Below, one piece after another: positions 1 to 64,000 of a stretch of 64,000 nucleotides of DNA. Where the stretch lies: contig NC_085846.1 of assembly GCF_035594765.1 (NCBI RefSeq), positions 27,515,190 through 27,579,189 on the forward strand. Reading direction: 5' to 3'. This stretch comes from Anolis carolinensis (lineage: Eukaryota). The notes below the pieces were generated by a model. That model did not search any database. It saw only the letters and a list, made by a program, of their open reading frames with translations, and was not told where the DNA came from. The stretch's first letter is position 1; every line of letters starts with the position of its first letter. The position numbers and the translations under genes are program-made.

Positions 1-240
1 CCTTCCGCATCGGCAACCAATCGCTAGAGACGCTGGGCCGCGTTCTAACGCCGCAGCCAATCACAAAGGCGCGCTCTACAGCTCAATACCCACCCATTTT
101 GCGAAATGAAATGAAGGCGCTGCAAAAGGCCACGCATCCTTCTTTTCCTGATTGGCTAGTGGAACCCTCCAATGAGAAAGGCAAGAGGGGAAAGAATCAG
201 TAACAGCAACAAGCCAGCAGGTGGCGCTGTAGAACAACAT
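1..240. promoter_or_regulatory. CpG-containing promoter with several CCAAT (NF-Y) boxes; by synteny probably the promoter of CDK5RAP3 (minus strand, gene outside the window)
   Basis: CCAAT at ~17, ~57 and ~169, ATTGG at ~151; CpG-rich start. Recalled human order is SP2-PNPO-PRR15L-CDK5RAP3, with PRR15L and CDK5RAP3 divergent. Confidence 0.65.
213..228 (+). promoter_or_regulatory. CTCF consensus site
   Basis: GCCAGCAGGTGGCGCT matches the CTCF core CCA(G/C)(C/T)AG(A/G)(G/T)GGCGC. Confidence 0.65.
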
Positions 241-384
241 AGGTTGAGCGTCTGAAGAGTCGCAGCTTTGAATGAATAATTCAGGCATGAATCTGCACGC
301 GTGATTGTAGATCAACACCAGGAGCCAAATAAATCAGTCTTAACCAAGGGCAGGATTAGTGACCAGAGAAGAGATTGCAAGTGA

Positions 385-531
385 GGCCCCTTTTGCGCTG
401 CCATATAATCCAGATTATCAAATCAAATAATCTACATTATCTGCTCTGAACTGGATTATATAAATCAACACTGCCACTTAATCCAGTTCATAGTAGATAA
501 TCTGGATTTTATATAGCAGTGTAGATGGAGC
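385..531. mobile_element. Non-autonomous DNA transposon (MITE), family with GGCCCC..CTGCCATATAATCCAG termini; related copies at ~4386-4530 and ~10580-10930
   Basis: Inverted termini ctgccatataatccagatt / aatctggattttatatagcag; dispersed copies in the window. Confidence 0.7.
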
Positions 532-613
532 CTGGGAAATTTAAGTCAGGCTACGAGGTCATCGACTCTATATGATGAACACCTTATTCTGCCACTACTC
601 TTAATCCACTATA

Positions 614-1076
614 GGGGTGCGTCTACATTAATTGATGCAGTTTTTGTGTGTGTCAGGAGCGATTTGAGAAAGGGCAAGTCACTTCTGGTGTGAAAGAGTT
701 GGCCGTCTGCAAGGATGTTGCCCAGGGGACGCCAGGATGTTCTGATGTTTTACCATCCTTGTGGGAGGTCTCGCTTATGTCCACGCATGGGAAGCTGGAG
801 CTGACAGAGGGAGCTCACCTGCTCTCCACCGACCTGTCAGTCAGCAGTCCTGCCGGCACAAGAGTTTAATCCATTGCGCCACTGGTGGCAGTTCAACACC
901 ACTTTAACTGCAATGGCTCAATGCTATGGAATTAGGGGGTTTTGGTGAGGCATTAGAGCTATTTGGCAGGGATGGATGGAGAACTTGTAAAACTACAATT
1001 CCCATTATTCCATAGCATTGAGCCATGGCGGTTAAAGTGGTGTCAAACTGAATTAATTCCACAGTGTAGAAGTACC
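614..1076. mobile_element. Palindromic MITE (GGGTGCATCTACACTGTAG.. family), interrupted by a SINE; other copies at ~19106-19313, 27292-27500, 29642-29851, 40738-41160 and 58955-59120
   Basis: Long inverted arms (..CCACTTTAACTGCCATGGCTCAATGCTATGGAAT.. and its reverse complement) repeated many times in the window. Confidence 0.8.
648..888 (-). mobile_element. tRNA-headed SINE (Anolis SINE2 type, Vingi-like tail); further copies at 11636-11822(+), 11946-12200(-), 13045-13317(-), 17780-18016(-), 20000-20262(-) and 24067-24300(-)
   Basis: Near-identical dispersed ~250-bp copies; Pol III A-box-like head GGTGGCGCAATGGGTTAA; tail CTCAAGTCGCTTCTGACACG. Confidence 0.85.
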
Positions 1077-1587
1077 TTTTGTTATACTCTGGCTATGTGA
1101 CATTAACGTGACCTTGCACCGGTCACTTTTCTTTAACCTGGGCCCCCTCAACGGGATGATCTGAGTGAAGGGGAAATAAAAGTTCCTTGTCCTACTATAT
1201 CTTTATTTCAGGAAACAGAAATAGACACAATAGGTTATTAATTTAAAATAAAAAAACATTGGAAGCTCGGTCTTCTGTCCGGAATTGTACTTCTCACTTC
1301 TTTGTCCCAAACCTGTTGAAGCTGGTTGACATACGTAACTCACTGGTGACAACTGTATACATGCCAGGGATAGTTTCACCCTGTTATCACTATATACAAG
1401 TTATACTGTACAAGTAATTTGTCTTATAACGTGTTGCCTCAATTCCTAAGTTGTTGGACTTAACACTGCGCCCATTGGCGGAGGAGGAGAAAGATCTTGT
1501 AAAACTACATGATTCCATCATATTGAGCCATGGCAATTAAAGTGGGGTTAAATTGCACTAATTCTACAGTGTAGATACACCCCTCAA

Positions 1588-2720
1588 CTTATATCCCCAT
1601 ACCAAAAAAGGGAAACGCTAAAGAATGCTCAAACTTTCGTACAGTGGCACTTATTTCACATGCCAGTAAAGTAATGCTCAAGATCCTGCAAGGCAGACTC
1701 CAGCAATACATGGAGCGAGAGTTGCCTGATGTACAAGCTGGGTTTAAAAAAGGCAGAGGAATGAGTAGACCAAATTGCCAATATCCGCTGGATAATGTAG
1801 GAAGCCAGGGAGTTTCAGAAAAACATCTATTTTTGTTTCATTGACTATTCTAAAGCCTTTGACTATGTGGATCATAATAAACTGTGGCCAGTTCTTGGTG
1901 ATGTGGGGATACCAAGTCACCTTGTTTGTCTCCTGAGAAATCTGTATAAAGACCAAGTAGCTACAGTAAGAACAGACCACGGAACAACAGACTGGTTCAA
2001 GATTGGGAAAGGAATACGGCAGAGTTATATACTCTCACCCTATCTATTCAACTTGTATGCAGAACACATCATGCGACGTGCGGGGCTTGACAAATCCAAG
2101 GTTGGAGTTAAAATTGCTGCAAGAAACATTAACAACCGTAGATATGCAGATAATACCACTCTGATGGTTGAAAGTGAGGAGCTGAGAAGCCTCATAACCA
2201 AGGTGAAAGAAGAAAGAACAAAAGCTGGGTTGCAGTTAAACATAAAAAAGCAAGATTATGGCAACCAGAATTATTGATAACTGGCAAATAGAGGGAGAAA
2301 TAGTGGAGGACTTTGTATTTCTAGGCATGAAAATTACTGCAGACATAGACTGCAGCCAGGAATCAGAAGAGGTTTACTTCCTGGGAAGAGAGCAATGACG
2401 AATCTTGATAAAAGAATTCAGAGTAGCGACATCACACTGGTAATGAAGGTCTGCATAGTTCAAGCAATGGTTTTTATTTATTTTATTTAATAAATAAACA
2501 TAGTGAGAAGGCAGGAAAGCTTGGAGAAGATCATGATGCTGGGGAAAATGGAAGGAAAAGGGAAGAGGGGTCAGTCAAGGTGGATGGATGTTATCCTTGA
2601 AGTGAGTGACTGGCTTGACCTTGAAGGAACTGGGGGTGGCAACGGCAGATAGGGAGCTCTGGCATGGGCTGGTCCATGAGGTCAAGAAGAGTCGGAAGTG
2701 ACTGAACAAAGAAACAACAA
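1588..2720 (+). mobile_element. RTE/BovB LINE, 5'-truncated and degenerate (RT domain plus 3' end)
   Basis: Frameshifted ORFs: PIPKKGNAKECSNFRTVALISHASKVMLKILQGRLQQYMERELPDVQAGF, FIDYSKAFD, YADNTTL; 3' end GAGTCGGAAGTGACTGAAC with a (CAA)-type tail. Confidence 0.92.
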
Positions 2721-2832
2721 AGATACACCCCAAATCGCCAAGGATTTTCTGAGGCACACTTGTCTAACAGTCCCCACACAAAACTTTGCAGAAGTTTGTC
2801 ATTTAGCTCAATGTGAATTCGTAAACAGTCGG

Positions 2833-2834
<2 letters not shown>

Positions 2835-2887
<53 letters not shown>

Positions 2888-2888
2888 G
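2835..2888. repeat. (TTA)n microsatellite, target of the R4 insertion
   Basis: ~18 perfect units. Confidence 0.95.
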
Positions 2889-3315
2889 ACACAGCAAACA
2901 CGATAGATATGCTGGATTTCGTATCAAAAAATCACAAGCCGAACACTTCCCAAGTGTCTAGGACTGTGTGATGTATTTTCGGATGATGCGCGCAGATCCC
3001 AGCAGGGTGGCCTTTTGCAGTTGGCAGATCGTAATTTTGTCAATGTCTATTGTTTCCAAATGCCGGCTGAGATCTTTTGGCACGGCACCCAGTGTGCCCA
3101 TCACCACCGAGACCACCTGCACTGGTTTCTGCCAGAGTCTTTGAAGTTCAATCTTGAGGTCCTGATAGCGGCTGAGTTTTTCCTGTTGTTTTTTGTCAAT
3201 GCCACTGTCACCTGGGATGGCAACATCAATGATCCAAACCTTTTTCTTTTCCACAACTGTGATGTCTGGTGTGTTGTGTTCCAGAACTTTGTCAGTCTGG
3301 ATTCGGAAGTCCCAC
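2889..3315 (-). mobile_element. R4/Dong-clade non-LTR retrotransposon 3' end (restriction-like endonuclease domain)
   Basis: WDFRIQTDKVLEHNTPDITVVEKKKVWIIDVAIP...EKLSRYQDL...GTLGAVP (PD..D RLE motif); short 3'UTR ending in (TAA)n. Confidence 0.9.
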
Positions 3316-3638
3316 CCCCCGTAGGTGCCACCTTGCAGTGGTGGGAGGGCTTAATCATTTCGAGGACGCTGAGGGCTGTGCTGGCGGTAGTTAGCTGCAG
3401 GTCCAACCAAGCCAGAGAGGCCTCAGCTGAAGAATGGAACCAAGAGCACCTAACCCATTAGCATTATGGAGAATCAAACCAAAACAAAGTCTATACCGGC
3501 TCGGTCATCACCCAGGATAAAAAGGACCGCGGTGGATGCTGCTGATTCTGGACATCCATCGACAAGTGGGCTACAGAATCAAAATACAAATGAACAGTCA
3601 CAGAAGTGGCAGAAATATACAATGCCTGAAAACCGCAC

Positions 3639-3640
<2 letters not shown>
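3316..3640 (+). mobile_element. Inverted 5' segment (leader plus ORF start) probably of the same R4 element
   Basis: Structured leader, then ORF MENQTK...QKWQKYTMPENR, resembling the R4 N-terminal Myb-like start K-W/Y-T-x-x-E-N; enclosed within the same (TTA)n array. Confidence 0.65.

Positions 3641-3682
<42 letters not shown>
3639..3682. repeat. (TTA)n microsatellite
   Basis: ~14 perfect units. Confidence 0.95.
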
Positions 3683-4084
3683 GAATTGTGTCTCTGGAAA
3701 AAGTCTGTGAAGCAGAAGGAGAGAGAAGGAAATTAAATTGTAGGGCTGGTGGAATATTTGCATAGCAGTAATGCTAAGCATCAGCTCTCGACTCGGTACA
3801 TTCATTTGCTTACAGGACAGGTCCTAAGAAAACGTAAGAGAAAAAAACACAAAGAACTCGCCGAATCACATGCGTGGTACAGTGCCAAAGTTTTCATCAC
3901 AAACACTGATTGCATGTATAACAATCAGACTGGTAGAGTCAGCCCTGCTAAGTATTTTAACAGTCTGAATTATCTCACAATCTCTCCCATCATTTCCATA
4001 TCAGGTGATCATGTTGCCAAGAAGTGGAAGTTCTTTGAAAAGTCTATGCCGTAACATCTACACTAATCTCCTGTGATCTTAAGT

Positions 4085-4300
4085 AATGGAGCCAGTTTGA
4101 TGTAGTAGTTCCAGCGTAGATTGTGACACTAGAGACCTGTGTTCGAATCCCGGTTTGATCATGGAAACCCATTGGGTGACTTTGGACAAGTCACACTCTC
4201 TCAGCCTTGGAGGAACACAACAACCAACCTTTTCTGAACCAAGAAAAGCCCTTGCTAAGTTCACCAGAGTGTCGCCTTCAGTCAGAAATGATTTGAAGGC
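4085..4300 (+). mobile_element. Old tRNA/CORE-type SINE; similar copies at ~11840-12360 (split by a younger SINE), 16030-16150, 23550-23780, 26060-26215(-) and 28870-29060
   Basis: B-box GTTCGAATCC followed by the CORE-like GGGTGACTTTGGACAAGTCAC. Confidence 0.7.
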
Positions 4301-5764
4301 ATTAATTTTCATGCTCTAGTTATTGCATTATAATTTTATTATATAGTTATTCATCTGTAGCTCTAACAATTCTAGTTCTTGCTGAGGCCTCTTCCACACA
4401 GATGAATAACATCCCAGATTATCTGCTTTGAACTGGAATATATGGCAGTATGGACTCAGATATCCCAGTTCAAATATTGTGGGATTTTCTGCCTTGATGT
4501 TCTGGGTTATATGGCTGTGTGAAAGGGCCCTGAGCCTGGGAGATATCAATGAGATGCAAAAATGTCATCTACGTAAAGAAGATCACCATCTCAGTAATAA
4601 GTTTTATTATAGATTATATAATAAATACTAAATTATTATTTTCTTATGTTAAAATGTATTGATCAAAAACAGGGCTGCTCAAGATGTTTTCTTCATAAGG
4701 TGGGGAGCAAAACTGCAAACCTTCTCTTCCACGTATAAGATGAATTGGATTGACAATTGAATATTTCTTCAAAACTGATAATGGCCTATCATCTTCCACA
4801 CTACTTGGCACAAAGATATCTCTTTCCGCACCTTGCTACTGCTTCCCAGCATCTATTGCCCAAGGCAATTGCCTCACACTGCAGTGCTTACACATAAGCC
4901 TTGGGCTAAATAAAGATAACAAACTTATGGTAATTACTTTAGGATTCAGACATAGTTATGCTTCTAGAAGACCCATGGAAATTCCCTTAGTTGTGGCTGA
5001 TGTGTCCCATTGATTATCTCCTTGCTATATGATTATTGCACTTTGACACACTTTAACTGCTATGGCTCTGAAAGATGGAATCCTGAGATTTGTAGTTTCA
5101 TGGACCACTGAGAATGTCATGAGAATACTTCTGGAACATGGCCATACAGCCCGGAAAACATAAAACAACTCTGTGATTCCAGCCATGAAAGCCTTCTACA
5201 ACACTTGTAGTCTCTTCCATCTCTATGAATCTAGGATTCTAGTATTCTGTGTCTCATACCACGGCAGTTATGGTGGGATCAAACTGCTATAATTGTGCAG
5301 TGTGGATATAGCAAGCCAGGATCAAACCTGTTATGTATATCCATTGGCCTGTGTTCAGACAACGTTATACTTGGGATTAATTCAGGACCCACTGATTTCA
5401 ATGAGGTTTAAGTGCATCTAATTTTTCCTGTAGAGTCCATGTAGGGTGGCCAGACTGTGTTTAAGCACAAGAGATTCAAGCAGCATCCTTTATTAAACAT
5501 CTATACACATCATAAAAGTGAAAATGTGGATGTGTGGATGTGGCAGAGGTGTTCGTTCACACAGACAGCTATAACCCACAGTGCTAAGGAGCCAACAATG
5601 GCCCTACCTCCAAGGACATTGCAGGTTACAGTGAGCGTCATATCCCAAGGTTCCTTTCTCTCTCCATTGTGGTGGAATTTGCATGACCCCGCTCACTACC
5701 TCTTCCTTAACACTTTCTTACCCTTTCCTATGGCACACAGCACACAGAGATGAATTGATCAGCA

Positions 5765-6300
5765 ACTGAACAGACTGGAGGGTTTTGGGGGACTGACTCA
5801 ACGGGATGAAAGTTATAGTTCACCCTGCATCAAGACACAACAATGTGACTCCCACTGACAATGGACCTGGACCACATTTGGCAAACAGAACCCCCATGAT
5901 CAACAGAACATACTGGAGGGGTTTGAGGGGAACTGACCTTCATTTCTAGGAGTTGTAGTTCACCTACATCTGGAGATACCATGAGCATCACCGACAATAG
6001 ACCGGGACCAAACTTGGCACACAGAACCCCCATGACCAACTGAACCTACTGGAGGGGTTTGAGGGGAACTGACCTTCGTTTCTGGGAGTTGTAGTTCACC
6101 TACATCCAGAGATACCGTGAACTCCACTGACAATAGACCAGGACCAAACTTGGCACACAGAATCCCCATGACCAACTGAACCTACTGGTGGAGTTTGAGG
6201 AGAACTGACTCACCATGGTGAGAGTTGTAGCTCACCCTGCAGCCAGAGACCCCACGGACCCCACCGATGATGCATCTAGAGATCAAACTTGCCCAACAAA
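5765..6300. repeat. Tandem repeat, ~136-bp unit x ~4, probably inside a non-autonomous (Helitron-like) element spanning ~5550-6410
   Basis: The GACAAT(G/A)GACC anchor recurs at 5857, 5993, 6129 and (diverged) 6266; the element class is inferred only. Confidence 0.8.
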
Positions 6301-7375
6301 CTAAGCATTGATGGTGTGTCAGGGGGTTAACCTGGCATGATGTGAGTTGTAATTCTCCTGCAACCTTATGAATTTGTGCAATTAAAAAATGACTTTTTCA
6401 AATAACCCGGTCAAGATAGTGCTAAAATAAAATTCAAACCAGTGCTCAAGATTATAAAAGAAGGGGGCATTCCTTCTTACCTATTGTAATAGCATCTTTA
6501 GTTTTAGTAGTTACTGGGGAGTTCGTTTGTTTTTTTGGCTAAATGTGATGGCAATGACCATCTACATTTCTTAAGACCCAACCTCTTCCCTTCCTAATGT
6601 AATTCAAACAGGGATATAAATGTGATTTTTTGAGGCAGGTGCTGTTTTAGAAAATTTGTTTATGAATCCACCCATCCATCCCCACCCAAACAACTTGTTG
6701 TTCTAGCACACAGGTGGGCGATTTGCTGTCTCTCCAGATGCTGCTGGACTCCGGGTTCTATCAGCCCCTGAATTAGATTTTCCAGGACCTATGAGAGTTT
6801 AGCCCAACAATATCTGCCTCCCATAAGCTCCCATAAGCAAACCAGCTGAATGAACCCTTTCTTGTAGTGAGAATATGTGCTGAATGAGAAAGGGAACGCT
6901 CCCCCTTCACACTAGTTTATAAGAAAAGGGAGAGAGGAGAGGAACCGGTCTGGCAACTGCCCGAGCCAGAGTCTGGTTTGACTAATCTTCTAAAAGGAAA
7001 GAATAGATTTTGAAAAGACAATAGTCCAATCAAGTAAAGTGGGAGATGGAGGTCTTAACTCTTAAGTGGCCAAGAGAAGCAGGGAGATGGGGACTGGAGA
7101 TCTTCTGCCTATAATGGGAGCTTTTCCAGTCCATGAAAACATGCCAGTCAGACTCAAATCCACGAAAGCAGATACTGATAATATAATTTGTCAGTTCCTT
7201 TCATTCAGTGGTTCCCAACCTGTGCTCCACCAAGCCTTTAGGGCTCCTCATGCACTTCCCAGGGGGTCCGTGGCCGCTCCAGGAAAATAAAATAAATACA
7301 AATTGAATGACATTAAAGAATAAAAAAAACAAAAAGTAGAATCAAAATAAGAAAACTAGAAATTATATTCTGAAT

Positions 7376-8250
7376 GGTCAGACCACACCTAGAATGCTGT
7401 GTTTTTTGTTGTTTTTGTTTTGGTGGATAAATAGTTTATTAATGATATGTTACATAACAAAACAGCAAATTATAGGAGATCAAGTCAGATAACAATCCTT
7501 TTGAAATGTACATGCACATCTACATTAGTCAATCAACTGGTTAATTCTAACATTGAGTACATATTATCAGTAACTCAAAACATATAGAATTGCTCTTTCT
7601 ACATGTTATCCACTATTTTCAATCTAGGATTCTACTCATTTTTAAAAAAATTAAATATAAGAGTTCACCCTAACATTCAAACAAAGACATACAACATATT
7701 ACACACCACAGACCCTGCACGTGCCCCAAACCCCCATCCCACACCTAGAATACTGTGTCCAATTCTGGGCACAGCAATTTAAGGGAGATGTTGACAAACT
7801 GGAATGTGTCCAGAGGAGGGCGACTAAAACGATTAAGGGTCTGGAGAACAAGCCCTATGAGGAGAGGCTTAAAGAACTGGACATGTTTAGCCTGCAGAAG
7901 AGAAGGCTGAGAGGAGACATGATAGCCATGTATAAATATGTGAGGGGGAGTCATAGGGAGGAGGGAGCAAGCTTGTTTTCTGCTGCCCTGGAGACTAGGA
8001 CGCAGAACAATGGCTTCAAACTACAGGAAAGGAGATTCCACCTGAACATCAGGAAGAACTTCCTCACTGTGAGGGCTGTTCGGCAGTGGGACTCTCTCGC
8101 CCGGACTGTGGTGGAGGCTCCTTCTTTGGAGGCTTTTAAGCAGAGACTGGATGGCCATCTGTCAGGGGTGCTTTGAATGTGATTTTCGTGCTTCTTGGTA
8201 GGGGTAGACTGGATGGTCCATGAGGTCTCTTCCAACTCTATGATTCTATT
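7376..8250 (+). mobile_element. CR1 LINE 3' end, interrupted at 7402-7738
   Basis: RPHLEYCVQFWAQQFKGDVDKLECVQRRATK...LFSLQKRRLRGDMI-type CR1 C-terminus; tail CCAACTCTATGATTCTAT. Confidence 0.92.
7402..7738 (-). mobile_element. Retroposed 3'-UTR fragment (L1/Tx1-like) with A-rich tail
   Basis: 19-bp TSD ccacacctagaat(g/a)ctgtg at 7383-7401 and 7739-7757; AATAAA plus A-rich tail on the minus strand. Confidence 0.7.
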
Positions 8251-8484
8251 AATAGAAATTTGCTAAATTGAATTGGTTACTCTGCAAAAAAAAAAAGTAA
8301 CCACTGGTGTCTTATTAAACATTTAAACATTATTTTATGTTATGTCTTAATTTAGGCGTACTGCTGCACAACAGCGCACTCTAGTTCTGTTGTAATGTAA
8401 ATTGTTTGATTTATTGAACTTTGGAATATCTCTCCACAGATATATATTTTTACTTTCCTTGCCTAGTTTATCCATGCCTCACAA

Positions 8485-8525
8485 CCTCTGAGGATGACTG
8501 CCATAGATGTGGGCGAAACGTCAGG
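8485..8525 (+). ncRNA. Minimal type I hammerhead ribozyme motif in a Penelope pLTR fragment
   Basis: cct-CTGAGGA-t-gactgc(catagat)gtgggc-GAAA-c-GTC-agg. Confidence 0.65.
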
Positions 8526-8682
8526 AAAGACATACAACAACCCTGCAACTTTGGAATAATTTTTATGTATGGCCAAGTTTTGACAATATCATGTGTATTG
8601 GTGGTAGCTGAGAATATATTGAGATATTATGGTAAATTTCAAAGTTTTCAAAATACAATTTAATTGCATGGACATTGCTCAA

Positions 8683-9487
8683 CTGTGTTGTCAAAGGCTT
8701 TCATGGCCAGAATTGCTGGGTTCTTTTCCATATTTTGCTGGGTGAGTTTTCCAGGCTGCATGGACATGTTCCAGAAGCATTCTCTCCTGACGTTTTGCCC
8801 ACATCTATGGCAGGCATCCTCAGAGGTTGTGAGGTCTGTTGGAAACTAGACAAGGGTGGTAGAAAGTATTCTTGTCTGTTTGAGGCAAGTGTGAATGTTG
8901 TAACTGGCCACCTTGATTAGCATGACATGGCCCTGCAGCTTTAAAGCCTGGCTGTTTCCTACCTGGGGGAATCCTTTGTTGGGAGGTGTTAGCTGGCCCT
9001 AATTGTTTCCTTTCTGGAATTCCTCTGGGTTTTTTTTAGTGTTGTTCTTTATTTACTGTCCTGATTTTAGAGTTTTTAAAATACTGGTAGCCAGACTTTG
9101 TTCATTTTCATGGTTTCCTCCTTTCTGTTCTCTAAAATCAGAACAGTAAATAAAGAACAATACTCAGAAAACGGGAATTCCAGACAAGAAACAATCGGGG
9201 CCAACTAACACCTCCCAAAAAAGGATTCCCCCAGGCAGGAAACATCCAGGCTTTGAAGCTGCAAGGCTATTCATTGCTAGCCAAGCTGGCCAATTGCAAC
9301 AATCACACTAAAACAGACAAGAGTTTTTTCTCCCACCCTGGACATTCCACAGATATATAAACCCCATTTGCCTAGTTTCCAACAGACCTCACAACCTCTG
9401 AGGATGCCTGCCATAGATGTGGATGAAATGTGAGGAGAGAATGCTTCTGGAACGTGGCCATATGTCCCAGAATACTCACAGCAACCA
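8683..9487. mobile_element. Penelope-like element, inverted pseudo-LTR (pLTR) pair
   Basis: Minus copy ~8685-9130 joined to plus copy ~9130-9487; TSD attgctcaa at 8674-8682 and 9488-9496. Short fragments of the same family at ~5115-5205, 8455-8545 and 10660-10828. Confidence 0.85.
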
Positions 9488-10160
9488 ATTGCTCAATGGT
9501 TTAGATATCTCTTTACTTTACAGTCCCTTACTGTCTATCCTCTCTTCCTCCCCCCTATCGCTATTTCTAAACACCATTAACTTGTAAGACAAAGGGTAGG
9601 GCTAAGGGGGTCCGTAATAGAAACAGATTCTAAAAAGGGTTCCATGAATCAAAAAGTTTTGGGAACCACTGCTTTAATACATTTAAATCTTGCCTTCCTG
9701 ATAAGATTCTCAACAGCATGTGTGTGGTCCCTTCCCACACAGCTTTCTATTCTCACAATGATCCTGTGAGGCATCATAAACGGAATGGTCTCTAGGTTCA
9801 CAAGAAGGCTAGATAGATGAATATGAATTTGGCCCTAACTTTCTCCGCCCTAGGACTTTCTGGTTTATATGATAGAGGTACAGTTATTAAAAATTTGGAG
9901 CAAAATGTTCGAAATGCACACTGACTGCCTAGATGAGCCTCTGATAGAAATCAATTCCACACCATGGGAGAGCACCGCCTCACCTGGAAAGTTTCTGATG
10001 CAAGGAACATACTTTCCCTAGCCAGTGAATGGGTTGTAGCCTATCACCAGCTATAAAATAACCCCATGCCAAGAAGACTGAAATGACCAGTAAAAAAATA
10101 ATTTAGCAATCTGAGTTTATACCCATGCTTTTGCATTGTTAATTTTAATTCTCCAAATCA

Positions 10161-10492
10161 TAGCCCCCGATAGTGCAGTGTGTTAAAGTGCTGAGCTGCT
10201 GAACTTGCAGATCAAAAGGTCTCAGGTTCGAATCAAGGGAGCGGAGTGAGCGCCCACTGTTAGCTCCAGCTCCTGCCAACCTAGCAGTTCGAAAACATGC
10301 CAATGTGAGTAGATCAATAGGTATAGCTCTGGTGGGAAGGTAATGGCGCTCCATGCAGTCATGCCAGCCACATGACCTTGGAGGAGTCTACGGACAACGC
10401 TGGCTCTTCGTCTTATAAATGGAGATGAGCACCAACCCCCAGAGTCGGACATGACTGGACTTAACGTCAGGGGAAACCTTTACCTTTTACTT
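10161..10492 (+). mobile_element. Sauria SINE; other copies at 26676-26972(-) and 45974-46302(+)
   Basis: tRNA-like A/B boxes, core CTAGCAGTTCGAAAACATGC, BovB-like tail GAGTCGGACATGACTG, (ACCTTT)n end. Confidence 0.9.
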
Positions 10493-13400
10493 TAATCATA
10501 GGAGGAGCCTGCAAGCATCCCTCCTTTCCCTCTTTTAGAAAGTCCATGGATGATTAAGGAAAGGGCTCGCTCAGGCTGTGGCTGGATCTACATTGTCCTA
10601 CATCCCAAAAATTGTCCACATGCTTGTGGATTTCAATGGCTTCTCTGTGTAGTCTGAGATATATAAACCTTATTTGCCTAGTTCCCAACAGACCTCACAA
10701 CCTCTGAGGATGCCTGACATAGATGTGGGTGAAACATCAGGAGATAATGCTTCTGGAACATGGCCATGCAGCTCGGAAAACTCACAGCAACCCAGTAATT
10801 CCCGCCATGAAAGCCTTCGACAACACCATATGCTTGAACTGGATTATACGAGTCTACACTGCCAGATAATCTGGGATAAACAGATAGTCTGGGATCAGAT
10901 CTTCTGATATAAGGCAGTGTAGATCCAGCCTGAGTTCAGTGAGAAGCAGAACAAAGCTGGGCTTTCCTTTCTCGTAATGGGGTGCATTTTGGATCACAGC
11001 ACCTTAACTTTCCCTGATGACAATATTGGCTCATTGATTCTGTGTAAGGTAGTCCAAAAAGTCACTTTTGAAAGCTCTGTTAATGGGTGCTGTCACCTGC
11101 CACAATGCCCTGAAGCTTTTTATACAGGCAAAGCAAGTTGGTCTCTCGTTAATAAAATTAATGGGCACAAATGTGGCATTAAAATGGGGGAAATGCCACT
11201 GGCAGAGGTGTTCCATCTCCTGGGACATTCTGTTTTTAAAGTCACTATTCTCAGGACAAGTTCACACGTACATCTTTGTGGTCAATTTCATTAGCACTGA
11301 GGTCATCTGTGTGAATTGCTTGTCCAAGGACACACTCAAAGAACAAAGATTTTATTATCCTTGATATCATACAATATAATGACACTTTTAATGGGGGCCG
11401 GACACAGATTCAGAAGGGAGTCACTATAACATACTGAGAGTTAGAGGATTATTCACACGTAAACCAGTCCTTAGATTCAGAAGACTATGAAAAGTGATGG
11501 ACTGATTAAGGAAGCTCACATTCAATTCCTGAAAAGTTTTTCTTAAACTGGTTCTGCTGCATAATCCAAAGCATGTTTCTTTAAAAGTAAGTTTAGTATG
11601 ATAGTCTTGAAACCTATTTACGTCTGGAGAGCCTTGCCAGTTCAAATCCGCAAGATGGGATGAGCTCCCGTCTGTCAGCTCTAGCTTGCAGGGACATGAG
11701 AGAAGCCTCCCAGCAGGATGGTAACACATCCAGGCATCCCCTGGGCAACATCTCTGTAGATGGCCAATTCTCTCACACCAGAAGCGACTTGCAGTATGTT
11801 CTCAAGTTGCTTCTGACACGATTTAAAAAATAAAAATATGGAAAGCCAGCATGATATAGCAGTTTTACCACTGGATAACAACCCTGAATGAAGACCAGGA
11901 TTCAAATCCCTGCTTGACTATAGAAGGGCAATGGATTTTTTATACTGTGTCAGAAGCGATTTGAGAACATACTGAAAGTCACTTCTGGTGTGAGAGAATT
12001 GGCTGTCTACAAAGACGTTGCCCAGGAGATGCCCGGATATGTTACCATCCCGGTGGGATGCTTCTCTCATGTTTCCGCAAGCTAGAGCTGACAGATGGGA
12101 GCTCTCCCCATCTCGCGGATTCAAACCGGCAACCTTCAGGTCAGCAACCCAACCTTTAGGTCAGCAGTCCAGCTGGCACAAGGGTTTCAGGCATTGCACC
12201 ATTAGATGATCTTAGGCAAATCACATGCTCTCAGCCTCAAAAGAAGGCAATGGGGGAAAAAAACATTTGAGGAAACCCTGCTAAGGAAACCCTATAATAG
12301 GTTTGCCTTAGGTTTGCCATAAATCAGAAATGACTTGGAAGATACATGACAACAACAAATATAGTTCGTGAGGTTTACTTCCTTGTAAATATGCCTATCA
12401 TTACCTCTTTAGCCAATTGTCATTTTTTTCCTTGTCTAGCTGATATGATCTTGGGAAGTGAGCTGAAATCCACAAAAAAGCATGTCATATAAAACTTGTT
12501 AGTTTTTAAAATGTCACAAGGATGGTTGCTGGTGTTTCTACCTTAAGGCTTGTTAATGAGGGTTAAAAAATATCATACACGCAGCCCATCAAGCTCTATC
12601 GGAAAAGTTGGGTGGGGATAAAGGAAATGGTTAATAACTGGCAACTAGAGCATGCAGTCCCTAAGCTGAAATTTGCTAAGGGTTGGTTTGTGTGTGCCAA
12701 TCATCCCCTGGTGACTACAACCTCAAGGGATGAATATATACCTATAAAGGTGTACAGGTTACATACATTCCAGACCAAATCTTCACAGTGTTCAAAGTAA
12801 TCTCGGATGGATAAATAAAAGGCATTAGTAGACATAGGAAATCTCCTAAAATCATTTTTGACCGATAGCTTTATTAGGCCAACCAATAGGAAAGATTTGG
12901 ACCTGGTTACAAGAAGTCCAAATTCCTTTGTCAGGCAAAATACTACCAATGAACAGGAGAAATAGGGGCATCTTACATTTTTGTCTGCCAAAAATCAAAT
13001 GACAACATGTCAAGTGATGAACAAACACAGCTTTTTTTTTTTTCGTATCAGGAGCAACTTGAGAAACTGCAAGTCGCTTCTGGTGTGAGAGAATTGGCCG
13101 TCTGCAAGGACATTGCCCAGGGGATGCCTAGATGTTTGATGTTTTTTACCATCCTTGTGGGATGCTTCTCTCATGTCCCCACATGGGGAGCTGGAGCTGA
13201 CAGAGGGAGCTCATCCGCGCTCTCCTCGGATTCGAACTGGCAACCTTCAGGTCAGCAACCCAACCTTCAAGTTAGCAGTCCTGCCGGCACAAGGGTTTTA
13301 CCTCATTGCAACACCGGCACAGGTGAATTGGTCCTTGTAAATCAGATGCTGTGCCATGAATATAGAAAGCCCTCCACATTTGCAGTTTTGACTTTTGTGG

Positions 13401-14199
13401 ATTTGATGATTTGATTTGAATTGTTCTCTCTAGCAATTTCTAGGTCTTCCAGTGTGACTCCATGGTCAACTTCTTCCAGTTACGCTAGAAATTTCTAAAG
13501 AGGAAACTTCCCTAGGAACCTCTGGGTCTTCCATTGCGATTCTATGGCCAGCTTGCAATAGAGATTGACTGTAGAGTTATGCCGGAAGACCGAGAATTTC
13601 CTAAAGAGGTGTTTTTGTGAATAAAAAAATTAGCAATTTCTTAATTTGTGTGTTTTTTTTTTAACTTACATAGTGGTCCTATGCCCTAACCCAAGTGAAT
13701 GTGGACTATATTTTGTCATGATAGTTTTCTCTCACTGCAAAATGTCATTATCTTTATTTGGCCTTTACACCTTCATGCCTTAGGCAACACGTAAGATGTT
13801 TTACACCCTATTTATCAGGATGCAATCTTTGTCATTCTAGTCTTTTACATTTTAACTTGGTTAACCTGGTCAGCATTCCAGCATACCGCATGAATGTGTG
13901 TGCAAATGCATAATATATGTTGCCTATGGCTTTCTGAGTCAGCACAAAACACCTGAGGAAGTAGGGTGTATCTCGGAAAGGTCTTGCCACAACAAACAAA
14001 TACCTACAGTAACCTAGGAGTCATGTGCTGGGGTTGCCTGGGCTTTTTCTCTGCAACTTTTTGCTTTCCTGGAATTTCACCTGCTTCAAATCTACACCCT
14101 CAGATGCTCCCCTCTTCTCCTCTTTGATGGGGTTGAACTGGAGCACCTCTCCGCAGGAAAATGCTTAGTTTTCTTTTGTCATGAATATTCAGATCTCTC

Positions 14200-14545
14200 T
14201 CAGCTCGGCCTCTATTTGCTCCTGTTTACTTTAGACAGGAGTGGCCCCGTCTCCAGTTAACCTTGACATACAGAGAGAAAGAAAGAGAGAGAGAGAGGGA
14301 GGGAGGGAGACACACAGAGAGAAAGGTGCAGCAGGAACAGGTATGTGGCACCTCGACACACCTGTGATGTGAAAACCGCTTTGCTACCGGTTACAGGAGA
14401 GGAACCTGCTCATTTTGCCACAGAGATCTACCCCATCGTCCGGTTTCCATCCCACCTGTTCTTCATGTTGGTCTTTGCCCACAACGGCTGAACATACAAT
14501 CCGGTGGTGGAACAAAGTTTAGAAGCCCCAGGGAACAGGTATGTT
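14200..14545 (+). promoter_or_regulatory. Candidate PRR15L promoter / non-coding first exon
   Basis: TE-free stretch with FOX site TGTTTAC (14223), GRHL-like TACCGGTT (14385), CACCTG E-boxes (14359, 14453), a GA-repeat, and two CAG|GTATGT donors (after 14340 and 14538). Confidence 0.5.
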
Positions 14546-15062
14546 GGTAAAAGCACTCTTGCGGCAACCGGGAAGGGGTGTCAGGAGGGAAACTTGAACC
14601 ACTGCCTGGAGTCTTGTGCCTCAGTACCACCACGGCAAATGTTTTATTGATCAGTCCAACAGATGGAAAGCCTGAAACCAATGTATTGGAGTGGGCAGAG
14701 TTAAGTATCGAGCTGTGTAAGATCAGAGCTTCAGAAAGTGGCTTGGTGGATTACCACCCCTCAGGTGTTGAGCTACCTGGTCTAATATTTAAGCTGGTTA
14801 GGAATGCTAGTACAAAAAATGTACTAATCCAAAGTCTGGAAGAGACTGTTTCTCATTTTTTCTGGATTTGGAATGGCACTATGTTGGTTTGGACAGGATG
14901 TATCTTCTCAGCATAATCTGATTTACTGCCTTGCTGTGAGGATTCAGGTAAGGACAGCCGGCAAGATATGTTTGAGACAGGATGGAAAATGAGAATGTGT
15001 GAGAAGCAACTAAATTGTTAATAGTGTTTTTCCTGTACTGTAGAATCAGATTAATGAAGGTA

Positions 15063-15385
15063 CAATAGAGTCTCACTTATCCAACACTCGCTTATCCAAC
15101 ATTCTGGATTATCCAACACATTTTTGTAGTCAATGTTTTCAATATATCATGATATTTTGGTGCTAAATTCATAAATACAGTAATTACTACATAGCATTAC
15201 TGCATATTGAACTACTTTTTCTGCCAAATTTGTTGTCTAACATGATGTTTTGGTGCTTCATTTGTAAAATCATAACCTTATTTGATGTTTAATAGGCTTT
15301 TCCTTAATGCCTCCTTATTATCCAACATATGCGCTTATCCAACATTCTGCCGGCCCGTTTATGTTGGATAAGTGAGACTCTACTG
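15063..15385. mobile_element. Tc1/mariner-type MITE
   Basis: TIR CA(A/G)TAGAGTCTCACTTATCCAACA and its reverse complement, flanked by TA dinucleotides. Confidence 0.9.
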
Positions 15386-18300
15386 TATATCTTTCTAATC
15401 CTGAGTTCCTCATATGCGTGAAGTAGAGCTATTTGAATCCACAGGTTTATCCCATGTGTCCATGCTTTATGCATCACGTACACTTAAAATGCTCTAAATA
15501 AAATCACGGTGGTAAGGCTCTTCAGGAACAATTCCTACAATATGCATTTAAAGTTGCCAGTTTTGCCTGGTCCACATATTAAAAGTATAGCTGCTGGTCA
15601 TTTATTGTACAGAATACAGATATCTTTTCCTTACTAGGATACTTTTGTGGCAACTGTTCCCCAACTGTTCACAATGCGATCTTTTGAACAGAGAAAAATG
15701 CCATTTTCTCCATGTCTATGATGATTACTTGATTGCCATAATCCCCTTTTAGAATGGCAGAAAGTTCCGCAAAGCTGAAAAATTTACTTTTCTGGACAAC
15801 CCATCCTTGAACATATTGGTCATACTGGCTGGGAAATTCATAGAATCACAGAGCTGGAAGAGATCTCGTAGGCCATCCAGTCCAACCCACTGCCAAGAAG
15901 CAATTCCGGGAACTGTAGTCCAAATAAACAACTTTCCCAAACCATTTTTGCTTAGGAGGCTCCAATATGCTGCTCTGATCTTCTTAAAAGAATTGTGGGA
16001 TATTTGCAATATATAAATGTTGGGTTAGAGAACTGGTGTTTTGAGTGCTGGACTAGACCGTCAAGAGACCAGGGTTCAAACCTCCTGGATGACCTTGGGC
16101 AAGTCACTCTTTCTCAGCCTTTGAGGAAGGCAATGGCAAATCTCCTCCGAATAAGTCTGAAGAATACCGACAGCTGCAATTGAACATTATCTGATGAGTT
16201 GCTATATGATTCACCCCTTGTCTATACTGAACAGTTTACCCCGTTTGAAAATGATATAATCATCATAGTCTCTAACTTAGGAACATTAGATGTGGTGTTT
16301 CCATGAAGGGACTATAGCAGCATGCCCAAACAGATACCTCCAGATATGGTAGATCATCACTCTCATCATTCCCATCCATCACTGGTTAGAGCCAATGGGA
16401 GTTGGGGAAAGAAAGACTGGAGTATCTAGCTGACGAATTAATGGAAGATTACTAAAAATGTGAATTCCATCCCACCTAGGGGAATAAGGGAGCTGAGATA
16501 GATAAACTCATTCCAGCCATCTCAGGGTCACATTGATACCTATAGTGTAGCTAGGCAAAGAGGGAAATCTCTATTAGTAGAGAGCTGGGAAGGAGATTGA
16601 TGTCTGGCTGACCACTCTTGTCTTTGTCGGAATGATTTGCCAATTAATTCAAGTGTTTCACTCGTAGAGATAGCTTAGAAGAGTTACTTTTGGTGACTAT
16701 ACCTTCCACAATCCTCCAACCAGCAAGGGAAGCGAGTTTCGTATATCGAGGATTCTGAGAATTATAGTTTTTAGAAGACAATATTTCTAAATAAGGAGGA
16801 GGAAGGGTTTGGTCTTCAAGTTGTCTGTTCAGTGTGAACATCCAAATAAGCACACCCAGGAAGCAACCATAAAGTCAATCTGGTTACTATAGGGAGAGGT
16901 ATTGATTTTCTATTTAAATCATTGTAACCATTTCTAAATTTGCATGCATACATATAAAGTAGCACATGCAAATTCTTTGGAAACCTGCATCCTCTTTTGT
17001 GGTGTGGCCACTGTCATCCTCATCCCTCCAGGAAGGGTTACCATGGGGAGGGAGATCCTAGTAGCTTCTGTCTAGAGACAGGATATCCAGTTTGTAAACA
17101 CCTGCAGTATCCCTGAAAGATGCCCTTTGAACCTTTTCTCATCTGAAAAAGAAATTTCCCCAACTTTCCTTAATTGCTTGTTTTCGTACAGCTTGCTATT
17201 TGTTCCTACAAACAGACAGTACATACTTTTGAGGAAGGAGAATTCTATGAAATGATTGGGAAACCAATCCTAATACTTTTCAGGGAAAATTCAGTGATTT
17301 TTTGAAAACCTAGATCACTATTGGTGGATGAGTTTACCCCAAAGACAGCTGCCCTTCTGTGTTGCATTTCCTCTTGGTTGTGGAGCAATAATGGGGAGTA
17401 GAGCCTTATAAGGGACCCTTTCACACTATTTCACAACTATACCATTATTATCCCACTTTAACTGCCACCTACCTCTGTGTCCTCTCGACTCCTGACGCTT
17501 ATAGTTTGGGAAAGCACTAAAGCTATGTGTTAGAGAACTCCTTCTTAAACTGTAGACATCAAGGTCTGCATGTGTCCCAGCCAGTTTACCAGCTGTTAGA
17601 ATTTCTGGGAGTTGAAGGCCAAAACATCTGGGGACCCACAGGTTGAAAACCACTGCTTTAGGTGGTCACCATGGCACTTAAAGTGGAATCAGAATGTGAT
17701 AATTGTATAACGTGAAAAGGCTCCTGAGTCCTGATTTTTTTGGACTCTATGCCCATTATTTGGATTCTTCCATTTTTTTCATGTCAGAAGCGACTTGAGA
17801 AACTGCAAGTCACTTCTGGTATGAGAGAATTGGCCGTCTGCAAGGATGTTGCCCAGGGGACGCCCGGATGTTTTACCATAATGTGGGAGACTTCTCTCAT
17901 GGGAAGCTGGAGCTGACAGATAGGAACTCACCCCTCTCCCCAGATTCGAACTGCCAACCTTTTGGTCAGCAGTCCTGCCAGCACAAGGGTTTAACCCATA
18001 GTACCACCAGGGGCTCCATTCTTCCAAATGATGGGCATTATTAATCTGTTATTTGGATTATTTTATCCCCTAGAATAGATCCTCAAATATTTTGCAGTTC
18101 CATTAGAGTTTGACGTAGGGCACACTAATCTTTGTCAGTCAAGCTACTCAGTGTAGAAAAGGAGTCTTAGACACTAAAACCTTGAAAACCACTGTCCTGA
18201 TCCAATACTTTAAGCATAAAGCAAGCATGAAGAACATCCAGTGACCATATAGTGCCTCCTCCAGACGTCAGAGTTGCACCTACTCCTCCCTGACACCCCA

Positions 18301-19403
18301 CCCCAAAATTTAGAATGCTGTTGACTTTTAAAAGCCACATGCACCCTTAGGCAAGGTCACCACCTTGGCGATGGACATTTGCCACAATTTTGTACCTAGA
18401 CTTGTTTCAGGTCCAGGAAAGTTTAGTTCTTGCTTTGAGACATGTCCTGTGTTGGGTCAACAACAACTTTTGGCACTTAGAAAAGCATCATCATCAACTG
18501 CAGACTACTTTAGCATCTTAAACTCAGTTTAAAGCAATTGAAGAAAGCTGAGAACAAAGTGGGGATTTGAGGAGGTAATAGAAACCGAGATATTTTAAAA
18601 TAGCTGGAGAAGTAGGACAATCAGGAATTGGGATTGTTTTTACCAATTTTGGACAGTTTTCAGAATAAATTCTCACAGAGCTACTGCCACTTCCTATTTT
18701 TGATGTGAGCCTTTTCAGGTTAAGTTTAACTTGGACAAGGTTAAAAACTACTGGTCTCACAGTAGGGAACATAAATTAAGGAGACTAGAAAGATCCTAAA
18801 CTCATATTTCCCTGGATGCCCCATATGTTACATCATCTTAAATGTAACACAGACCTAAAAGTGGCTTGTCCTACGTAGTGGACATAATGTGAACTACAAT
18901 AGTATTTCTAAGCAGTCTATTAAAATACGAAAGGGTAATAATCCTTTGACGTAGCCACTTACTTACACATTACCCGAAAAAGAGGAAGAAAGAGTGCTGA
19001 GATTTGCACAATATTGGGATATGCTACCATATACATAGAATTAATTCCTACCATGTAAAATTGTAAAGAAAAAAATTACCTCTCTGTAGCAAGGAAGGTT
19101 GATTAGGGGTGCATCTACACTGTAGCATTAATGCAATTTGATACCACTTTATCTGCCATGGTTCAGTGCAATGGAATCATGGAAGTTATAGTTTTACAAG
19201 CTCTACCAAAGCATGCTAGTGCATCACTAAACTTTAACTCCCATGATTCCATAGCATTGAGCCATGGCTGTTAAACTGGTGTCAAACTACATTAACTTTA
19301 CTGTGTATGCACCTGATTTATCTGTTATCCAGGTGCTTCCTGTGGATGGGCAGCTTCAGTTACCTGCACTCCCTCCTTTTGATTTTATTTCTCCTTAAAG
19401 AGG

Positions 19404-19503
19404 GCTTTGGCTGGCTAGTGTTTAAAACAGAGGGTACCTCCAGGAAGACAATAGCTTTGGCTGGCTAGTGTTTAAAACAGAGGGTACCTCCAGGAAGACA
19501 ATA
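19404..19503. repeat. Perfect 50-bp tandem duplication
   Basis: gctttggctggctagtgtttaaaacagagggtacctccaggaagacaata x2. Confidence 0.95.
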
Positions 19504-20861
19504 AAGCAGGATGTGTTATCTTGAAGGTTGTCCATCTTGAATAATTTCTTAACTACTTCCATAGTTGGTGCCTTGGCATTGGCAAGAGGTGCATGCATGC
19601 ACACACAGAAACACATGCATACACTTCCTCTTATAGACATGCTTCTCTGTTTGCTTACAAACAGATTAAAAGTAAGAGCATGACGACGCCTTGAGCAAAT
19701 ACCTTCTGAGGCTCTGATAGAAGCCGCTTCAACCCAAGTCAGAAGTTGGCTTTGGACCAAGAAACCTCACGGTGATTTCTGAGATAAGACTTACCTCACT
19801 CCTGTGGCAAGGTCAAGTATTGCGGCCTATCACAAAGAGCATCGAAAAGTCTGTGGGTTTGGTTATTTGAAACTACAATTCCCAGAATCTCTCAGCTATC
19901 TGGAAGAGAAAAAAAGAATCACAATTTCTTTGCTCTGGACTCATAGTCAACTCTGGTACTGGCACAGTTATACTGCCAGTCAATCTAGATTTTTAAAATC
20001 ATGTCAGAAGCGACTTGAGAACACACTGAAAGTCGTTTCTTGTGAGAGAGAATTGTCCTTCTACCGAGACATTGCCCAGGGGATGCCTGGATGTGTTACT
20101 ATCCTGCTGGGAGACCTCTCAAGTCCCTGCAAGCTAGAACTGACAGACGGGAGCTCATCCTGTCTTGTCTCGCAGATTCGAACTGCCAACCTTCAGGTCA
20201 GCAACCCAACCGTCAAGGCAGCAGTTCAGCTGGCACAAGGGTTTAACCCATTGCTTCACTGCTTCTTAATCCAGAAATAGGGTTTAGGGACACACTCTCC
20301 TGTCAGTAGGAATGTCAATATGTACTTTCCAAAACAAAATATTTGTATTGGGGTTGGGAATATTGGGCTTCATGTTATTGTTTTGTAAAATTAAAACTGT
20401 CATGTGGACAATTTTAATGTGTTTCCCCTTCACCAGCTACAATAGAAGTGAAGTTGTGCTATGGGTATTGAAAGTAGTCATCTAAGATCTACTTGAAGGA
20501 CTACTTTCAACAATAATTGTGTGAATGTGTAGCCCCATAATCTTGGGCAGTTGCCTGTTCTGACTGATGAATTTCAAGTTTTCATGCACCAAAATTGTAA
20601 GGTTGTTCAGCTGACTTGTGTACAGTTTCTCAGTAATAACTCACTAGCGTGACCACATATTCTTACTTGGCCACATGTATGTTAGTTTTCCTCTGTGACA
20701 TGTTGGAAAGTATGAAATTGGGTTTGGGAATGGTAAGCATGAAATTCAGAATCTAGACCCACTAGATGAAGAGGAAAGAGTGAATCCAATTCATAAGATG
20801 CTAGCAATAACAGATTTGGTCTTCCTTCTCTCCAGGGCTGACAAGTCCTTCTCTGTTCACC

Positions 20862-21185
20862 ATGGCAGAAAACAATTATAGCTGGTGGAAGTTGACTTTT
20901 CTCCGGAAGAAGAAATCCACTCCCAAGGTGCTGTATGAAAGCCCTGACATCTATCCTGTTGCTAATAATGAAAACCAACAAGAAGGGATGCGAGCAGATG
21001 GTGGCAGCGACGCAAACAGTCAGCAGGAATTCAATGCCCGGCTGGAGAAGATTGTGGACAAAAGCACCAAAGGCAAACACGTCAAGGTCTCCAATTCCGG
21101 GCGCTTCAAGGAAAAGAAGAAAGTCAGGGCCACGTTGTCGGAAAACCCCAACTTTTTTGCTGGCAATGACCGGGATGAGAAATGA
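20862..21185 (+). CDS. PRR15L: Proline-rich protein 15-like (ATAD4), 107 aa, single coding exon
   Basis: [19 protein letters not shown]...[36 protein letters not shown] signature; good Kozak context (cACCATGG); acceptor cttccttctctccag ends at 20835; synteny with PNPO and SP2. Confidence 0.96.
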
Positions 21186-24100
21186 TGGGCGAATGAAGGA
21201 GGTGCCCATTCATTACCCTTGGTGGTTATTTGGAGACGCTTCTCTGACCCTGAGAAGCCGACTGTGAATCAATTCCATTACATTTGCAAATGAAGTTAAC
21301 GAGAGGCCTGTCTGGGGCTCCAGGATTAGGTCCCGATTTTCACATGAAGAGTGGAGGTTCAGAGGGAAATGAACTTTATTATTGTTATTGTTCTTTACTT
21401 TTTTTAATTTAAGGAATAAAAAGAATATTTACATGAAATGCAAACCTGCTGCATAGTTAGCAGTGGAAAAATGAAAAGCGGAATGCGTGAGAGGACATTT
21501 GCAGAACTGCTTCATATTAACCCTGCCAGACCAGACAAGGTCACTCATCTTGGGTCGCAAATGCTGGGAAGTGGCACCAAGAGGGAGAAGGTGGTGTGCC
21601 ATTGAGCCACCTTTGTCCTACCTCTCCTATAAAATATTTTAATAAAGGTAGGCTATTAGTGCAACAGAAAGCTGGACTGAGACTATTTGCCACCTGAAGC
21701 AGAGCAGTGAGTGAAATGATCTCCCTTCCCTGCACCCCAAGTCAAATCAAGTTCCATAGTTCCAAAGCCAACCAAACCCATAGCCTCTGCCTGTCCCTAT
21801 TTGGCACAAATGGTGTCAATTAATCCTCTTTCACCACACTTTTTCAGATTATTTAAAAATGCTCATTTTTGCCTCCTCCTGCTCACATTTCTCCCCTTTG
21901 CCCGCAGCTTATTTCAATTGCTACAAACTGAGTCCAAAGTGAAAAACAAAACAATTTCCACTCAACTAATTCATCAGGATGAGAGGAGCAGGTGGAATCT
22001 AACATTTCCCTATAAGCTCTGAAAAAATTACGCAGCCTTTCCTAGCTTGTGTATTCTTCCTCATTTATAATATTTGCTATTTTGACCATACTCTGATCTG
22101 CTCGACAACAAGTGTCTTGGTTTTCATCTGCTAAATGTTGGAGGTCATGGATGATTAGATTCAGAGATTAACAGGGGTGTATATGGACTACATATTGTGT
22201 AACTAGCTACAAAGCAATCCATAACATCTGTATAATGCGCCCCGTATAACTCCGTTTATTATGATTACAACCAAGTTTGACTACAAAACTGGTTCTTTTG
22301 TTCCCTTCATTTGGGAAATTATATGCCTCTTGCCTTCCTTGGCCCCCTCAAAGGCTTTCATAAAGGGAATCAGGGTGTTGCTTGGAACAGGGCAGTAGAA
22401 TCAGGACCGAGATATTTTGCCATTTGAGGTGGAGCACTAAATGACATCCCCACTGCCCAATTCAAGGTCCATAGTTTCCAGAGCAAGTCATTTTGGCACA
22501 TGAGGATGAAGTACTCAAGTATTGGGGAGAAGTACAAGTACTTCTCCCCAATCCTGGCAATAAAAATACAATATGATAATAAGCAATACAGATAGGCAAC
22601 AATTTGATACCCTTTCATGACATCCATAATCTGCCTATTGGTGGGGTTGACTCATAAGTAACAACCCCGATGCTTTCCCTTAGGGTGGGATTTGTTCATG
22701 CTAGCCAAAATTGCTGTACTTCAGAGATGAGAAATTGTTTGTCTCTAGCGCAAATTGAACATTAAACCTCAAGGAGGAAGGATTTTCTCTGCCATGTGCC
22801 AGGGCTCACTAGTTTTGAATCTTCAGGGACCTCTTATTCTTAATACTGCATATTTTTGTGACACAGAGGATAGGATTAATTTTTTGGACAAGGACAGGAG
22901 TTTTGGTGGCAGGTAGATGTCCCTTCTATGTCCCTTCTAAGGAGAGCTAGACTAAAGTGAGACTGGGGATATATAGCCATCTTCTGGACTACAACTCCCA
23001 TTAAGTATCACCAATGACTCTATTGGCCAGGACTAATGGGAGTTGCACTTCAAAAGCGTCTGGAAGGTCATGCATTCTCCAAGCCTGGACTAGAGGATAT
23101 TTTGAGTCTGCATTTCTGGTTAAATCCTATTGAAATATATGAGCAGAAGGATTTTCAACTCTGTCCTGAGGTGCATGCCTAAAGCTTCACCCAAACTTGT
23201 GGCAAACTTTTGTATTAGTCCTGACTCTCATCTGTTAAAATGTAGGAAAGATCTGATAAAGCTGCTGTTTGTTTCACACACTGAATTCAAGGTTGTCCTT
23301 TTCTCACATTCAGTTCAGTCACCTCCAAGCCAATTCCAGCCAACTCAGCCTGGCAAGCCAAGTGAACTTTCACTGCAAAGAATTGTATTAATAACTCAAC
23401 CATGTGCTTGTAAAAAAGCTGCAGTTTTGCTGTACTTTGCACTCCTGTTTTCCTAAGCCTTGTAGCTATTTACATTTCTAATGTCCCAACTGTTGTTCCA
23501 TATGGTCCAGTTACCAAAAGGAAGGAAAAAACAAAAACAAAACATAAATAGCCAGTGTGGTGTAATGCTTTGAGGGTTGGGCCAGAACTCTGGTGACCTG
23601 GGTTTGAATCCGCACTTGACCATGGCTACTCATTGGGTGACCTTGGGCAAGTCACACTCTCAGAGGAAGGTAAAGGCAATGACAAACCTCTTCTCAACAA
23701 ATATTTCCACAAAAACCCTGTGATGGACGCTTCTTAGGGTCATCATGAGTCAGAAACAACTTAAAGTCGCATAACAATGTATGTGTGCATATGAATATGT
23801 GTGTCTATGGATATGATTGCTCACCTCACCAGATGAATTATTGCAGTCTTAAGGGTTTACTGCCATCCTGACTAGATCTTAGAAAAAATATTTTGGATTA
23901 CACTGCCAACTCCCTTGCTGGATTTGAGATTCTGGGAATTGTGCTCCAACATCCCCTCCTTTCCTAAGCTCTCTTCATGGTCACAACTGACTCTTGCCCA
24001 ACAAGGGCCAAAAACCTGCGGCTTTCCTGATGTTGATAAATTCTGCTACACCAGAATGAATGTGTGAGAAACCGCATGTCACTTCTGGTGTGAGAGAATT

Positions 24101-25159
24101 GGCCAACTGCAAGGACGTTGCCCAGGGGACTCCTGGATGTTTGATGTTTTACCATCCAGTGGGAGGTTTCTCTCATGTCCCCGCACAGGGAGCTAGAGCT
24201 GACAGACAGGAGCTCACCCTGCTCCCCAGATTCAAACTTCCTACCTTTGGGTCAGCAGAACTGCCAGCACAAGGGTTTAACCCACTGCGCCACCAGAGGC
24301 TCAATAATGCATGACTGATGATCAAGGATGATGGGAGTTGAAATCTAAGAATATGTATAAGCCTCGCTCCACAGCCCTTTCTAGATTTGAGACAGAAAAA
24401 AATGAACAGCCTGATTGATAGGTTTGTCCCCACCCTTCCCCAGTTTAGCAAGGTTGCTGGGCTTTCTCCTGCCTGCTGCAAAACATTAAAAAGAATCATT
24501 ACTGTATACTGGAAGTCCCAAGGCTGGTTCATCCAGTGTAAATTTTTTCTGCAACTAGGTGTGGGGTGTCTCAAATTAGATCAAAGTCACAGAGGGAAGG
24601 GATGTATAATTCTGATCCCTGTAGAAGGGATGCAATCCAATGCCTTCAGGCCAGAGAGAGAAAAACTTACAGAAACAATATAGAGGCATGTATGATTGGG
24701 GTTATGGTGCCGAGGAAAGGGGATTGGCTCCCCTGCTGCTGTGTCATAGCCTTATCCAAATTGGAATTTGCTATAGATCCATTTTGAGGAAGAAAATTAT
24801 GTGAGAAGCAGATCTTAGCAAAGTTCTCCCACTAAAACATCTGGTTTTCTCTTAAATGGCACATACAACAGAGAAAGATCTCCAATTCATTGTACTTCCA
24901 ATACTTGCAACAAAGGTCTATTGATAACCCAACCATTCTGATGAGATGTATATAGATTAGGTGGTATAGATGAAACATAATTACATTTCTGTCTGTCAAC
25001 AACAATACAGTACAGATACATTTCTTTCTGTGTATATTTTAAATTAAGACTTCCTCCATACCCCTCCCAGTTGTGACTTTGACTATATATATATATTAAA
25101 GTGCTCTTACTGTATGGACAAAAAGTGTAATTCAAGTCAGAGTAATAAACTTTAACTAC

Positions 25160-25560
25160 CAACTATTTACCCAGACCTCATCTGAGATGCTTAGGATCAG
25201 AAGTGCTTTGGATTTAGGATTTAGGAATATTTGCTGATACAAAATGAGACATCTTGGAGATAGGACGCTAGTTACACATGAAATTAATTTGTGTTTCATA
25301 TATATCTCATACTCATAGCATGCAGGAAATTTGATAAACAATATATTTTTAAATAATTTTAGTCATGAAACCAAGTTTGCAAACACTGAACTATCAGGAT
25401 GCAAAGGTGTCAGTTAACAATTTTGTGGTGTTTTGGTTTGGTGTATTTGACCTGTACTTTGTTTGGAATGTGAAGCCTTCGTTCTTGAACACACTAAGTA
25501 TCAGGGTGTCTGAGCATTCACAGAATGCCTCTCCAGCAATGAATAAGCTCAAATAAATAT
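25160..25560. mobile_element. Degenerate Tigger/mariner-like MITE; relatives at ~40327-40445 and ~43245-43642
   Basis: Shared internal sequence among the copies; terminus CAGG(T/C)TG(A/G)GTATCC(C/T)TTATCCA. Confidence 0.6.
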
Positions 25561-28500
25561 GTCTGGGTAGGAACGAAAAGAAGTGCCAAGGCTACAGAGT
25601 AGGTCTTTCTGCCCCAGCAATTTTTAAAAAACTGTCTATCTGTCTTTATCTACCAAGGCTTGCTAGGATACTTATCCAGAAGTTGTTTTTACATCATATT
25701 TCCGCTAAGTGAACCCTCTCTTGATCATGTGCAGAGTGTTCTCCCTTGATCATAGACCAGAGCTATTAGAAGCTAGCATTTCAAAGGCAAATGCTTGTGG
25801 CTAGTCAGTCTTTTGATTTTTCAGACATCTTCCAATGAATAGGGGAATCTAGGATGAGGTTCTCATGGGTCAGGAGAGGCAGCCCATTCCTCTTGTATAG
25901 TGAATTTTAGTAAAATGTATATATGTATATCTGTTTGGATGTGTATACACACAAAGAGAGATAAACTTCCTGGTGGATTATGTTCCATGTCTATGTAGGG
26001 TGGGATATGTTTAGAGGTTTACTTGCTTTGCTTGTTATATTTAGAACCTCCACCTTCCGCCTTCAAACTCCGATTTTCTCCCCACTTTTCACTAACAACA
26101 ACCCTGAGAAGTAGGTTAGAGTGAGAAAGTGACTTGCCCAAGGTTACCCACTAAATTTCATGACTCAGTGGGGATTAACATCTGAATCTCCCAAATCTCA
26201 GTCTAACCACCACACTGATTCTATATTTAGTACAGTAGTGACAGTAGTATCTAATACCAAAATACCTTGGCTCAGCCCTGCTGTGTTCAAATGTAAAACC
26301 TTTATAACTGTGCATATAGAAAGAGTGGGGCGGAAGGGATCAGACAATAAATATATTGTGGTTAGAAACTCCCTTATTCCCTCCCTCCCCGCTCTATAGT
26401 TCTTTCATAATCTGAGAGCATTTACAGCAGAGGTGGAAATAATATGCCTTTCCAAATGCAGTTGGACTACAACTCCCAACATTTTTCACCACTAGATCCA
26501 CTGACTAGGTCTATTGGGGCTTCCAATTTAACAATACCCAGGGCCCATTCACTCTACACAATTATAGCACCATGTTGACACTCTATCTGCCATGGTCGAA
26601 TCATATAGGACCATGTGATTTGGCCAGAGGTTTGATATAGTTATCTTGGAGGACATAGAAATTCCTAGTAAAAAGGTAGAGGTTTTCCCCTGACATTAAG
26701 TCCAGTTGTGTCTAACTCTGAGGGCTGGTGCTCATCTCCATTTCTAAGCCGAAGAGCCGGCGTTGTCCGTAGACATCTCCAAGGTCATGTGGCTGGCATG
26801 ACTGCATGGAGCGCCGTTATCTATTGATAGGTAGCGGTACCTATTGATCTACTCACATTTTCATGTTTTCGAACTGCTAGGTTGGCAGAAGCTGGGGCTG
26901 ACAGCAGCCGCTCACTCCGCTCCCCAGATTTGAACCTGCGACCTCTTGGTCGGCAAGTTCAGCAGCTCAGCGCTGAAATTCTTAGAGATGTGTTATTGCT
27001 AATTAAAACAACATCGCATTTTAAATTCACAGTTTTTCTACTTTTGTTGAGGTCTTGCACGCCTAACTCCTTCAAAAATGGAAGGCCTACTGCATATGGT
27101 TGTGAAAACTGGGCAGTGAAGAAAGCGGATAGGAAGAGTTCATTTGAAACAGAGTGCTGGAATGCCTTGTGGGACTGGCCAAAAGACATATCAAGGGTCC
27201 AAGATAAAATCAAACTCAAAGACTTCTTGGAAAACAAATTGACTAAACTGAGGCTATTGCACTTTGGGCATACAATGAGATGAGATGACTCGGTGCATCT
27301 ACACTGTAGAATACAGTTTGACCCACTTTAATGCCATGGCTCAATGCTATGAAATCATGTCAACTGTAGTTTTACAAGGCTTTTAGCCTTCTTGGCAGAA
27401 GAGTGTCTCACCAAACCACAAATCCCAGGATCACACAGCATTTAGCCATGGCAATAAAAATGGTGTCAAACTGCATTTATTTTATAGTGCAGATTCATCC
27501 TCAATAGAAACGACAATTCCAGGTAAAGAGAAAGGCAGTAGGAAAAGAGGAAGATGTTCATAGGATCACCATAAACTGACATGATGGAAATTAACAGCAA
27601 TGCTGACATAAGAACAGCCATATGTTAAGACAAGAAGGCAGTGGGATGATGAAATTTATCACAGCCAAGCAACAGACTTGGCTTTATAAAAAGACATTTC
27701 CTGTTCACTTTTTACTGAAAGGAGACTATATTCCCAGCATGTAGGTGGACTCTCAGTTGATGACAAAAGAACATCTTGTGTTCTGTTTTGGTAACAAACA
27801 ATAAAGAGAGAGTCAGTTGCAGGAAATACAGTTCCCTTTGGGCAAACTTTGGATAGGCTTGTCTGCGTGTGTGAGAACTGGACACAAAGCACGGCTCCAT
27901 ACAATGCAACCTTTCTTTGTATCCAAAAGGCCCTGTGCTTTATTTCTGTTCAATTTCAAAGCCGACTACACCCATCCCTTTAAAAAACAGAGAGAGCTGG
28001 TCCTGCATTAAATCAACAATAACAAAAGGGCTTTTCAGCCAGATCCATTCTATACACATCCCAAACCCCTCCACCTACCTTTGATTTCTCATTATATAGG
28101 TAATAGGCAAAACAATGACCTCTTGACTATGGGTTATCACAAGTGGAAAACACTGGAATGAAATACAAGTAGATAGTAGATAGATAGGGGACTTTTGTAA
28201 GGTACAAGTTACAGCTGTGCTCCAGATCTTTACCCTAAATTTCCTATTTCCAAATCCATAAATTTCACTTAGCAGTTAAAGATACTCAGTTCATGCTCGG
28301 GGACATACTCATCTTTATTAGTACCTGTAGCACCTCTGAGGTTTTAGCTGGTTTGTGCTACACTTGGGCTTAATGGGTTAACAAATTTTGAAGTGCTTCA
28401 AAGTAGCCAACCCTAGTAAATCCAAAGGAGGAGGCAGATGTGTTGATCGATATGGTCTATAATATTGTATAAGTGTATTATATTAGTTTGCTGGCAGGCA

Positions 28501-28654
28501 TACACACCCCTCTCCAAAGATCAGAAGTTCATTGCATAATCATCATTTGATTAGGATCAGCTCACATTCCCATAACAATGAGCTGCCAAAGGTCAACGTA
28601 GTAAAGCTAGTATGAGCTAGTGGTTGTCCTAGGATAGTAAGGGCTTAAATACCC

Positions 28655-28865
28655 CAAAGGCACCATATTGCATCTGATCCTTGATGCTAATCAGGGTCAC
28701 ACCTGTTGAATACTTGGATGGGAGACCGCCAAAGCATAGCAGGTGCTGTTGGTTTTGTTTCAGAGGAACTAGAAGACCTCTGAGAGTTCCTTGCCTAAGA
28801 AAACTCTATGAGATTTATGGGGTCACTATAAATCAACAAGTAATCTGAAGGCACACACAAACACA
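28655..28865 (+). mobile_element. 5S rRNA-derived SINE (SINE3 type); copies at ~61185-61410(-) and partial ~32570-32710(-)
   Basis: GCTAATCAGGGTC..TACTTGGATGGGAGACCGCC..AGGTGCTGT matches the 5S internal control region and 3' end, diverged, followed by a shared SINE body. Confidence 0.75.
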
Positions 28866-30821
28866 TGGATTTTGGGAGACTAGGGTTCGAATCTTGACTT
28901 AAGCACGGAAACCCATTGGGAGTGTGTGGGTAAGTCATTTAGTCTCAACCCCAGAGAAAGACAATGGCAAACCTCTAAATAAACCTTGTAGAAAAAACCT
29001 TATTATTGGTTCTTTTGAGGGGAAACATGACTCAGAAACGACTTGAGCACAACAAACGGCAGTGTAGCAGTAAGCAGACCACACTTCGTCCAGAGACCAA
29101 AAAGTGCAAGAAAGGCATAGACTGGAAAATAACCTCTCCTGAAACAGCATAAGATCACCAGCTGAAGATTTGCCAGGAATTTAATTTTCCCCCAGTACCA
29201 AGGAGAAACACTTTTTCTCAAAGTCAACAAACCAGTTCTAGCAGCTTTCATATCCACTGGTCCTTTGTAAAGCTAAATGCCCATTCAAGTCAGAGGCTGC
29301 TCATGACAATAGACACAATAGGATCTACAGAACAGTGGGACAACTAAAGTGTGCAAAATACATTAGATAAGCTTTCAAAGATTCACTGGCTTCTTCAGGC
29401 AGAGGATAAAAATCATGGAGAATAAAAATTATATCAAAGCAGGTAGAGGGCACTCCCTTTCTTGTGCATGTGGTGATTGGGGACAAAGGGATGTGAAACT
29501 TTATTGCCTGCCTTTTATTGTATTCTGTCCTCACATGTCTAAGGTGGACGGCCCGCTGCCAGCATTTAGATTCTTCCAAAACTTAACTGACGACAGAAAT
29601 AATATCTGAAATAAAATGGAGATCAGTGACTCTAAAATTGTGTGCATCAACACTGTAGAATTAATGCAGTTTGACATCAGTTTAACTGCCATGGCCCAAT
29701 GGTATGTTATCGTGGGAGTTGTACTTTTACAAAGCCTTTAGCCTTCTCTGCCAGAGTGGTGCCTCACTAAACTATAAATCCCAGTTCCATAGCATTGAGC
29801 CTGGACAGTTAAAGCAATGCCAAACCGCATTAATTTTATAGTGTCTGCACCACTGTCCCTTTTCTTCTCTTGTATAATTTTATTATTGTAGATGAGATTC
29901 AGAAGTTGGCAATGGCAAAGCACCTGAGTATTCATTGACTAAGAAAACTCTATTAAATTTCCTTGTATCGCCATAAGTCAACAGGTGACTTGAAAACAAA
30001 CACATAAAGATTTAGGCTCAAGGTTATTACTTGAGCAGGGATATGAAGATGGATCTGTATCTTACAATCATATCTCACAGCCTTTGAGTTTCTTTGGAAT
30101 GTTACCCCAAGCAGAGCTAGGAAAGGTCGTTTGGAAAGGATGACACATCTCAGAATCTGAGTCAGTTCTAGAAATTAAAATTGCAAACATCTAAAATTTG
30201 TAGTGTTTTTTTTAAAAAACAAAAACAAAACAAAACTCTATGCCAAGATAAAATAGAAAAGCTGGGATTGCAACTTGGAACTTATTTCCAATCCCTAGTG
30301 TAGGAAATATGGTGTGTAGGGTCTGGTTTTGATTGCTTTCAGGCAAAGCTGTTCTGCACAAAGCTGGGAAACTCCTGTCCCACTTGTTTTGCTTTGCAAA
30401 CATGGTTTACTTCAACCTTCAGAAAATGACAGCACAAAGCACTGCTTGAAGTAAGGAAACTGAATGTGTTCTGTATGCATTCCACAAATGAGTGTTTGCA
30501 AGCCTGCTGGGGACTCTTCCAGCCTTTAGGGAATCCCATTCTCTTAAGTGAACTGCCCCAGGAGAGCCTGACCCCTGATGATTGAACAAGGGACTGATGA
30601 CTGAGAAGGCAAATATGCACCAGGAGCTGAGAAAGGTCAAAAAGTTATCAAGGCTGCAGTTTCACTGGGACGCAACCCAAGAACTCAACCGAGAGTAAAC
30701 CGATACTTAGGCTGCACACCGGAAAAGGCTTTCCTCCTAGCTCCTCCTGGTGGAAAGTGGATGTACAACAAACACTTCCAAATGATGGAAAAATAACAAA
30801 TAATAAAAGAATGGGATAGTT

Positions 30822-31516
30822 GTGTTGTTGAAACTTTCATGGCCGGAATCACTGGGTTGCTGTGAGTTTCCCGGGCTGTATGGTTATGTTCCAGAAGTAT
30901 TTCCTGATGTTTCACCCACATCTATGGCAGGCATCCTCAGAGGTTGTGAGGTCTGTTGGAAAATAGGCAAGTGGGGATTTATATATCTGTGGAATGTCCA
31001 GGGTGGGAAAAAGAACTCTTGTCTGTTTGAGACAAGTGTGAATGCTAAAATTGGCCACCTTGATTAGCACTGAATAGCTTTGCAGCTTCAAAGCCTGGCT
31101 GCTTCCTGCCTAGGGAATCCCATAGCACAGCATTTGATGAACTAACCTGGACACAGCATATTATTTGGGAACACAGAAATGTTGGACCACTTTAAGAAGC
31201 ACCATGTCAGACTACACAGAGAAGCCATTGAAATCCACAAGCATGTGGACAATTTCAACAGAAAGGAAGAAACCATGAAAATGAACAAAATCTGGCTACC
31301 AGTATTTAAAAAACTGTAAAATCAGGACAGTAAATAAAGAACAACAGGACAATTCCAGGCATGAAACTATGAGGTCCAGCTAATACCTCCCAGTAAAGGA
31401 TTCCCTCGGGCAGGAAGCAGCCAGGCTTTGAAGCTGCAAGGCCATTCAATGCTAATCAAGGTGGAACATTGATTCTTCTGGAACATGACCATACAGCCTG
31501 GAAACTCGCAGTAACC
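30822..31516. mobile_element. Penelope-like element with inverted pLTR
   Basis: 13-bp TSD gaatgggatagtt (30809-30821, 31517-31529); endonuclease C-terminal remnant LHREAIEIHKHVDNFNRKEE. Confidence 0.88.
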
Positions 31517-32861
31517 GAATGGGATAGTTCTCACCAGTTTTCCTGGTTGAATTTGTATCTGGAGTGTAGTTGATTATAGACACAAGAGCCCTTCTGGCTG
31601 CAGGAGGGAAACATTCTCCAACTGAAATGTTTGAGAAAATTGAGACACACTCCACTTTGGAAGAAAGGAAAAGAAAAACTGGACAAAAGTTAATATTAAA
31701 CCACACTCACCTTCAACTGCAAGCTAACTTTTATTGTCCAATGTACATAAGTACAGACTCCAACTTAGTACACAGCAGCAAGCGGGTGCCAGATGGACCA
31801 GATAGAGCAACAACATGAATTACTAGGACAGCATACACCACTTAAAATATATTTTATAAGAAACATTACATGACGCACATTACCAAGCAAGCATCTCATC
31901 TTTTAGGATCAGCTGACGTTTTATTGCACTTCCATTTATGGCAATGGATAAGCCAGTTACAAGTTTTTGAAAACTACCTCAACATAAACATAATAAATGG
32001 TCGACATACTTGGATAGGCACCTCAAAAACACAAGACAGGAGTTGTCTAGTCAATACTGGTGTTGGTGGATGCAATGGACTGGATCTTGATTTTCTTTTT
32101 GTGGATTCAAACTATTGGCAGACTCCCACGCTGCCCCCAAAGTTTGATCCTTGTGGCTAGGCCAGTTAAGCGACAAATAGAGTGTGGGGCTTAACATCAC
32201 GAGGGGACAACTATGAGAAGCTAAGAGTCAGTATTAACTCATCCTCAAGAGACTTTGGAGAACTCAATACCACCCACAATTTGTCTCCCAAATTTCCTGA
32301 AGCCCCATAGAGAATAAGACATTTTTGTCACATTTGAAGGAATTTTATATCCAAGAGAAATTATTATTTTTGTTTTGTTTTTTACAAAACCCTTTCCTAT
32401 GTTTAAAATGGCCACAGGGCTAAAATAATGGGTAAAAATGCCACTTTCTAGGAGATAAATAATTTTAAAAATCTACCCAAGAGGCTTGGGACCCCAAAAA
32501 GGGGACTAAGAATTGCACTTTGCCCACTCCTGCTGCAAACATATGGGGACTGAGTGGAAATAGATTCTTTTCTTGCGTGCTTTTTGTGATTTCAAGACAC
32601 CTATCAACTTATGACAACTGCATTAAGTTCATAAGGTTTTCTTAGGAAAGGAATACTCAGAGGTGCTTTAGCCAGTTCCTTCCTCTGAAATATAGCCTAT
32701 AGAACCAGCTACATGGAGCAAAACAGCAATTTGGGATCAAACCCTTGTGTTCTTGAGACTGGGACACAAGTATGAAATGGGCTGCCCTGATCAGATTTCA
32801 ATATCCTGAGAACATAATTTTCCATGCTTTATATCTTATGAAAATCAAGCAAAAAGTGGGT

Positions 32862-33501
32862 GCTAGAAATAATATCATACAAAAGCAGACTGGCACAAGC
32901 TGAGGATCGCAACCAGACACAGTGAAGACATCTACCCTTGCGCTTTGCTACTCTGCTGCTGAATATGCATACCCAGTGTGGAATACATCTCACCACGTTA
33001 AAACAGGTCAGATATCAGTCAGCAAGCCAATGCCTTAAATCAAGAAGTAGCTTCCTAAGATCTACAGAGATATTCGCAGGAACACCTCAGCAAGCGAGAG
33101 TCAAAAGTGGCAGGCTAAAACCCGAAATCTCAATCAGTGGCTGATATCAGATGAGAAACTCCCTCCTGGGCACACAGAAGACTGGGCAAATTGGAAGGCA
33201 CTGAACAGACTGTGCTCTGGCATCACGAGATGTAGAGCCAACCTTAAGAAATGGGGCCACAAAGTAGAGTCCACGACATGTGAGTGTGGAGAAGAGTAAA
33301 CCACAGACCACTTACTACAATGAAGTCTGAGCCCTGCCAGATCCACGATGGAGGATTGTCTTACAAGGACACCAGAAGCAGTCCAAGTGACTAGCTTTTG
33401 GTCAAAGGAAATATAGTATAATGCCAAGTTTTTAACTTTGTTTGTGGTTTTTCTATACATTATAACTGTATTCTCAATTCGCTTCTGACATGATAAATAA
33501 A
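32862..33501 (+). mobile_element. Vingi/Ingi-type LINE 3' fragment
   Basis: Degenerate NNIIQK..GT.WGSQPDTVKTS.LALCYSAAEYA.PVW; C-terminal CECGEE..T.DHLL; tail TTCTCAATTCGCTTCTGACATGA(TAAA)n. Confidence 0.8.
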
Positions 33502-34597
33502 TCCTATGAAATCAACTCCCTGGCTTTTACAGCTTGAGAGAATAAAAACATGACAGCAATGCTCTGTGAAATCAGAAGCTAAAGACAAGCAGAAATGTCA
33601 TATGTCCCTCTCACAACTTCTAGCTCTGTCTTCCAGACATGTAGGATTATGACTTCTACCACCCTCAGAACAAACTTCTACCACCCTCAGAACAGCAGGC
33701 CACCCCTGGATGTTACTAGTTCAGAGAAAGCTGTTTTAGTTCCTGGGTTAGGGGAAGTTAGAGCAGTTCACGTCCTCCTTTTTTCTAAGTTCCTAATACT
33801 GTGTTCAGGATTGATGGTCTCAACATAGCACCTCCAAAAGCAGTGGTGGGCAAAGTACATCTTTTGGGCGACATGCAAAACACCCAAGGATGCTTTTGTC
33901 AGCCTCAGCATCTCCAACATCTCTAAAATTTAAACAAATTATAGCTGAACAGGATTAAAAGCAGCATAAAATCACAGTGATAAAAAAACACAGCACCTCC
34001 AGTTAAAGCCCCTCTTTCCAATAGGCGGTCAAATGCCAAAAGCCTGTTTCAATAAAAAAGTCTCTTGCCAGCTAGTTTAGGGATACAAAACTGAAACCTA
34101 TCTGTTCATGTCAATGCAGAACCAGACAGATTTATGCAGTCATTATAAAATGAAGCCAATCTGTTATGATCTCTCACGGCCATGCCCCCAAACCCCAGGA
34201 GATATAGAATTCTTGACTCTACTCATAAAAGTGTGTTTCACTATAAATTCCTAAGATGTCATGTCTGGGAGGAATGAAAGTTCAACAAATTAAGAGTAGA
34301 TAAAATTGTAACCTAAACACCTATTGAGCCATTAAATTTGTATCCTGACCTACCTCCAATGAGATCAGGTTCAAATAGGGACAGCCCTATTTATCTTCAC
34401 AACAATTCTGTGAAATAGATCAGGCTGATTCAAGGTGTTTGTGCAATAACCCGAATCTAGGCTTCCTCTGGGGAGATCCAGTCTTTATCCCCTGACCTCC
34501 AACCTGTTCTGTCTCGGGAGGGGGGCGGAGCAAGAAACACCGACTTTGGCACAGATACTGCAAGAATGGCACAACGACAATGAACCCTACAGGCTTT

Positions 34598-34763
34598 TCA
34601 AGGGGAGAGTCTCTCGTAAACCCAGTTGCCCTCCCCTTTGTGGGTCATGGGCTCCAATGGTGCACTGGGATCCTGGCGGTACCGGAAGACAAGACGGTCA
34701 TGCAAACGGTTTGTCTGGCCCTGCCAGAACTCAATAACTTCTGGCTTTAGGATGTATCCACCC
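34598..34763 (-). CDS. PNPO: Pyridoxine 5'-phosphate oxidase exon 7 (stop TGA)
   Basis: [26 protein letters not shown]...WVYERLSP*; PNPO signature EFWQG..NRLHDR. Confidence 0.97.
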
Positions 34764-35306
34764 CTGTGAGAAAGAAAGAGAGAACACAGGCATTCAGTCT
34801 GAGCTCAAGAAATGCAAGACCTAATCTGAAACCATATTGCTAAACCTAATACTATTCCTCAGTACAAAAGACTTCTCAGTGGGTTAAAAAGAAACCCACA
34901 AATCACTCAAGACATTTTTTAAAATCCTGGTGCATGACAGTTTTTAAAAAATCAGTGGTTGTTATTATAATTTTATGTGATATCGTTTTATACTCATGTA
35001 CCATTTTGTGCTATAGGCTGCACCCTGGAGTGCATTTGTGGGCTGCTCCGAGTCCCTTCAGGGAGATGGTGGTGGGATATAAATAAAGTTTATTATTATT
35101 TATTATTATTACTATGCGTAAGACTCTGATGACCCCTTATCCTTAGAGTGACAACACAGTCTTACCTACCACAACTCAAATTACCATTTCACTGGGATAT
35201 AAAAGCATATTAATGCATTTCCCAGTTTATGGCTGGCAGTGAACAAACAAACGAAAGATAATATAAGTGAATCTAAAGTTGAAAGGCATACAAAGGTCCA
35301 ACTCAC

Positions 35307-35377
35307 CAATAGGTTGGCTTAGGCACCTTGGCTTCTCGATATGCTTCCTCTAGTTCTGCATTCTTTTTCCTTAAAAA
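35307..35377 (-). CDS. PNPO: PNPO exon 6
   Basis: FLRKKNAELEEAYREAKVPKPTYW; 71 nt, AG/GT boundaries. Confidence 0.95.
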
Positions 35378-36468
35378 CTAACAAAGAAGGGAAGCAATAG
35401 GAATACTTTTGGAAAGCAAACAGCAAAAGAAAAACAGGAAACTTGGCATCACATCTAAATTAGTACTGTAATGTAAATAAGTTGCAGTTGCTAATTTTAT
35501 TATCTTGTATTTCTCTGCTGGCTACCAAGGAAGGAAAGCTCCCCCCCCCCCCGCCCCCGCATCCCTACATCCTTTTTGCCAGTTAACAGTTAATGTATAT
35601 TAACCTCATAGGCTGCAAAAATGTTATTTGGCTAAGCAAACCATCAATGGAGAAGAGAAAAATAATATATTTTAATATAGAGCCAGTCTACCAACTAGGC
35701 ACTCTCTAACAGCTGCTGAGAGACCCTCCCGCCATCTTTAACTGCTCCAGGGTGGCCTTTTCCACCTGTTGCCCGGCTGACTAGTGTTCTACTGAAGGCC
35801 TGATTCTATTGGAGTTCCTATGGTCTCATGCAAACCCGATCACCGGCAAGAGCAAAGACTACTGCAACCTTCCTTGAGCTGCGCTCCACTCGGCCTTCCC
35901 TCCCACTGCCCAACATCAGCCTGGAAAAGGTGGTGCAACAAAGCCACTCTACCATCGCAGGCATTTCCCGCTACCATGCTCTTGCCGCTAGGTAGCCACT
36001 GCCCGAAGTTACTTAAAGTCACTGATACCTTATAGGACGACAGTACTGGGGAATTTTACCAACCAGCCCCTCTTTGACCATCAACTTAGTAATGAAACTG
36101 GGTTTGATTTGCACTGGGATTGCTGACTTCTCTGCTGACGCGCAACTTTCAACTCTGTTGCTCCTGGGCTTTAGTGGGGACTTTTGTTTTGTTTTCAGAT
36201 TTTATTTTATTTGTATTTATTTACTTATTTTGTGAAGACTTCTCTTAATTTTCTCGCTGGCTCATGTTTATTACTGTTGACTGAGCTTAGCAAAATATAC
36301 TATTTAATTGATGTGTCTCCACAATAACTGTATTTAATTTAAAATGTTTTTAATGCTTAACATTTATTTATATCTTATTTCTGGATGTTATTATGCACTG
36401 TGTGTTTGCCTTTTATTAGCCTTAAGGTATATGGCCAAGCAAAAGGAGCCCCAAGGAACAATCCTCAC

Positions 36469-36597
36469 CTCTCTATCTGGGATCACTGTGCTTTGCAGAC
36501 TCACAATGGCCCCAATTTGGCTGCTCTTTGGACGCGACTGGAAATACTTCTCTGATTCCTGCTCAGGAAGCCTCTCCACCGAGCCTTCAATCCGCAC
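36469..36597 (-). CDS. PNPO: PNPO exon 5
   Basis: [43 protein letters not shown]; 129 nt. Confidence 0.97.
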
Positions 36598-37219
36598 CTG
36601 GAAAGAAACCAATAAAAATAACTAATGGGAAGATAAGAGGGAAGACTTATCAGGGGTTATGGTATATGGTTCTAACCCTGAATATGTTCAGAATAAATGG
36701 AAAAGAAAGACCCATCCTAAAGTAAATTGATCTCTTGGCATACTTTGCTACTGTGTTCTAATTGTGCTAACTTTTTCATTTCTTTGAGTTAATTGGCCAT
36801 CCCATTCCATGGTCCTTCATCCAAAGGAGTCCCTGCTGCTGCTCCACAGATGAATTGTCCCTCTCATTTTCTAACACCACTCATCTGCGAATCTAGCAAT
36901 ATCGTCATCCTAAGCTTTGAAAATGTATTTCCCATGGATACTAACACCTGGCCGATATTATTCACAATATCAAAGCTGAAGTATTGGAAGTTCTTTGTCC
37001 CTACTCTCTAGTCCTACACAATTTCCTCCATAAATCGAGCCATAGGAAAACTCTCTGGTTATTTACTCAAAGACTTCAACAGATTTAACTAAGCTTTGAA
37101 GCATTTTCAGAGCAATTGGAATACTGAAAGAAGGCATGATAAAGTTGCTTCTAAACTCCTTCTCACAGTAGCCTGTGCCCCCAATGCAACTTTCAGTCTG
37201 ATTGCAGAACTTATTTTCA

Positions 37220-37354
<135 letters not shown>

Positions 37355-37713
37355 TCACTAGATAAGTTAATCATTTCATTTACACAGGTTTGTCTGTATT
37401 CACACCCAACTTTTTCATTGGCTGCTTACCAATTTCTGTCCACTCTAGCTCTCATTTTTCTAGCCCTCCACAGACTAGGCTTCACTGTGAGGCTGATTTC
37501 TACTCTGGCTGGCAGAAGTCTTCTCATCCTCATATATAAGTAATCTGTTTATCTAGGCTGTAAGCTTTTATCACTCCCAACATGTTGTTTTGTTCAACCT
37601 TTCTTCATGCAAGCACTTAATTAAAAAAAACACATCAACAGTCACTTGTTAAGCAACTTTCCATTTTTTGTCTACCAAGCAGTGATATTAACATTGAACA
37701 AATAAGGCTATGC

Positions 37714-37808
37714 CAGGCATGGGCAACACCCAGAAATTCCAGCCAGCTGGTAAGTTTCTGGGAGTTGAAGTCTAAAACATCTGGGAGGCCAAAGTTTATC
37801 CATGCCTG
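37714..37808. mobile_element. Short hAT MITE
   Basis: TIR CAGGCATGG / CCATGCCTG; TSD ggctatgc / ggctatac. Confidence 0.8.
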
Positions 37809-38149
37809 GGCTATACTATATCCAACTAATAACTGGGCAGAATCACTGAAAGTTTACATTTAAAAAACCCTTTTCGCTTTTTATGGTGCCACAAAACTCT
37901 GTGTTTTGCTGCCACAGAGTAACATAGTGATCATCGTGAACATTTTTACTTATTCGCTGAAGCAAGAGTTTAAACTTATTTTGTTCTCTCCTTTCTAAAT
38001 ACGCCTTGATATGTCAGCTCCAAAGCAAGTAGTTTGGATTGCCAGCTGATGACATTCTTGATCTTTCCCATAGGTTTCTCAAGCAGGACAGCATTATTAT
38101 TATTATTACTTATATACTGCTTCCCCCCCTTAAAGCAGTGAACACTCAC

Positions 38150-38249
38150 CAGTTCCTTTCCTTTCCTGCTCTCATGGTTGGTGAAGAAACGGAAGCCTTC
38201 CTGACTAACGCCCTTCAAAAGCAACATTCGAGCCGAAGGTTTACCATCC
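38150..38249 (-). CDS. PNPO: PNPO exon 3
   Basis: [33 protein letters not shown]; 100 nt. Confidence 0.97.
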
Positions 38250-38337
38250 CTGGGAAGGAATAAACACAATTTGTTGTAAGTCACACAAATAAGAATCTAT
38301 ACAATAAGGAAAGAATGAAAACAATTAGGATTCCTAC

Positions 38338-38462
38338 CTGGTACATGTGGCCAGGCACATGGCATTAACTTCTCCAATGGATGGGCATTTCATTGCTTCC
38401 TCAAACCATGCGGAGAACTGCTTTATGGGATTAAGGGAGATGAGATGTTTTTCCTCAAAGGC
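38338..38462 (-). CDS. PNPO: PNPO exon 2
   Basis: [42 protein letters not shown]; 125 nt. Confidence 0.96.
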
Positions 38463-38819
38463 CTAGGAAGAGAAACAAACAGCATTGCCATAGAAGCTAA
38501 CCATATCTGTCCACACAACAAGTTTCTGGGTTCCTCCATTTTAGTAGCTTCCTCAACCTCAAAAAATACTTATTTAGCCATTTAAGATTATAAATTTACA
38601 AGAACGGGGATTATATTATCTCTGCCTCTTCTTTAACATGTGGAGAGCAGTCCTCTGAAAGGGAGAGCCATGGAAGCTTTCCACGTCATTTCAACCCTAA
38701 TTTCCTAGGATTTTTCACAATATCTCCATACCTAGAGAAAATTCTCCCCCTCATAACTCTTGATGGAGGAGGGAAGGGACAAAATACATTGCCACCTAAC
38801 ACACATTTATGACACCAAG

Positions 38820-39590
38820 AACACAAATGCTACGATCTGCTAAGGACAAGAGGAATCCTCTCATCTCTGCAGGAGTCTACCATATACCATACAGCTGTGG
38901 ACAAGTCTACATAGGGACCACCAAATGCAGTGTTGCCAAAACATGAATCAAGGAACATGAAAGTCACTGCAGACTAACTCAACCAGAGAAGTCAGCCATA
39001 ACAGAGCACCTGATGAACCAACCTGGACATAGCATATTATTTGAGAACACAGAAATGCTGGACTGCTCCAACAACCACCATGTCAGATTACACAGAGAAG
39101 CCACTGAAATCCACAAGCATATGGACAATTTCAACAGAAAGGAGGAAAACATGAAAATGAACAAAATCTGGCTACCAGTATTAAAAACTTTAAAATCAGG
39201 ACAGTAAATAAAGAGCAACTTTGATAAAATAGTGGGATTCCAGACAAGAAACAATCAGGGCCAGCCAACACCTCCCAACAAAGGATTTCCCCAGACAGGA
39301 AGCAGCCAGGCTTTGAAACTGCATTCAATGTTAATCAAGGTGGCAACATTTACACTTTTCTCAAACAGACGAGAATTCTTTCTCCCACCCTGGATATTAG
39401 TCCACAGATATAGATAGATAGATAGATAAACCTCACTTGCCTAGTTTCCAACAGACCTCCCAACGTCTGAGCATGCCTGCCACAGATGTGGGCGAAACGT
39501 CAGGAGAGAATGCTTTTGGAACATGGCCATACAGCCCGGAAAACTCACAACAACCCTGTGATTCCGGCCATGAAAGCCTTTGACAACACT
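38820..39590 (+). mobile_element. Penelope-like element 3' part (GIY-YIG endonuclease remnant plus pLTR) in PNPO intron 1
   Basis: GVYHIPYSCGQVYIGTT (GIY-YIG), KSAITEHLMNQPGHSILFENT; pLTR the same as other copies. Confidence 0.9.
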
Positions 39591-39713
39591 CTGTACATGC
39601 TCGGGAACTCTATTGATAGCTACTGTATAAATTGTAATTATTCGGCCTTTACTTCATGCTAAGCCCCTGCAATGGAGAAAAGGGATTCTGGGTCCTAATC
39701 CCTACTCGCTCAC

Positions 39714-39848
39714 CTCGTCGTCTCCCCTGTAATTCTTCCGAAAGGGACCCAGATCCATCGCATAAGAATACTTTCCAACTTGGCCTGAACTATGAAGGCC
39801 GACGGGAGCCAAAATTCCGAGCCCGAAACGCCTCCCGCAAGCCAACAT
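39714..39848 (-). CDS. PNPO: PNPO exon 1; the seven exons total 780 nt = 259 aa
   Basis: MLACGRRFGLGILAPVGLHSSGQVGKYSYAMDLGPFRKNYRGDDE then gtgagc donor; MDLGP.RK.YRGD as in vertebrate PNPO. Confidence 0.92.
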
Positions 39849-39849
39849 T

Positions 39850-40185
39850 CAGCTCACCTTCTATCCATTTAATGCGCATGCGTAGACAACATAGAGCGAG
39901 TCAAAGTCCGTCCCGCCTTTTCGTTCTCTCTCCGGTCGATTACAAAACAGCAGGAAGATGACAGGAACCAATCCAAAGCAAGGGAATGGTCTTCTATCCC
40001 GCCCTCTTTCACGTTCTAGCAAATCAAGAGGAAGACGGAGATACACCAATCAGAAGGAAAAATTGGGCCTTCCTCTAGCCAATAGAAAGCGACATCCCCA
40101 AATCAATCCGAAAAAGAACCTCAACTTGGGGAAACGGCGGGGTCCAAGGGGCGTGTCCTAAGGGGAGTGGGCGGAGCTTGGTGTA
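39850..40185. promoter_or_regulatory. PNPO CpG-island promoter, probably bidirectional
   Basis: NRF1-like TGCGCATGCGTA (~39873), CCAAT boxes at ~39968, ~40046 and ~40079, GC boxes GGGGCGTGTC and GTGGGCGGAGC (~40148-40178), no TATA box. Confidence 0.8.
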
Positions 40186-41266
40186 TTTTTAAAAATTACA
40201 TGGATAGACCAGTTTTCCACTTTCTATTTTTTTTCTACTTAAATGTTAATTATTACAAATTGCTGCTAATCAATAAAATCCCACTTATGCATGATTAGAA
40301 TATTTAGTATTCGGAAAAATTAATTGCAGGTTGGGTATCCTTTATCCAAAATACACAGGACCACAGTTCGACAGGTTTTTTTTTTTTTTTGCTTTGGATT
40401 TTGCAATATTGGCATAAATGTACATCCCAAAATCCAAAATGTTGAAAGGCTGGCTGTTATAGCGCTACTATTCCACTTTTAACTGCCATGACAACATTCT
40501 ATGGAATTCTGAGGCCCAAGAGCTCTCTGGCAGAGAATTCTCAATGCCCTTCCCTAAACTGCGTGCATACCCTAGGATTGTATATAATGTTGCCATGGCC
40601 ATTACAGCGGAATAATAGCACTATAACAGTGCAGTGTGACAGGGCCCCGGGAAGAAGACATTAATAGAATGATCTTTCATAGACTCAGGTCTCCACCATG
40701 AGTTTACCAAAAGCTACAAACATCTTTTTCTCAGACTCCGTCTATACTGTAGAATTAATGTAGTTTGACACCACTTTAATTGCCATGGCTCAATGCTATG
40801 GAATCCTGGGATTTATAGCCTGGCGAGGCACCAGCCATCTTTGGCAGAAATTGCTAAAGACCCTGTAAAACTACAACTCCCACAATTCCATTGCATTGAG
40901 CCACAGCAGCTAAAGCAGTTTTAAAGCCCCCTTTTTATCTCATAGGAACAACTGTGCCTCTAATCTAATGTTCATATTTTTATTGTTAATTTTGTGTTTT
41001 ATATTGATTGGATGTTATTGTTATTCCATTTTTATTGTATTGCATTTTATTGTATTATGTTGTAAGCTGCCCCGAGTCCCTTGGGGAGATGGGCAGGATA
41101 TAAATGAAATATCTTATTATTGTTATTAAACTGCATCAGTTCTACAGAGCAGATGCATCCAAAGTGAATGGGAACCTGAAGCTGGGCCTTTTGTACAATG
41201 ATAAGGAAGCTGTGACGCTCTTTTCTATGAAGACTTTTTCTTGGATCCTTCTTTGCTGGCTTTTAG

Positions 41267-41328
<62 letters not shown>
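41267..41328. repeat. (AAT)n(TAT)n self-complementary microsatellite
   Basis: ~10 AAT units directly followed by ~10 TAT/ATT units. Confidence 0.95.
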
Positions 41329-41329
<1 letters not shown>

Positions 41330-41929
41330 TTATTTTTATACCCCGCCTCTATCTCCCCAAAGGGGACTTAGATGACAAGCAAAGGGGCTTTTGGGTCTCC
41401 TTCATGGACCCCTTTACATGGTTCTGATTAAACTGATTTGGATGACTAGTCTTTATAAATAAAACATTAACAAATCCATGCCTCTGGTCATAACTATATT
41501 TTGGGTGAACTCCTAAGTGTTCCCAATGATGCACAAACTTGTAATTTTTCTAAGGTGCAAGGAGGTGCCAAAAATGCCCAACAACTCATAGTTTGATTTT
41601 TTTTCCTATTAGTACTATGGAGATATCACAATGACACTTAACTATGGCATTGCATCTATTTTGGGTTTGCATTGAATCCTGAAATACATTATCACAAGTG
41701 CCATTTAATGAGCCTCTGACATTATGTAGGTATTCCTTACATCATTTTGTCTGGACCACAAATGAATGCTGCAAAAAAACCCATAAACTAAGAATGCCCA
41801 TGGATGAGCCAGGTTGCTAAGGTAACAGTGACATATCCTGCATTGTGACACTTCCACTTACATGTTCACCTGCCATATAGCTGAGGTCCTCTCTGATAGT
41901 AAGTCTTCAATGCCTTTTCTTCTTCCAAG

Positions 41930-42026
41930 GTGTTCACATTCTCCACAAGGACGATACTATGGTTCTGGCTTAATTTTCTATAAGTACGGGAGGAAGTGGG
42001 TTTATTCTATGAGGACTAAATCAAGG
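41930..42026 (+). other. Candidate 5'UTR exon of the novel gene
   Basis: Acceptor ccttttcttcttccaag, donor AGG|gtgagg. Confidence 0.4.
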
Positions 42027-42632
42027 GTGAGGACACTGTGGCTTTCTTTACCTCCATATCTCACTTGCACGCACACATATTTAATATATAATATTGATTC
42101 TAGGCACACACTACCACCAAGTGAAAAAAAGCTTTATTTATAAAAATGCCTGTGATTCTAAGACACATCCCGTTTTTTTGAGATGTTTATATGGGAAAAA
42201 GGAAATCTTATAATAGATGACATACAGTATACACGTGCACACAAGCCCTTCTATGCATTTTATGAGGTCTTTCAGCATTGCATCATTCATATTAGTCCAT
42301 CCATCTATTTAGCTATCCATTCAATGCAATGCTGGGAGAACTTCACAAAATGCATAAAGGTGACTGCAGTGACTTAAATCTCCAAAAAGGCAAAGCTCAT
42401 AAAAGTGTCATGCTTGAGAAGAACTGTTTGGGGGAAATGCAGAGAAGCCAATATTGACCTGACACAATTGCAAGCAATGTTCATTTCACAGAAATGTCAA
42501 GGACATGCTTAGAATCATGTCGTAGAATACACAGCAAGGTCTTATTGAACCTGATATTTATGCCTGAACTCACAGGATAAATGCTAGCTAGCAATTTGAT
42601 AAATTTGGAAAAAAAATACTTTCATTATCTAG

Positions 42633-42699
42633 GCCTTGCCTGGGTGACAATGAAGTCTTCTTGGAGAGCAAAAGAAAAGGAGTGAATGAAAGAGAGAAG
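42633..42699 (+). other. Candidate upstream exon of the novel gene
   Basis: Acceptor ctttcattatctag, perfect donor AAG|gtaagt, purine-rich body. Confidence 0.5.
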
Positions 42700-43900
42700 G
42701 TAAGTGAGAAAATAATTATTATAAGGAGGATTCTTAAAGATTTCCAAGTTTTAGTTCTATTCCTTTAACAGAGCAGGGTGGAGGGTGGGTCCTTTTCCCC
42801 AAGTAATGGTTCCCAGACTCATACGATGTGTTATGGCTGTGGGATGTTAGGATAAGGCACACACTGATCTTAGGGCAGATGTGTTGAAGGACAGGCAGGT
42901 GCCCCTGAGATAGCTTGCTGTCTTCCGGTACAGTGGCAGAAGCTCTCCCATTGCCAGTTTGGAAGTAAAATTCAACTCCATTCCAGCACCCTTCTATATT
43001 GCTATACTTCTGTTAACAAAGTCTCTGACAAAGATTCCTTCTTTCAAATGAAAAAACCAAGCAAGTCTTTTTACACCTTCCCAGCTTTCTCATTTCCTCC
43101 TCATTCTCTGTCTAACTGAATGATATTGAGCTGCATTAGCATTGGTATGATGGTGAAGGAGGGCAGGAGAAACACAGATTTTCATTGTTAGGTTGCAGTA
43201 GCATGTCTGCAGGAAAAGCTTCAGGGGAAAAGCTGATTTCTATTCTAGCTAATAGAATTTGGAATACTTGCATATACATTAGATATCTTGGGAGACAGGG
43301 ATTCAAATTTAAATATGAAACACATAAATATGAAACTACCATAGCCTGAAGGTAGTTTTATACAAAATGTTCCTAATAATTTTGTGCATGAAACAAAGTT
43401 TGTGTATGTTGAACCACCAGAAAGCAACCACGATCTCAGCCACTAGTGTGAAAGGTTTTGCAAATCAGAAATACTCAATTTGTACTTCGTTTTGAATGTG
43501 AAAACTTTGTCCTTGATCATATCAAGTAACAGTATCTCTGAGCATTGAGATAATGTCTCCCAGTAAAGAATAAGCTCAAATACAATTTTGGACTTTGCAG
43601 TATTTTGGATTTTGAAATTCTGGATAAGGGATACTCAGCCTGAACTATCCATACTCCACTTCTTACATTCTTTGCCATTCTGTTCTAGGCTAGAAAAGTT
43701 GCAGATCCATCCTTTGAAAAAGGAATGTCAACGTTGTTCAGAAGAACAGGGAAGTAGCAGTGACCCACCCAAAGGCTGGCAGTTTGCATTGCGTCCTTCC
43801 AGATATCGCAGACAACTATTTCTGAATCAGAGGACAAAGGGGCTTTCATTTCTGCTCAAACTATAAGAAGCTTTATGTGGAGAATGGGGAAAATGTGAAC

Positions 43901-44003
43901 ATGGCCTGGAGCTGTTGCAAAGAAAAGAAACCCCCAGAATTCAGCCCTAAGGTGGTGGAAGAACCAAAGTTTCCTTCCCATCCTAAGCCTCCTGTTATCC
44001 CAG
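43901..44003 (+). CDS. Novel/uncharacterised gene, coding exon A
   Basis: Strong Kozak AACATGG; MAWSCCKEKKPPEFSPKVVEEPKFPSHPKPPVIP; donor CAG|gtacaa, phase 1; in-frame upstream TGA at 43823. Confidence 0.7.
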
Positions 44004-44498
44004 GTACAAACATCTCCTTCCTTGCTGCTCCATCATGTCTCAGGTAGCATGATCATAGACAATGCTGTCTGGAGATTGAGAGTCTTTGTCTAAAAAAATA
44101 TTCAAAATAAAATCCTACCTGAGATATTATCTTGTGAGCTAAGATGTCTTTACGAAAGGGCATGTTGTTCAGCCTGCCTGGACCTTGAGATGATTATGAA
44201 GGCCCTTTTCTTGGTCCCACCATCTTGGGTATGTTTGGGCAAAGACACATCTTTTTTCTTCATGCAGAAAAAGATCATTTTATTCTAAAAGATACATATG
44301 TTCTTTGGTAGGGATTTTAACATGTAGTTTCAAGTTGTTTCTGATTTCTGCTGACCCTATCATGGGGTTTGTTAGGCAAGATTTATTAGGGGGAGGAGTT
44401 GCCCAAAGTCAGAGGTCTTTGCCTCTCTGTGGCCGTTGGGGCATTCAGTACCTACCAAAAGTGGTGACTTAACCCAGCAAATAATTCATTTTTGGCAG

Positions 44499-44654
44499 TT
44501 GCCTACGTATTGAAACATGAAGAAGATGAGGATGAGTATGAACCGGAAAATAAATCACCCCCAATCAAACCCCCGGTCAAGGAAAAGCCCCCGATCCAGG
44601 TTCAGGTTCAAGTCCAGGTCCAGGAGGTGAAGCAGCAACAAATAGAACCATCGG
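44499..44654 (+). CDS. Novel gene, coding exon B (alternative in-frame donor after 44660)
   Basis: Acceptor ttcatttttggcag; VAYVLKHEEDEDEYEPENKSPPIKPPVKEKPPIQVQVQVQVQEVKQQQIEPS; 156 nt, phase 1-1. Confidence 0.75.
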
Positions 44655-45194
44655 GTGAAGGTTCGTGGACAGAAAAAAAATTACTGACTTTAAATGGCTA
44701 TACAGTATAATTTACTCAATTTCACCAGATAGATTTAAAGTGATAACCCCATCTATCAGTGTACATAATTCTTTTTGAATAAGATACATGACTAGAGCAA
44801 GTTGTTCAATCCTAGTTTCCTGCTCCTCACTGGTCAGGGATTTTTGTGTAGCTTGGCATGCTGAAAAACCCAAGTTCAATCTCCGGGGTGGCAATTGATA
44901 GGAAAAACCTATCCCTATCCATGACCTTGGAGAGCTGCTGCCAGCCTGAATAAACAATACTGGGTAAGACAGTTTGCCTCCATATAAAGCAGCATCCTGT
45001 GCTCAGATCTGAAGAGAAGTTACATCGGCAACTGCTTCACTCCCAACTTGCAATAAGCAAATGCTTAATCCTGTTAGTGAGTTAGTAGCAAGGTCCCAAA
45101 ACTCTCTGCTAATACACATGAGAAATTTCTACAAGGCAAAGAGATTACCTATGTTGTTGACTCAACTTCCCTTTTTGTACTCCCCATTTGGAAG

Positions 45195-45347
45195 ATGACG
45201 ATCTCCAAAAGCCCTCCACCTCAGAGGAAAAGGACACCAGAGAAACACAAACCAATCCACATCATTTCCCGAAATCACCAGGAAGGGTCACACTGGATGA
45301 GATCCTGCATGGGATGCAAAGGATCCAGTTTATTATGGATAACACAG
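45195..45347 (+). CDS. Novel gene, coding exon C
   Basis: Pyrimidine tract plus AAG acceptor; DDDLQKPSTSEEKDTRETQTNPHHFPKSPGRVTLDEILHGMQRIQFIMDNT; donor CAG|gtatgt; 153 nt, phase 1-1. Confidence 0.75.
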
Positions 45348-45574
45348 GTATGTGAAAAGGTCTTCCCATTTTTTTTATCAAATGGCAGAAGCCTAAAATC
45401 CAAGAGTTAATTTGTTTTGTACTGTGGAATGGATTGGTGAACTAAAGCCTTCTTCCTGTACCTGTACATATAGACATACTTTCTACATCTGTTTGTTCAT
45501 ATCCAGATAGTACATTATTCACGTCAAAATATTGCCCACAAAAAAACAAAAAGTTGGCCAGATCTATCCTAGAA

Positions 45575-45960
45575 TAACGTGCCTGATTCTGATCACCATA
45601 TTTAAGGACATTAACAAGCTGAAATTTGTCTAAAAGGCAATTAACGTGAGGTCTGGAAACCAATCCTTATGAGAAATAGTGGATGAACCTCAGAAAAGTC
45701 ATTTATAGTATGTAAGTGACAGAGACCATGAAGAAGAACCAAACTAATGAATTCAAATGACTAAATTAAAGAACTTCCTGAGTTCCAGCAGTGACTATCT
45801 TCATTAGAAGATTTCAAAGAGAGGTTTAGTTGATTAACTTTTAGGGTGCTTTAGGAGGGGATTCCTATTCACTAGATAGTTCTTGGGTTCAAATCTATGC
45901 CTCTATGGGTTGGACTGGATGGCCCGCGAGGTGTCTTCCAACTCTATGATTCTGATTCTA
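45575..45960 (+). mobile_element. Old CR1 fragment plus CR1 tail in intron 3 of the novel gene
   Basis: Degenerate match to the CR1 3' region; tail CCAACTCTATGATTCTGATTCTA. Confidence 0.7.
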
Positions 45961-46817
45961 TAGGTCGATTTTGAAGCCCCTGGCAGCACAATAGGTTAAA
46001 CCACTGAGCTGCAGAATTTGCTGACCAAAAGGTTGGCGGTTTGAATCCAGGGAGCAGGGTGAGTTCCTGCAGTTTGCCCCAGCTTCTGCCAACTTAGCAG
46101 TTTGAAAACATGCAAACGTGAGTAGATCAATAGGTACTGCTCTGGCAGGAAGGTAACAACGCTTCATGTAGTCATGCCAGCCACATGACGTTGGAGGCAT
46201 CTATGGACAATGCCGGCTCTTCAGTTTAGAAATAAAAATGAACACCAACCCCTATAGTCGGACATGACTAGACTTAATGTCAGGGGAAAACCTTTACCTT
46301 TACTATAGGTCTTTTTAAAGAGACTTATGGAATATTTATTAATGGCATACAGTTTCATGAACTATAATCTGTTTCATAAGATCCATAACACTTTATGGAT
46401 AAGTTAGGATAAGGCGACAGGCACAAAATATGCTGTCTTTATAGCAGCAATTGATGGGAACTTTAGCATGAAACTACCAAATTAGTTTATCAGAAATTTT
46501 AGTTCTGTGATGTGCACAGAGACCATTTTTTCTCACTTCATGTGTTACCAGCACTGCTTTGTTCATGATCACTGTAGTGATTTCTCCATATAGACATTTA
46601 CTTATCAGCTTGTACATTTTGCATTACATACCTTCTGTGACCTTGCTCTTCGCCACTGTCAGCTCCACACTGCCATGTGTATATGTGTCTGTCAACTAGG
46701 AACATATTTTTCATATTACATATGAAACAGAAAAGTGCATGAATCCCACGTCTGATAATTGTTATAATAATCATTGCCCTCTACATTTGACTCAAAACAA
46801 TGTGCTTTTCCTTGCAG

Positions 46818-46942
46818 TGACTGATTTTGAACAACGTATCTCCCGCTTGGAGCGGATAGTTTTAAAAATGAGGAATGCGTGGATTCACCACAGAACTTGC
46901 CATCTTGAGGGTCTGGAATATGATGATGAACATGAAGATTAA
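46818..46942 (+). CDS. Novel gene, coding exon D (stop TAA); candidate poly(A) signal ATTAAA at 47152
   Basis: Acceptor gcttttccttgcag; VTDFEQRISRLERIVLKMRNAWIHHRTCHLEGLEYDDEHED*. Confidence 0.75.
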
Positions 46943-48321
46943 TTTTTAAAATGGCTTTCATAATGTTTGATTTTTTATACCTATATTAGCAATTTGTACA
47001 TCAGTACCCTCTTTTCTCCCAAAACAACCGTGAATCCAGTTTTTCAAAACTTTCTATTTATAACATTGCTACCTTCAGTTAAAGATATTTACTTTAGAAT
47101 TCTAATTATTTTTAACAATCTATGGCTAGCATGCCTTAATATTCTTCCATAATTAAAATATAGATGCATGAATATGCTCTCTGACTTTCAAAACTTGGAA
47201 GTTATTTTTGGACTGCATCTTCCAGCAGCCATGGCAACACTGCTGGGGAAGCTTTGGGAGTTATTGTCCAAAAAAACTTCCAAGATTTCCAACCAGGGGG
47301 TGGCATAGTACATGCCAAAATTTGGAGATAAATTGGTGCTGAGGGAGAATATACAAGCCAGCAGTACAGAAGTTGAGAAAGCAGAGCCACAACCAAGATA
47401 GGCAAAATGGACTGGATAGAGCTACAAAGAGCTCTTGAGGGGCAATAGAGGACAGCAAGGAACAAAGCAAAATGGCAATAATTTGGATTCCCACTTATGC
47501 ATAAATAATGGCAGATGCCGGAAGAAACTTTATAATGTCAAATAAGGTTGCTTTAGAGTTTTAACTCTCAGCACGTTGTGATGGAAACTCTAATCTAAAC
47601 AATCAAAATCACAGCAAATAGCATGCAATACTATAATCTTGGAAGACCTGCAGATGGGTCAGTGAACAAGAGATACAGTAGTTTTTTAGGATGGTAATTC
47701 TGCCACCTAAACCATACTCAGCCATCTAAACCAATAAACCAGCTAGTAAGGGCAGCTCAACTTGACAACAGCTTCCCAGGGTTTTCATACACTGTTACTT
47801 GGGATCCTTTTTAAAGAGTGTGGCCTTTGCACACATCACATCCAAACATTATTACACATGTAATGCTCCCACATTCCCAAGTTCTTCAGGTTTACCAGGT
47901 TTACTCACATGTATCTTCAGCTACAAGGTACTTAATCCTCCTTCCCTGCAAATGTTTATTATTTATTTATTTGCCCCATTTATACCCCACCCTGAAGGGG
48001 ACTCAAGGCAGTTGTTCAGTGTTCAGTGACCACAGCCCTTACCTCTTTACTCAGATGAAGAAACAATGAAATTCTATACACATTTATGGAGTTCAGTGAA
48101 ATTTCATCTTATGTGTGCATATGACTATAACCTAAGTCAGGTACGCACTGTAAGCCACCCAACGAGGAATTTATAATCCCATCCACTCTCATTATAACCA
48201 TCTTTCCTCTGAAAACTGGTCTGTGCAGTTATCAATAGTACAACCTGTTACTGAAGCTTGTTATGGATCTTATCATTCTTTTAAATAAGACAAATCTCAA
48301 ACAGGACTGTAACAACATGGG

Positions 48322-50729
48322 TTTATTTCTCCTGCCTAACTCCCCTTCAAAATAACTTCCCTCCCAAAGATACTTGAGGGTTGTTTGATGTGGAAAGGGC
48401 AGACTGTAGTTGGTGGGTAGAGTTATGCACCGTATATCCTAAGCCCACACAAAAGGAACCGATTAGTTGACCATCTGTAAACAACTAATAGCTGAATACA
48501 GTACACAGGGACCAATCCACTGTGAAGGTGTCCTGTACAAGCCTATCGAAACACCATGCTCTTGTAAAGGTTCCATGAAGTTTCACTGAGATTTGTGAAG
48601 TAGTGTTTGCTGTTAGCCTGTGCCCACAGACAGAAAGTGCCTATAATATGAGACCTTGGAAGTACAACTGCAGGCAAAGGTTTGTTTTACATTTTATAGA
48701 TGTGGCAGTCTGAAGTGACACTCCTGTGATGACTTACACTGCCACTATATGTATGGTATACTAGCAACATGCTCAACATTTTAATACACCAGCACTCCAT
48801 GTCACTATGAAATGCATACACCAGGCCAAAGGTAATTTTCCATACATGAAATTAGAAAATGTATTTGTGACTCTTGTTAATGCTGCAAAGAAAGCAAAAT
48901 GGGGAGAGACAGCATAAAACTGAAATATACATTCTGGCCAGCTAAGTCTTATACAGTGGCATCATAAACCAATCTAATCTGAATTTATGAAACTGTCACT
49001 AGGAGTCTCTATGAAGTAAAAAAAACAAAAACACTCTAGCCCATCTTAACCCTTCACAAAGCCACTTAAATATTCCATTCTTCCACTATCTATATTTCTT
49101 AAACCATGATGGAGTTTGCTTCTGTCAATTAAATTTACCTATCAGGAAATCTGATTGTTTTCTCCTTAATCAATCCATATTGGGTTCGCTACATACTGAC
49201 CAGTCAAATTACAGCATTAATCAAAAACACTCTAAAGAAAAACATACTTCAAACAGTTAAAACTAAAAAATAAAGTGGATTTTTTTAATTTAAAAGCTCA
49301 AAAATAACAAGCCGTATGTTTCTGAAACATGTAGGAAACACATAATGCAATATATAGTCTATGATACAATATACACTATAATACACAGAGGGGATGATAG
49401 GAAGTACTTTAAAGGAGAAGGGTGAGCGGAAGGAAAACACCAGTTTGCCTAGAAAAAGAAAAAGTAGAAAAAGTAAATTTTTGAGGAAAAAGAAATCCAA
49501 TAGAACAAAAAAAAAAAAAAAGAGAGAGGGGGGGCTGGGATGAAAGAAGAAATGAACTCCATTTTTGATGGTAAAAAAATGCTTGTATTTTAGCACACAC
49601 ACCATCACCTGATTTTACCAGGGCCTGTTAAGTACAATTCTGAAAAGGATAGTGGCATATTGCTCCAATTCAGTGAAAGCAATCTGGTTTTACATTTGGA
49701 GCTGTACCACGATGTGCTTGCTGAACCAAGCAGTGCAGAATTGCATACGAAGCCCCATAGCTTCTTGATACAATTTGTATATGTACATCCTTCTGTTGTA
49801 TTTGTGGCTGTCTTGCTGAGGGCCCACAGCTATGATCCAGCAACTCTAGTAACTACAGACAAGGGTTGCTGTTCACAAATGGACATCCACCACTCTCCTG
49901 AGCAAAGTGCTGCTGCCACATATGTCCTAGAAAGCCCTGGGTGTACAAAAAGCATGTCATAGACCTGACAATGGCACTGTCGGGGTACAGGGCCTTGCAT
50001 TAGCAAAGAGACTTTGGGCTTTAAAAAACACACACACAATTAAATTAAAAAATTGCTCACAATACATAATTTGAAACTGGGGGAAAATATAAGGCAACAT
50101 TCTCTGTAGAAAAAAAAGGTTTCCTAAGTAGGTTTTTTTTAATATAGAGATATATATTTATATATATTTATAATTTTTAAATATAAAGTAGGAATGTGCT
50201 TGGAGGACTGAGAGTCCCGTTTTCAGGTGGTTTCCTGGTCCCCCATTCAAAAGCTTCACAAGCACAAGGGGGCAGCGGATGGGAAGAGGGAAGCAAAATT
50301 TTGAGTGGGGTCTACTGTTTCACTGGTGCTACTTTCAAGGGCACAAGGAGGCCCAGGGGTGTAGCAGAGCAGGGAGTTCGCTTTTCAAGCTCCTGAGGCC
50401 AGTGGGTAGATGGGCTTCGTGCCTAGCTGTTTCCATATCCTTTCCCCTGCTCACTGCTCGGCTTTGTGCTGATTTTAGCCCCCAGATAGTTGTCTTCATC
50501 CCGGGCTGAAACCACAGCATCTGATGAACCTTCGAAGAAGTTCCAAAGGAGTGGAGGTCGTCTGAGCCAAGGAACAGTGGCTGTTAACCAATTCCCTACG
50601 CAGATGCCAACGTCCCAATGAGGAGTGTTTCTTAGGCATTTTGCTCTCCTTGTGGAGATTCCCATTGCCCACATGAAGGGGTTATTACCAACCCTACTGT
50701 TTCCCCACTTTTCCTGGTTGCATCCAACC
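48322..50729 (-). other. SP2: SP2 3'UTR (end uncertain)
   Basis: TE-free, U-rich tracts on the minus strand; possible poly(A) signals ATTAAA ~49285 and AATAAA 48322-48327. Confidence 0.5.
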
Positions 50730-50830
50730 CTACAAGTTCTTGGTGACCAGATGGGTTTTATAGTGCTTCGTCAGATGATCACTTCTAATGAAGCGCTTTT
50801 GGCACTGAGCGCACTCAAAACGTTTGTCAC
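50730..50830 (-). CDS. SP2: SP2 last exon (zinc finger 3, stop TAG)
   Basis: [33 protein letters not shown]. Confidence 0.97.
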
Positions 50831-51373
50831 CTGCCCAGAGGAAGAAACAAGAGCAAAGGCTAAGAATGCAAAATAGGTCATGTCACACATACAGCAACTT
50901 GTGACATGCACAAGAGGTAGTGATAGATGCTTGCTTAGATGGTTTAACTCAGCCCTCCCCAAACTCGATATTTCAGCCATAACTCCTAACAGCACATTCA
51001 TGGGAAAACACTCACAATAAGATTCCCACAACCTGGCAGTAAATTCTCACAGCATATGGCAAAACAGTTTTGAAAACACAATGCTTGGTAATAGCTCTTG
51101 ATTTCATATATTATCATCCAAATCTGACACATGAGAGAATATAAAACTATGGAAGGAGATTTATGCCCCTTCATAACACAGTTTATGATAATAACCTTGT
51201 ATAATTGGGTAAAGAAACTGTATCTTCCCAAAGTCCTAACACTGCTAATGGTGAAGGGTTTGATGCTCTGCAGTCTTAAAACATCTACAGGCTGTGGCTA
51301 TTACCTCGCTTTACGAATTCAGAAAGACACATCTATAACTAACTTTCTTTCCAATTACAAAGAACCACTAAGG

Positions 51374-51508
51374 CAGTGGTTTTTAACCTGTGGGTCCCCA
51401 GGTGTTTTGACCTACAACTCCCAGAACTCCCAGCCAGTTTACCAGCTCTTAGGATTTCTGGGAGTTGAAGGACAAACCATCTGGAGACCCACAGGTTGAG
51501 AACCACAG
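51374..51508. mobile_element. hAT MITE
   Basis: TIR CAGTGGTTTTTAACCTGTGGG / CCCACAGGTTGAGAACCACAG; perfect 8-bp TSD cactaagg. Confidence 0.9.
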
Positions 51509-51852
51509 CACTAAGGGAAAATCAGCAAAATCCAAGGCTATGAAAAAAGAACAGGCTTAAGCAATGTGAGCTATTTGTGTCTCTCCAAATGCTTTTGGCT
51601 ATAACTCTACTATCACTAATCTTTTTTTTAAAAAAGGTTAAATAAAGCAGGCATGCAGTCACATAAAATTCACTTGGGACTCTGAAATATCTACAGGACA
51701 GCCAAACTAGAAGAGTATCACCTCAAAAAAAATAGAGCATTATTCCTGCTTTACATAGCATCTGAATGGCTGACTGTGATAATTAATATATGAGAAGCAC
51801 CTGAAGAATCTGTATTAGGCCCTTTTTTCTTACCCAATATTTTTGTACAGAC

Positions 51853-52046
51853 CTGTATGTGTCCGGGCATGCCGTTGCAGCTCATCACTGCGTGTGAACC
51901 GCTTCCCACAAAGGACCCAGTTGCACACAAAAGGGCGTTCTCCTGTGTGTAGGCGCACATGAGCCCGCAACAGAGAGGTCTTGCGGAAGGTCTTCCCACA
52001 TTCAGGAACGTGGCAGATATGCCTCTTCTTACCCTGGTCCCCCAAC
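51853..52046 (-). CDS. SP2: SP2 exon (zinc fingers 1-2)
   Basis: [64 protein letters not shown]; KTSLL is diagnostic of SP2. Confidence 0.98.
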
Positions 52047-52835
52047 CTGAAAGGAAAGGAAGATTTATTTAGCAGCACTGGTATAAGGAGAATGGCGAGG
52101 AGAGTTGAAGAAACACAGATTTTCAGTGTCCAGCTGTAGCAGCATGTCCACAGTAAACAATGCAGCAAATCTTGAGCTGGACAAGAATGAGATTCACCCC
52201 TAGGTGATTTTGTCATAACTGTGTGTGCCAGCTTACAACAGGTAAGGTAAATAGCAGCTGCTTCCAGATTCCCTTACAGAGCATGTAGGAACACCAAAAT
52301 AGAGAGAAAGGGGGTGAGAAGGTAGGACTGTTTCATTATCTTTTCCCCAACATGTTAAAAACACAAGTTGTATAGATTTGACCACCAAAATGGAAATCAT
52401 ATGAAGAGGATAGGCTGGTGAAAGAAAGTCATTGACAGACTCATTCTAGAAGAAGCCTTCTAGTTTCAAAATGCATTTGTGTATTGGTCCAGACCTCATG
52501 ATTTCATTTCACATGTGTACATTGTTAGCTCTGAATAGAAAATTACTGAAACAAGTTGAATTACTATTTTTGATGTGGTGTAGGAACCTACCACCCCATA
52601 TTTTTTTCACATTATTTCTGCCCCTAGTACTAATTTTTTTCTATTAAAAAAGTTATGCCCAGAAACTCAAAGACTTGGTTAACTGAGATATGTCTGCATT
52701 CTAGGGTTTCAGTCAAACAGTACTTCCATTTTGTTCAATACAGTTTCTATCTTCTCAAACAATGGCCCAGAGCAGTTATTTGTAGAGAACTTTTGGAGCT
52801 TTGGTGTCCCTTTCAGATTGAGTCTCAGTTCTCAC

Positions 52836-53010
52836 CTTTTCTCCCCATCCTTGCAATTGGGGCAGGTGCAAGCCATTCGCCGTCTCTTCTCTCCTGGCTG
52901 CAGTTCTCCCAAGAGTGCCTGCTCCATCTGTAATTGGATCTGAGTGGGGCTCAGGCCGCTGATAGTCAAGTTGTTGCCTGAGACATTTTGCACTGTCAGC
53001 TGCTGCTGGC
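52836..53010 (-). CDS. SP2: SP2 exon (buttonhead box)
   Basis: GQQQLTVQNVSGNNLTISGLSPTQIQLQMEQAL...RRMACTCPNCKDGEKR; 175 nt. Confidence 0.97.
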
Positions 53011-53829
53011 CTGTGGGGAGAGGGGCAATGAAGCTATGGCTCAGTACTAGTGTGTGACCAAATTTGCTTGAGTGCGTAGTTATTTCAAGAAGCCACCGAA
53101 CTTCCCCATGGATAGTCAAGTGAACATGCTAGCCAGGAATTTTGTACTTCCCTCACTTTTACTTTTCTCTGTTGCTTGTTAAGAGTCAGTGCTGTATATT
53201 CTTCAAAATACCTCGAGATCCAGCATGTCATTCTGGGAGGCACCTCATTTCCACCTGCATTTTCCCTGGTCTTAGTCTTGATTTAGAATTCTCCTCCACA
53301 GCACTCCTGTTTGGTCCCCTATTCCTCTGACACCTCTCTAATTCACAAAGATCCTTTTCAACTTCGAAATAATAAATGCTGTAGTAAATGGTTACATTCT
53401 TAAAAGGGCAAAGAATCTACAAGTAGTGTGGAAAAGGGATATCAAGCAGTAAGGTGTTCAATAATTCTGTCACTGCATTTGATTTCTATGTGTTCCATGT
53501 ACTAAAGGTTGCACAGAGCAACAGAGTTATAAATCCTTTTGAGCAATAATTAAAAGAATATGATATGTGGTTCAATGCATTTCTGAGTAATATGCTTATC
53601 ACTGATGCTTCCTGAAATATTTCTACAGGTTTTCTTCTTTCCTCCTATTGGTTTAGTCAACATAATTGCACTGTGCAGAACTGGAATTCTCTATCTTCCT
53701 AACCCAGATATAGGCAAACTTCGGCTCTCCAGGTGTTTTGGACTTCAACTCCCACAATTCCATTTTTTGTATACACGTGTATGTGATATATGAGAAAAAA
53801 CAACAACATACAATCTTCAAGATTCAACA

Positions 53830-54400
53830 AGTATTATTTCCTCAATCCTGCCACCTCTCCATTTCCACCTGTGAACCCATGACTTCCAACACCACAGCAT
53901 ATGGAACTAGTATCTAACAAAAAGCTGTCCTTGTCATTAAACTAATAAATCCCCATTCAGCTATTTCAAAATCTATTTTTGTCTTCTTTTTTAAGTACCC
54001 AAAGGCCAGTCTCCCATCTTCTAGCAAATTCTTCTTTGTTTCCTCCCCTTAAGCCATTGGGGAGCTTGGCCATTTGAATATACTCTATTACTTTGCTTCT
54101 CCGATCATTAGTAAGTAGTCCCCCCCCCTTTCCATGATTTTGCTATAATTCTCACTGCTACGTAACGATACTGGCAAATTCTTCTATCATCTTTGTCAAT
54201 TCTCTCCTGAAACAAACCCAATAAGTACATTTCTGGGTTTTTCTTAATCTTCTTAGTAATCATTTTGTTGGTTTCTTTAGCCACCTTTTTCTGAAACCCC
54301 TTTACCATCATACAGGTCCACCAAACATGGAAGAATGTGCCTTCCTGCGTTTTACATTTCCAACATTCCTCCCTTTGGGAGATATCAATTTTAACCATTA
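53830..54400 (-). mobile_element. L1/Tx1-clade LINE ORF2 C-terminal fragment
   Basis: CWKCKTQEGTFFHVWWTC zinc knuckle. Confidence 0.8.
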
Positions 54401-54656
54401 ATTTGGTGGGTTTGTATGGTGGTAAAAAGGTTTTGGAAAGGTTTACCAGCTGTTAGGAATTGTGGGGGTTGAAGTCCAAAACACCTGGAGGGTCAAGTTT
54501 GCCAATGCCAGCCCTAACTGCTATGCCATCGGCCTGTACTTTTTTTTTTTAAGTATTAGATATTCTCACATACCCCACCAAAATGCATTTCTGTATCAAA
54601 CATTCAGCAGGAGATACTGCTCACCACAATCAAGAACATTCCACAACACATCTCAC

Positions 54657-54972
54657 CTCCCGTGTTGGTGATAGTGACGGGAACGCCTTGAACCTGAACC
54701 CCATTGATGCTGATGGTCTGCATGGCCTGAGCAGCTGCGGCGAGTTGAGCAGCATTGAGGCTGATGATGCCCCCAGCAGGAGCGATCTTTGGCAGGGCAC
54801 GCTCTTTGCGAGCCCCTGTCTTTTTGGTACTGCCTCCTGTCTGGGAACTGCGAGGTGCAGGACTGCTGCAGGAGGTGGTGGAGGAAGCGATGGGGGAAGG
54901 GGCCACAGTAACGCCAGGGGCTTCTTGGAGCAGCACTGTTTGCAGCTCACCAGAAGGAGACTTGAAATATAC
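54657..54972 (-). CDS. SP2: SP2 exon
   Basis: VYFKSPSGELQTVLLQEAP...LPKIAPAGGIISLNAAQLAAAAQAMQTISINGVQVQGVPVTITNTG; 316 nt. Confidence 0.96.
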
Positions 54973-55950
54973 CTAGAAGTAGAGCACAAAAATATAAGGG
55001 GTGCAGTGTGCTACTTTCTGGCACATATATGTCATCTCTTTCAAGTAGAGGAACTGCTACCTAGTGAAAACCAAGTTCTCACTTGCCTCTCACTACATTC
55101 TGTATCACTTCCCTAAGAAGGATAATGAGTACATCCCATGAAAACCAGGTATGCACCTCCTTAAATTGTTCATTGTTCCCTTCATGATTCTGTATGCTTA
55201 ACATATCTGTCACCATGTCATGCTCAGAAATTTCATAAATGTATCTAACTTCGTTACAAGGCATAAGACATATCAAAAATATCATTTTTCTTGGCACCCT
55301 GATTGCAGTAAATAGTTGAAATAATATGTATACACTGACATTTTTTCTTTCATGACTGTTTCTAACTAGTCACCTTAAATGTAAAAAAGGGACTTAGAAA
55401 TTATATAAATAAGACAAACTGAAAAAGACTTAACTGAAATATTTTGGAATTTAAACCTGCTTTCATATCTACATTTAATATCAATCAATATATCATACTT
55501 CACAGATATTCAAAAACTATTAGAAATGTGGTTCCAGAAGACCTTTTATTTCCTGCTTTTAAGATTACTAAAGACAAATTGTGTTATAAATGAATACATA
55601 ATCAACAGATCCTTGACAGAAACACAGATCAAGAGGAAAGCTGTACAGAAAGATGAGAGATTGTGTGACTCCTTATTTGTGGAGGAGTATATCTCAAAGT
55701 GCAGCAGATTCCACTACAGAAAGCCATCTTTCCATATGGGTAAAAGAGTGATTCCCAAAAGATATTATTTATACATCCATATATGCAACTGACAAAATTC
55801 CAGCTCATTCCAGAATTCCAGGCAAACATGGCTTGTACTGGAACTCCTACATTTATTTACTGTCTTTCTGAGTCACCACATAAGTAAGCAACATACAATG
55901 TGAACACATACAAATAACCTGTAAACCATCACATCAAATCAAGACCATAC

Positions 55951-56916
55951 CTGAGTGGGGATGGGCTCAGATGTTTGGATCTGGAAGTTTTGTGGTGACT
56001 TCTGGGGAACAGTGGGGAGCGTGGCTGAGGCTGCCTGGACCACCCGCAGAGCTTGCTGGGGGATCTGAACGACCTGTTGTTCTTGCTTGGGTTGGACCAC
56101 TTGTACCTGTTGGACCACTGCTGGCTGGCCAGACCCAGGGCTCTGCACAATCAACAGGTTGTTCCCTGCCTGGATGATATTTTCAGCCGTGGTCTCTATC
56201 AAGACCGTTTCCACTTGCTCAGTCACAGCCATCGCAGCTGTCTGGGATGATGATACTGCCTTCTTCCGGGCCTTTTTGCTTGGTTTTGAGGGGCTGTCTG
56301 GGACAATCTGAGTCTGGCTGTTGGTGTCTCCGGCTGTGACCAGATTACTCACTGGCAAAGTAAGGGTGACGTTCCCACTGGTGCCAAACTTGACCACGTT
56401 GGTGGGGCTATGGACAGCGGAGGTCTTGTGAGCTGGTGCTGGTTTGATTGGCACAGGCTTATGAGCTGAAGAAGAGGAGGAGGATGACAATGAAGAAGAG
56501 GAGGAAGTAGGGATGGAACTTGGAATAATCTGTATTTGGTTACCCAGGTTCTGCTGTACTTGAATGGTCTGCCCTGATGTTGTTTGTATTTGTGGAACTG
56601 CCTGGTACTGGATGTTGGCAGGGGAGTGAGCCCCTTTGTTGATTACAGCTGGGTTTTGGATGGTAAACACCAACTGCCCCCCAGGATATGAGGTCCCGAG
56701 CTGAGAACCCTGGATCTGGAAGAGGTTTCCTTTCGAAGACAAGATCCCAATGCTGTTCTTGTTGGAACTTAGTGGAAGTGGAGCAGGCTTGATGGGGACC
56801 AGTTTTCGAGGGGCAGGCTGAGGAGGGGCAGGAGAAGCAACGGCTGTTTCAACAGCTGGAGGACCGATTTTGCTACATGTGGCAGCAAGGAGGGCGAGTG
56901 GAGATGGCTGAGAATC
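55951..56916 (-). CDS. SP2: SP2 large exon (Sp box plus Q-rich domain); upstream exons lie outside the window
   Basis: DSQPSPLALLAATCSKIG (Sp box)...QIPQQALRVVQAASATLPTVPQK; 966 nt with AG/GT boundaries. Confidence 0.97.
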
Positions 56917-59276
56917 CTATAAGAATTGAAATAATATGGGTGACATCAGAGGCAGGCTGATAAGCAAACAGGTCATTTCATATTCAACAGAGCACAGTGA
57001 GCTGGTTATGAAACCTAATGTAAGGACAACAGTCATGACCTGATCACTATGGGAGATGCAGCTTTGTTTTTATCACATCCTGGAATGAATAGACATTACC
57101 AAAACGTAGTCAGGCTTTTAGGCCATTCAAATCAATGGAACAAATTATTTCTGATAAGGACTTAAACTGGACTAAACATGACTAACCTATGTTTGATTCC
57201 AACCTAATTAATCTGATACCAGCACAATCTCAAAATAAGCAATACCTTTATTGATATAGAGCTTTGAGTGTCCGAAGTGCTCCACATATACTGTCTCAGG
57301 ATTTACAAAAACCCAATACAATTTTGTGGAAAATATTTTATTGGAATACGTTTAATAATGTAAAGATAAGAACATATACTTCCCTACACCTCAGAGAACA
57401 CTCTCCTTAAGTGTTGTACTTGATGTATTCTATACCAACAGTTTAGCTTTCATGTGCTTCATTCACTCTCTGCACTAATTATCTGATTCAGTACAAATAG
57501 CTGGACATTCTAATTCACCAAAGGATGGGTATGAATATGAAGATATAAGCAATATATCACATTTTATCTTGACTACCTGCATTTGTGACTGACTGACAAG
57601 CAAGACATTTTTTGAAATGGAAACAAGCTTAGCAGTGTGTTAATTTGCTAGTCTGTTCTTCTGAACACTAGAGTGCTTGTGCTTGTCTTCTGAGAACAAT
57701 AACTAGAAATTTGGATCCTATAACATTTAACATTACTGACTGCAATACAATACTTCGGACAACTATAAATAAACTGAGACTTACATACATGTATACGTGC
57801 ATATGGCATGGAGCATTTTCCACTGACATTGGAAACCATTAGTACAACAGAGGTTTCACATACAGAGCTATCCACATGCAGTTATTTTATACATGTCTTA
57901 AAATAAAATTCAATACATAAAGAGTACTTTACCCAAAATAGAACTGATGAAATACCTCAACTTTGGAATGGATGAAAGGGTGGTGTGTGCATAAACAAAA
58001 ACCAAGTGAGATGTAACAGAAATGATTTTGAAACCTATTTAACCAATGGATTCTGAAAACGTTGCAGTTATTTTCTGATTTACAAATAAATAAAGTGAAA
58101 AGGATGTGTGAAGGAAAGTATCCAGACTGTACCTCTGAATGATCAACGGAGACACTTAACTAACACAGTTGCAAATCAAAACACAAACATTTCGAGTCTT
58201 TGTTATGCCAGCTAGGAAACTACAAATGGGGGATTTAAAGAGCATATCGTGGAATAAACTAAAGAGAAACCACTTCAGATGGTTCAACACGTGGTTTCCT
58301 TCCATTTTGTAAGAGTAAATCTAAAGTAGCCTTTCTTAACATAAATCAGTGGTAAAGAAAAGCCTAACAAAAGGAAGCGAAGTGAAGTCACATTTGAAGT
58401 TTTTTCTGTTACAAAGGTTTGTAATCACTACATGCAGTTCCCTGTTACTGAAACAGCATTCTCCACCACCAGTATCACAAACCCTTAGCCTTTCTTCCCA
58501 CAGATTTCTACTACCTTCCAGTTTCAAACAGCAAAAGAAGCACAGCTCTAGAATAAATTATAAAAAAGGATTGTGACTATGAATGTTCATGTTAACATAT
58601 ATTAGTCTTAACTATGCAAGATTTATTTACTCTCCTTCTTCTCCCTTTCCTTTTCCAGTCTTGTGAGCTAAATAACAAGGGAAATGTTACCAGTTATTAT
58701 GTATGATTCAATCAGGCAGCATCCATGTTCTTAATGGAGTAGGGAACTTCTCAGCTTCTGGGGAACAGCTTGGTTTGGGACCCTCCCCTTTTTCTCATTG
58801 GCTGGTCTTGGGTTTGAAACTACTGTATCAGGAATATACCGTGTTTCTCTATTCTGAGGGCCAGGGGGCAGTAGCAGCAGAGGAAGGATTTCTCACTTGG
58901 AGACAAAATTCCATTTGTCCCAGATACAGATTGTAATCAGTTTGTAAAAGTAGTAGCTTAATGTTATGGAATCATGAAAATTGCAGTTTTACAAAGTCTT
59001 TAGACATTTCTGCCAAAGAATCCTGGCACTTCATCGAACTACAACTCCCACAATTCCATAGCATTGAGCCACGGAAATTTAAATGGTGTCAAACTGCATT
59101 AATTCTACAATGCAGATGCATGTCAAAAAAGAACCAACTGTGAGGCAGCATAAACCAAAGCATTTTGGAAATTGAAGTAGAAAATCCAAATGTCATCCCT
59201 TGCTTACTAATTGACAAGTTTCTCTTATGGAAACGTAATTGATTTGAAGGCTTTTCTGCATGTGTGCCACCAAAAT

Positions 59277-60870
59277 TATTTATGTATTTAGTGTCAAAAG
59301 AATTGCATAAACAATCAAACAAACAAACTGATAAAATAAAGGGAGCACAAGCAGCCAAATAATTTTAGACCAAAAACCGCATTGTCTGTAGCTTTAAACA
59401 TGAGGCAGGGCACTGTGGGCAAATATACAGATGCTGAGTTGTTTGTTCTGCTCCACAATTGCACAAGGTGGAGGATTCTTCTAGGTAGTGCTATTTTGCC
59501 AGGTTGTCTTTTGATTTGCCAACTCCACTTCTGAGTCTGTTCAGGGACTTCCAAGTTACCCATTCTTGGTTTGCCCCTAGAGGAAAATCCTGGTAGGGGG
59601 CCACCCAGTTGGAATTGCCTGCTTTTGCTGCCCACAGGAATATTTCTTGCTGTTGCTGCAAGAACATTTCGAGGAGTGGTGGTTCTCATGAAACTTTTCC
59701 TTGATTTACCGTAAGTTTACTGGGAGGAGGATGACAATGTAGTGGGTGGCTTTCACAGTGTTCAACCTTATTTCTCTCGCAATTGACAGCAACTTCCCAT
59801 TGCACATTTGGGGGGGGGGGGGGAGGGCAATAGCAGCTAGCTTATAAAGTCTATCAGCAGGTGTAGGTTTAAGACATCCTGTGATTATTCTGTGTTTCAT
59901 TCACCTGCTTCACGTGGGCAGATTTATGTCAGATGGGACAGGCATACTTAGCAGTTGAGTAAGACAAGGCGAAGGCTGATGTTCTTATTAATTTTGGGTC
60001 TGCACCCCATGGGCTATCAATAAGTTTCCACAGGATGTTATTGCGTGCAGCTACTTGGTGCTTGCAAAATGTTTCCTAAATGTTAGCGATTGATCTAAGG
60101 TGATGCCGAGATATTTAGGATGGGAACAATGTTCAAACTCTTCTTCTCACGCAACTTTCAATTTTCTGTTGGCTTCACGGTTACGTAGGTGGAAATAACA
60201 CACTTGTGTCTTGCCAGGGTTAGACTTCAGGCGGTTATCTTTATAGTAACTGGAGAGATCTTTCAGTAAGTTGGTTCTCAACTGTTTCAAAGTCTTTTGC
60301 TTGTGTTCTTAGGCCAAGGTCATCAGTGTATATATGAAGTTCTTTGTGAGTGGTGGGTGTAGCTGATCGTTAGTAAAAATATTAAACAAGGTCGGTGCAA
60401 GAACGCTGTCTTGAGGTGGACCATTTTTTTGCCTCCTCCATCTACTTTATCTGCCCTGAAACTCCACATAGAAGCTTTCTAGGAGGGTCTGGTTAGTTTT
60501 TATAAAATCATAGTCCTGAATGGTATGGTAAACTTTATGCAGCATTGTCCTATGTTGCACCAAGTCATAGGCTGCCGTAAGGTCCCCTACTGTTCTCATA
60601 AGGCAACCTTTCTCATAGCCTTTCTCGATATATTCAGTCAACTTAAGAATTTGAGCTGTACAGTTTTTCCCTGGTCTGAAGCCTTCTTGTTGCGCAATAA
60701 GATGGGGTTCAATAAAAGGGCCTAGTCAATTTAATAGCATCCTCTCATAAATTTTAGACAGATGACATAGGAGAGAGATTGGTTGGTAGTTCTTGGCACT
60801 GGATGCGTCTTTACCAGGTTTTAAAATGGCAATAATCTTAGTTTCCTTCATAGCCTGGGAATCTGTTTCT
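59277..60870 (-). mobile_element. Vingi/Ingi-type LINE, degenerate RT and 3' end
   Basis: KIIAILKPGKDASSAKNYQPISLL, DLTAAYDLVQHR, PQDSVLAPTLFNIFTNDQ, RIITGCLKPTP; (TAAA)-type tail. Confidence 0.85.
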
Positions 60871-62039
60871 GTGTCAAGCATTGATTGTAAAAATTCAAAG
60901 GCCAGCATGAAATGAAGCTTCAATAAGTGCTTTTTACTGGACTGTTAGCAACTCAAAATTATGTTGCCCAGCTGTGTATTTCCGTGAATAACCCATGTGT
61001 TAGTTCAGTCCCCCATTGTGAACTCTAAACTCAACATATGAGCGAATCACCTTCACCTGACTCCTAGGAGGCTCACTTCAAAATGAAAGGATTTGAAACA
61101 GACTGCCTGAAGCAAGTCAGAAGGAATCTTGATGCTGCTGGTTTGTATAACAAAGGAAGCAATTTAAGCTTAAGTAGATGAATGGTGTATTTATGTGACT
61201 TCAGGTCACATGCTGAACTATGGTTATCCCATGAATTTCACAGAGGTTTCATAGGTAAAGTATTCAGAAATGGTTTTGCCTGTTCCTTTCTTTGAGATAT
61301 AGCCTACAGCATCTGATATTCATTGGCAGTGTCCAATCTAAGCATTAGCCAGGGCTGACCCTGTTTAGCTTCCAAAATCAGTGGAATCCTGTGCCTTCCG
61401 GATATTTAGACCTACAAGGTGGCAAATTCAATCATAAATAGCAGATAAGTGAAATGATTTCAAAAGCAATTTCTTTACTGAGTTATGATGGAGGTATTTA
61501 TTATTCTGAAGGGAAGTTAGTTCAAATGCATGTCCAAGGACCTCATCACATTGAAGTCAAACTTATGGGTGACAGTGGGGCGATTTGCCATGGATTGTGG
61601 TGAATCCAGCTTGGGGCATCAGTCACCACGCATTTCCCCTTACCTCATTCTACCCCCTTTCTTCCCGCTGGTGACTTTACATGATGGTTTCACCTCACTT
61701 CAGGTATGGAGCCCTGTCAGAAGTAGATCTACATCATGTGGTGGGATCACGTGCCTGAAGTGAGATGAAACTAGTGTAGGATGGGCAATTTTGCGAATGT
61801 GTTTTGGCTTAATCAAAGTACTGGAGGCAGATATTTTAAATGAAATCAACAGCTTGGGAGTTGCTTAGATGCAATTAAAAAGTTTTCTATAAAATAGCCA
61901 CTGAAGAAAACAGAAAGGTACAGGTCAAGTCCAATGAGATGTCATGAAATGCATAAAGGCTACACTCAGGATCTTGTCCCTTAACTTCTCACATATTTTG
62001 CCCTAGTACAAAGCAATATTTCTCGCTAGCAACCTAGTC

Positions 62040-62740
62040 TGGGGATGGAGGTGTGTCAATCAATTCTGGATGAGGTTAAACTCCTCCTGAAAGACTGTGT
62101 TCACAGCTTCGGAGTGCTCCTGGATCCATCTCTCCAAATGTCAGCCCAGGTAGATGCAACAGTCAGGAGAGTTTATTATCAGCTTCGGTTTATATGCAAT
62201 GTGCGCTCCTTCTTAGATTTAGAGGATCTAAAGATGGGAGTATATGCGCTGGTAACCTCAAGGCTGGACTTCTGCAATGCGCTTTACATTGGGATACCTC
62301 TGTATCAAGTTAGGAAACCCCAGTCAGTTCAAAATATGGCAGCCAGATTGGTTACGGGAACATCTAGGAGTGAGCATATCACTCCTATACTAGTCACTCC
62401 AGTGACTTCCAATTAGTTTCCAGGCAAAGTACAAAGTGTTGGTTGGTTTAGACTTTTAAAGCCCTACATGGTTTTGGTCCAGGTTACCTACAGGATTGCC
62501 TTCTCCAGTACAATCCATCCTGAAAACTTACGTCCTTTGGAGGGTGGGGGGGAGTCTACTCCAGCCAACCAGAACCCAACTGCCAACCCGGAGGACTTTT
62601 TCATTGGCTGCCCCAAGAATGTGGAACAACCTGCCAGAAGAGGTCCAACATCTAAATGAGCTTTCAGAATTTAAAACGCATATGAAGACTTATCTCTTCT
62701 GACAGGCCTACCCAGCCAGTTTCAATCACTTATTTATTTC
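62040..62740 (+). mobile_element. L2 LINE 3' fragment
   Basis: GVLLDPSL.M..QV...YYQLR...ALVTSRLDFCNALYIG...QNMAARLV; RTFSLAAPRMWNNLP. Confidence 0.9.
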
Positions 62741-62820
62741 TAAGTTTTGTACAACATATACCCAATGCATTAGTAACATTTGCATGTCTTTAAGCCAAAT
62801 GTTACTAATACACTTCTTTA

Positions 62821-63226
62821 AGCCCTACGAGGAGTGGCTTAAAGAACTGGGTATGTTTAGCCTGCAGAAGAGAAGGCTGAGAGGAGACATGATAGCCATG
62901 TACAAATATGTGAGGAGAAGTCATAGGGAGGAGGGAGCAAGTTTGTTTGCTGCTGCCCTGCAGACTAGGACACGGAACAATGGCTTCAAACTACAGGAAA
63001 GGAGATTCCACCTGAACATCAGGAAGAACTTCCTCACTGTGAGAGCTGTTCGGCAGTGGAACTCTCCCCCCCGGACTGTGGTGAAAGCTCCTCCTTTGGA
63101 GGCTATTAAACAGAGGCTGGATGGCCACCTGTCGGGGGTGCTTTGAATGAGATTTTCCTGCTTCTTGCAGGGGGTTGGACTGGATGGCCCATGAGGTCTC
63201 TTCCAACTCTACGATTCTATTCTATG
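62821..63226 (+). mobile_element. CR1 LINE 3' end (same family as 7739-8250)
   Basis: Near-identical to the 7850-8250 copy; (ATTCT) tail. Confidence 0.92.
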
Positions 63227-64000
63227 ACTTATTTTAAACTTGCGTCTTATGTTCTGCCTTTATTCTGTGAATTTGAATTCGTATTCTGTAAAAATGTATT
63301 TTAATGAGTGTATTTTATAGAAGTTTTAGATAATTATGTGCTTTTAGCAATGATCTAACCCATCTCAAGGCACAAGAAGAGGCAAGTAAGAAATAAAATA
63401 ATTATTATCTCACCCTCTGCAATGAGCTGCTGTGTTCTGTGCAGCCGTATGACATGCCAAATGTTACTACTGCATTGGGTATATGTTGTACAAAACTTAG
63501 AAATAAAACACAGGTTTGTACTCTATACTCACTCACTGTTCTCATACAATTATATGAGTGCTTCAAGGCTGAACATATGTATGCACCAATATATTTGCAA
63601 CTGGCTTTTAAAGTACTACAATATTTTGTTGCTTTAACTTAAGAAATGAATTAATTTTTTCAGTCTGAAAAATTAGCAGATTAATTTATTGCGTGATCCC
63701 ATGTTCCAATGTTCTGATACTTCTTTCCCCACAATGTCAATAATTTTGTAAATCTCTGGTATGCCCAATCTGGCTTGCTTTTTGGAAAAATTAAAACTCC
63801 TCTGGTCAGAAGTTTAAAGGATATTCTGTAAGTGTGCCTGTTCCTTACTCTAAATAGGAGTCAGTGGTCTTCAGAAAGATGATAAATGGATGGTAGCGGG
63901 TGTCATTAACCTGTCCTAGATCAAAATTAGTGAACCACGTTGGGACATTAAAATCAAATTCATGATGTTAGTAAAATAATATATTAGATGAGGACCAAAT

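Follow-up and report, generated by a model that had tools for sequence, protein, structure and literature searches.

Our analysis of the interval between PNPO and SP2 in the green anole shows that LOC100551546 is a genuine spliced protein-coding gene on the + strand, with four coding exons between positions 43901 and 46942, and that it is under purifying selection. The explanation that best joins all of the evidence, to which we give a probability of about 70%, is that of a coding gene restricted to squamates (as far as can be detected), which has an X-box promoter of its own and whose product carries an LC8-type motif and a long helix. Positions given here are those of the window, the whole stretch of 64,000 nucleotides of Anolis carolinensis DNA that was analysed; it shows 0 mismatches to assembly GCA_035594765.1 in 23,042 bp.

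A constrained coding gene between PNPO and SP2

LOC100551546 is arranged head-to-head with PNPO and, at its other end, tail-to-tail with SP2, as the first-pass annotation had it. Coding exon 1 of PNPO is on the - strand at 39714..39848 (ORF MLACG...MDLGPFRKNYRGDDE, then a GTGAG donor, with the ATG at 39848), and the PNPO gene call carries PNPOx Pfam domains. SP2, called as a 625-aa zf-C2H2 gene, lies downstream and is also on the - strand; its coding exons within the window occupy 50730..56742 (a zinc-finger ORF at 51830-52216 and a Q-rich ORF at 55939-56742), with the CDS ending near 50730. The order PNPO(-)/LOC100551546(+)/SP2(-) is common to Anolis, Pogona, Liasis and Naja, and the PNPO(-)/LOC100551546(+) pair is kept in Podarcis and Varanus. 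The small neighbouring gene PRR15L (20862-21185, + strand) resembles LOC100551546 in that both are short, largely disordered and at the same locus and have a superficially similar peptide (RLEKIV / RLERIV), but it has a single coding exon where LOC100551546 has several, and the similarity between them is not significant (hhalign probability 2.3%, BLASTP E 0.25). A second copy of LOC100551546 was not found within the window.

The four coding exons (43901-44003, 44499-44660, 45195-45347 and 46818-46942, all + strand) encode a product of 180 aa that is identical to RefSeq XP_062840226 / XP_016850100 ("uncharacterized protein LOC100551546"), and a 180-aa gene call in GCA_035594765.1 spans exactly 43901-46942. 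The gene had been described as novel; it is real and is already annotated in the green anole. Two Anolis RefSeq transcripts encode the one protein, and their 5' exons may differ. The structure is most likely one of five exons, a non-coding exon 1 ending at 41898 and the four coding exons, the latter separated by three phase-1 introns. Exon 2 (43689..44003, + strand) has a conserved acceptor (TCTAG/GCTRG) and a conserved 5'UTR, which contains an upstream ATG at 43725 and an in-frame stop at 43865, and encodes MAWSCCK... from the start codon at 43901. Exon 3 (44499..44660, + strand) gives VAYVLKHEEDEDE and then a variable low-complexity linker; exon 4 (45195..45347, + strand) encodes a disordered stretch with a TQT motif and the start of a helix; and exon 5 (46818..47175, + strand) encodes the remainder of the helix plus the WIHHRTCHLEGLEYDDE tail, with its stop codon at 46940-46942, an ATTAAA at 47152 and a probable 3' end near 47175.

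Comparison with five other species leaves a clear mark of selection on this structure. Nei-Gojobori counts, made exon by exon, give dN/dS values of 0.06 for exon 5 (pS 0.44, pN 0.04), 0.33 for exon 4 and 0.2 for exon 2. In the exon-wise alignment of the six genera frame, start, stop and splice sites are kept and synonymous changes are in excess; the GT/AG sites read at the coding junctions (all except the exon 3 donor, and with an offset of a few bases in the reading of the exon 4 acceptor in Varanus) are all kept across species, with intron phase unchanged. Among all squamates sampled, identity over the C-terminal 40 residues is 82-97%, and the alignment has 47 invariant columns, with TQTNP and the C-terminal helix among them. 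A full-length 150-aa product of matching architecture is present in Micrurus surinamensis (UniProt A0A2D4PKT9); this entry is presumably derived from venom-gland transcriptomes (PMC5488037), and if so it constitutes evidence of a spliced mRNA. No full-length copy of the anole protein is on record in transcript-type contigs, so expression of the gene may be low or narrow.

A candidate promoter and the PNPO-proximal CpG patch

From the pattern of sequence conservation, transcription of LOC100551546 most likely starts at its own compact promoter at ~41.8 kb and not at the PNPO CpG promoter. A non-coding block at 41785..41907 (+ strand), the candidate promoter and exon 1, is conserved in all six species, with 74-78% identity in Pogona, Liasis, Podarcis, Naja and Varanus and no alignment in the flanking DNA; we found no conserved acceptor 5' of it. 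Within the block a pattern match identifies an X-box-like (RFX-type) palindrome, GTTGCTAAGGTAAC (41813..41826), which is identical in five of the six species and differs by one base in Pogona. In Anolis the PNPO ATG is 1.97 kb away from the site and candidate exon 1; over the six species the distance is 1.8-3.4 kb. At a constant distance of 86-87 nt from the X-box is a conserved splice donor (41890..41905, + strand), at which exon 1 would end at 41898 and be followed by GTAAGT; GTA(A/G)GT is kept there in all six, and the donor would pair with the conserved exon 2 acceptor at 43689. Transcription start, exon 1 and the junction of exons 1 and 2 are features predicted from conservation. X-boxes of 14 bp mark the promoters of RFX targets (PMC3245922), and here a 14-bp motif match is combined with conservation in six species, next to a start site that is predicted only. 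By chance alone, 0.5 matches to the degenerate X-box pattern are expected per window (a second, non-conserved match is at 45019), so the function of the site is argued solely by its conservation.

The CpG-rich patch near PNPO (~39600-40200, CpG o/e up to 1.1) had been taken for a CCAAT/NRF1/GC-box promoter that serves LOC100551546. The motifs are indeed present, an NRF1-like GCGCATGCG at 39874-39882, CCAAT at 39968, 40046 and 40079, and a GGGCGG GC box at 40169-40174, but transcription of LOC100551546 from the patch finds no such backing, as squamate BLAST matches within it do not go past 39882 (only Pogona aligns that far). Relative to the ATG of PNPO itself these motifs are 26-325 bp upstream, and the patch is most simply PNPO's own promoter; an additional upstream exon of LOC100551546 may nevertheless be situated there. 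Members of a bidirectional pair share one CpG island, with less than ~1 kb between their start sites; PNPO and LOC100551546 are on opposite strands, with candidate exon 1 at 1.97 kb.

Distribution, origin and the SP2-AS1 question

Orthologues were found in Pogona, three Podarcis species, Zootoca, Liasis, Naja, Micrurus and Varanus, so that the family is represented in Iguania, Lacertoidea, Anguimorpha and Serpentes. No non-squamate relatives turned up in two very large protein collections, the queries being exon 4 (HMMER, 1.84 billion representatives) and, in length-windowed, word-indexed searches, the full protein and its conserved C-terminal 80 residues. As far as can be detected, then, the family appears to be squamate-restricted, a description drawn from annotated or ORF-called proteins; absence elsewhere is weak evidence, because even most annotated snakes have no LOC100551546 entry. 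If this distribution holds, the gene is confined to one taxon and goes back at least to the common ancestor of iguanians, snakes, anguimorphs and lacertids (~170-190 million years ago according to published time trees), and it is inserted in one of the most conserved of vertebrate neighbourhoods, adjoining the HOXB cluster.

We entertain tentatively the possibility that the gene originated on the squamate stem, whether de novo out of intergenic or intronic DNA between PNPO and SP2 or through the capture of a small fragment, and was then fixed and strongly constrained. Its presence in the four lineages above only, the lack of a Pfam or PDB relative, of similarity to PRR15L and of a second copy in the window, and a short, mostly disordered product with one helix, which is typical of young genes, all point in this direction. 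On the other hand, absence elsewhere is weakly established, since annotation is patchy even in snakes and the sampling is without gecko, skink and tuatara genomes; exon 5, the most conserved, entered the large-library searches under a length limit only; and the promoter, five exons and near-invariant motifs date the gene only to at least the common ancestor of the sampled lineages. The earlier suggestion of a squamate ORF that arose de novo on an old divergent transcript survives in its first half, in that a squamate innovation fits the distribution, but not in the old divergent PNPO transcript; de novo origin, as against fast divergence, is a hypothesis. It is unlikely, in our view, that LOC100551546 is instead an old vertebrate gene, unconnected with SP2-AS1, that is too divergent outside the helix to be recognized or was missed by annotation. 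The linker evolves very fast (proteins range from 150 to 229 aa), its low complexity misleads RefSeq names ("histone H3.v1-like", "early nodulin-75-like", "golgin A6-like"), and a truncated gene model in Varanus shows how easily the gene is overlooked; but the C-terminal 40 residues keep their 82-97% identity among the sampled squamates, and a similarly constrained, annotated bird, turtle, frog or fish orthologue of 99-315 aa should have shared words with the C-terminal 80-residue query, and none did. The present analysis corrects these misleading database names and the truncated Varanus model.

The other alternative offered by the first-pass annotation was that mammalian SP2-AS1, whose human copy we take to have the same geometry relative to PNPO and SP2, descends from this gene. 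LOC100551546 would then be an amniote-ancestor gene, transcribed divergently from a shared PNPO CpG promoter, and SP2-AS1 its non-coding remnant of the Xist/Lnx3 type, which we consider highly improbable. Divergent lncRNAs abound at CpG promoters, and a match in position alone is therefore weak; the geometrical argument is weakened further because transcription of LOC100551546 probably begins at a conserved element of its own, ~2 kb away from the PNPO promoter. The PNPO(-)/gene(+)/SP2(-) strand arrangement is confirmed and is old within squamates, human SP2-AS1 is in the same neighbourhood (PNPO, SP2, PRR15L, CDK5RAP3; PMC8814662), and coding-to-lncRNA fossils do exist (PMC5577775). Against this, all relatives found with exon 4 (HMMER) or with the whole protein and C-terminal 80 residues (word-indexed) are squamate, a distance of 1.8-3.4 kb separates the PNPO ATG from the conserved candidate first exon and promoter in the six species, and the PNPO-proximal patch has no BLAST match past 39882. 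Hezroni et al. (2017, PMC5577775), with the anole among their reference species, searched systematically for lncRNA fossils of lost coding genes; their text and four supplementary files contain no mention of SP2, SP2-AS1 or PNPO. The exon 4 search and the length-windowed whole-protein and C-terminal searches also did not find the coding gene in lineages that branch before or beside mammals. We judge as highly improbable, too, the fuller form of the proposal, that SP2-AS1 is the decayed remnant of an amniote gene for an LC8-motif coiled-coil protein, kept in squamates only and lost or unrecognisable elsewhere. With only squamate relatives found and a candidate start ~2 kb off the PNPO promoter, descent of SP2-AS1 from LOC100551546 is thus unsupported, although not strictly refuted, and the lesson for lncRNAs is that a common position beside a CpG promoter is insufficient for inferring descent.

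The predicted product and its likeness to known systems

According to AlphaFold the 180-aa product is mostly disordered outside a helix at residues 122-167, where pLDDT is > 90. This helix is 46 residues long and amphipathic, and of its 14 heptad a/d positions, which follow a single register, 10 are hydrophobic; a long helix with such a hydrophobic a/d seam probably forms a coiled coil, whose oligomeric state is a prediction. The tail beyond it (W-x-H-H-x-x-C-H...LEYDDE) is nearly invariant, while the acidic linker is variable in length and the orthologous proteins range accordingly from 150 to 229 aa. Neither the exons nor the eight full proteins match Pfam beyond low-complexity noise, and the matches in a PDB profile search come from the Q/E-rich linker alone.

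Every orthologue with a complete N-terminus begins with M(A/S)W(S/T)CCK, in which Cys5-Cys6 are followed by Lys. These adjacent cysteines within the first 10 residues, conserved and with basic neighbours, have the marks of a palmitoylation site, acylation itself being putative. GAP-43 is dually palmitoylated at an N-terminus of the type MLCCMRR, and by analogy the CCK motif may be an S-palmitoylation membrane anchor. The residues T106-Q107-T108 (codons at 45245..45253, + strand), a putative LC8-type anchor, are invariant in 8 of 8 orthologues within an otherwise variable disordered region where pLDDT is below 50-67; E or G occupies position -2, and 13 residues separate the motif from the helix. 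TQT is the anchor of LC8 partner peptides, and LC8 is a dimerisation hub that adjoins coiled coils, although many TQT peptides do not bind it (PMC6607443). The LOC100551546 motif lies in disorder with at least 5 residues N-terminal to it, as in LC8 partners (PMC6607443), and its predicted ligand is the LC8/DYNLL dimer. The product could then be a small membrane-tethered adaptor that dimerises via its C-terminal helix, with LC8 either clamping it or being recruited by it; it may work in cells under RFX control (ciliated or germ cells).

This combination of putative lipid anchor, LC8 motif, coiled coil and X-box promoter is a testable molecular grammar, and CRISPR is feasible in Anolis. The gene is thus a tractable case of how a lineage-specific adaptor originates and becomes connected to an ancient hub (LC8/dynein, and possibly cilia).

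Among known systems, the fossils of the Xist/Lnx3 type (PMC5577775) share with LOC100551546 only relative and strand position, where humans have SP2-AS1; they differ in that its coding gene was not found outside squamates and its locus is unmentioned in that study. The small dual-palmitoylated proteins of the GAP-43 type share with LOC100551546 an early Cys-Cys pair, which in its orthologues is conserved and followed by Lys, but the remainder of LOC100551546 has no homology to them and its lipidation is putative. As in the ciliary and germ-cell genes controlled by RFX through X-boxes (PMC3245922, PMC5024701), a 14-bp palindromic X-box-like site is located in a conserved promoter-like block before a first-exon donor, although the candidate site has a central AA and not the commonest AT. 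LC8/DYNLL partners such as dynein intermediate chain, Swallow and myosin Va (PMC6607443) lack sequence homology to LOC100551546, whose product differs from them in its tiny size (150-229 aa), its N-terminal Cys-Cys motif and the putative status of its LC8 binding, but it has in common with them a TQT in a disordered region that precedes a predicted heptad helix.

The LOC100551546 gene and its coding exons

The + strand carries a gene with four coding exons (43901-44003, 44499-44660, 45195-45347 and 46818-46942 by our reading of the sequence; these are called exons 2 to 5 here, exon 1 being a candidate non-coding exon), and all three of the introns between them are in phase 1. The region from 33901 to 56942 is identical to the corresponding part of the green anole assembly GCA_035594765.1 (CM069372.1; 0 mismatches over 23,042 bp). 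P0008, a 180 amino acid protein from the protein databases, maps onto the four exons and its called gene spans exactly 43901-46942; this protein, not an exon model joined by ourselves, was used in the whole-protein analyses. P0008 is the RefSeq "uncharacterized protein LOC100551546" (XP_062840226/7; earlier XP_016850100, "early nodulin-75-like"), so the gene, which the first-pass annotation had called novel, is real, already annotated and uncharacterised. We found no mention of LOC100551546 in published papers. The names that RefSeq gives to members of this family (P0002, P0006, P0007, P0008 and P0011), "histone H3.v1-like", "early nodulin-75-like", "golgin subfamily A member 6-like protein 22" and "serine/threonine-protein kinase irlA", are misleading because they derive from the low-complexity linker of the protein.

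Codon alignments of each exon between Anolis and five other genera give dN/dS values of about 0.06 for exon 5 (pS 0.44, pN 0.04), 0.33 for exon 4 and about 0.2 for exon 2; the linker in exon 3 is saturated. The donors and acceptors read at the coding junctions (all except the exon 3 donor) are kept across species, as are the intron phases. The Varanus protein KAF7239614.1 ("Chaperone protein DnaJ", 101 amino acids) is a truncated and misnamed model; the N-terminal exons that it lacks are found upstream of its annotated start in the V. komodoensis locus L006, MSWSCCK at 6024-6122 and AYILRHEEDDDE at 9575-9628. Micrurus surinamensis has a full-length orthologue of 150 amino acids (UniProt A0A2D4PKT9), which we take to come from the venom-gland transcriptomes of PMC5488037; if so, it is the sole spliced-mRNA support for the gene. 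The Logan contig L007 (P0013) was considered as a cDNA and rejected, as it is an unspliced genomic-type sequence that reads through exon 4 and is uninformative on the UTRs. The window contains no second copy of the gene, and no known RNA family is present in 39000-48000, hence none overlaps it.

A candidate promoter and exon 1

A divergent start at the CpG promoter of PNPO, whose exon 1 on the - strand has its ATG at 39848, had been proposed for this gene. The motifs described there are present in a small CpG-rich patch: an NRF1-like site (39874-39882), three CCAAT boxes and, at 40169, a GC box. The ATG of PNPO itself is only 26-325 bp away, and the motifs are upstream of it. When the PNPO-proximal region was compared by BLAST with five other squamates, there was no match past 39882, and Pogona alone aligns that far. 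Farther along, the block 41785-41907 aligns in all six species compared (Anolis, Pogona, Liasis, Podarcis, Naja and Varanus). It contains a near-invariant palindrome, GTTGCTAAGGTAAC (41813-41826; identical in five of the six species, with one base changed in Pogona), which fits the RFX X-box consensus GTNRCN-NN-RGYAAC. Such 14-bp X-boxes are promoter markers of RFX targets (PMC3245922). A splice donor, /GTA(A/G)GT, is conserved 86-87 nt downstream of the palindrome, and no conserved AG or polypyrimidine tract was found on the 5' side of the block. The exon 2 acceptor, TCTAG/GCT(A/G)G at 43689, is also conserved.

The simplest reading of this conservation would be a compact promoter followed by a short non-coding exon 1 that ends at 41898 and is spliced to 43689. 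Transcription of LOC100551546 thus probably starts at the block near 41.8 kb rather than at the PNPO promoter; an additional upstream exon at the latter might exist. Across the six species the X-box is 1.8-3.4 kb from the PNPO ATG, too far for a shared bidirectional promoter as usually defined. The stretch that separates the PNPO promoter from the conserved block holds a SINE-like inverted pair, whose 55-nt arms are 76% complementary, and a palindromic microsatellite of the (AAT)n/(ATT)n type, at 40764-40925 and 41255-41346; this agrees with the stretch being non-exonic filler. A second X-box-like match, GTTACATCGGCAAC, is present in intron 3 (45019-45032), 160 bp before exon 4; a search of the other species' loci with the same pattern did not find it.

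Within exon 2 the 5'UTR shows higher conservation than the coding sequence, and it includes an invariant upstream ATG at 43725. The context of this ATG, AAGGAATG[C/T]CAA, is invariant as well. The Anolis uORF that starts with it (43725-43757) has 10 codons, is not in the frame of the main ORF and could control translation.

Neighbouring genes, distribution and origin

Both PNPO and SP2 (CDS end near 50730, from the sequence and the called gene) are on the - strand, which bears out the head-to-head and tail-to-tail orientations reported earlier, and the order PNPO(-)/gene(+)/SP2(-) is common to Anolis, Pogona, Liasis and Naja. Podarcis lilfordi and Varanus keep PNPO(-)/gene(+), but there the next called gene, ahead of the expected SP2, encodes a BEN-domain protein. 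That gene is on the + strand (19405-24704 in the P. lilfordi locus L004, 491 amino acids; 15521-21841 in L006, 593 amino acids) and adjoins the LOC100551546 orthologue downstream, where the other four have SP2; possibly it was inserted in particular lineages only, or derives from a transposon. A single-exon ORF of 107 codons at 20862-21185 (+) is PRR15L-like, as expected beside PNPO. The possibility that LOC100551546 is a duplicate of this neighbour was rejected, as the similarity between the two is not significant.

An exhaustive HMMER search of 1.84 billion representatives with exon 4, which is less conserved than exon 5 and hence a weaker probe for distant relatives, retrieved three clusters of relatives, every one of them squamate (Varanus, Podarcis and Liasis), together with one spurious repeat protein. 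Word-indexed searches, which cover proteins of about 100-315 amino acids, with the Podarcis orthologue P0002 and the segment 101-180 of P0008 as queries, gave relatives in Anolis, Pogona, Podarcis, Zootoca, Liasis, Naja and Varanus only; exon 4 alone gave no candidates in such a search, whose length window leaves out full-length relatives. Cluster look-ups added two further Podarcis species and Micrurus. No related protein was found in gecko, skink, tuatara, turtle, bird, crocodilian, mammal, amphibian or fish by these protein searches; annotation is patchy, and most annotated snakes also have no entry. The family is apparently restricted to squamates, and we favour an origin in the squamate lineage. 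Birth in the squamate stem lineage itself, perhaps de novo, is a tentative suggestion, well short of even odds; that this is an older, fast-evolving gene missed elsewhere is unlikely.

The first-pass annotation had also suggested that the mammalian lncRNA SP2-AS1 may descend from this gene, on the presumed geometry of the human transcript relative to PNPO and SP2. This descent is unsupported: judged by start site and outgroups, as that annotation had asked, the model leans towards refutation, short of being disproved, because the likely start is at a distance from PNPO's promoter and the protein searches found relatives in squamates and none in outgroups. In human, SP2-AS1 shares its neighbourhood with PNPO, SP2 and PRR15L (PMC8814662). 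SP2, SP2-AS1 and PNPO all go unmentioned in the text and in four supplementary files of a systematic survey of lncRNAs that arose from lost coding genes, for which the anole served as a reference (PMC5577775).

The protein

LOC100551546 is strongly constrained and has a readable domain grammar; its interest is that of an old, apparently lineage-specific gene inside a very conserved locus. In an alignment of eight orthologue sequences the N-terminus is M(A/S)W(S/T)CCK, and there follow a VAY(I/V)xxHEEDDD segment, a Q/E/K-rich linker whose varying length gives total lengths of 150-229 amino acids, an invariant E-TQTNP and a nearly invariant C-terminus, TLDEIL...DFEQRISRLERIVLKMRNAWIHHRTCHLEGLEYDDE. 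Pfam gave no genuine match with single exons or with eight full-length proteins, a PDB profile search gave low-complexity matches to the Shaker N-terminus only, and in the ESM Atlas a search by features, using exons 4 and 5, gave scores of at most 0.88 to unnamed clusters and no lead.

AlphaFold2, given this alignment, predicts a single helix at residues 122-167 (pLDDT >90) and disorder elsewhere; 10 of the 14 a/d positions in the helix are hydrophobic, in one heptad register along its full length. Residues 163-168 (46886-46903), after Trp161 at the helix end, form a near-invariant H-H-x-x-C-H cluster, in which Micrurus has N in place of the second His; this could be a metal site common to both halves of a dimer. 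The TQT triplet, checked for conservation and structural context, is invariant in the alignment and lies in the predicted disordered part, and is a putative LC8 anchor. Many TQT peptides do not bind LC8, and TQT is the canonical anchor for this protein, which is a dimerisation hub beside coiled coils (PMC6607443).

Follow-up and report, generated by a model that had tools for sequence, protein, structure and literature searches.

A conserved, very probably genuine four-exon gene between PNPO and SP2 in Anolis carolinensis is RefSeq LOC100551546, so far found only in squamates

Between PNPO and SP2 in Anolis carolinensis, four pieces of the forward strand (positions 43901-46942 of the window, i.e., the whole stretch of 64,000 nucleotides analyzed here) can be spliced into one open reading frame, raising the questions of whether they form a real protein-coding gene, whether that gene is new, and what its product may do. 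A sequence-only reading of the window had proposed a hidden protein-coding gene at this place, either lineage-restricted or lost in mammals. As judged from sequence comparisons, the four exons very probably represent a real and conserved protein-coding gene, which is already present in RefSeq as LOC100551546, has four coding exons specifying 180 aa, and is so far squamate-only. Its position, exon structure, and reading frame are kept under purifying selection.

The exon chain contains no stops when translated piece by piece (43901-44002, 44501-44653, 45197-45346, and 46820-46942). It has an acceptor AG before exons B, C, and D and a donor GT after exons A, B, and C, with each of the three introns in phase 1; the split junction codons, read off the sequence, are g/tt (V), g/at (D), and g/tg (V). 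Translation and junction reading thus confirmed the exons, canonical ends, and intron phases initially proposed, and the strong-Kozak ATG (A at -3, G at +4) and the ATTAAA described downstream were likewise seen in the sequence. Coding exon A (43901..44003, + strand) extends from the ATG to the donor and encodes residues 1-34 plus 1 nt, including the invariant W-x-C-C-K motif (Cys codons 43913-43918); the five full-length gene models (Anolis, Pogona, Liasis, Naja, and Podarcis) share its donor, gtacaaac, without any difference. Exon B (44499..44660, +, phase 1) carries a VAY(V/I)LxHEEDDD motif and then a hypervariable low-complexity spacer, exon C (45195..45347, +, phase 1) carries an invariant TQTNP (45245-45259) and the beginning of a long helix (from 45293), and exon D (46818..46942, +, phase 1) encodes the remaining helix, an invariant HHRTCH (46886-46903), an acidic tail, and the TAA stop. 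The candidate polyadenylation signal ATTAAA (47152..47157, +) lies 210 nt past the stop, and a 7-codon uORF (43875-43898, +), also read off the sequence, ends 2 nt short of the main ATG. Upstream of exon A, a conserved block (43654..43900, +), with a core at ~43679-43735 carrying CATTC...GGAATG, can be aligned with several orthologous loci (Pogona, Liasis, Naja, Podarcis, and Varanus), alone among the non-exon parts of 43428-48500; this block is probably promoter and/or 5' UTR. An Rfam search of 43428-48500 gave no match.

With regard to whether the gene is new, the exons were searched singly against proteins and Pfam, and subsequent comparisons used the database proteins found that way. Exon C, searched alone, retrieved lizard and snake proteins that read on past the next junction, and the family search matched "uncharacterized protein LOC100551546 [Anolis carolinensis]", a 180-aa protein (XP_062840226.1 and others) coded over a 3042-nt span of GCA_035594765.1, equal in length to 43901-46942 of the window. 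This protein maps exactly onto the window exons and equals the earlier 178-aa model plus Gly-Glu. The 537-nt model of the sequence-only reading was therefore right in its exon chain and wrong at one junction, as the exon B donor in RefSeq and in every orthologue is 44660 (AAG/gttcgt) rather than 44654, giving 543 nt and 180 aa; AAG/gt is kept across all species, and Pogona has no GT at the position equivalent to 44654. The donor at 44660 had already been listed as an alternative in that reading. NCBI records of LOC100551546 comprise three XP accessions (XP_062840226.1, XP_062840227.1, and XP_016850100.1) and a UniParc entry, with one XP accession coming from an older release under the name "early nodulin-75-like". 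Family members bear the database names "early nodulin-75-like", "histone H3.v1-like", "serine/threonine-protein kinase irlA", and "Chaperone protein DnaJ"; no Pfam domain backs any of them, and these automatic names seem to have arisen artefactually from the low-complexity linker and are uninformative on function. The discovery of a hidden gene thus does not stand, as NCBI has carried the Anolis model through at least two releases and other squamates have annotated orthologues. The family has no domain assigned, and a literature search using locus tags retrieved no paper on it.

Nine squamate proteins, from iguanians, lacertids, one monitor, and snakes, were found, with member-to-member E-values of 1e-41 to 1e-118. 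Annotated orthologues exist for Pogona (LOC144583657), Podarcis muralis (XP_028559240.1), Zootoca (XP_034990283.1), Liasis (PHA67_016979), Naja (E2320_002810), Varanus, and Phrynocephalus. In Anolis, LOC100551546 is arranged head-to-head with PNPO, at a distance of ~4 kb, and tail-to-tail with SP2; a synteny check placed PNPO upstream on the opposite strand in five of five orthologous loci and an SP2-like zinc-finger gene downstream in three, in support of the proposed protein-coding gene between these neighbors. Four exons and three phase-1 introns recur in Pogona, Liasis, Naja, and Podarcis when each protein is mapped to its own locus, with exon B ranging in length from 63 nt (snakes) to 288 nt (Podarcis). 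The public Varanus model is truncated, comprising exons C and D, with intact exons A and B lying upstream of it; the public Phrynocephalus model runs into an intron, and both models are corrected by the comparison.

One alternative to a gene is that open frames bounded by GT/AG line up merely by chance, or that the transcript is non-coding and its ORF untranslated, given that free GT/AG pairing makes stop-free exon chains easy to obtain in 3 kb. The same chain, with the same junctions and phases, is however found in five other squamate genomes under purifying selection, which goes far beyond chance. Alignment between species is confined to the exons and ~250 nt upstream, whereas introns do not align; the two exceptions are one short Liasis match in downstream intergenic DNA and copies of an intron-3 repeat in Podarcis. 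For exon D, dN/dS is 0.01-0.2 in most pairs, with synonymous sites near saturation; between Anolis and Pogona, 13.5 synonymous and 2.5 non-synonymous differences correspond to a dN/dS of 0.025. Values for the whole coding sequence are 0.23-0.43. Across all eight sequences of our protein alignment (alignment A1), 47 residues are invariant. Constraint is uneven along the protein: the last 40 residues are nearly unchanged in iguanians, lacertids, monitors, and snakes, while the N-terminus and linker evolve fast (exon A dN/dS 0.4-0.9) and linker length varies freely; in the Naja lineage, non-synonymous change is raised in exon D. Against this evidence, a chance or non-coding origin of the chain is very improbable.

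Descent of the exons from a transposable element, or their origin as a recent retrocopy, is hardly credible, even though interspersed repeats abound in the window, among them reverse-transcriptase-like ORFs at 1867-2277, 7721-8176, and 62784-63146. None of the exons has a second copy in the window, the gene is single-copy per species in the protein collection and occupies a constant syntenic place, and the presence of introns shows that LOC100551546 is not a retrocopy. A non-coding, SINE-like interspersed repeat does lie within the gene (45906..46301), with 7 further matches in the window by BLASTN and matches to the Podarcis locus at non-orthologous places; it is in intron 3 and is the sole element detectable inside the gene, which agrees with the earlier claim that transposable elements fall only in introns.

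A conserved coding gene raises the further question of how far the family extends. Protein searches of annotated proteomes gave no match from any non-squamate group, and the proposal of a lineage-restricted gene held on that scope; by annotated proteomes, the family is so far restricted to squamates, with the absence elsewhere being weaker evidence than it appears because annotators often miss or mis-model this gene, as in Varanus and Phrynocephalus. One alternative is that LOC100551546 is a fast-evolving orthologue or paralogue of an older vertebrate gene (e.g., a PRR15L/PRR15 or CCDC184 relative) that is beyond recognition or unannotated outside squamates. The fast linker and N-terminus could erase old homology, and PRR15L (Pfam ATAD4, E 4.8e-33), located in the window at a distance of 23 kb, shows two short collinear resemblances to LOC100551546 (PKV..E close to the N-terminus and RLE[KR]IV within the helix). 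BLASTP against PRR15L nevertheless gave E-values of 0.25 and 0.43 and hhalign a probability of 2.3%, neither significant, and paralogy with PRR15L is thus unsupported; PRR15L is moreover a single-exon ORF, as opposed to the three phase-1 introns of LOC100551546. A search with the nearly invariant C-terminal 77 residues found only the eight squamate proteins. A chordate CCDC184 cluster was listed by the protein atlas with a feature score of 0.80, a value that shuffled proteins reach in one third of cases. Pfam assigned no family to the exon pieces or to the eight family members, ATAD4 and DUF4677 being absent for all members among the matches listed, and the LOC100551546 protein had no match at E up to 10. 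Membership in an older vertebrate family is thus quite unlikely. The squamate-restricted reading makes the family a clean case of strong constraint on a gene of limited taxonomic range, with three short motifs.

The protein begins with an M-x-W-[ST]-C-C-K motif, of which the six complete N-termini in alignment A1 all retain W-x-C-C-K, as does exon A of Phrynocephalus and of Varanus. This is followed by VAY[VI]LxHEEDDD, a length-variable acidic repeat spacer, and the invariant TQTNP. The C-terminal part carries the family motif DFEQR[IL]SRLExIVLKMRNAW[IV]HH[RK]TCH and an acidic tail, LEGLEYDDE. An AlphaFold2 model predicts a single 46-residue alpha-helix (residues 122-167) with pLDDT >90, with the remainder <60; all faces of the predicted helix are almost invariant, and it ends in H163-H164-x-x-C167-H168. 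A profile search of the PDB retrieved no solved relative and nothing beyond low-complexity similarity to Shaker channel linkers (E 0.016 or worse), and the protein atlas returned noise-level feature matches and, by structure, only unrelated bacterial helices. Complex prediction for a homodimer of residues 100-180 yielded a score of 0.11 against a mark of 0.32, a result that counts neither for nor against binding.

These features are consistent with a small membrane-tethered adaptor that combines a palmitoyl anchor, a helix, and LC8 recruitment, a mechanism that, taken whole, we infer only tentatively and regard as possible but doubtful. The twin Cys beside basic residues would be S-palmitoylated in the manner of GAP-43 and tether the protein to the membrane, with the disordered linker acting as a spacer. 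The C-terminal helix would oligomerize and/or dock on a conserved partner, the His/Cys cluster perhaps holding a metal, and the TQT motif would recruit the dimeric hub LC8 (DYNLL), a typical clamp of disordered segments in dimeric clients. Palmitoylation and metal binding are proposed from motif resemblance. The fuller scenario, in which the gene was born, or remodelled beyond recognition, in the lizard-snake ancestor and encodes a palmitoyl-anchored adaptor whose helix, with its His/Cys metal site, and TQT bring LC8 to the membrane, is unlikely; if true, it would represent a squamate-specific addition to the otherwise ancient LC8 hub network. An NPxY reading of TQTNPxY is weaker than the TQT reading, as Anolis has His and Pogona has Cys in place of the Tyr.

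Among known systems, PRR15L/PRR15 (Pfam PF15321 ATAD4) is similar to the family in that both are small, largely disordered proteins from the same chromosomal neighborhood and share the short RLE[KR]IV resemblance, but differs in exon structure and in the ATAD4 match that the family lacks, with sequence similarity being non-significant. For CCDC184 (PF15726 DUF4677), the sole link is the noise-level atlas feature score. GAP-43 is an N-terminally dual-palmitoylated membrane protein, and the family resembles such N-termini in having adjacent C5-C6 within the first seven residues, then K7, and in keeping W-x-C-C-K despite fast evolution of the remaining exon A; by contrast, it has no sequence homology with them, and in several species the motif is followed by acidic instead of basic residues. 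With regard to LC8, the TQT anchor must be in a disordered region, a hydrogen-bonding residue is favored at -4 and a strand-breaker at +2 (with a preference for P, D, or E), favorable flanks lack proline ahead of the anchor and a bulky hydrophobic at -2, dimeric partners are bound more tightly, and many peptides with TQT fail to bind (PMC6607443). In the squamate family, T106-Q107-T108 is invariant in alignment A1, and pLDDT is ~50 around residues 100-110; position -4 is occupied by E in five species but by T in Anolis, and -2 by G or E, no proline precedes the anchor, N at +2 has P after it, and charged residues are frequent in the flank. Like LC8 (DYNLL1/2) clients that carry a TQT anchor beside a dimerization helix, the family has an invariant TQT in predicted disorder, ~14 residues before a long helix; its flanks agree with such clients in part, with a -4 residue that can hydrogen bond and a strand-breaking N-P after the anchor, but with Asn at +2 in place of the preferred Pro, Asp, or Glu.

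The four coding exons that a sequence-only reading had proposed as a hidden gene belong to LOC100551546, a gene that is already annotated. The exon pieces were searched singly, after which only database proteins served as queries; a phmmer search of the exon C piece (50 aa) against 1.84 billion representatives identified three relatives alongside a spurious match to a repeat protein, and these relatives continue directly into the exon D, B, and A sequences. The Anolis protein, which carries the database name "uncharacterized protein LOC100551546" (180 aa; XP_062840226.1, XP_062840227.1, UniParc UPI00020399CF, and the older XP_016850100.1, "early nodulin-75-like"), has a coding span of 3042 nt on GCA_035594765.1 CM069372.1, the length of window 43901-46942, and maps exactly onto plus-strand exons A (43901-44003), B (44499-44660), C (45195-45347), and D (46818-46942). 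The gene is therefore not hidden, and the model itself was already known, the closest known entity being LOC100551546 in RefSeq together with its annotated orthologues.

The chain of exons had otherwise been described correctly. Translated in their own frames, the pieces give 34, 51, 50, and 40 stop-free residues followed by TAA, with peptide segments identical to those originally read. All three introns run from GT to AG and are in phase 1; in the window sequence (43800-47250), the codons split at the A/B, B/C, and C/D junctions are g/tt (Val), g/at (Asp), and g/tg (Val). No in-frame ATG intervenes between the preceding stop and the ATG at 43901, which is flanked by A at -3 and G at +4; ATTAAA is located at 47152-47157. 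The exon B donor, preferentially placed after 44654 with 44660 as an alternative, requires correction. Exon B ends in CAAG/gt in all orthologues, aligned with Anolis GAAG/gttcgt at 44660, and Pogona has GC where Anolis has the GT after 44654; judged from these alignments, the conserved donor is that at 44660. The database protein accordingly equals the 178-aa reading plus Gly-Glu at the B/C junction. The statement that transposable elements fall only in introns holds for the one repeat detectable within the gene, an interspersed, SINE-like element of intron 3 (45906-46301; seven BLASTN matches elsewhere in the window). The Podarcis locus carries copies of this repeat as well, in positions that are not orthologous.

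Comparison of five orthologue loci (Pogona, Liasis, Naja, Podarcis, and Varanus), with each protein mapped onto its own DNA, supports a real protein-coding gene. The Anolis organization, four coding exons separated by three phase-1 introns, recurs in Pogona, Liasis, Naja, and Podarcis, with an identical exon A donor (gtacaaac) and an exon D of 125 nt (122 nt in Podarcis), while intron lengths vary freely, from 495 to 4837 nt. When Anolis 43428-48500 was compared with the other loci by BLASTN, alignment was essentially confined to exons A-D and the roughly 250 nt 5' of the ATG, the exceptions being a short Liasis match (48278-48331) and the Podarcis copies of the intron 3 repeat; the introns themselves did not align. 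Per-exon dN/dS (Nei-Gojobori, split codons excluded) was lowest in exon D, with values of 0.025 for Anolis-Pogona (13.5 synonymous vs 2.5 non-synonymous differences), 0.011 for Pogona-Liasis, 0.017 for Pogona-Podarcis, and 0.07-0.10 for Anolis against Varanus, Podarcis, and Liasis, compared with 0.23-0.43 for the whole coding sequence and 0.4-0.9 for exon A. Taken together, the shared exons and phases, the dN/dS values, and the exon-restricted alignment exclude a chance chain of ORFs, a non-coding transcript, and a transposon origin; by BLASTN, exons A-D have no second copy in the window, and intron 3 contains the only repeat inside the gene. Exon D dN/dS was higher in pairs containing Naja (Liasis-Naja, 2 synonymous vs 7 non-synonymous differences, about 0.8). 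Naja naja exon D (18345-18469 of its locus, L004) carries F143L, I162V, R165K, L169F, E170K, and E177K at otherwise invariant positions; this branch hints at relaxed or altered constraint, or the changes could be sequence errors.

Minus-strand exons of PNPO (36544-39896, collinear with the Pfam-labelled Pogona PNPO) and SP2 (about 50691 to beyond 56742, with C2H2 fingers at 51833-52216) bear out the location between these two genes. LOC100551546 is divergent from PNPO, with start codons about 4 kb apart, and convergent with SP2. This arrangement, with an SP2-like gene downstream, recurs in Pogona, Liasis, and Naja; in Podarcis lilfordi (L005 19405-24704, 491 aa) and Varanus (L006 15521-21841, 593 aa), a plus-strand BEN-domain gene lies downstream within the 10-kb flank. 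PRR15L is present as a single-exon complete ORF of 107 aa (20862-21185, plus strand; Pfam ATAD4, E 4.8e-33), and kinship of the LOC100551546 protein with this neighbor was not supported (BLASTP E 0.25, hhalign probability 2.3%). Four window ORFs (1867-2277, 7721-8176, 62045-62416, and 62784-63146) look like retrotransposon reverse transcriptase and non-LTR C-terminal fragments; two of them have ...RKNFLTVRAVRQW... in common.

Upstream of the ATG by 170-220 nt, a block of about 55 nt (43679-43735; TTCTAGGCTGGAAAAG..TGCAGATCC..CATTCAAAAAAGGAATGCCAAC) is near-identical in six squamates and may be a promoter or 5' UTR element. It contains a GCCAA half-site and an inverted CATTC/GGAATG pair, which we take to resemble TEAD (M-CAT) sites. 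A uORF (43875-43898; ATG TGG AGA ATG GGG AAA ATG TGA) stops 2 nt 5' of the main ATG. Pogona and Podarcis share the ATGGGG stretch within this uORF; snakes and Varanus do not.

Searches with the Podarcis muralis member, an eight-member alignment, and the last 77 residues of the Anolis protein alone together yielded nine proteins, all from squamates: Anolis carolinensis, Pogona vitticeps, Phrynocephalus forsythii, Podarcis muralis, Podarcis lilfordi, Zootoca vivipara, Varanus komodoensis, Liasis olivaceus, and Naja naja. The proposed lineage restriction stands so far as is visible in protein collections, in which annotation of the gene is patchy and which yielded no gecko, skink, or tuatara match. 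The gene may have been born in squamates, or may have been lost or have diverged elsewhere. Two models illustrate faulty annotation. The Varanus model, KAF7239614.1 (101 aa, named "Chaperone protein DnaJ"), is truncated; its first exon, of 19 nt, is doubtful, and intact exons A (ORF from L006 6024, 6024-6122, MSWSCCKED...) and B (ORF from 9566, 9566-9633, ...VAYILRHEEDDDEQPQASSGQ) lie upstream of the model. In Phrynocephalus KAJ7313659.1, exons A and B are modelled correctly, but after ...SSGQ unrelated sequence, apparently read from the intron, stands in place of the C-terminal half.

The family is unnamed and uncharacterized: Pfam has no family for the exon pieces or members, a structure search found no solved relative, a protein atlas gave no informative neighbor, and no paper in the literature search names any family locus tag. 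As yet unstudied, the gene is under strong constraint, taxonomically restricted, and endowed with motifs that can be tested. In an alignment of eight members, the N-terminus M-x-W-[ST]-C-C-K-[DE] is followed by a weakly conserved proline/lysine-rich stretch, the motif [VI]-A-Y-[VI]-[LF]-x-H-E-E-D-D-D, and, in lizards, a spacer of 40-90 residues of lineage-specific repeats (QV in Anolis, QEQEK in agamids, VQELEAKR in Podarcis lilfordi) that is missing in snakes and Varanus. G-Q-D-D then precedes an invariant T-Q-T-N-P, followed by S-P-x-K-x-T-L-D-E-I and the near-invariant D-F-E-Q-R-x-S-R-L-E-x-I-V-L-K-M-R-N-A-W-x-H-H-x-T-C-H-x-x-G-L-E-Y-D-D. AlphaFold2 on this alignment (mean pLDDT 61.8) predicted a single helix (122-167, pLDDT above 90), with all of the protein outside it predicted to be disordered. 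Hydrophobic spacing in the helix is heptad-like (L122, I125, M129, I132, M136, F143, L150, I153, and M157); because every face is invariant from residue 142 onward, the helix appears to do more than self-associate and to lie buried in a complex.

Three short motifs, the twin cysteines, TQT, and a His/Cys cluster, stand out against fast-evolving surroundings. In the cluster (H163-H164-x-x-C167-H168), His/Cys pairs fall at i and i+4 on the predicted helix, a geometry that can hold metal between chains. The combined picture, in which the protein would be an oligomeric adaptor with a lipid anchor and would recruit LC8, is a tentative proposal and less likely than not, and a metal site is less probable still. 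GAP-43 exemplifies dually palmitoylated N-termini, which the twin cysteines followed by lysine within the first seven residues of the family resemble; if palmitoylated, these cysteines would anchor the protein to membrane. TQT before the helix would recruit LC8 (DYNLL). The LC8 motif comprises eight residues, with TQT at -1 to +1, and favors a strand-breaker at +2 and, at -4, a residue capable of hydrogen bonding, while disfavoring prolines before the anchor and bulky residues at -2; binding is tighter with dimeric partners, and many TQT peptides fail to bind (PMC6607443). As in LC8 clients, the family TQT, which would correspond to the motif anchor, is in a predicted disordered segment just before a helix, and its flanks ([KR]-E-x-[GE]-T-Q-T-N-P; D-T-R-E-T-Q-T-N-P in Anolis) agree in part with the stated preferences, the exception being Asn at +2.
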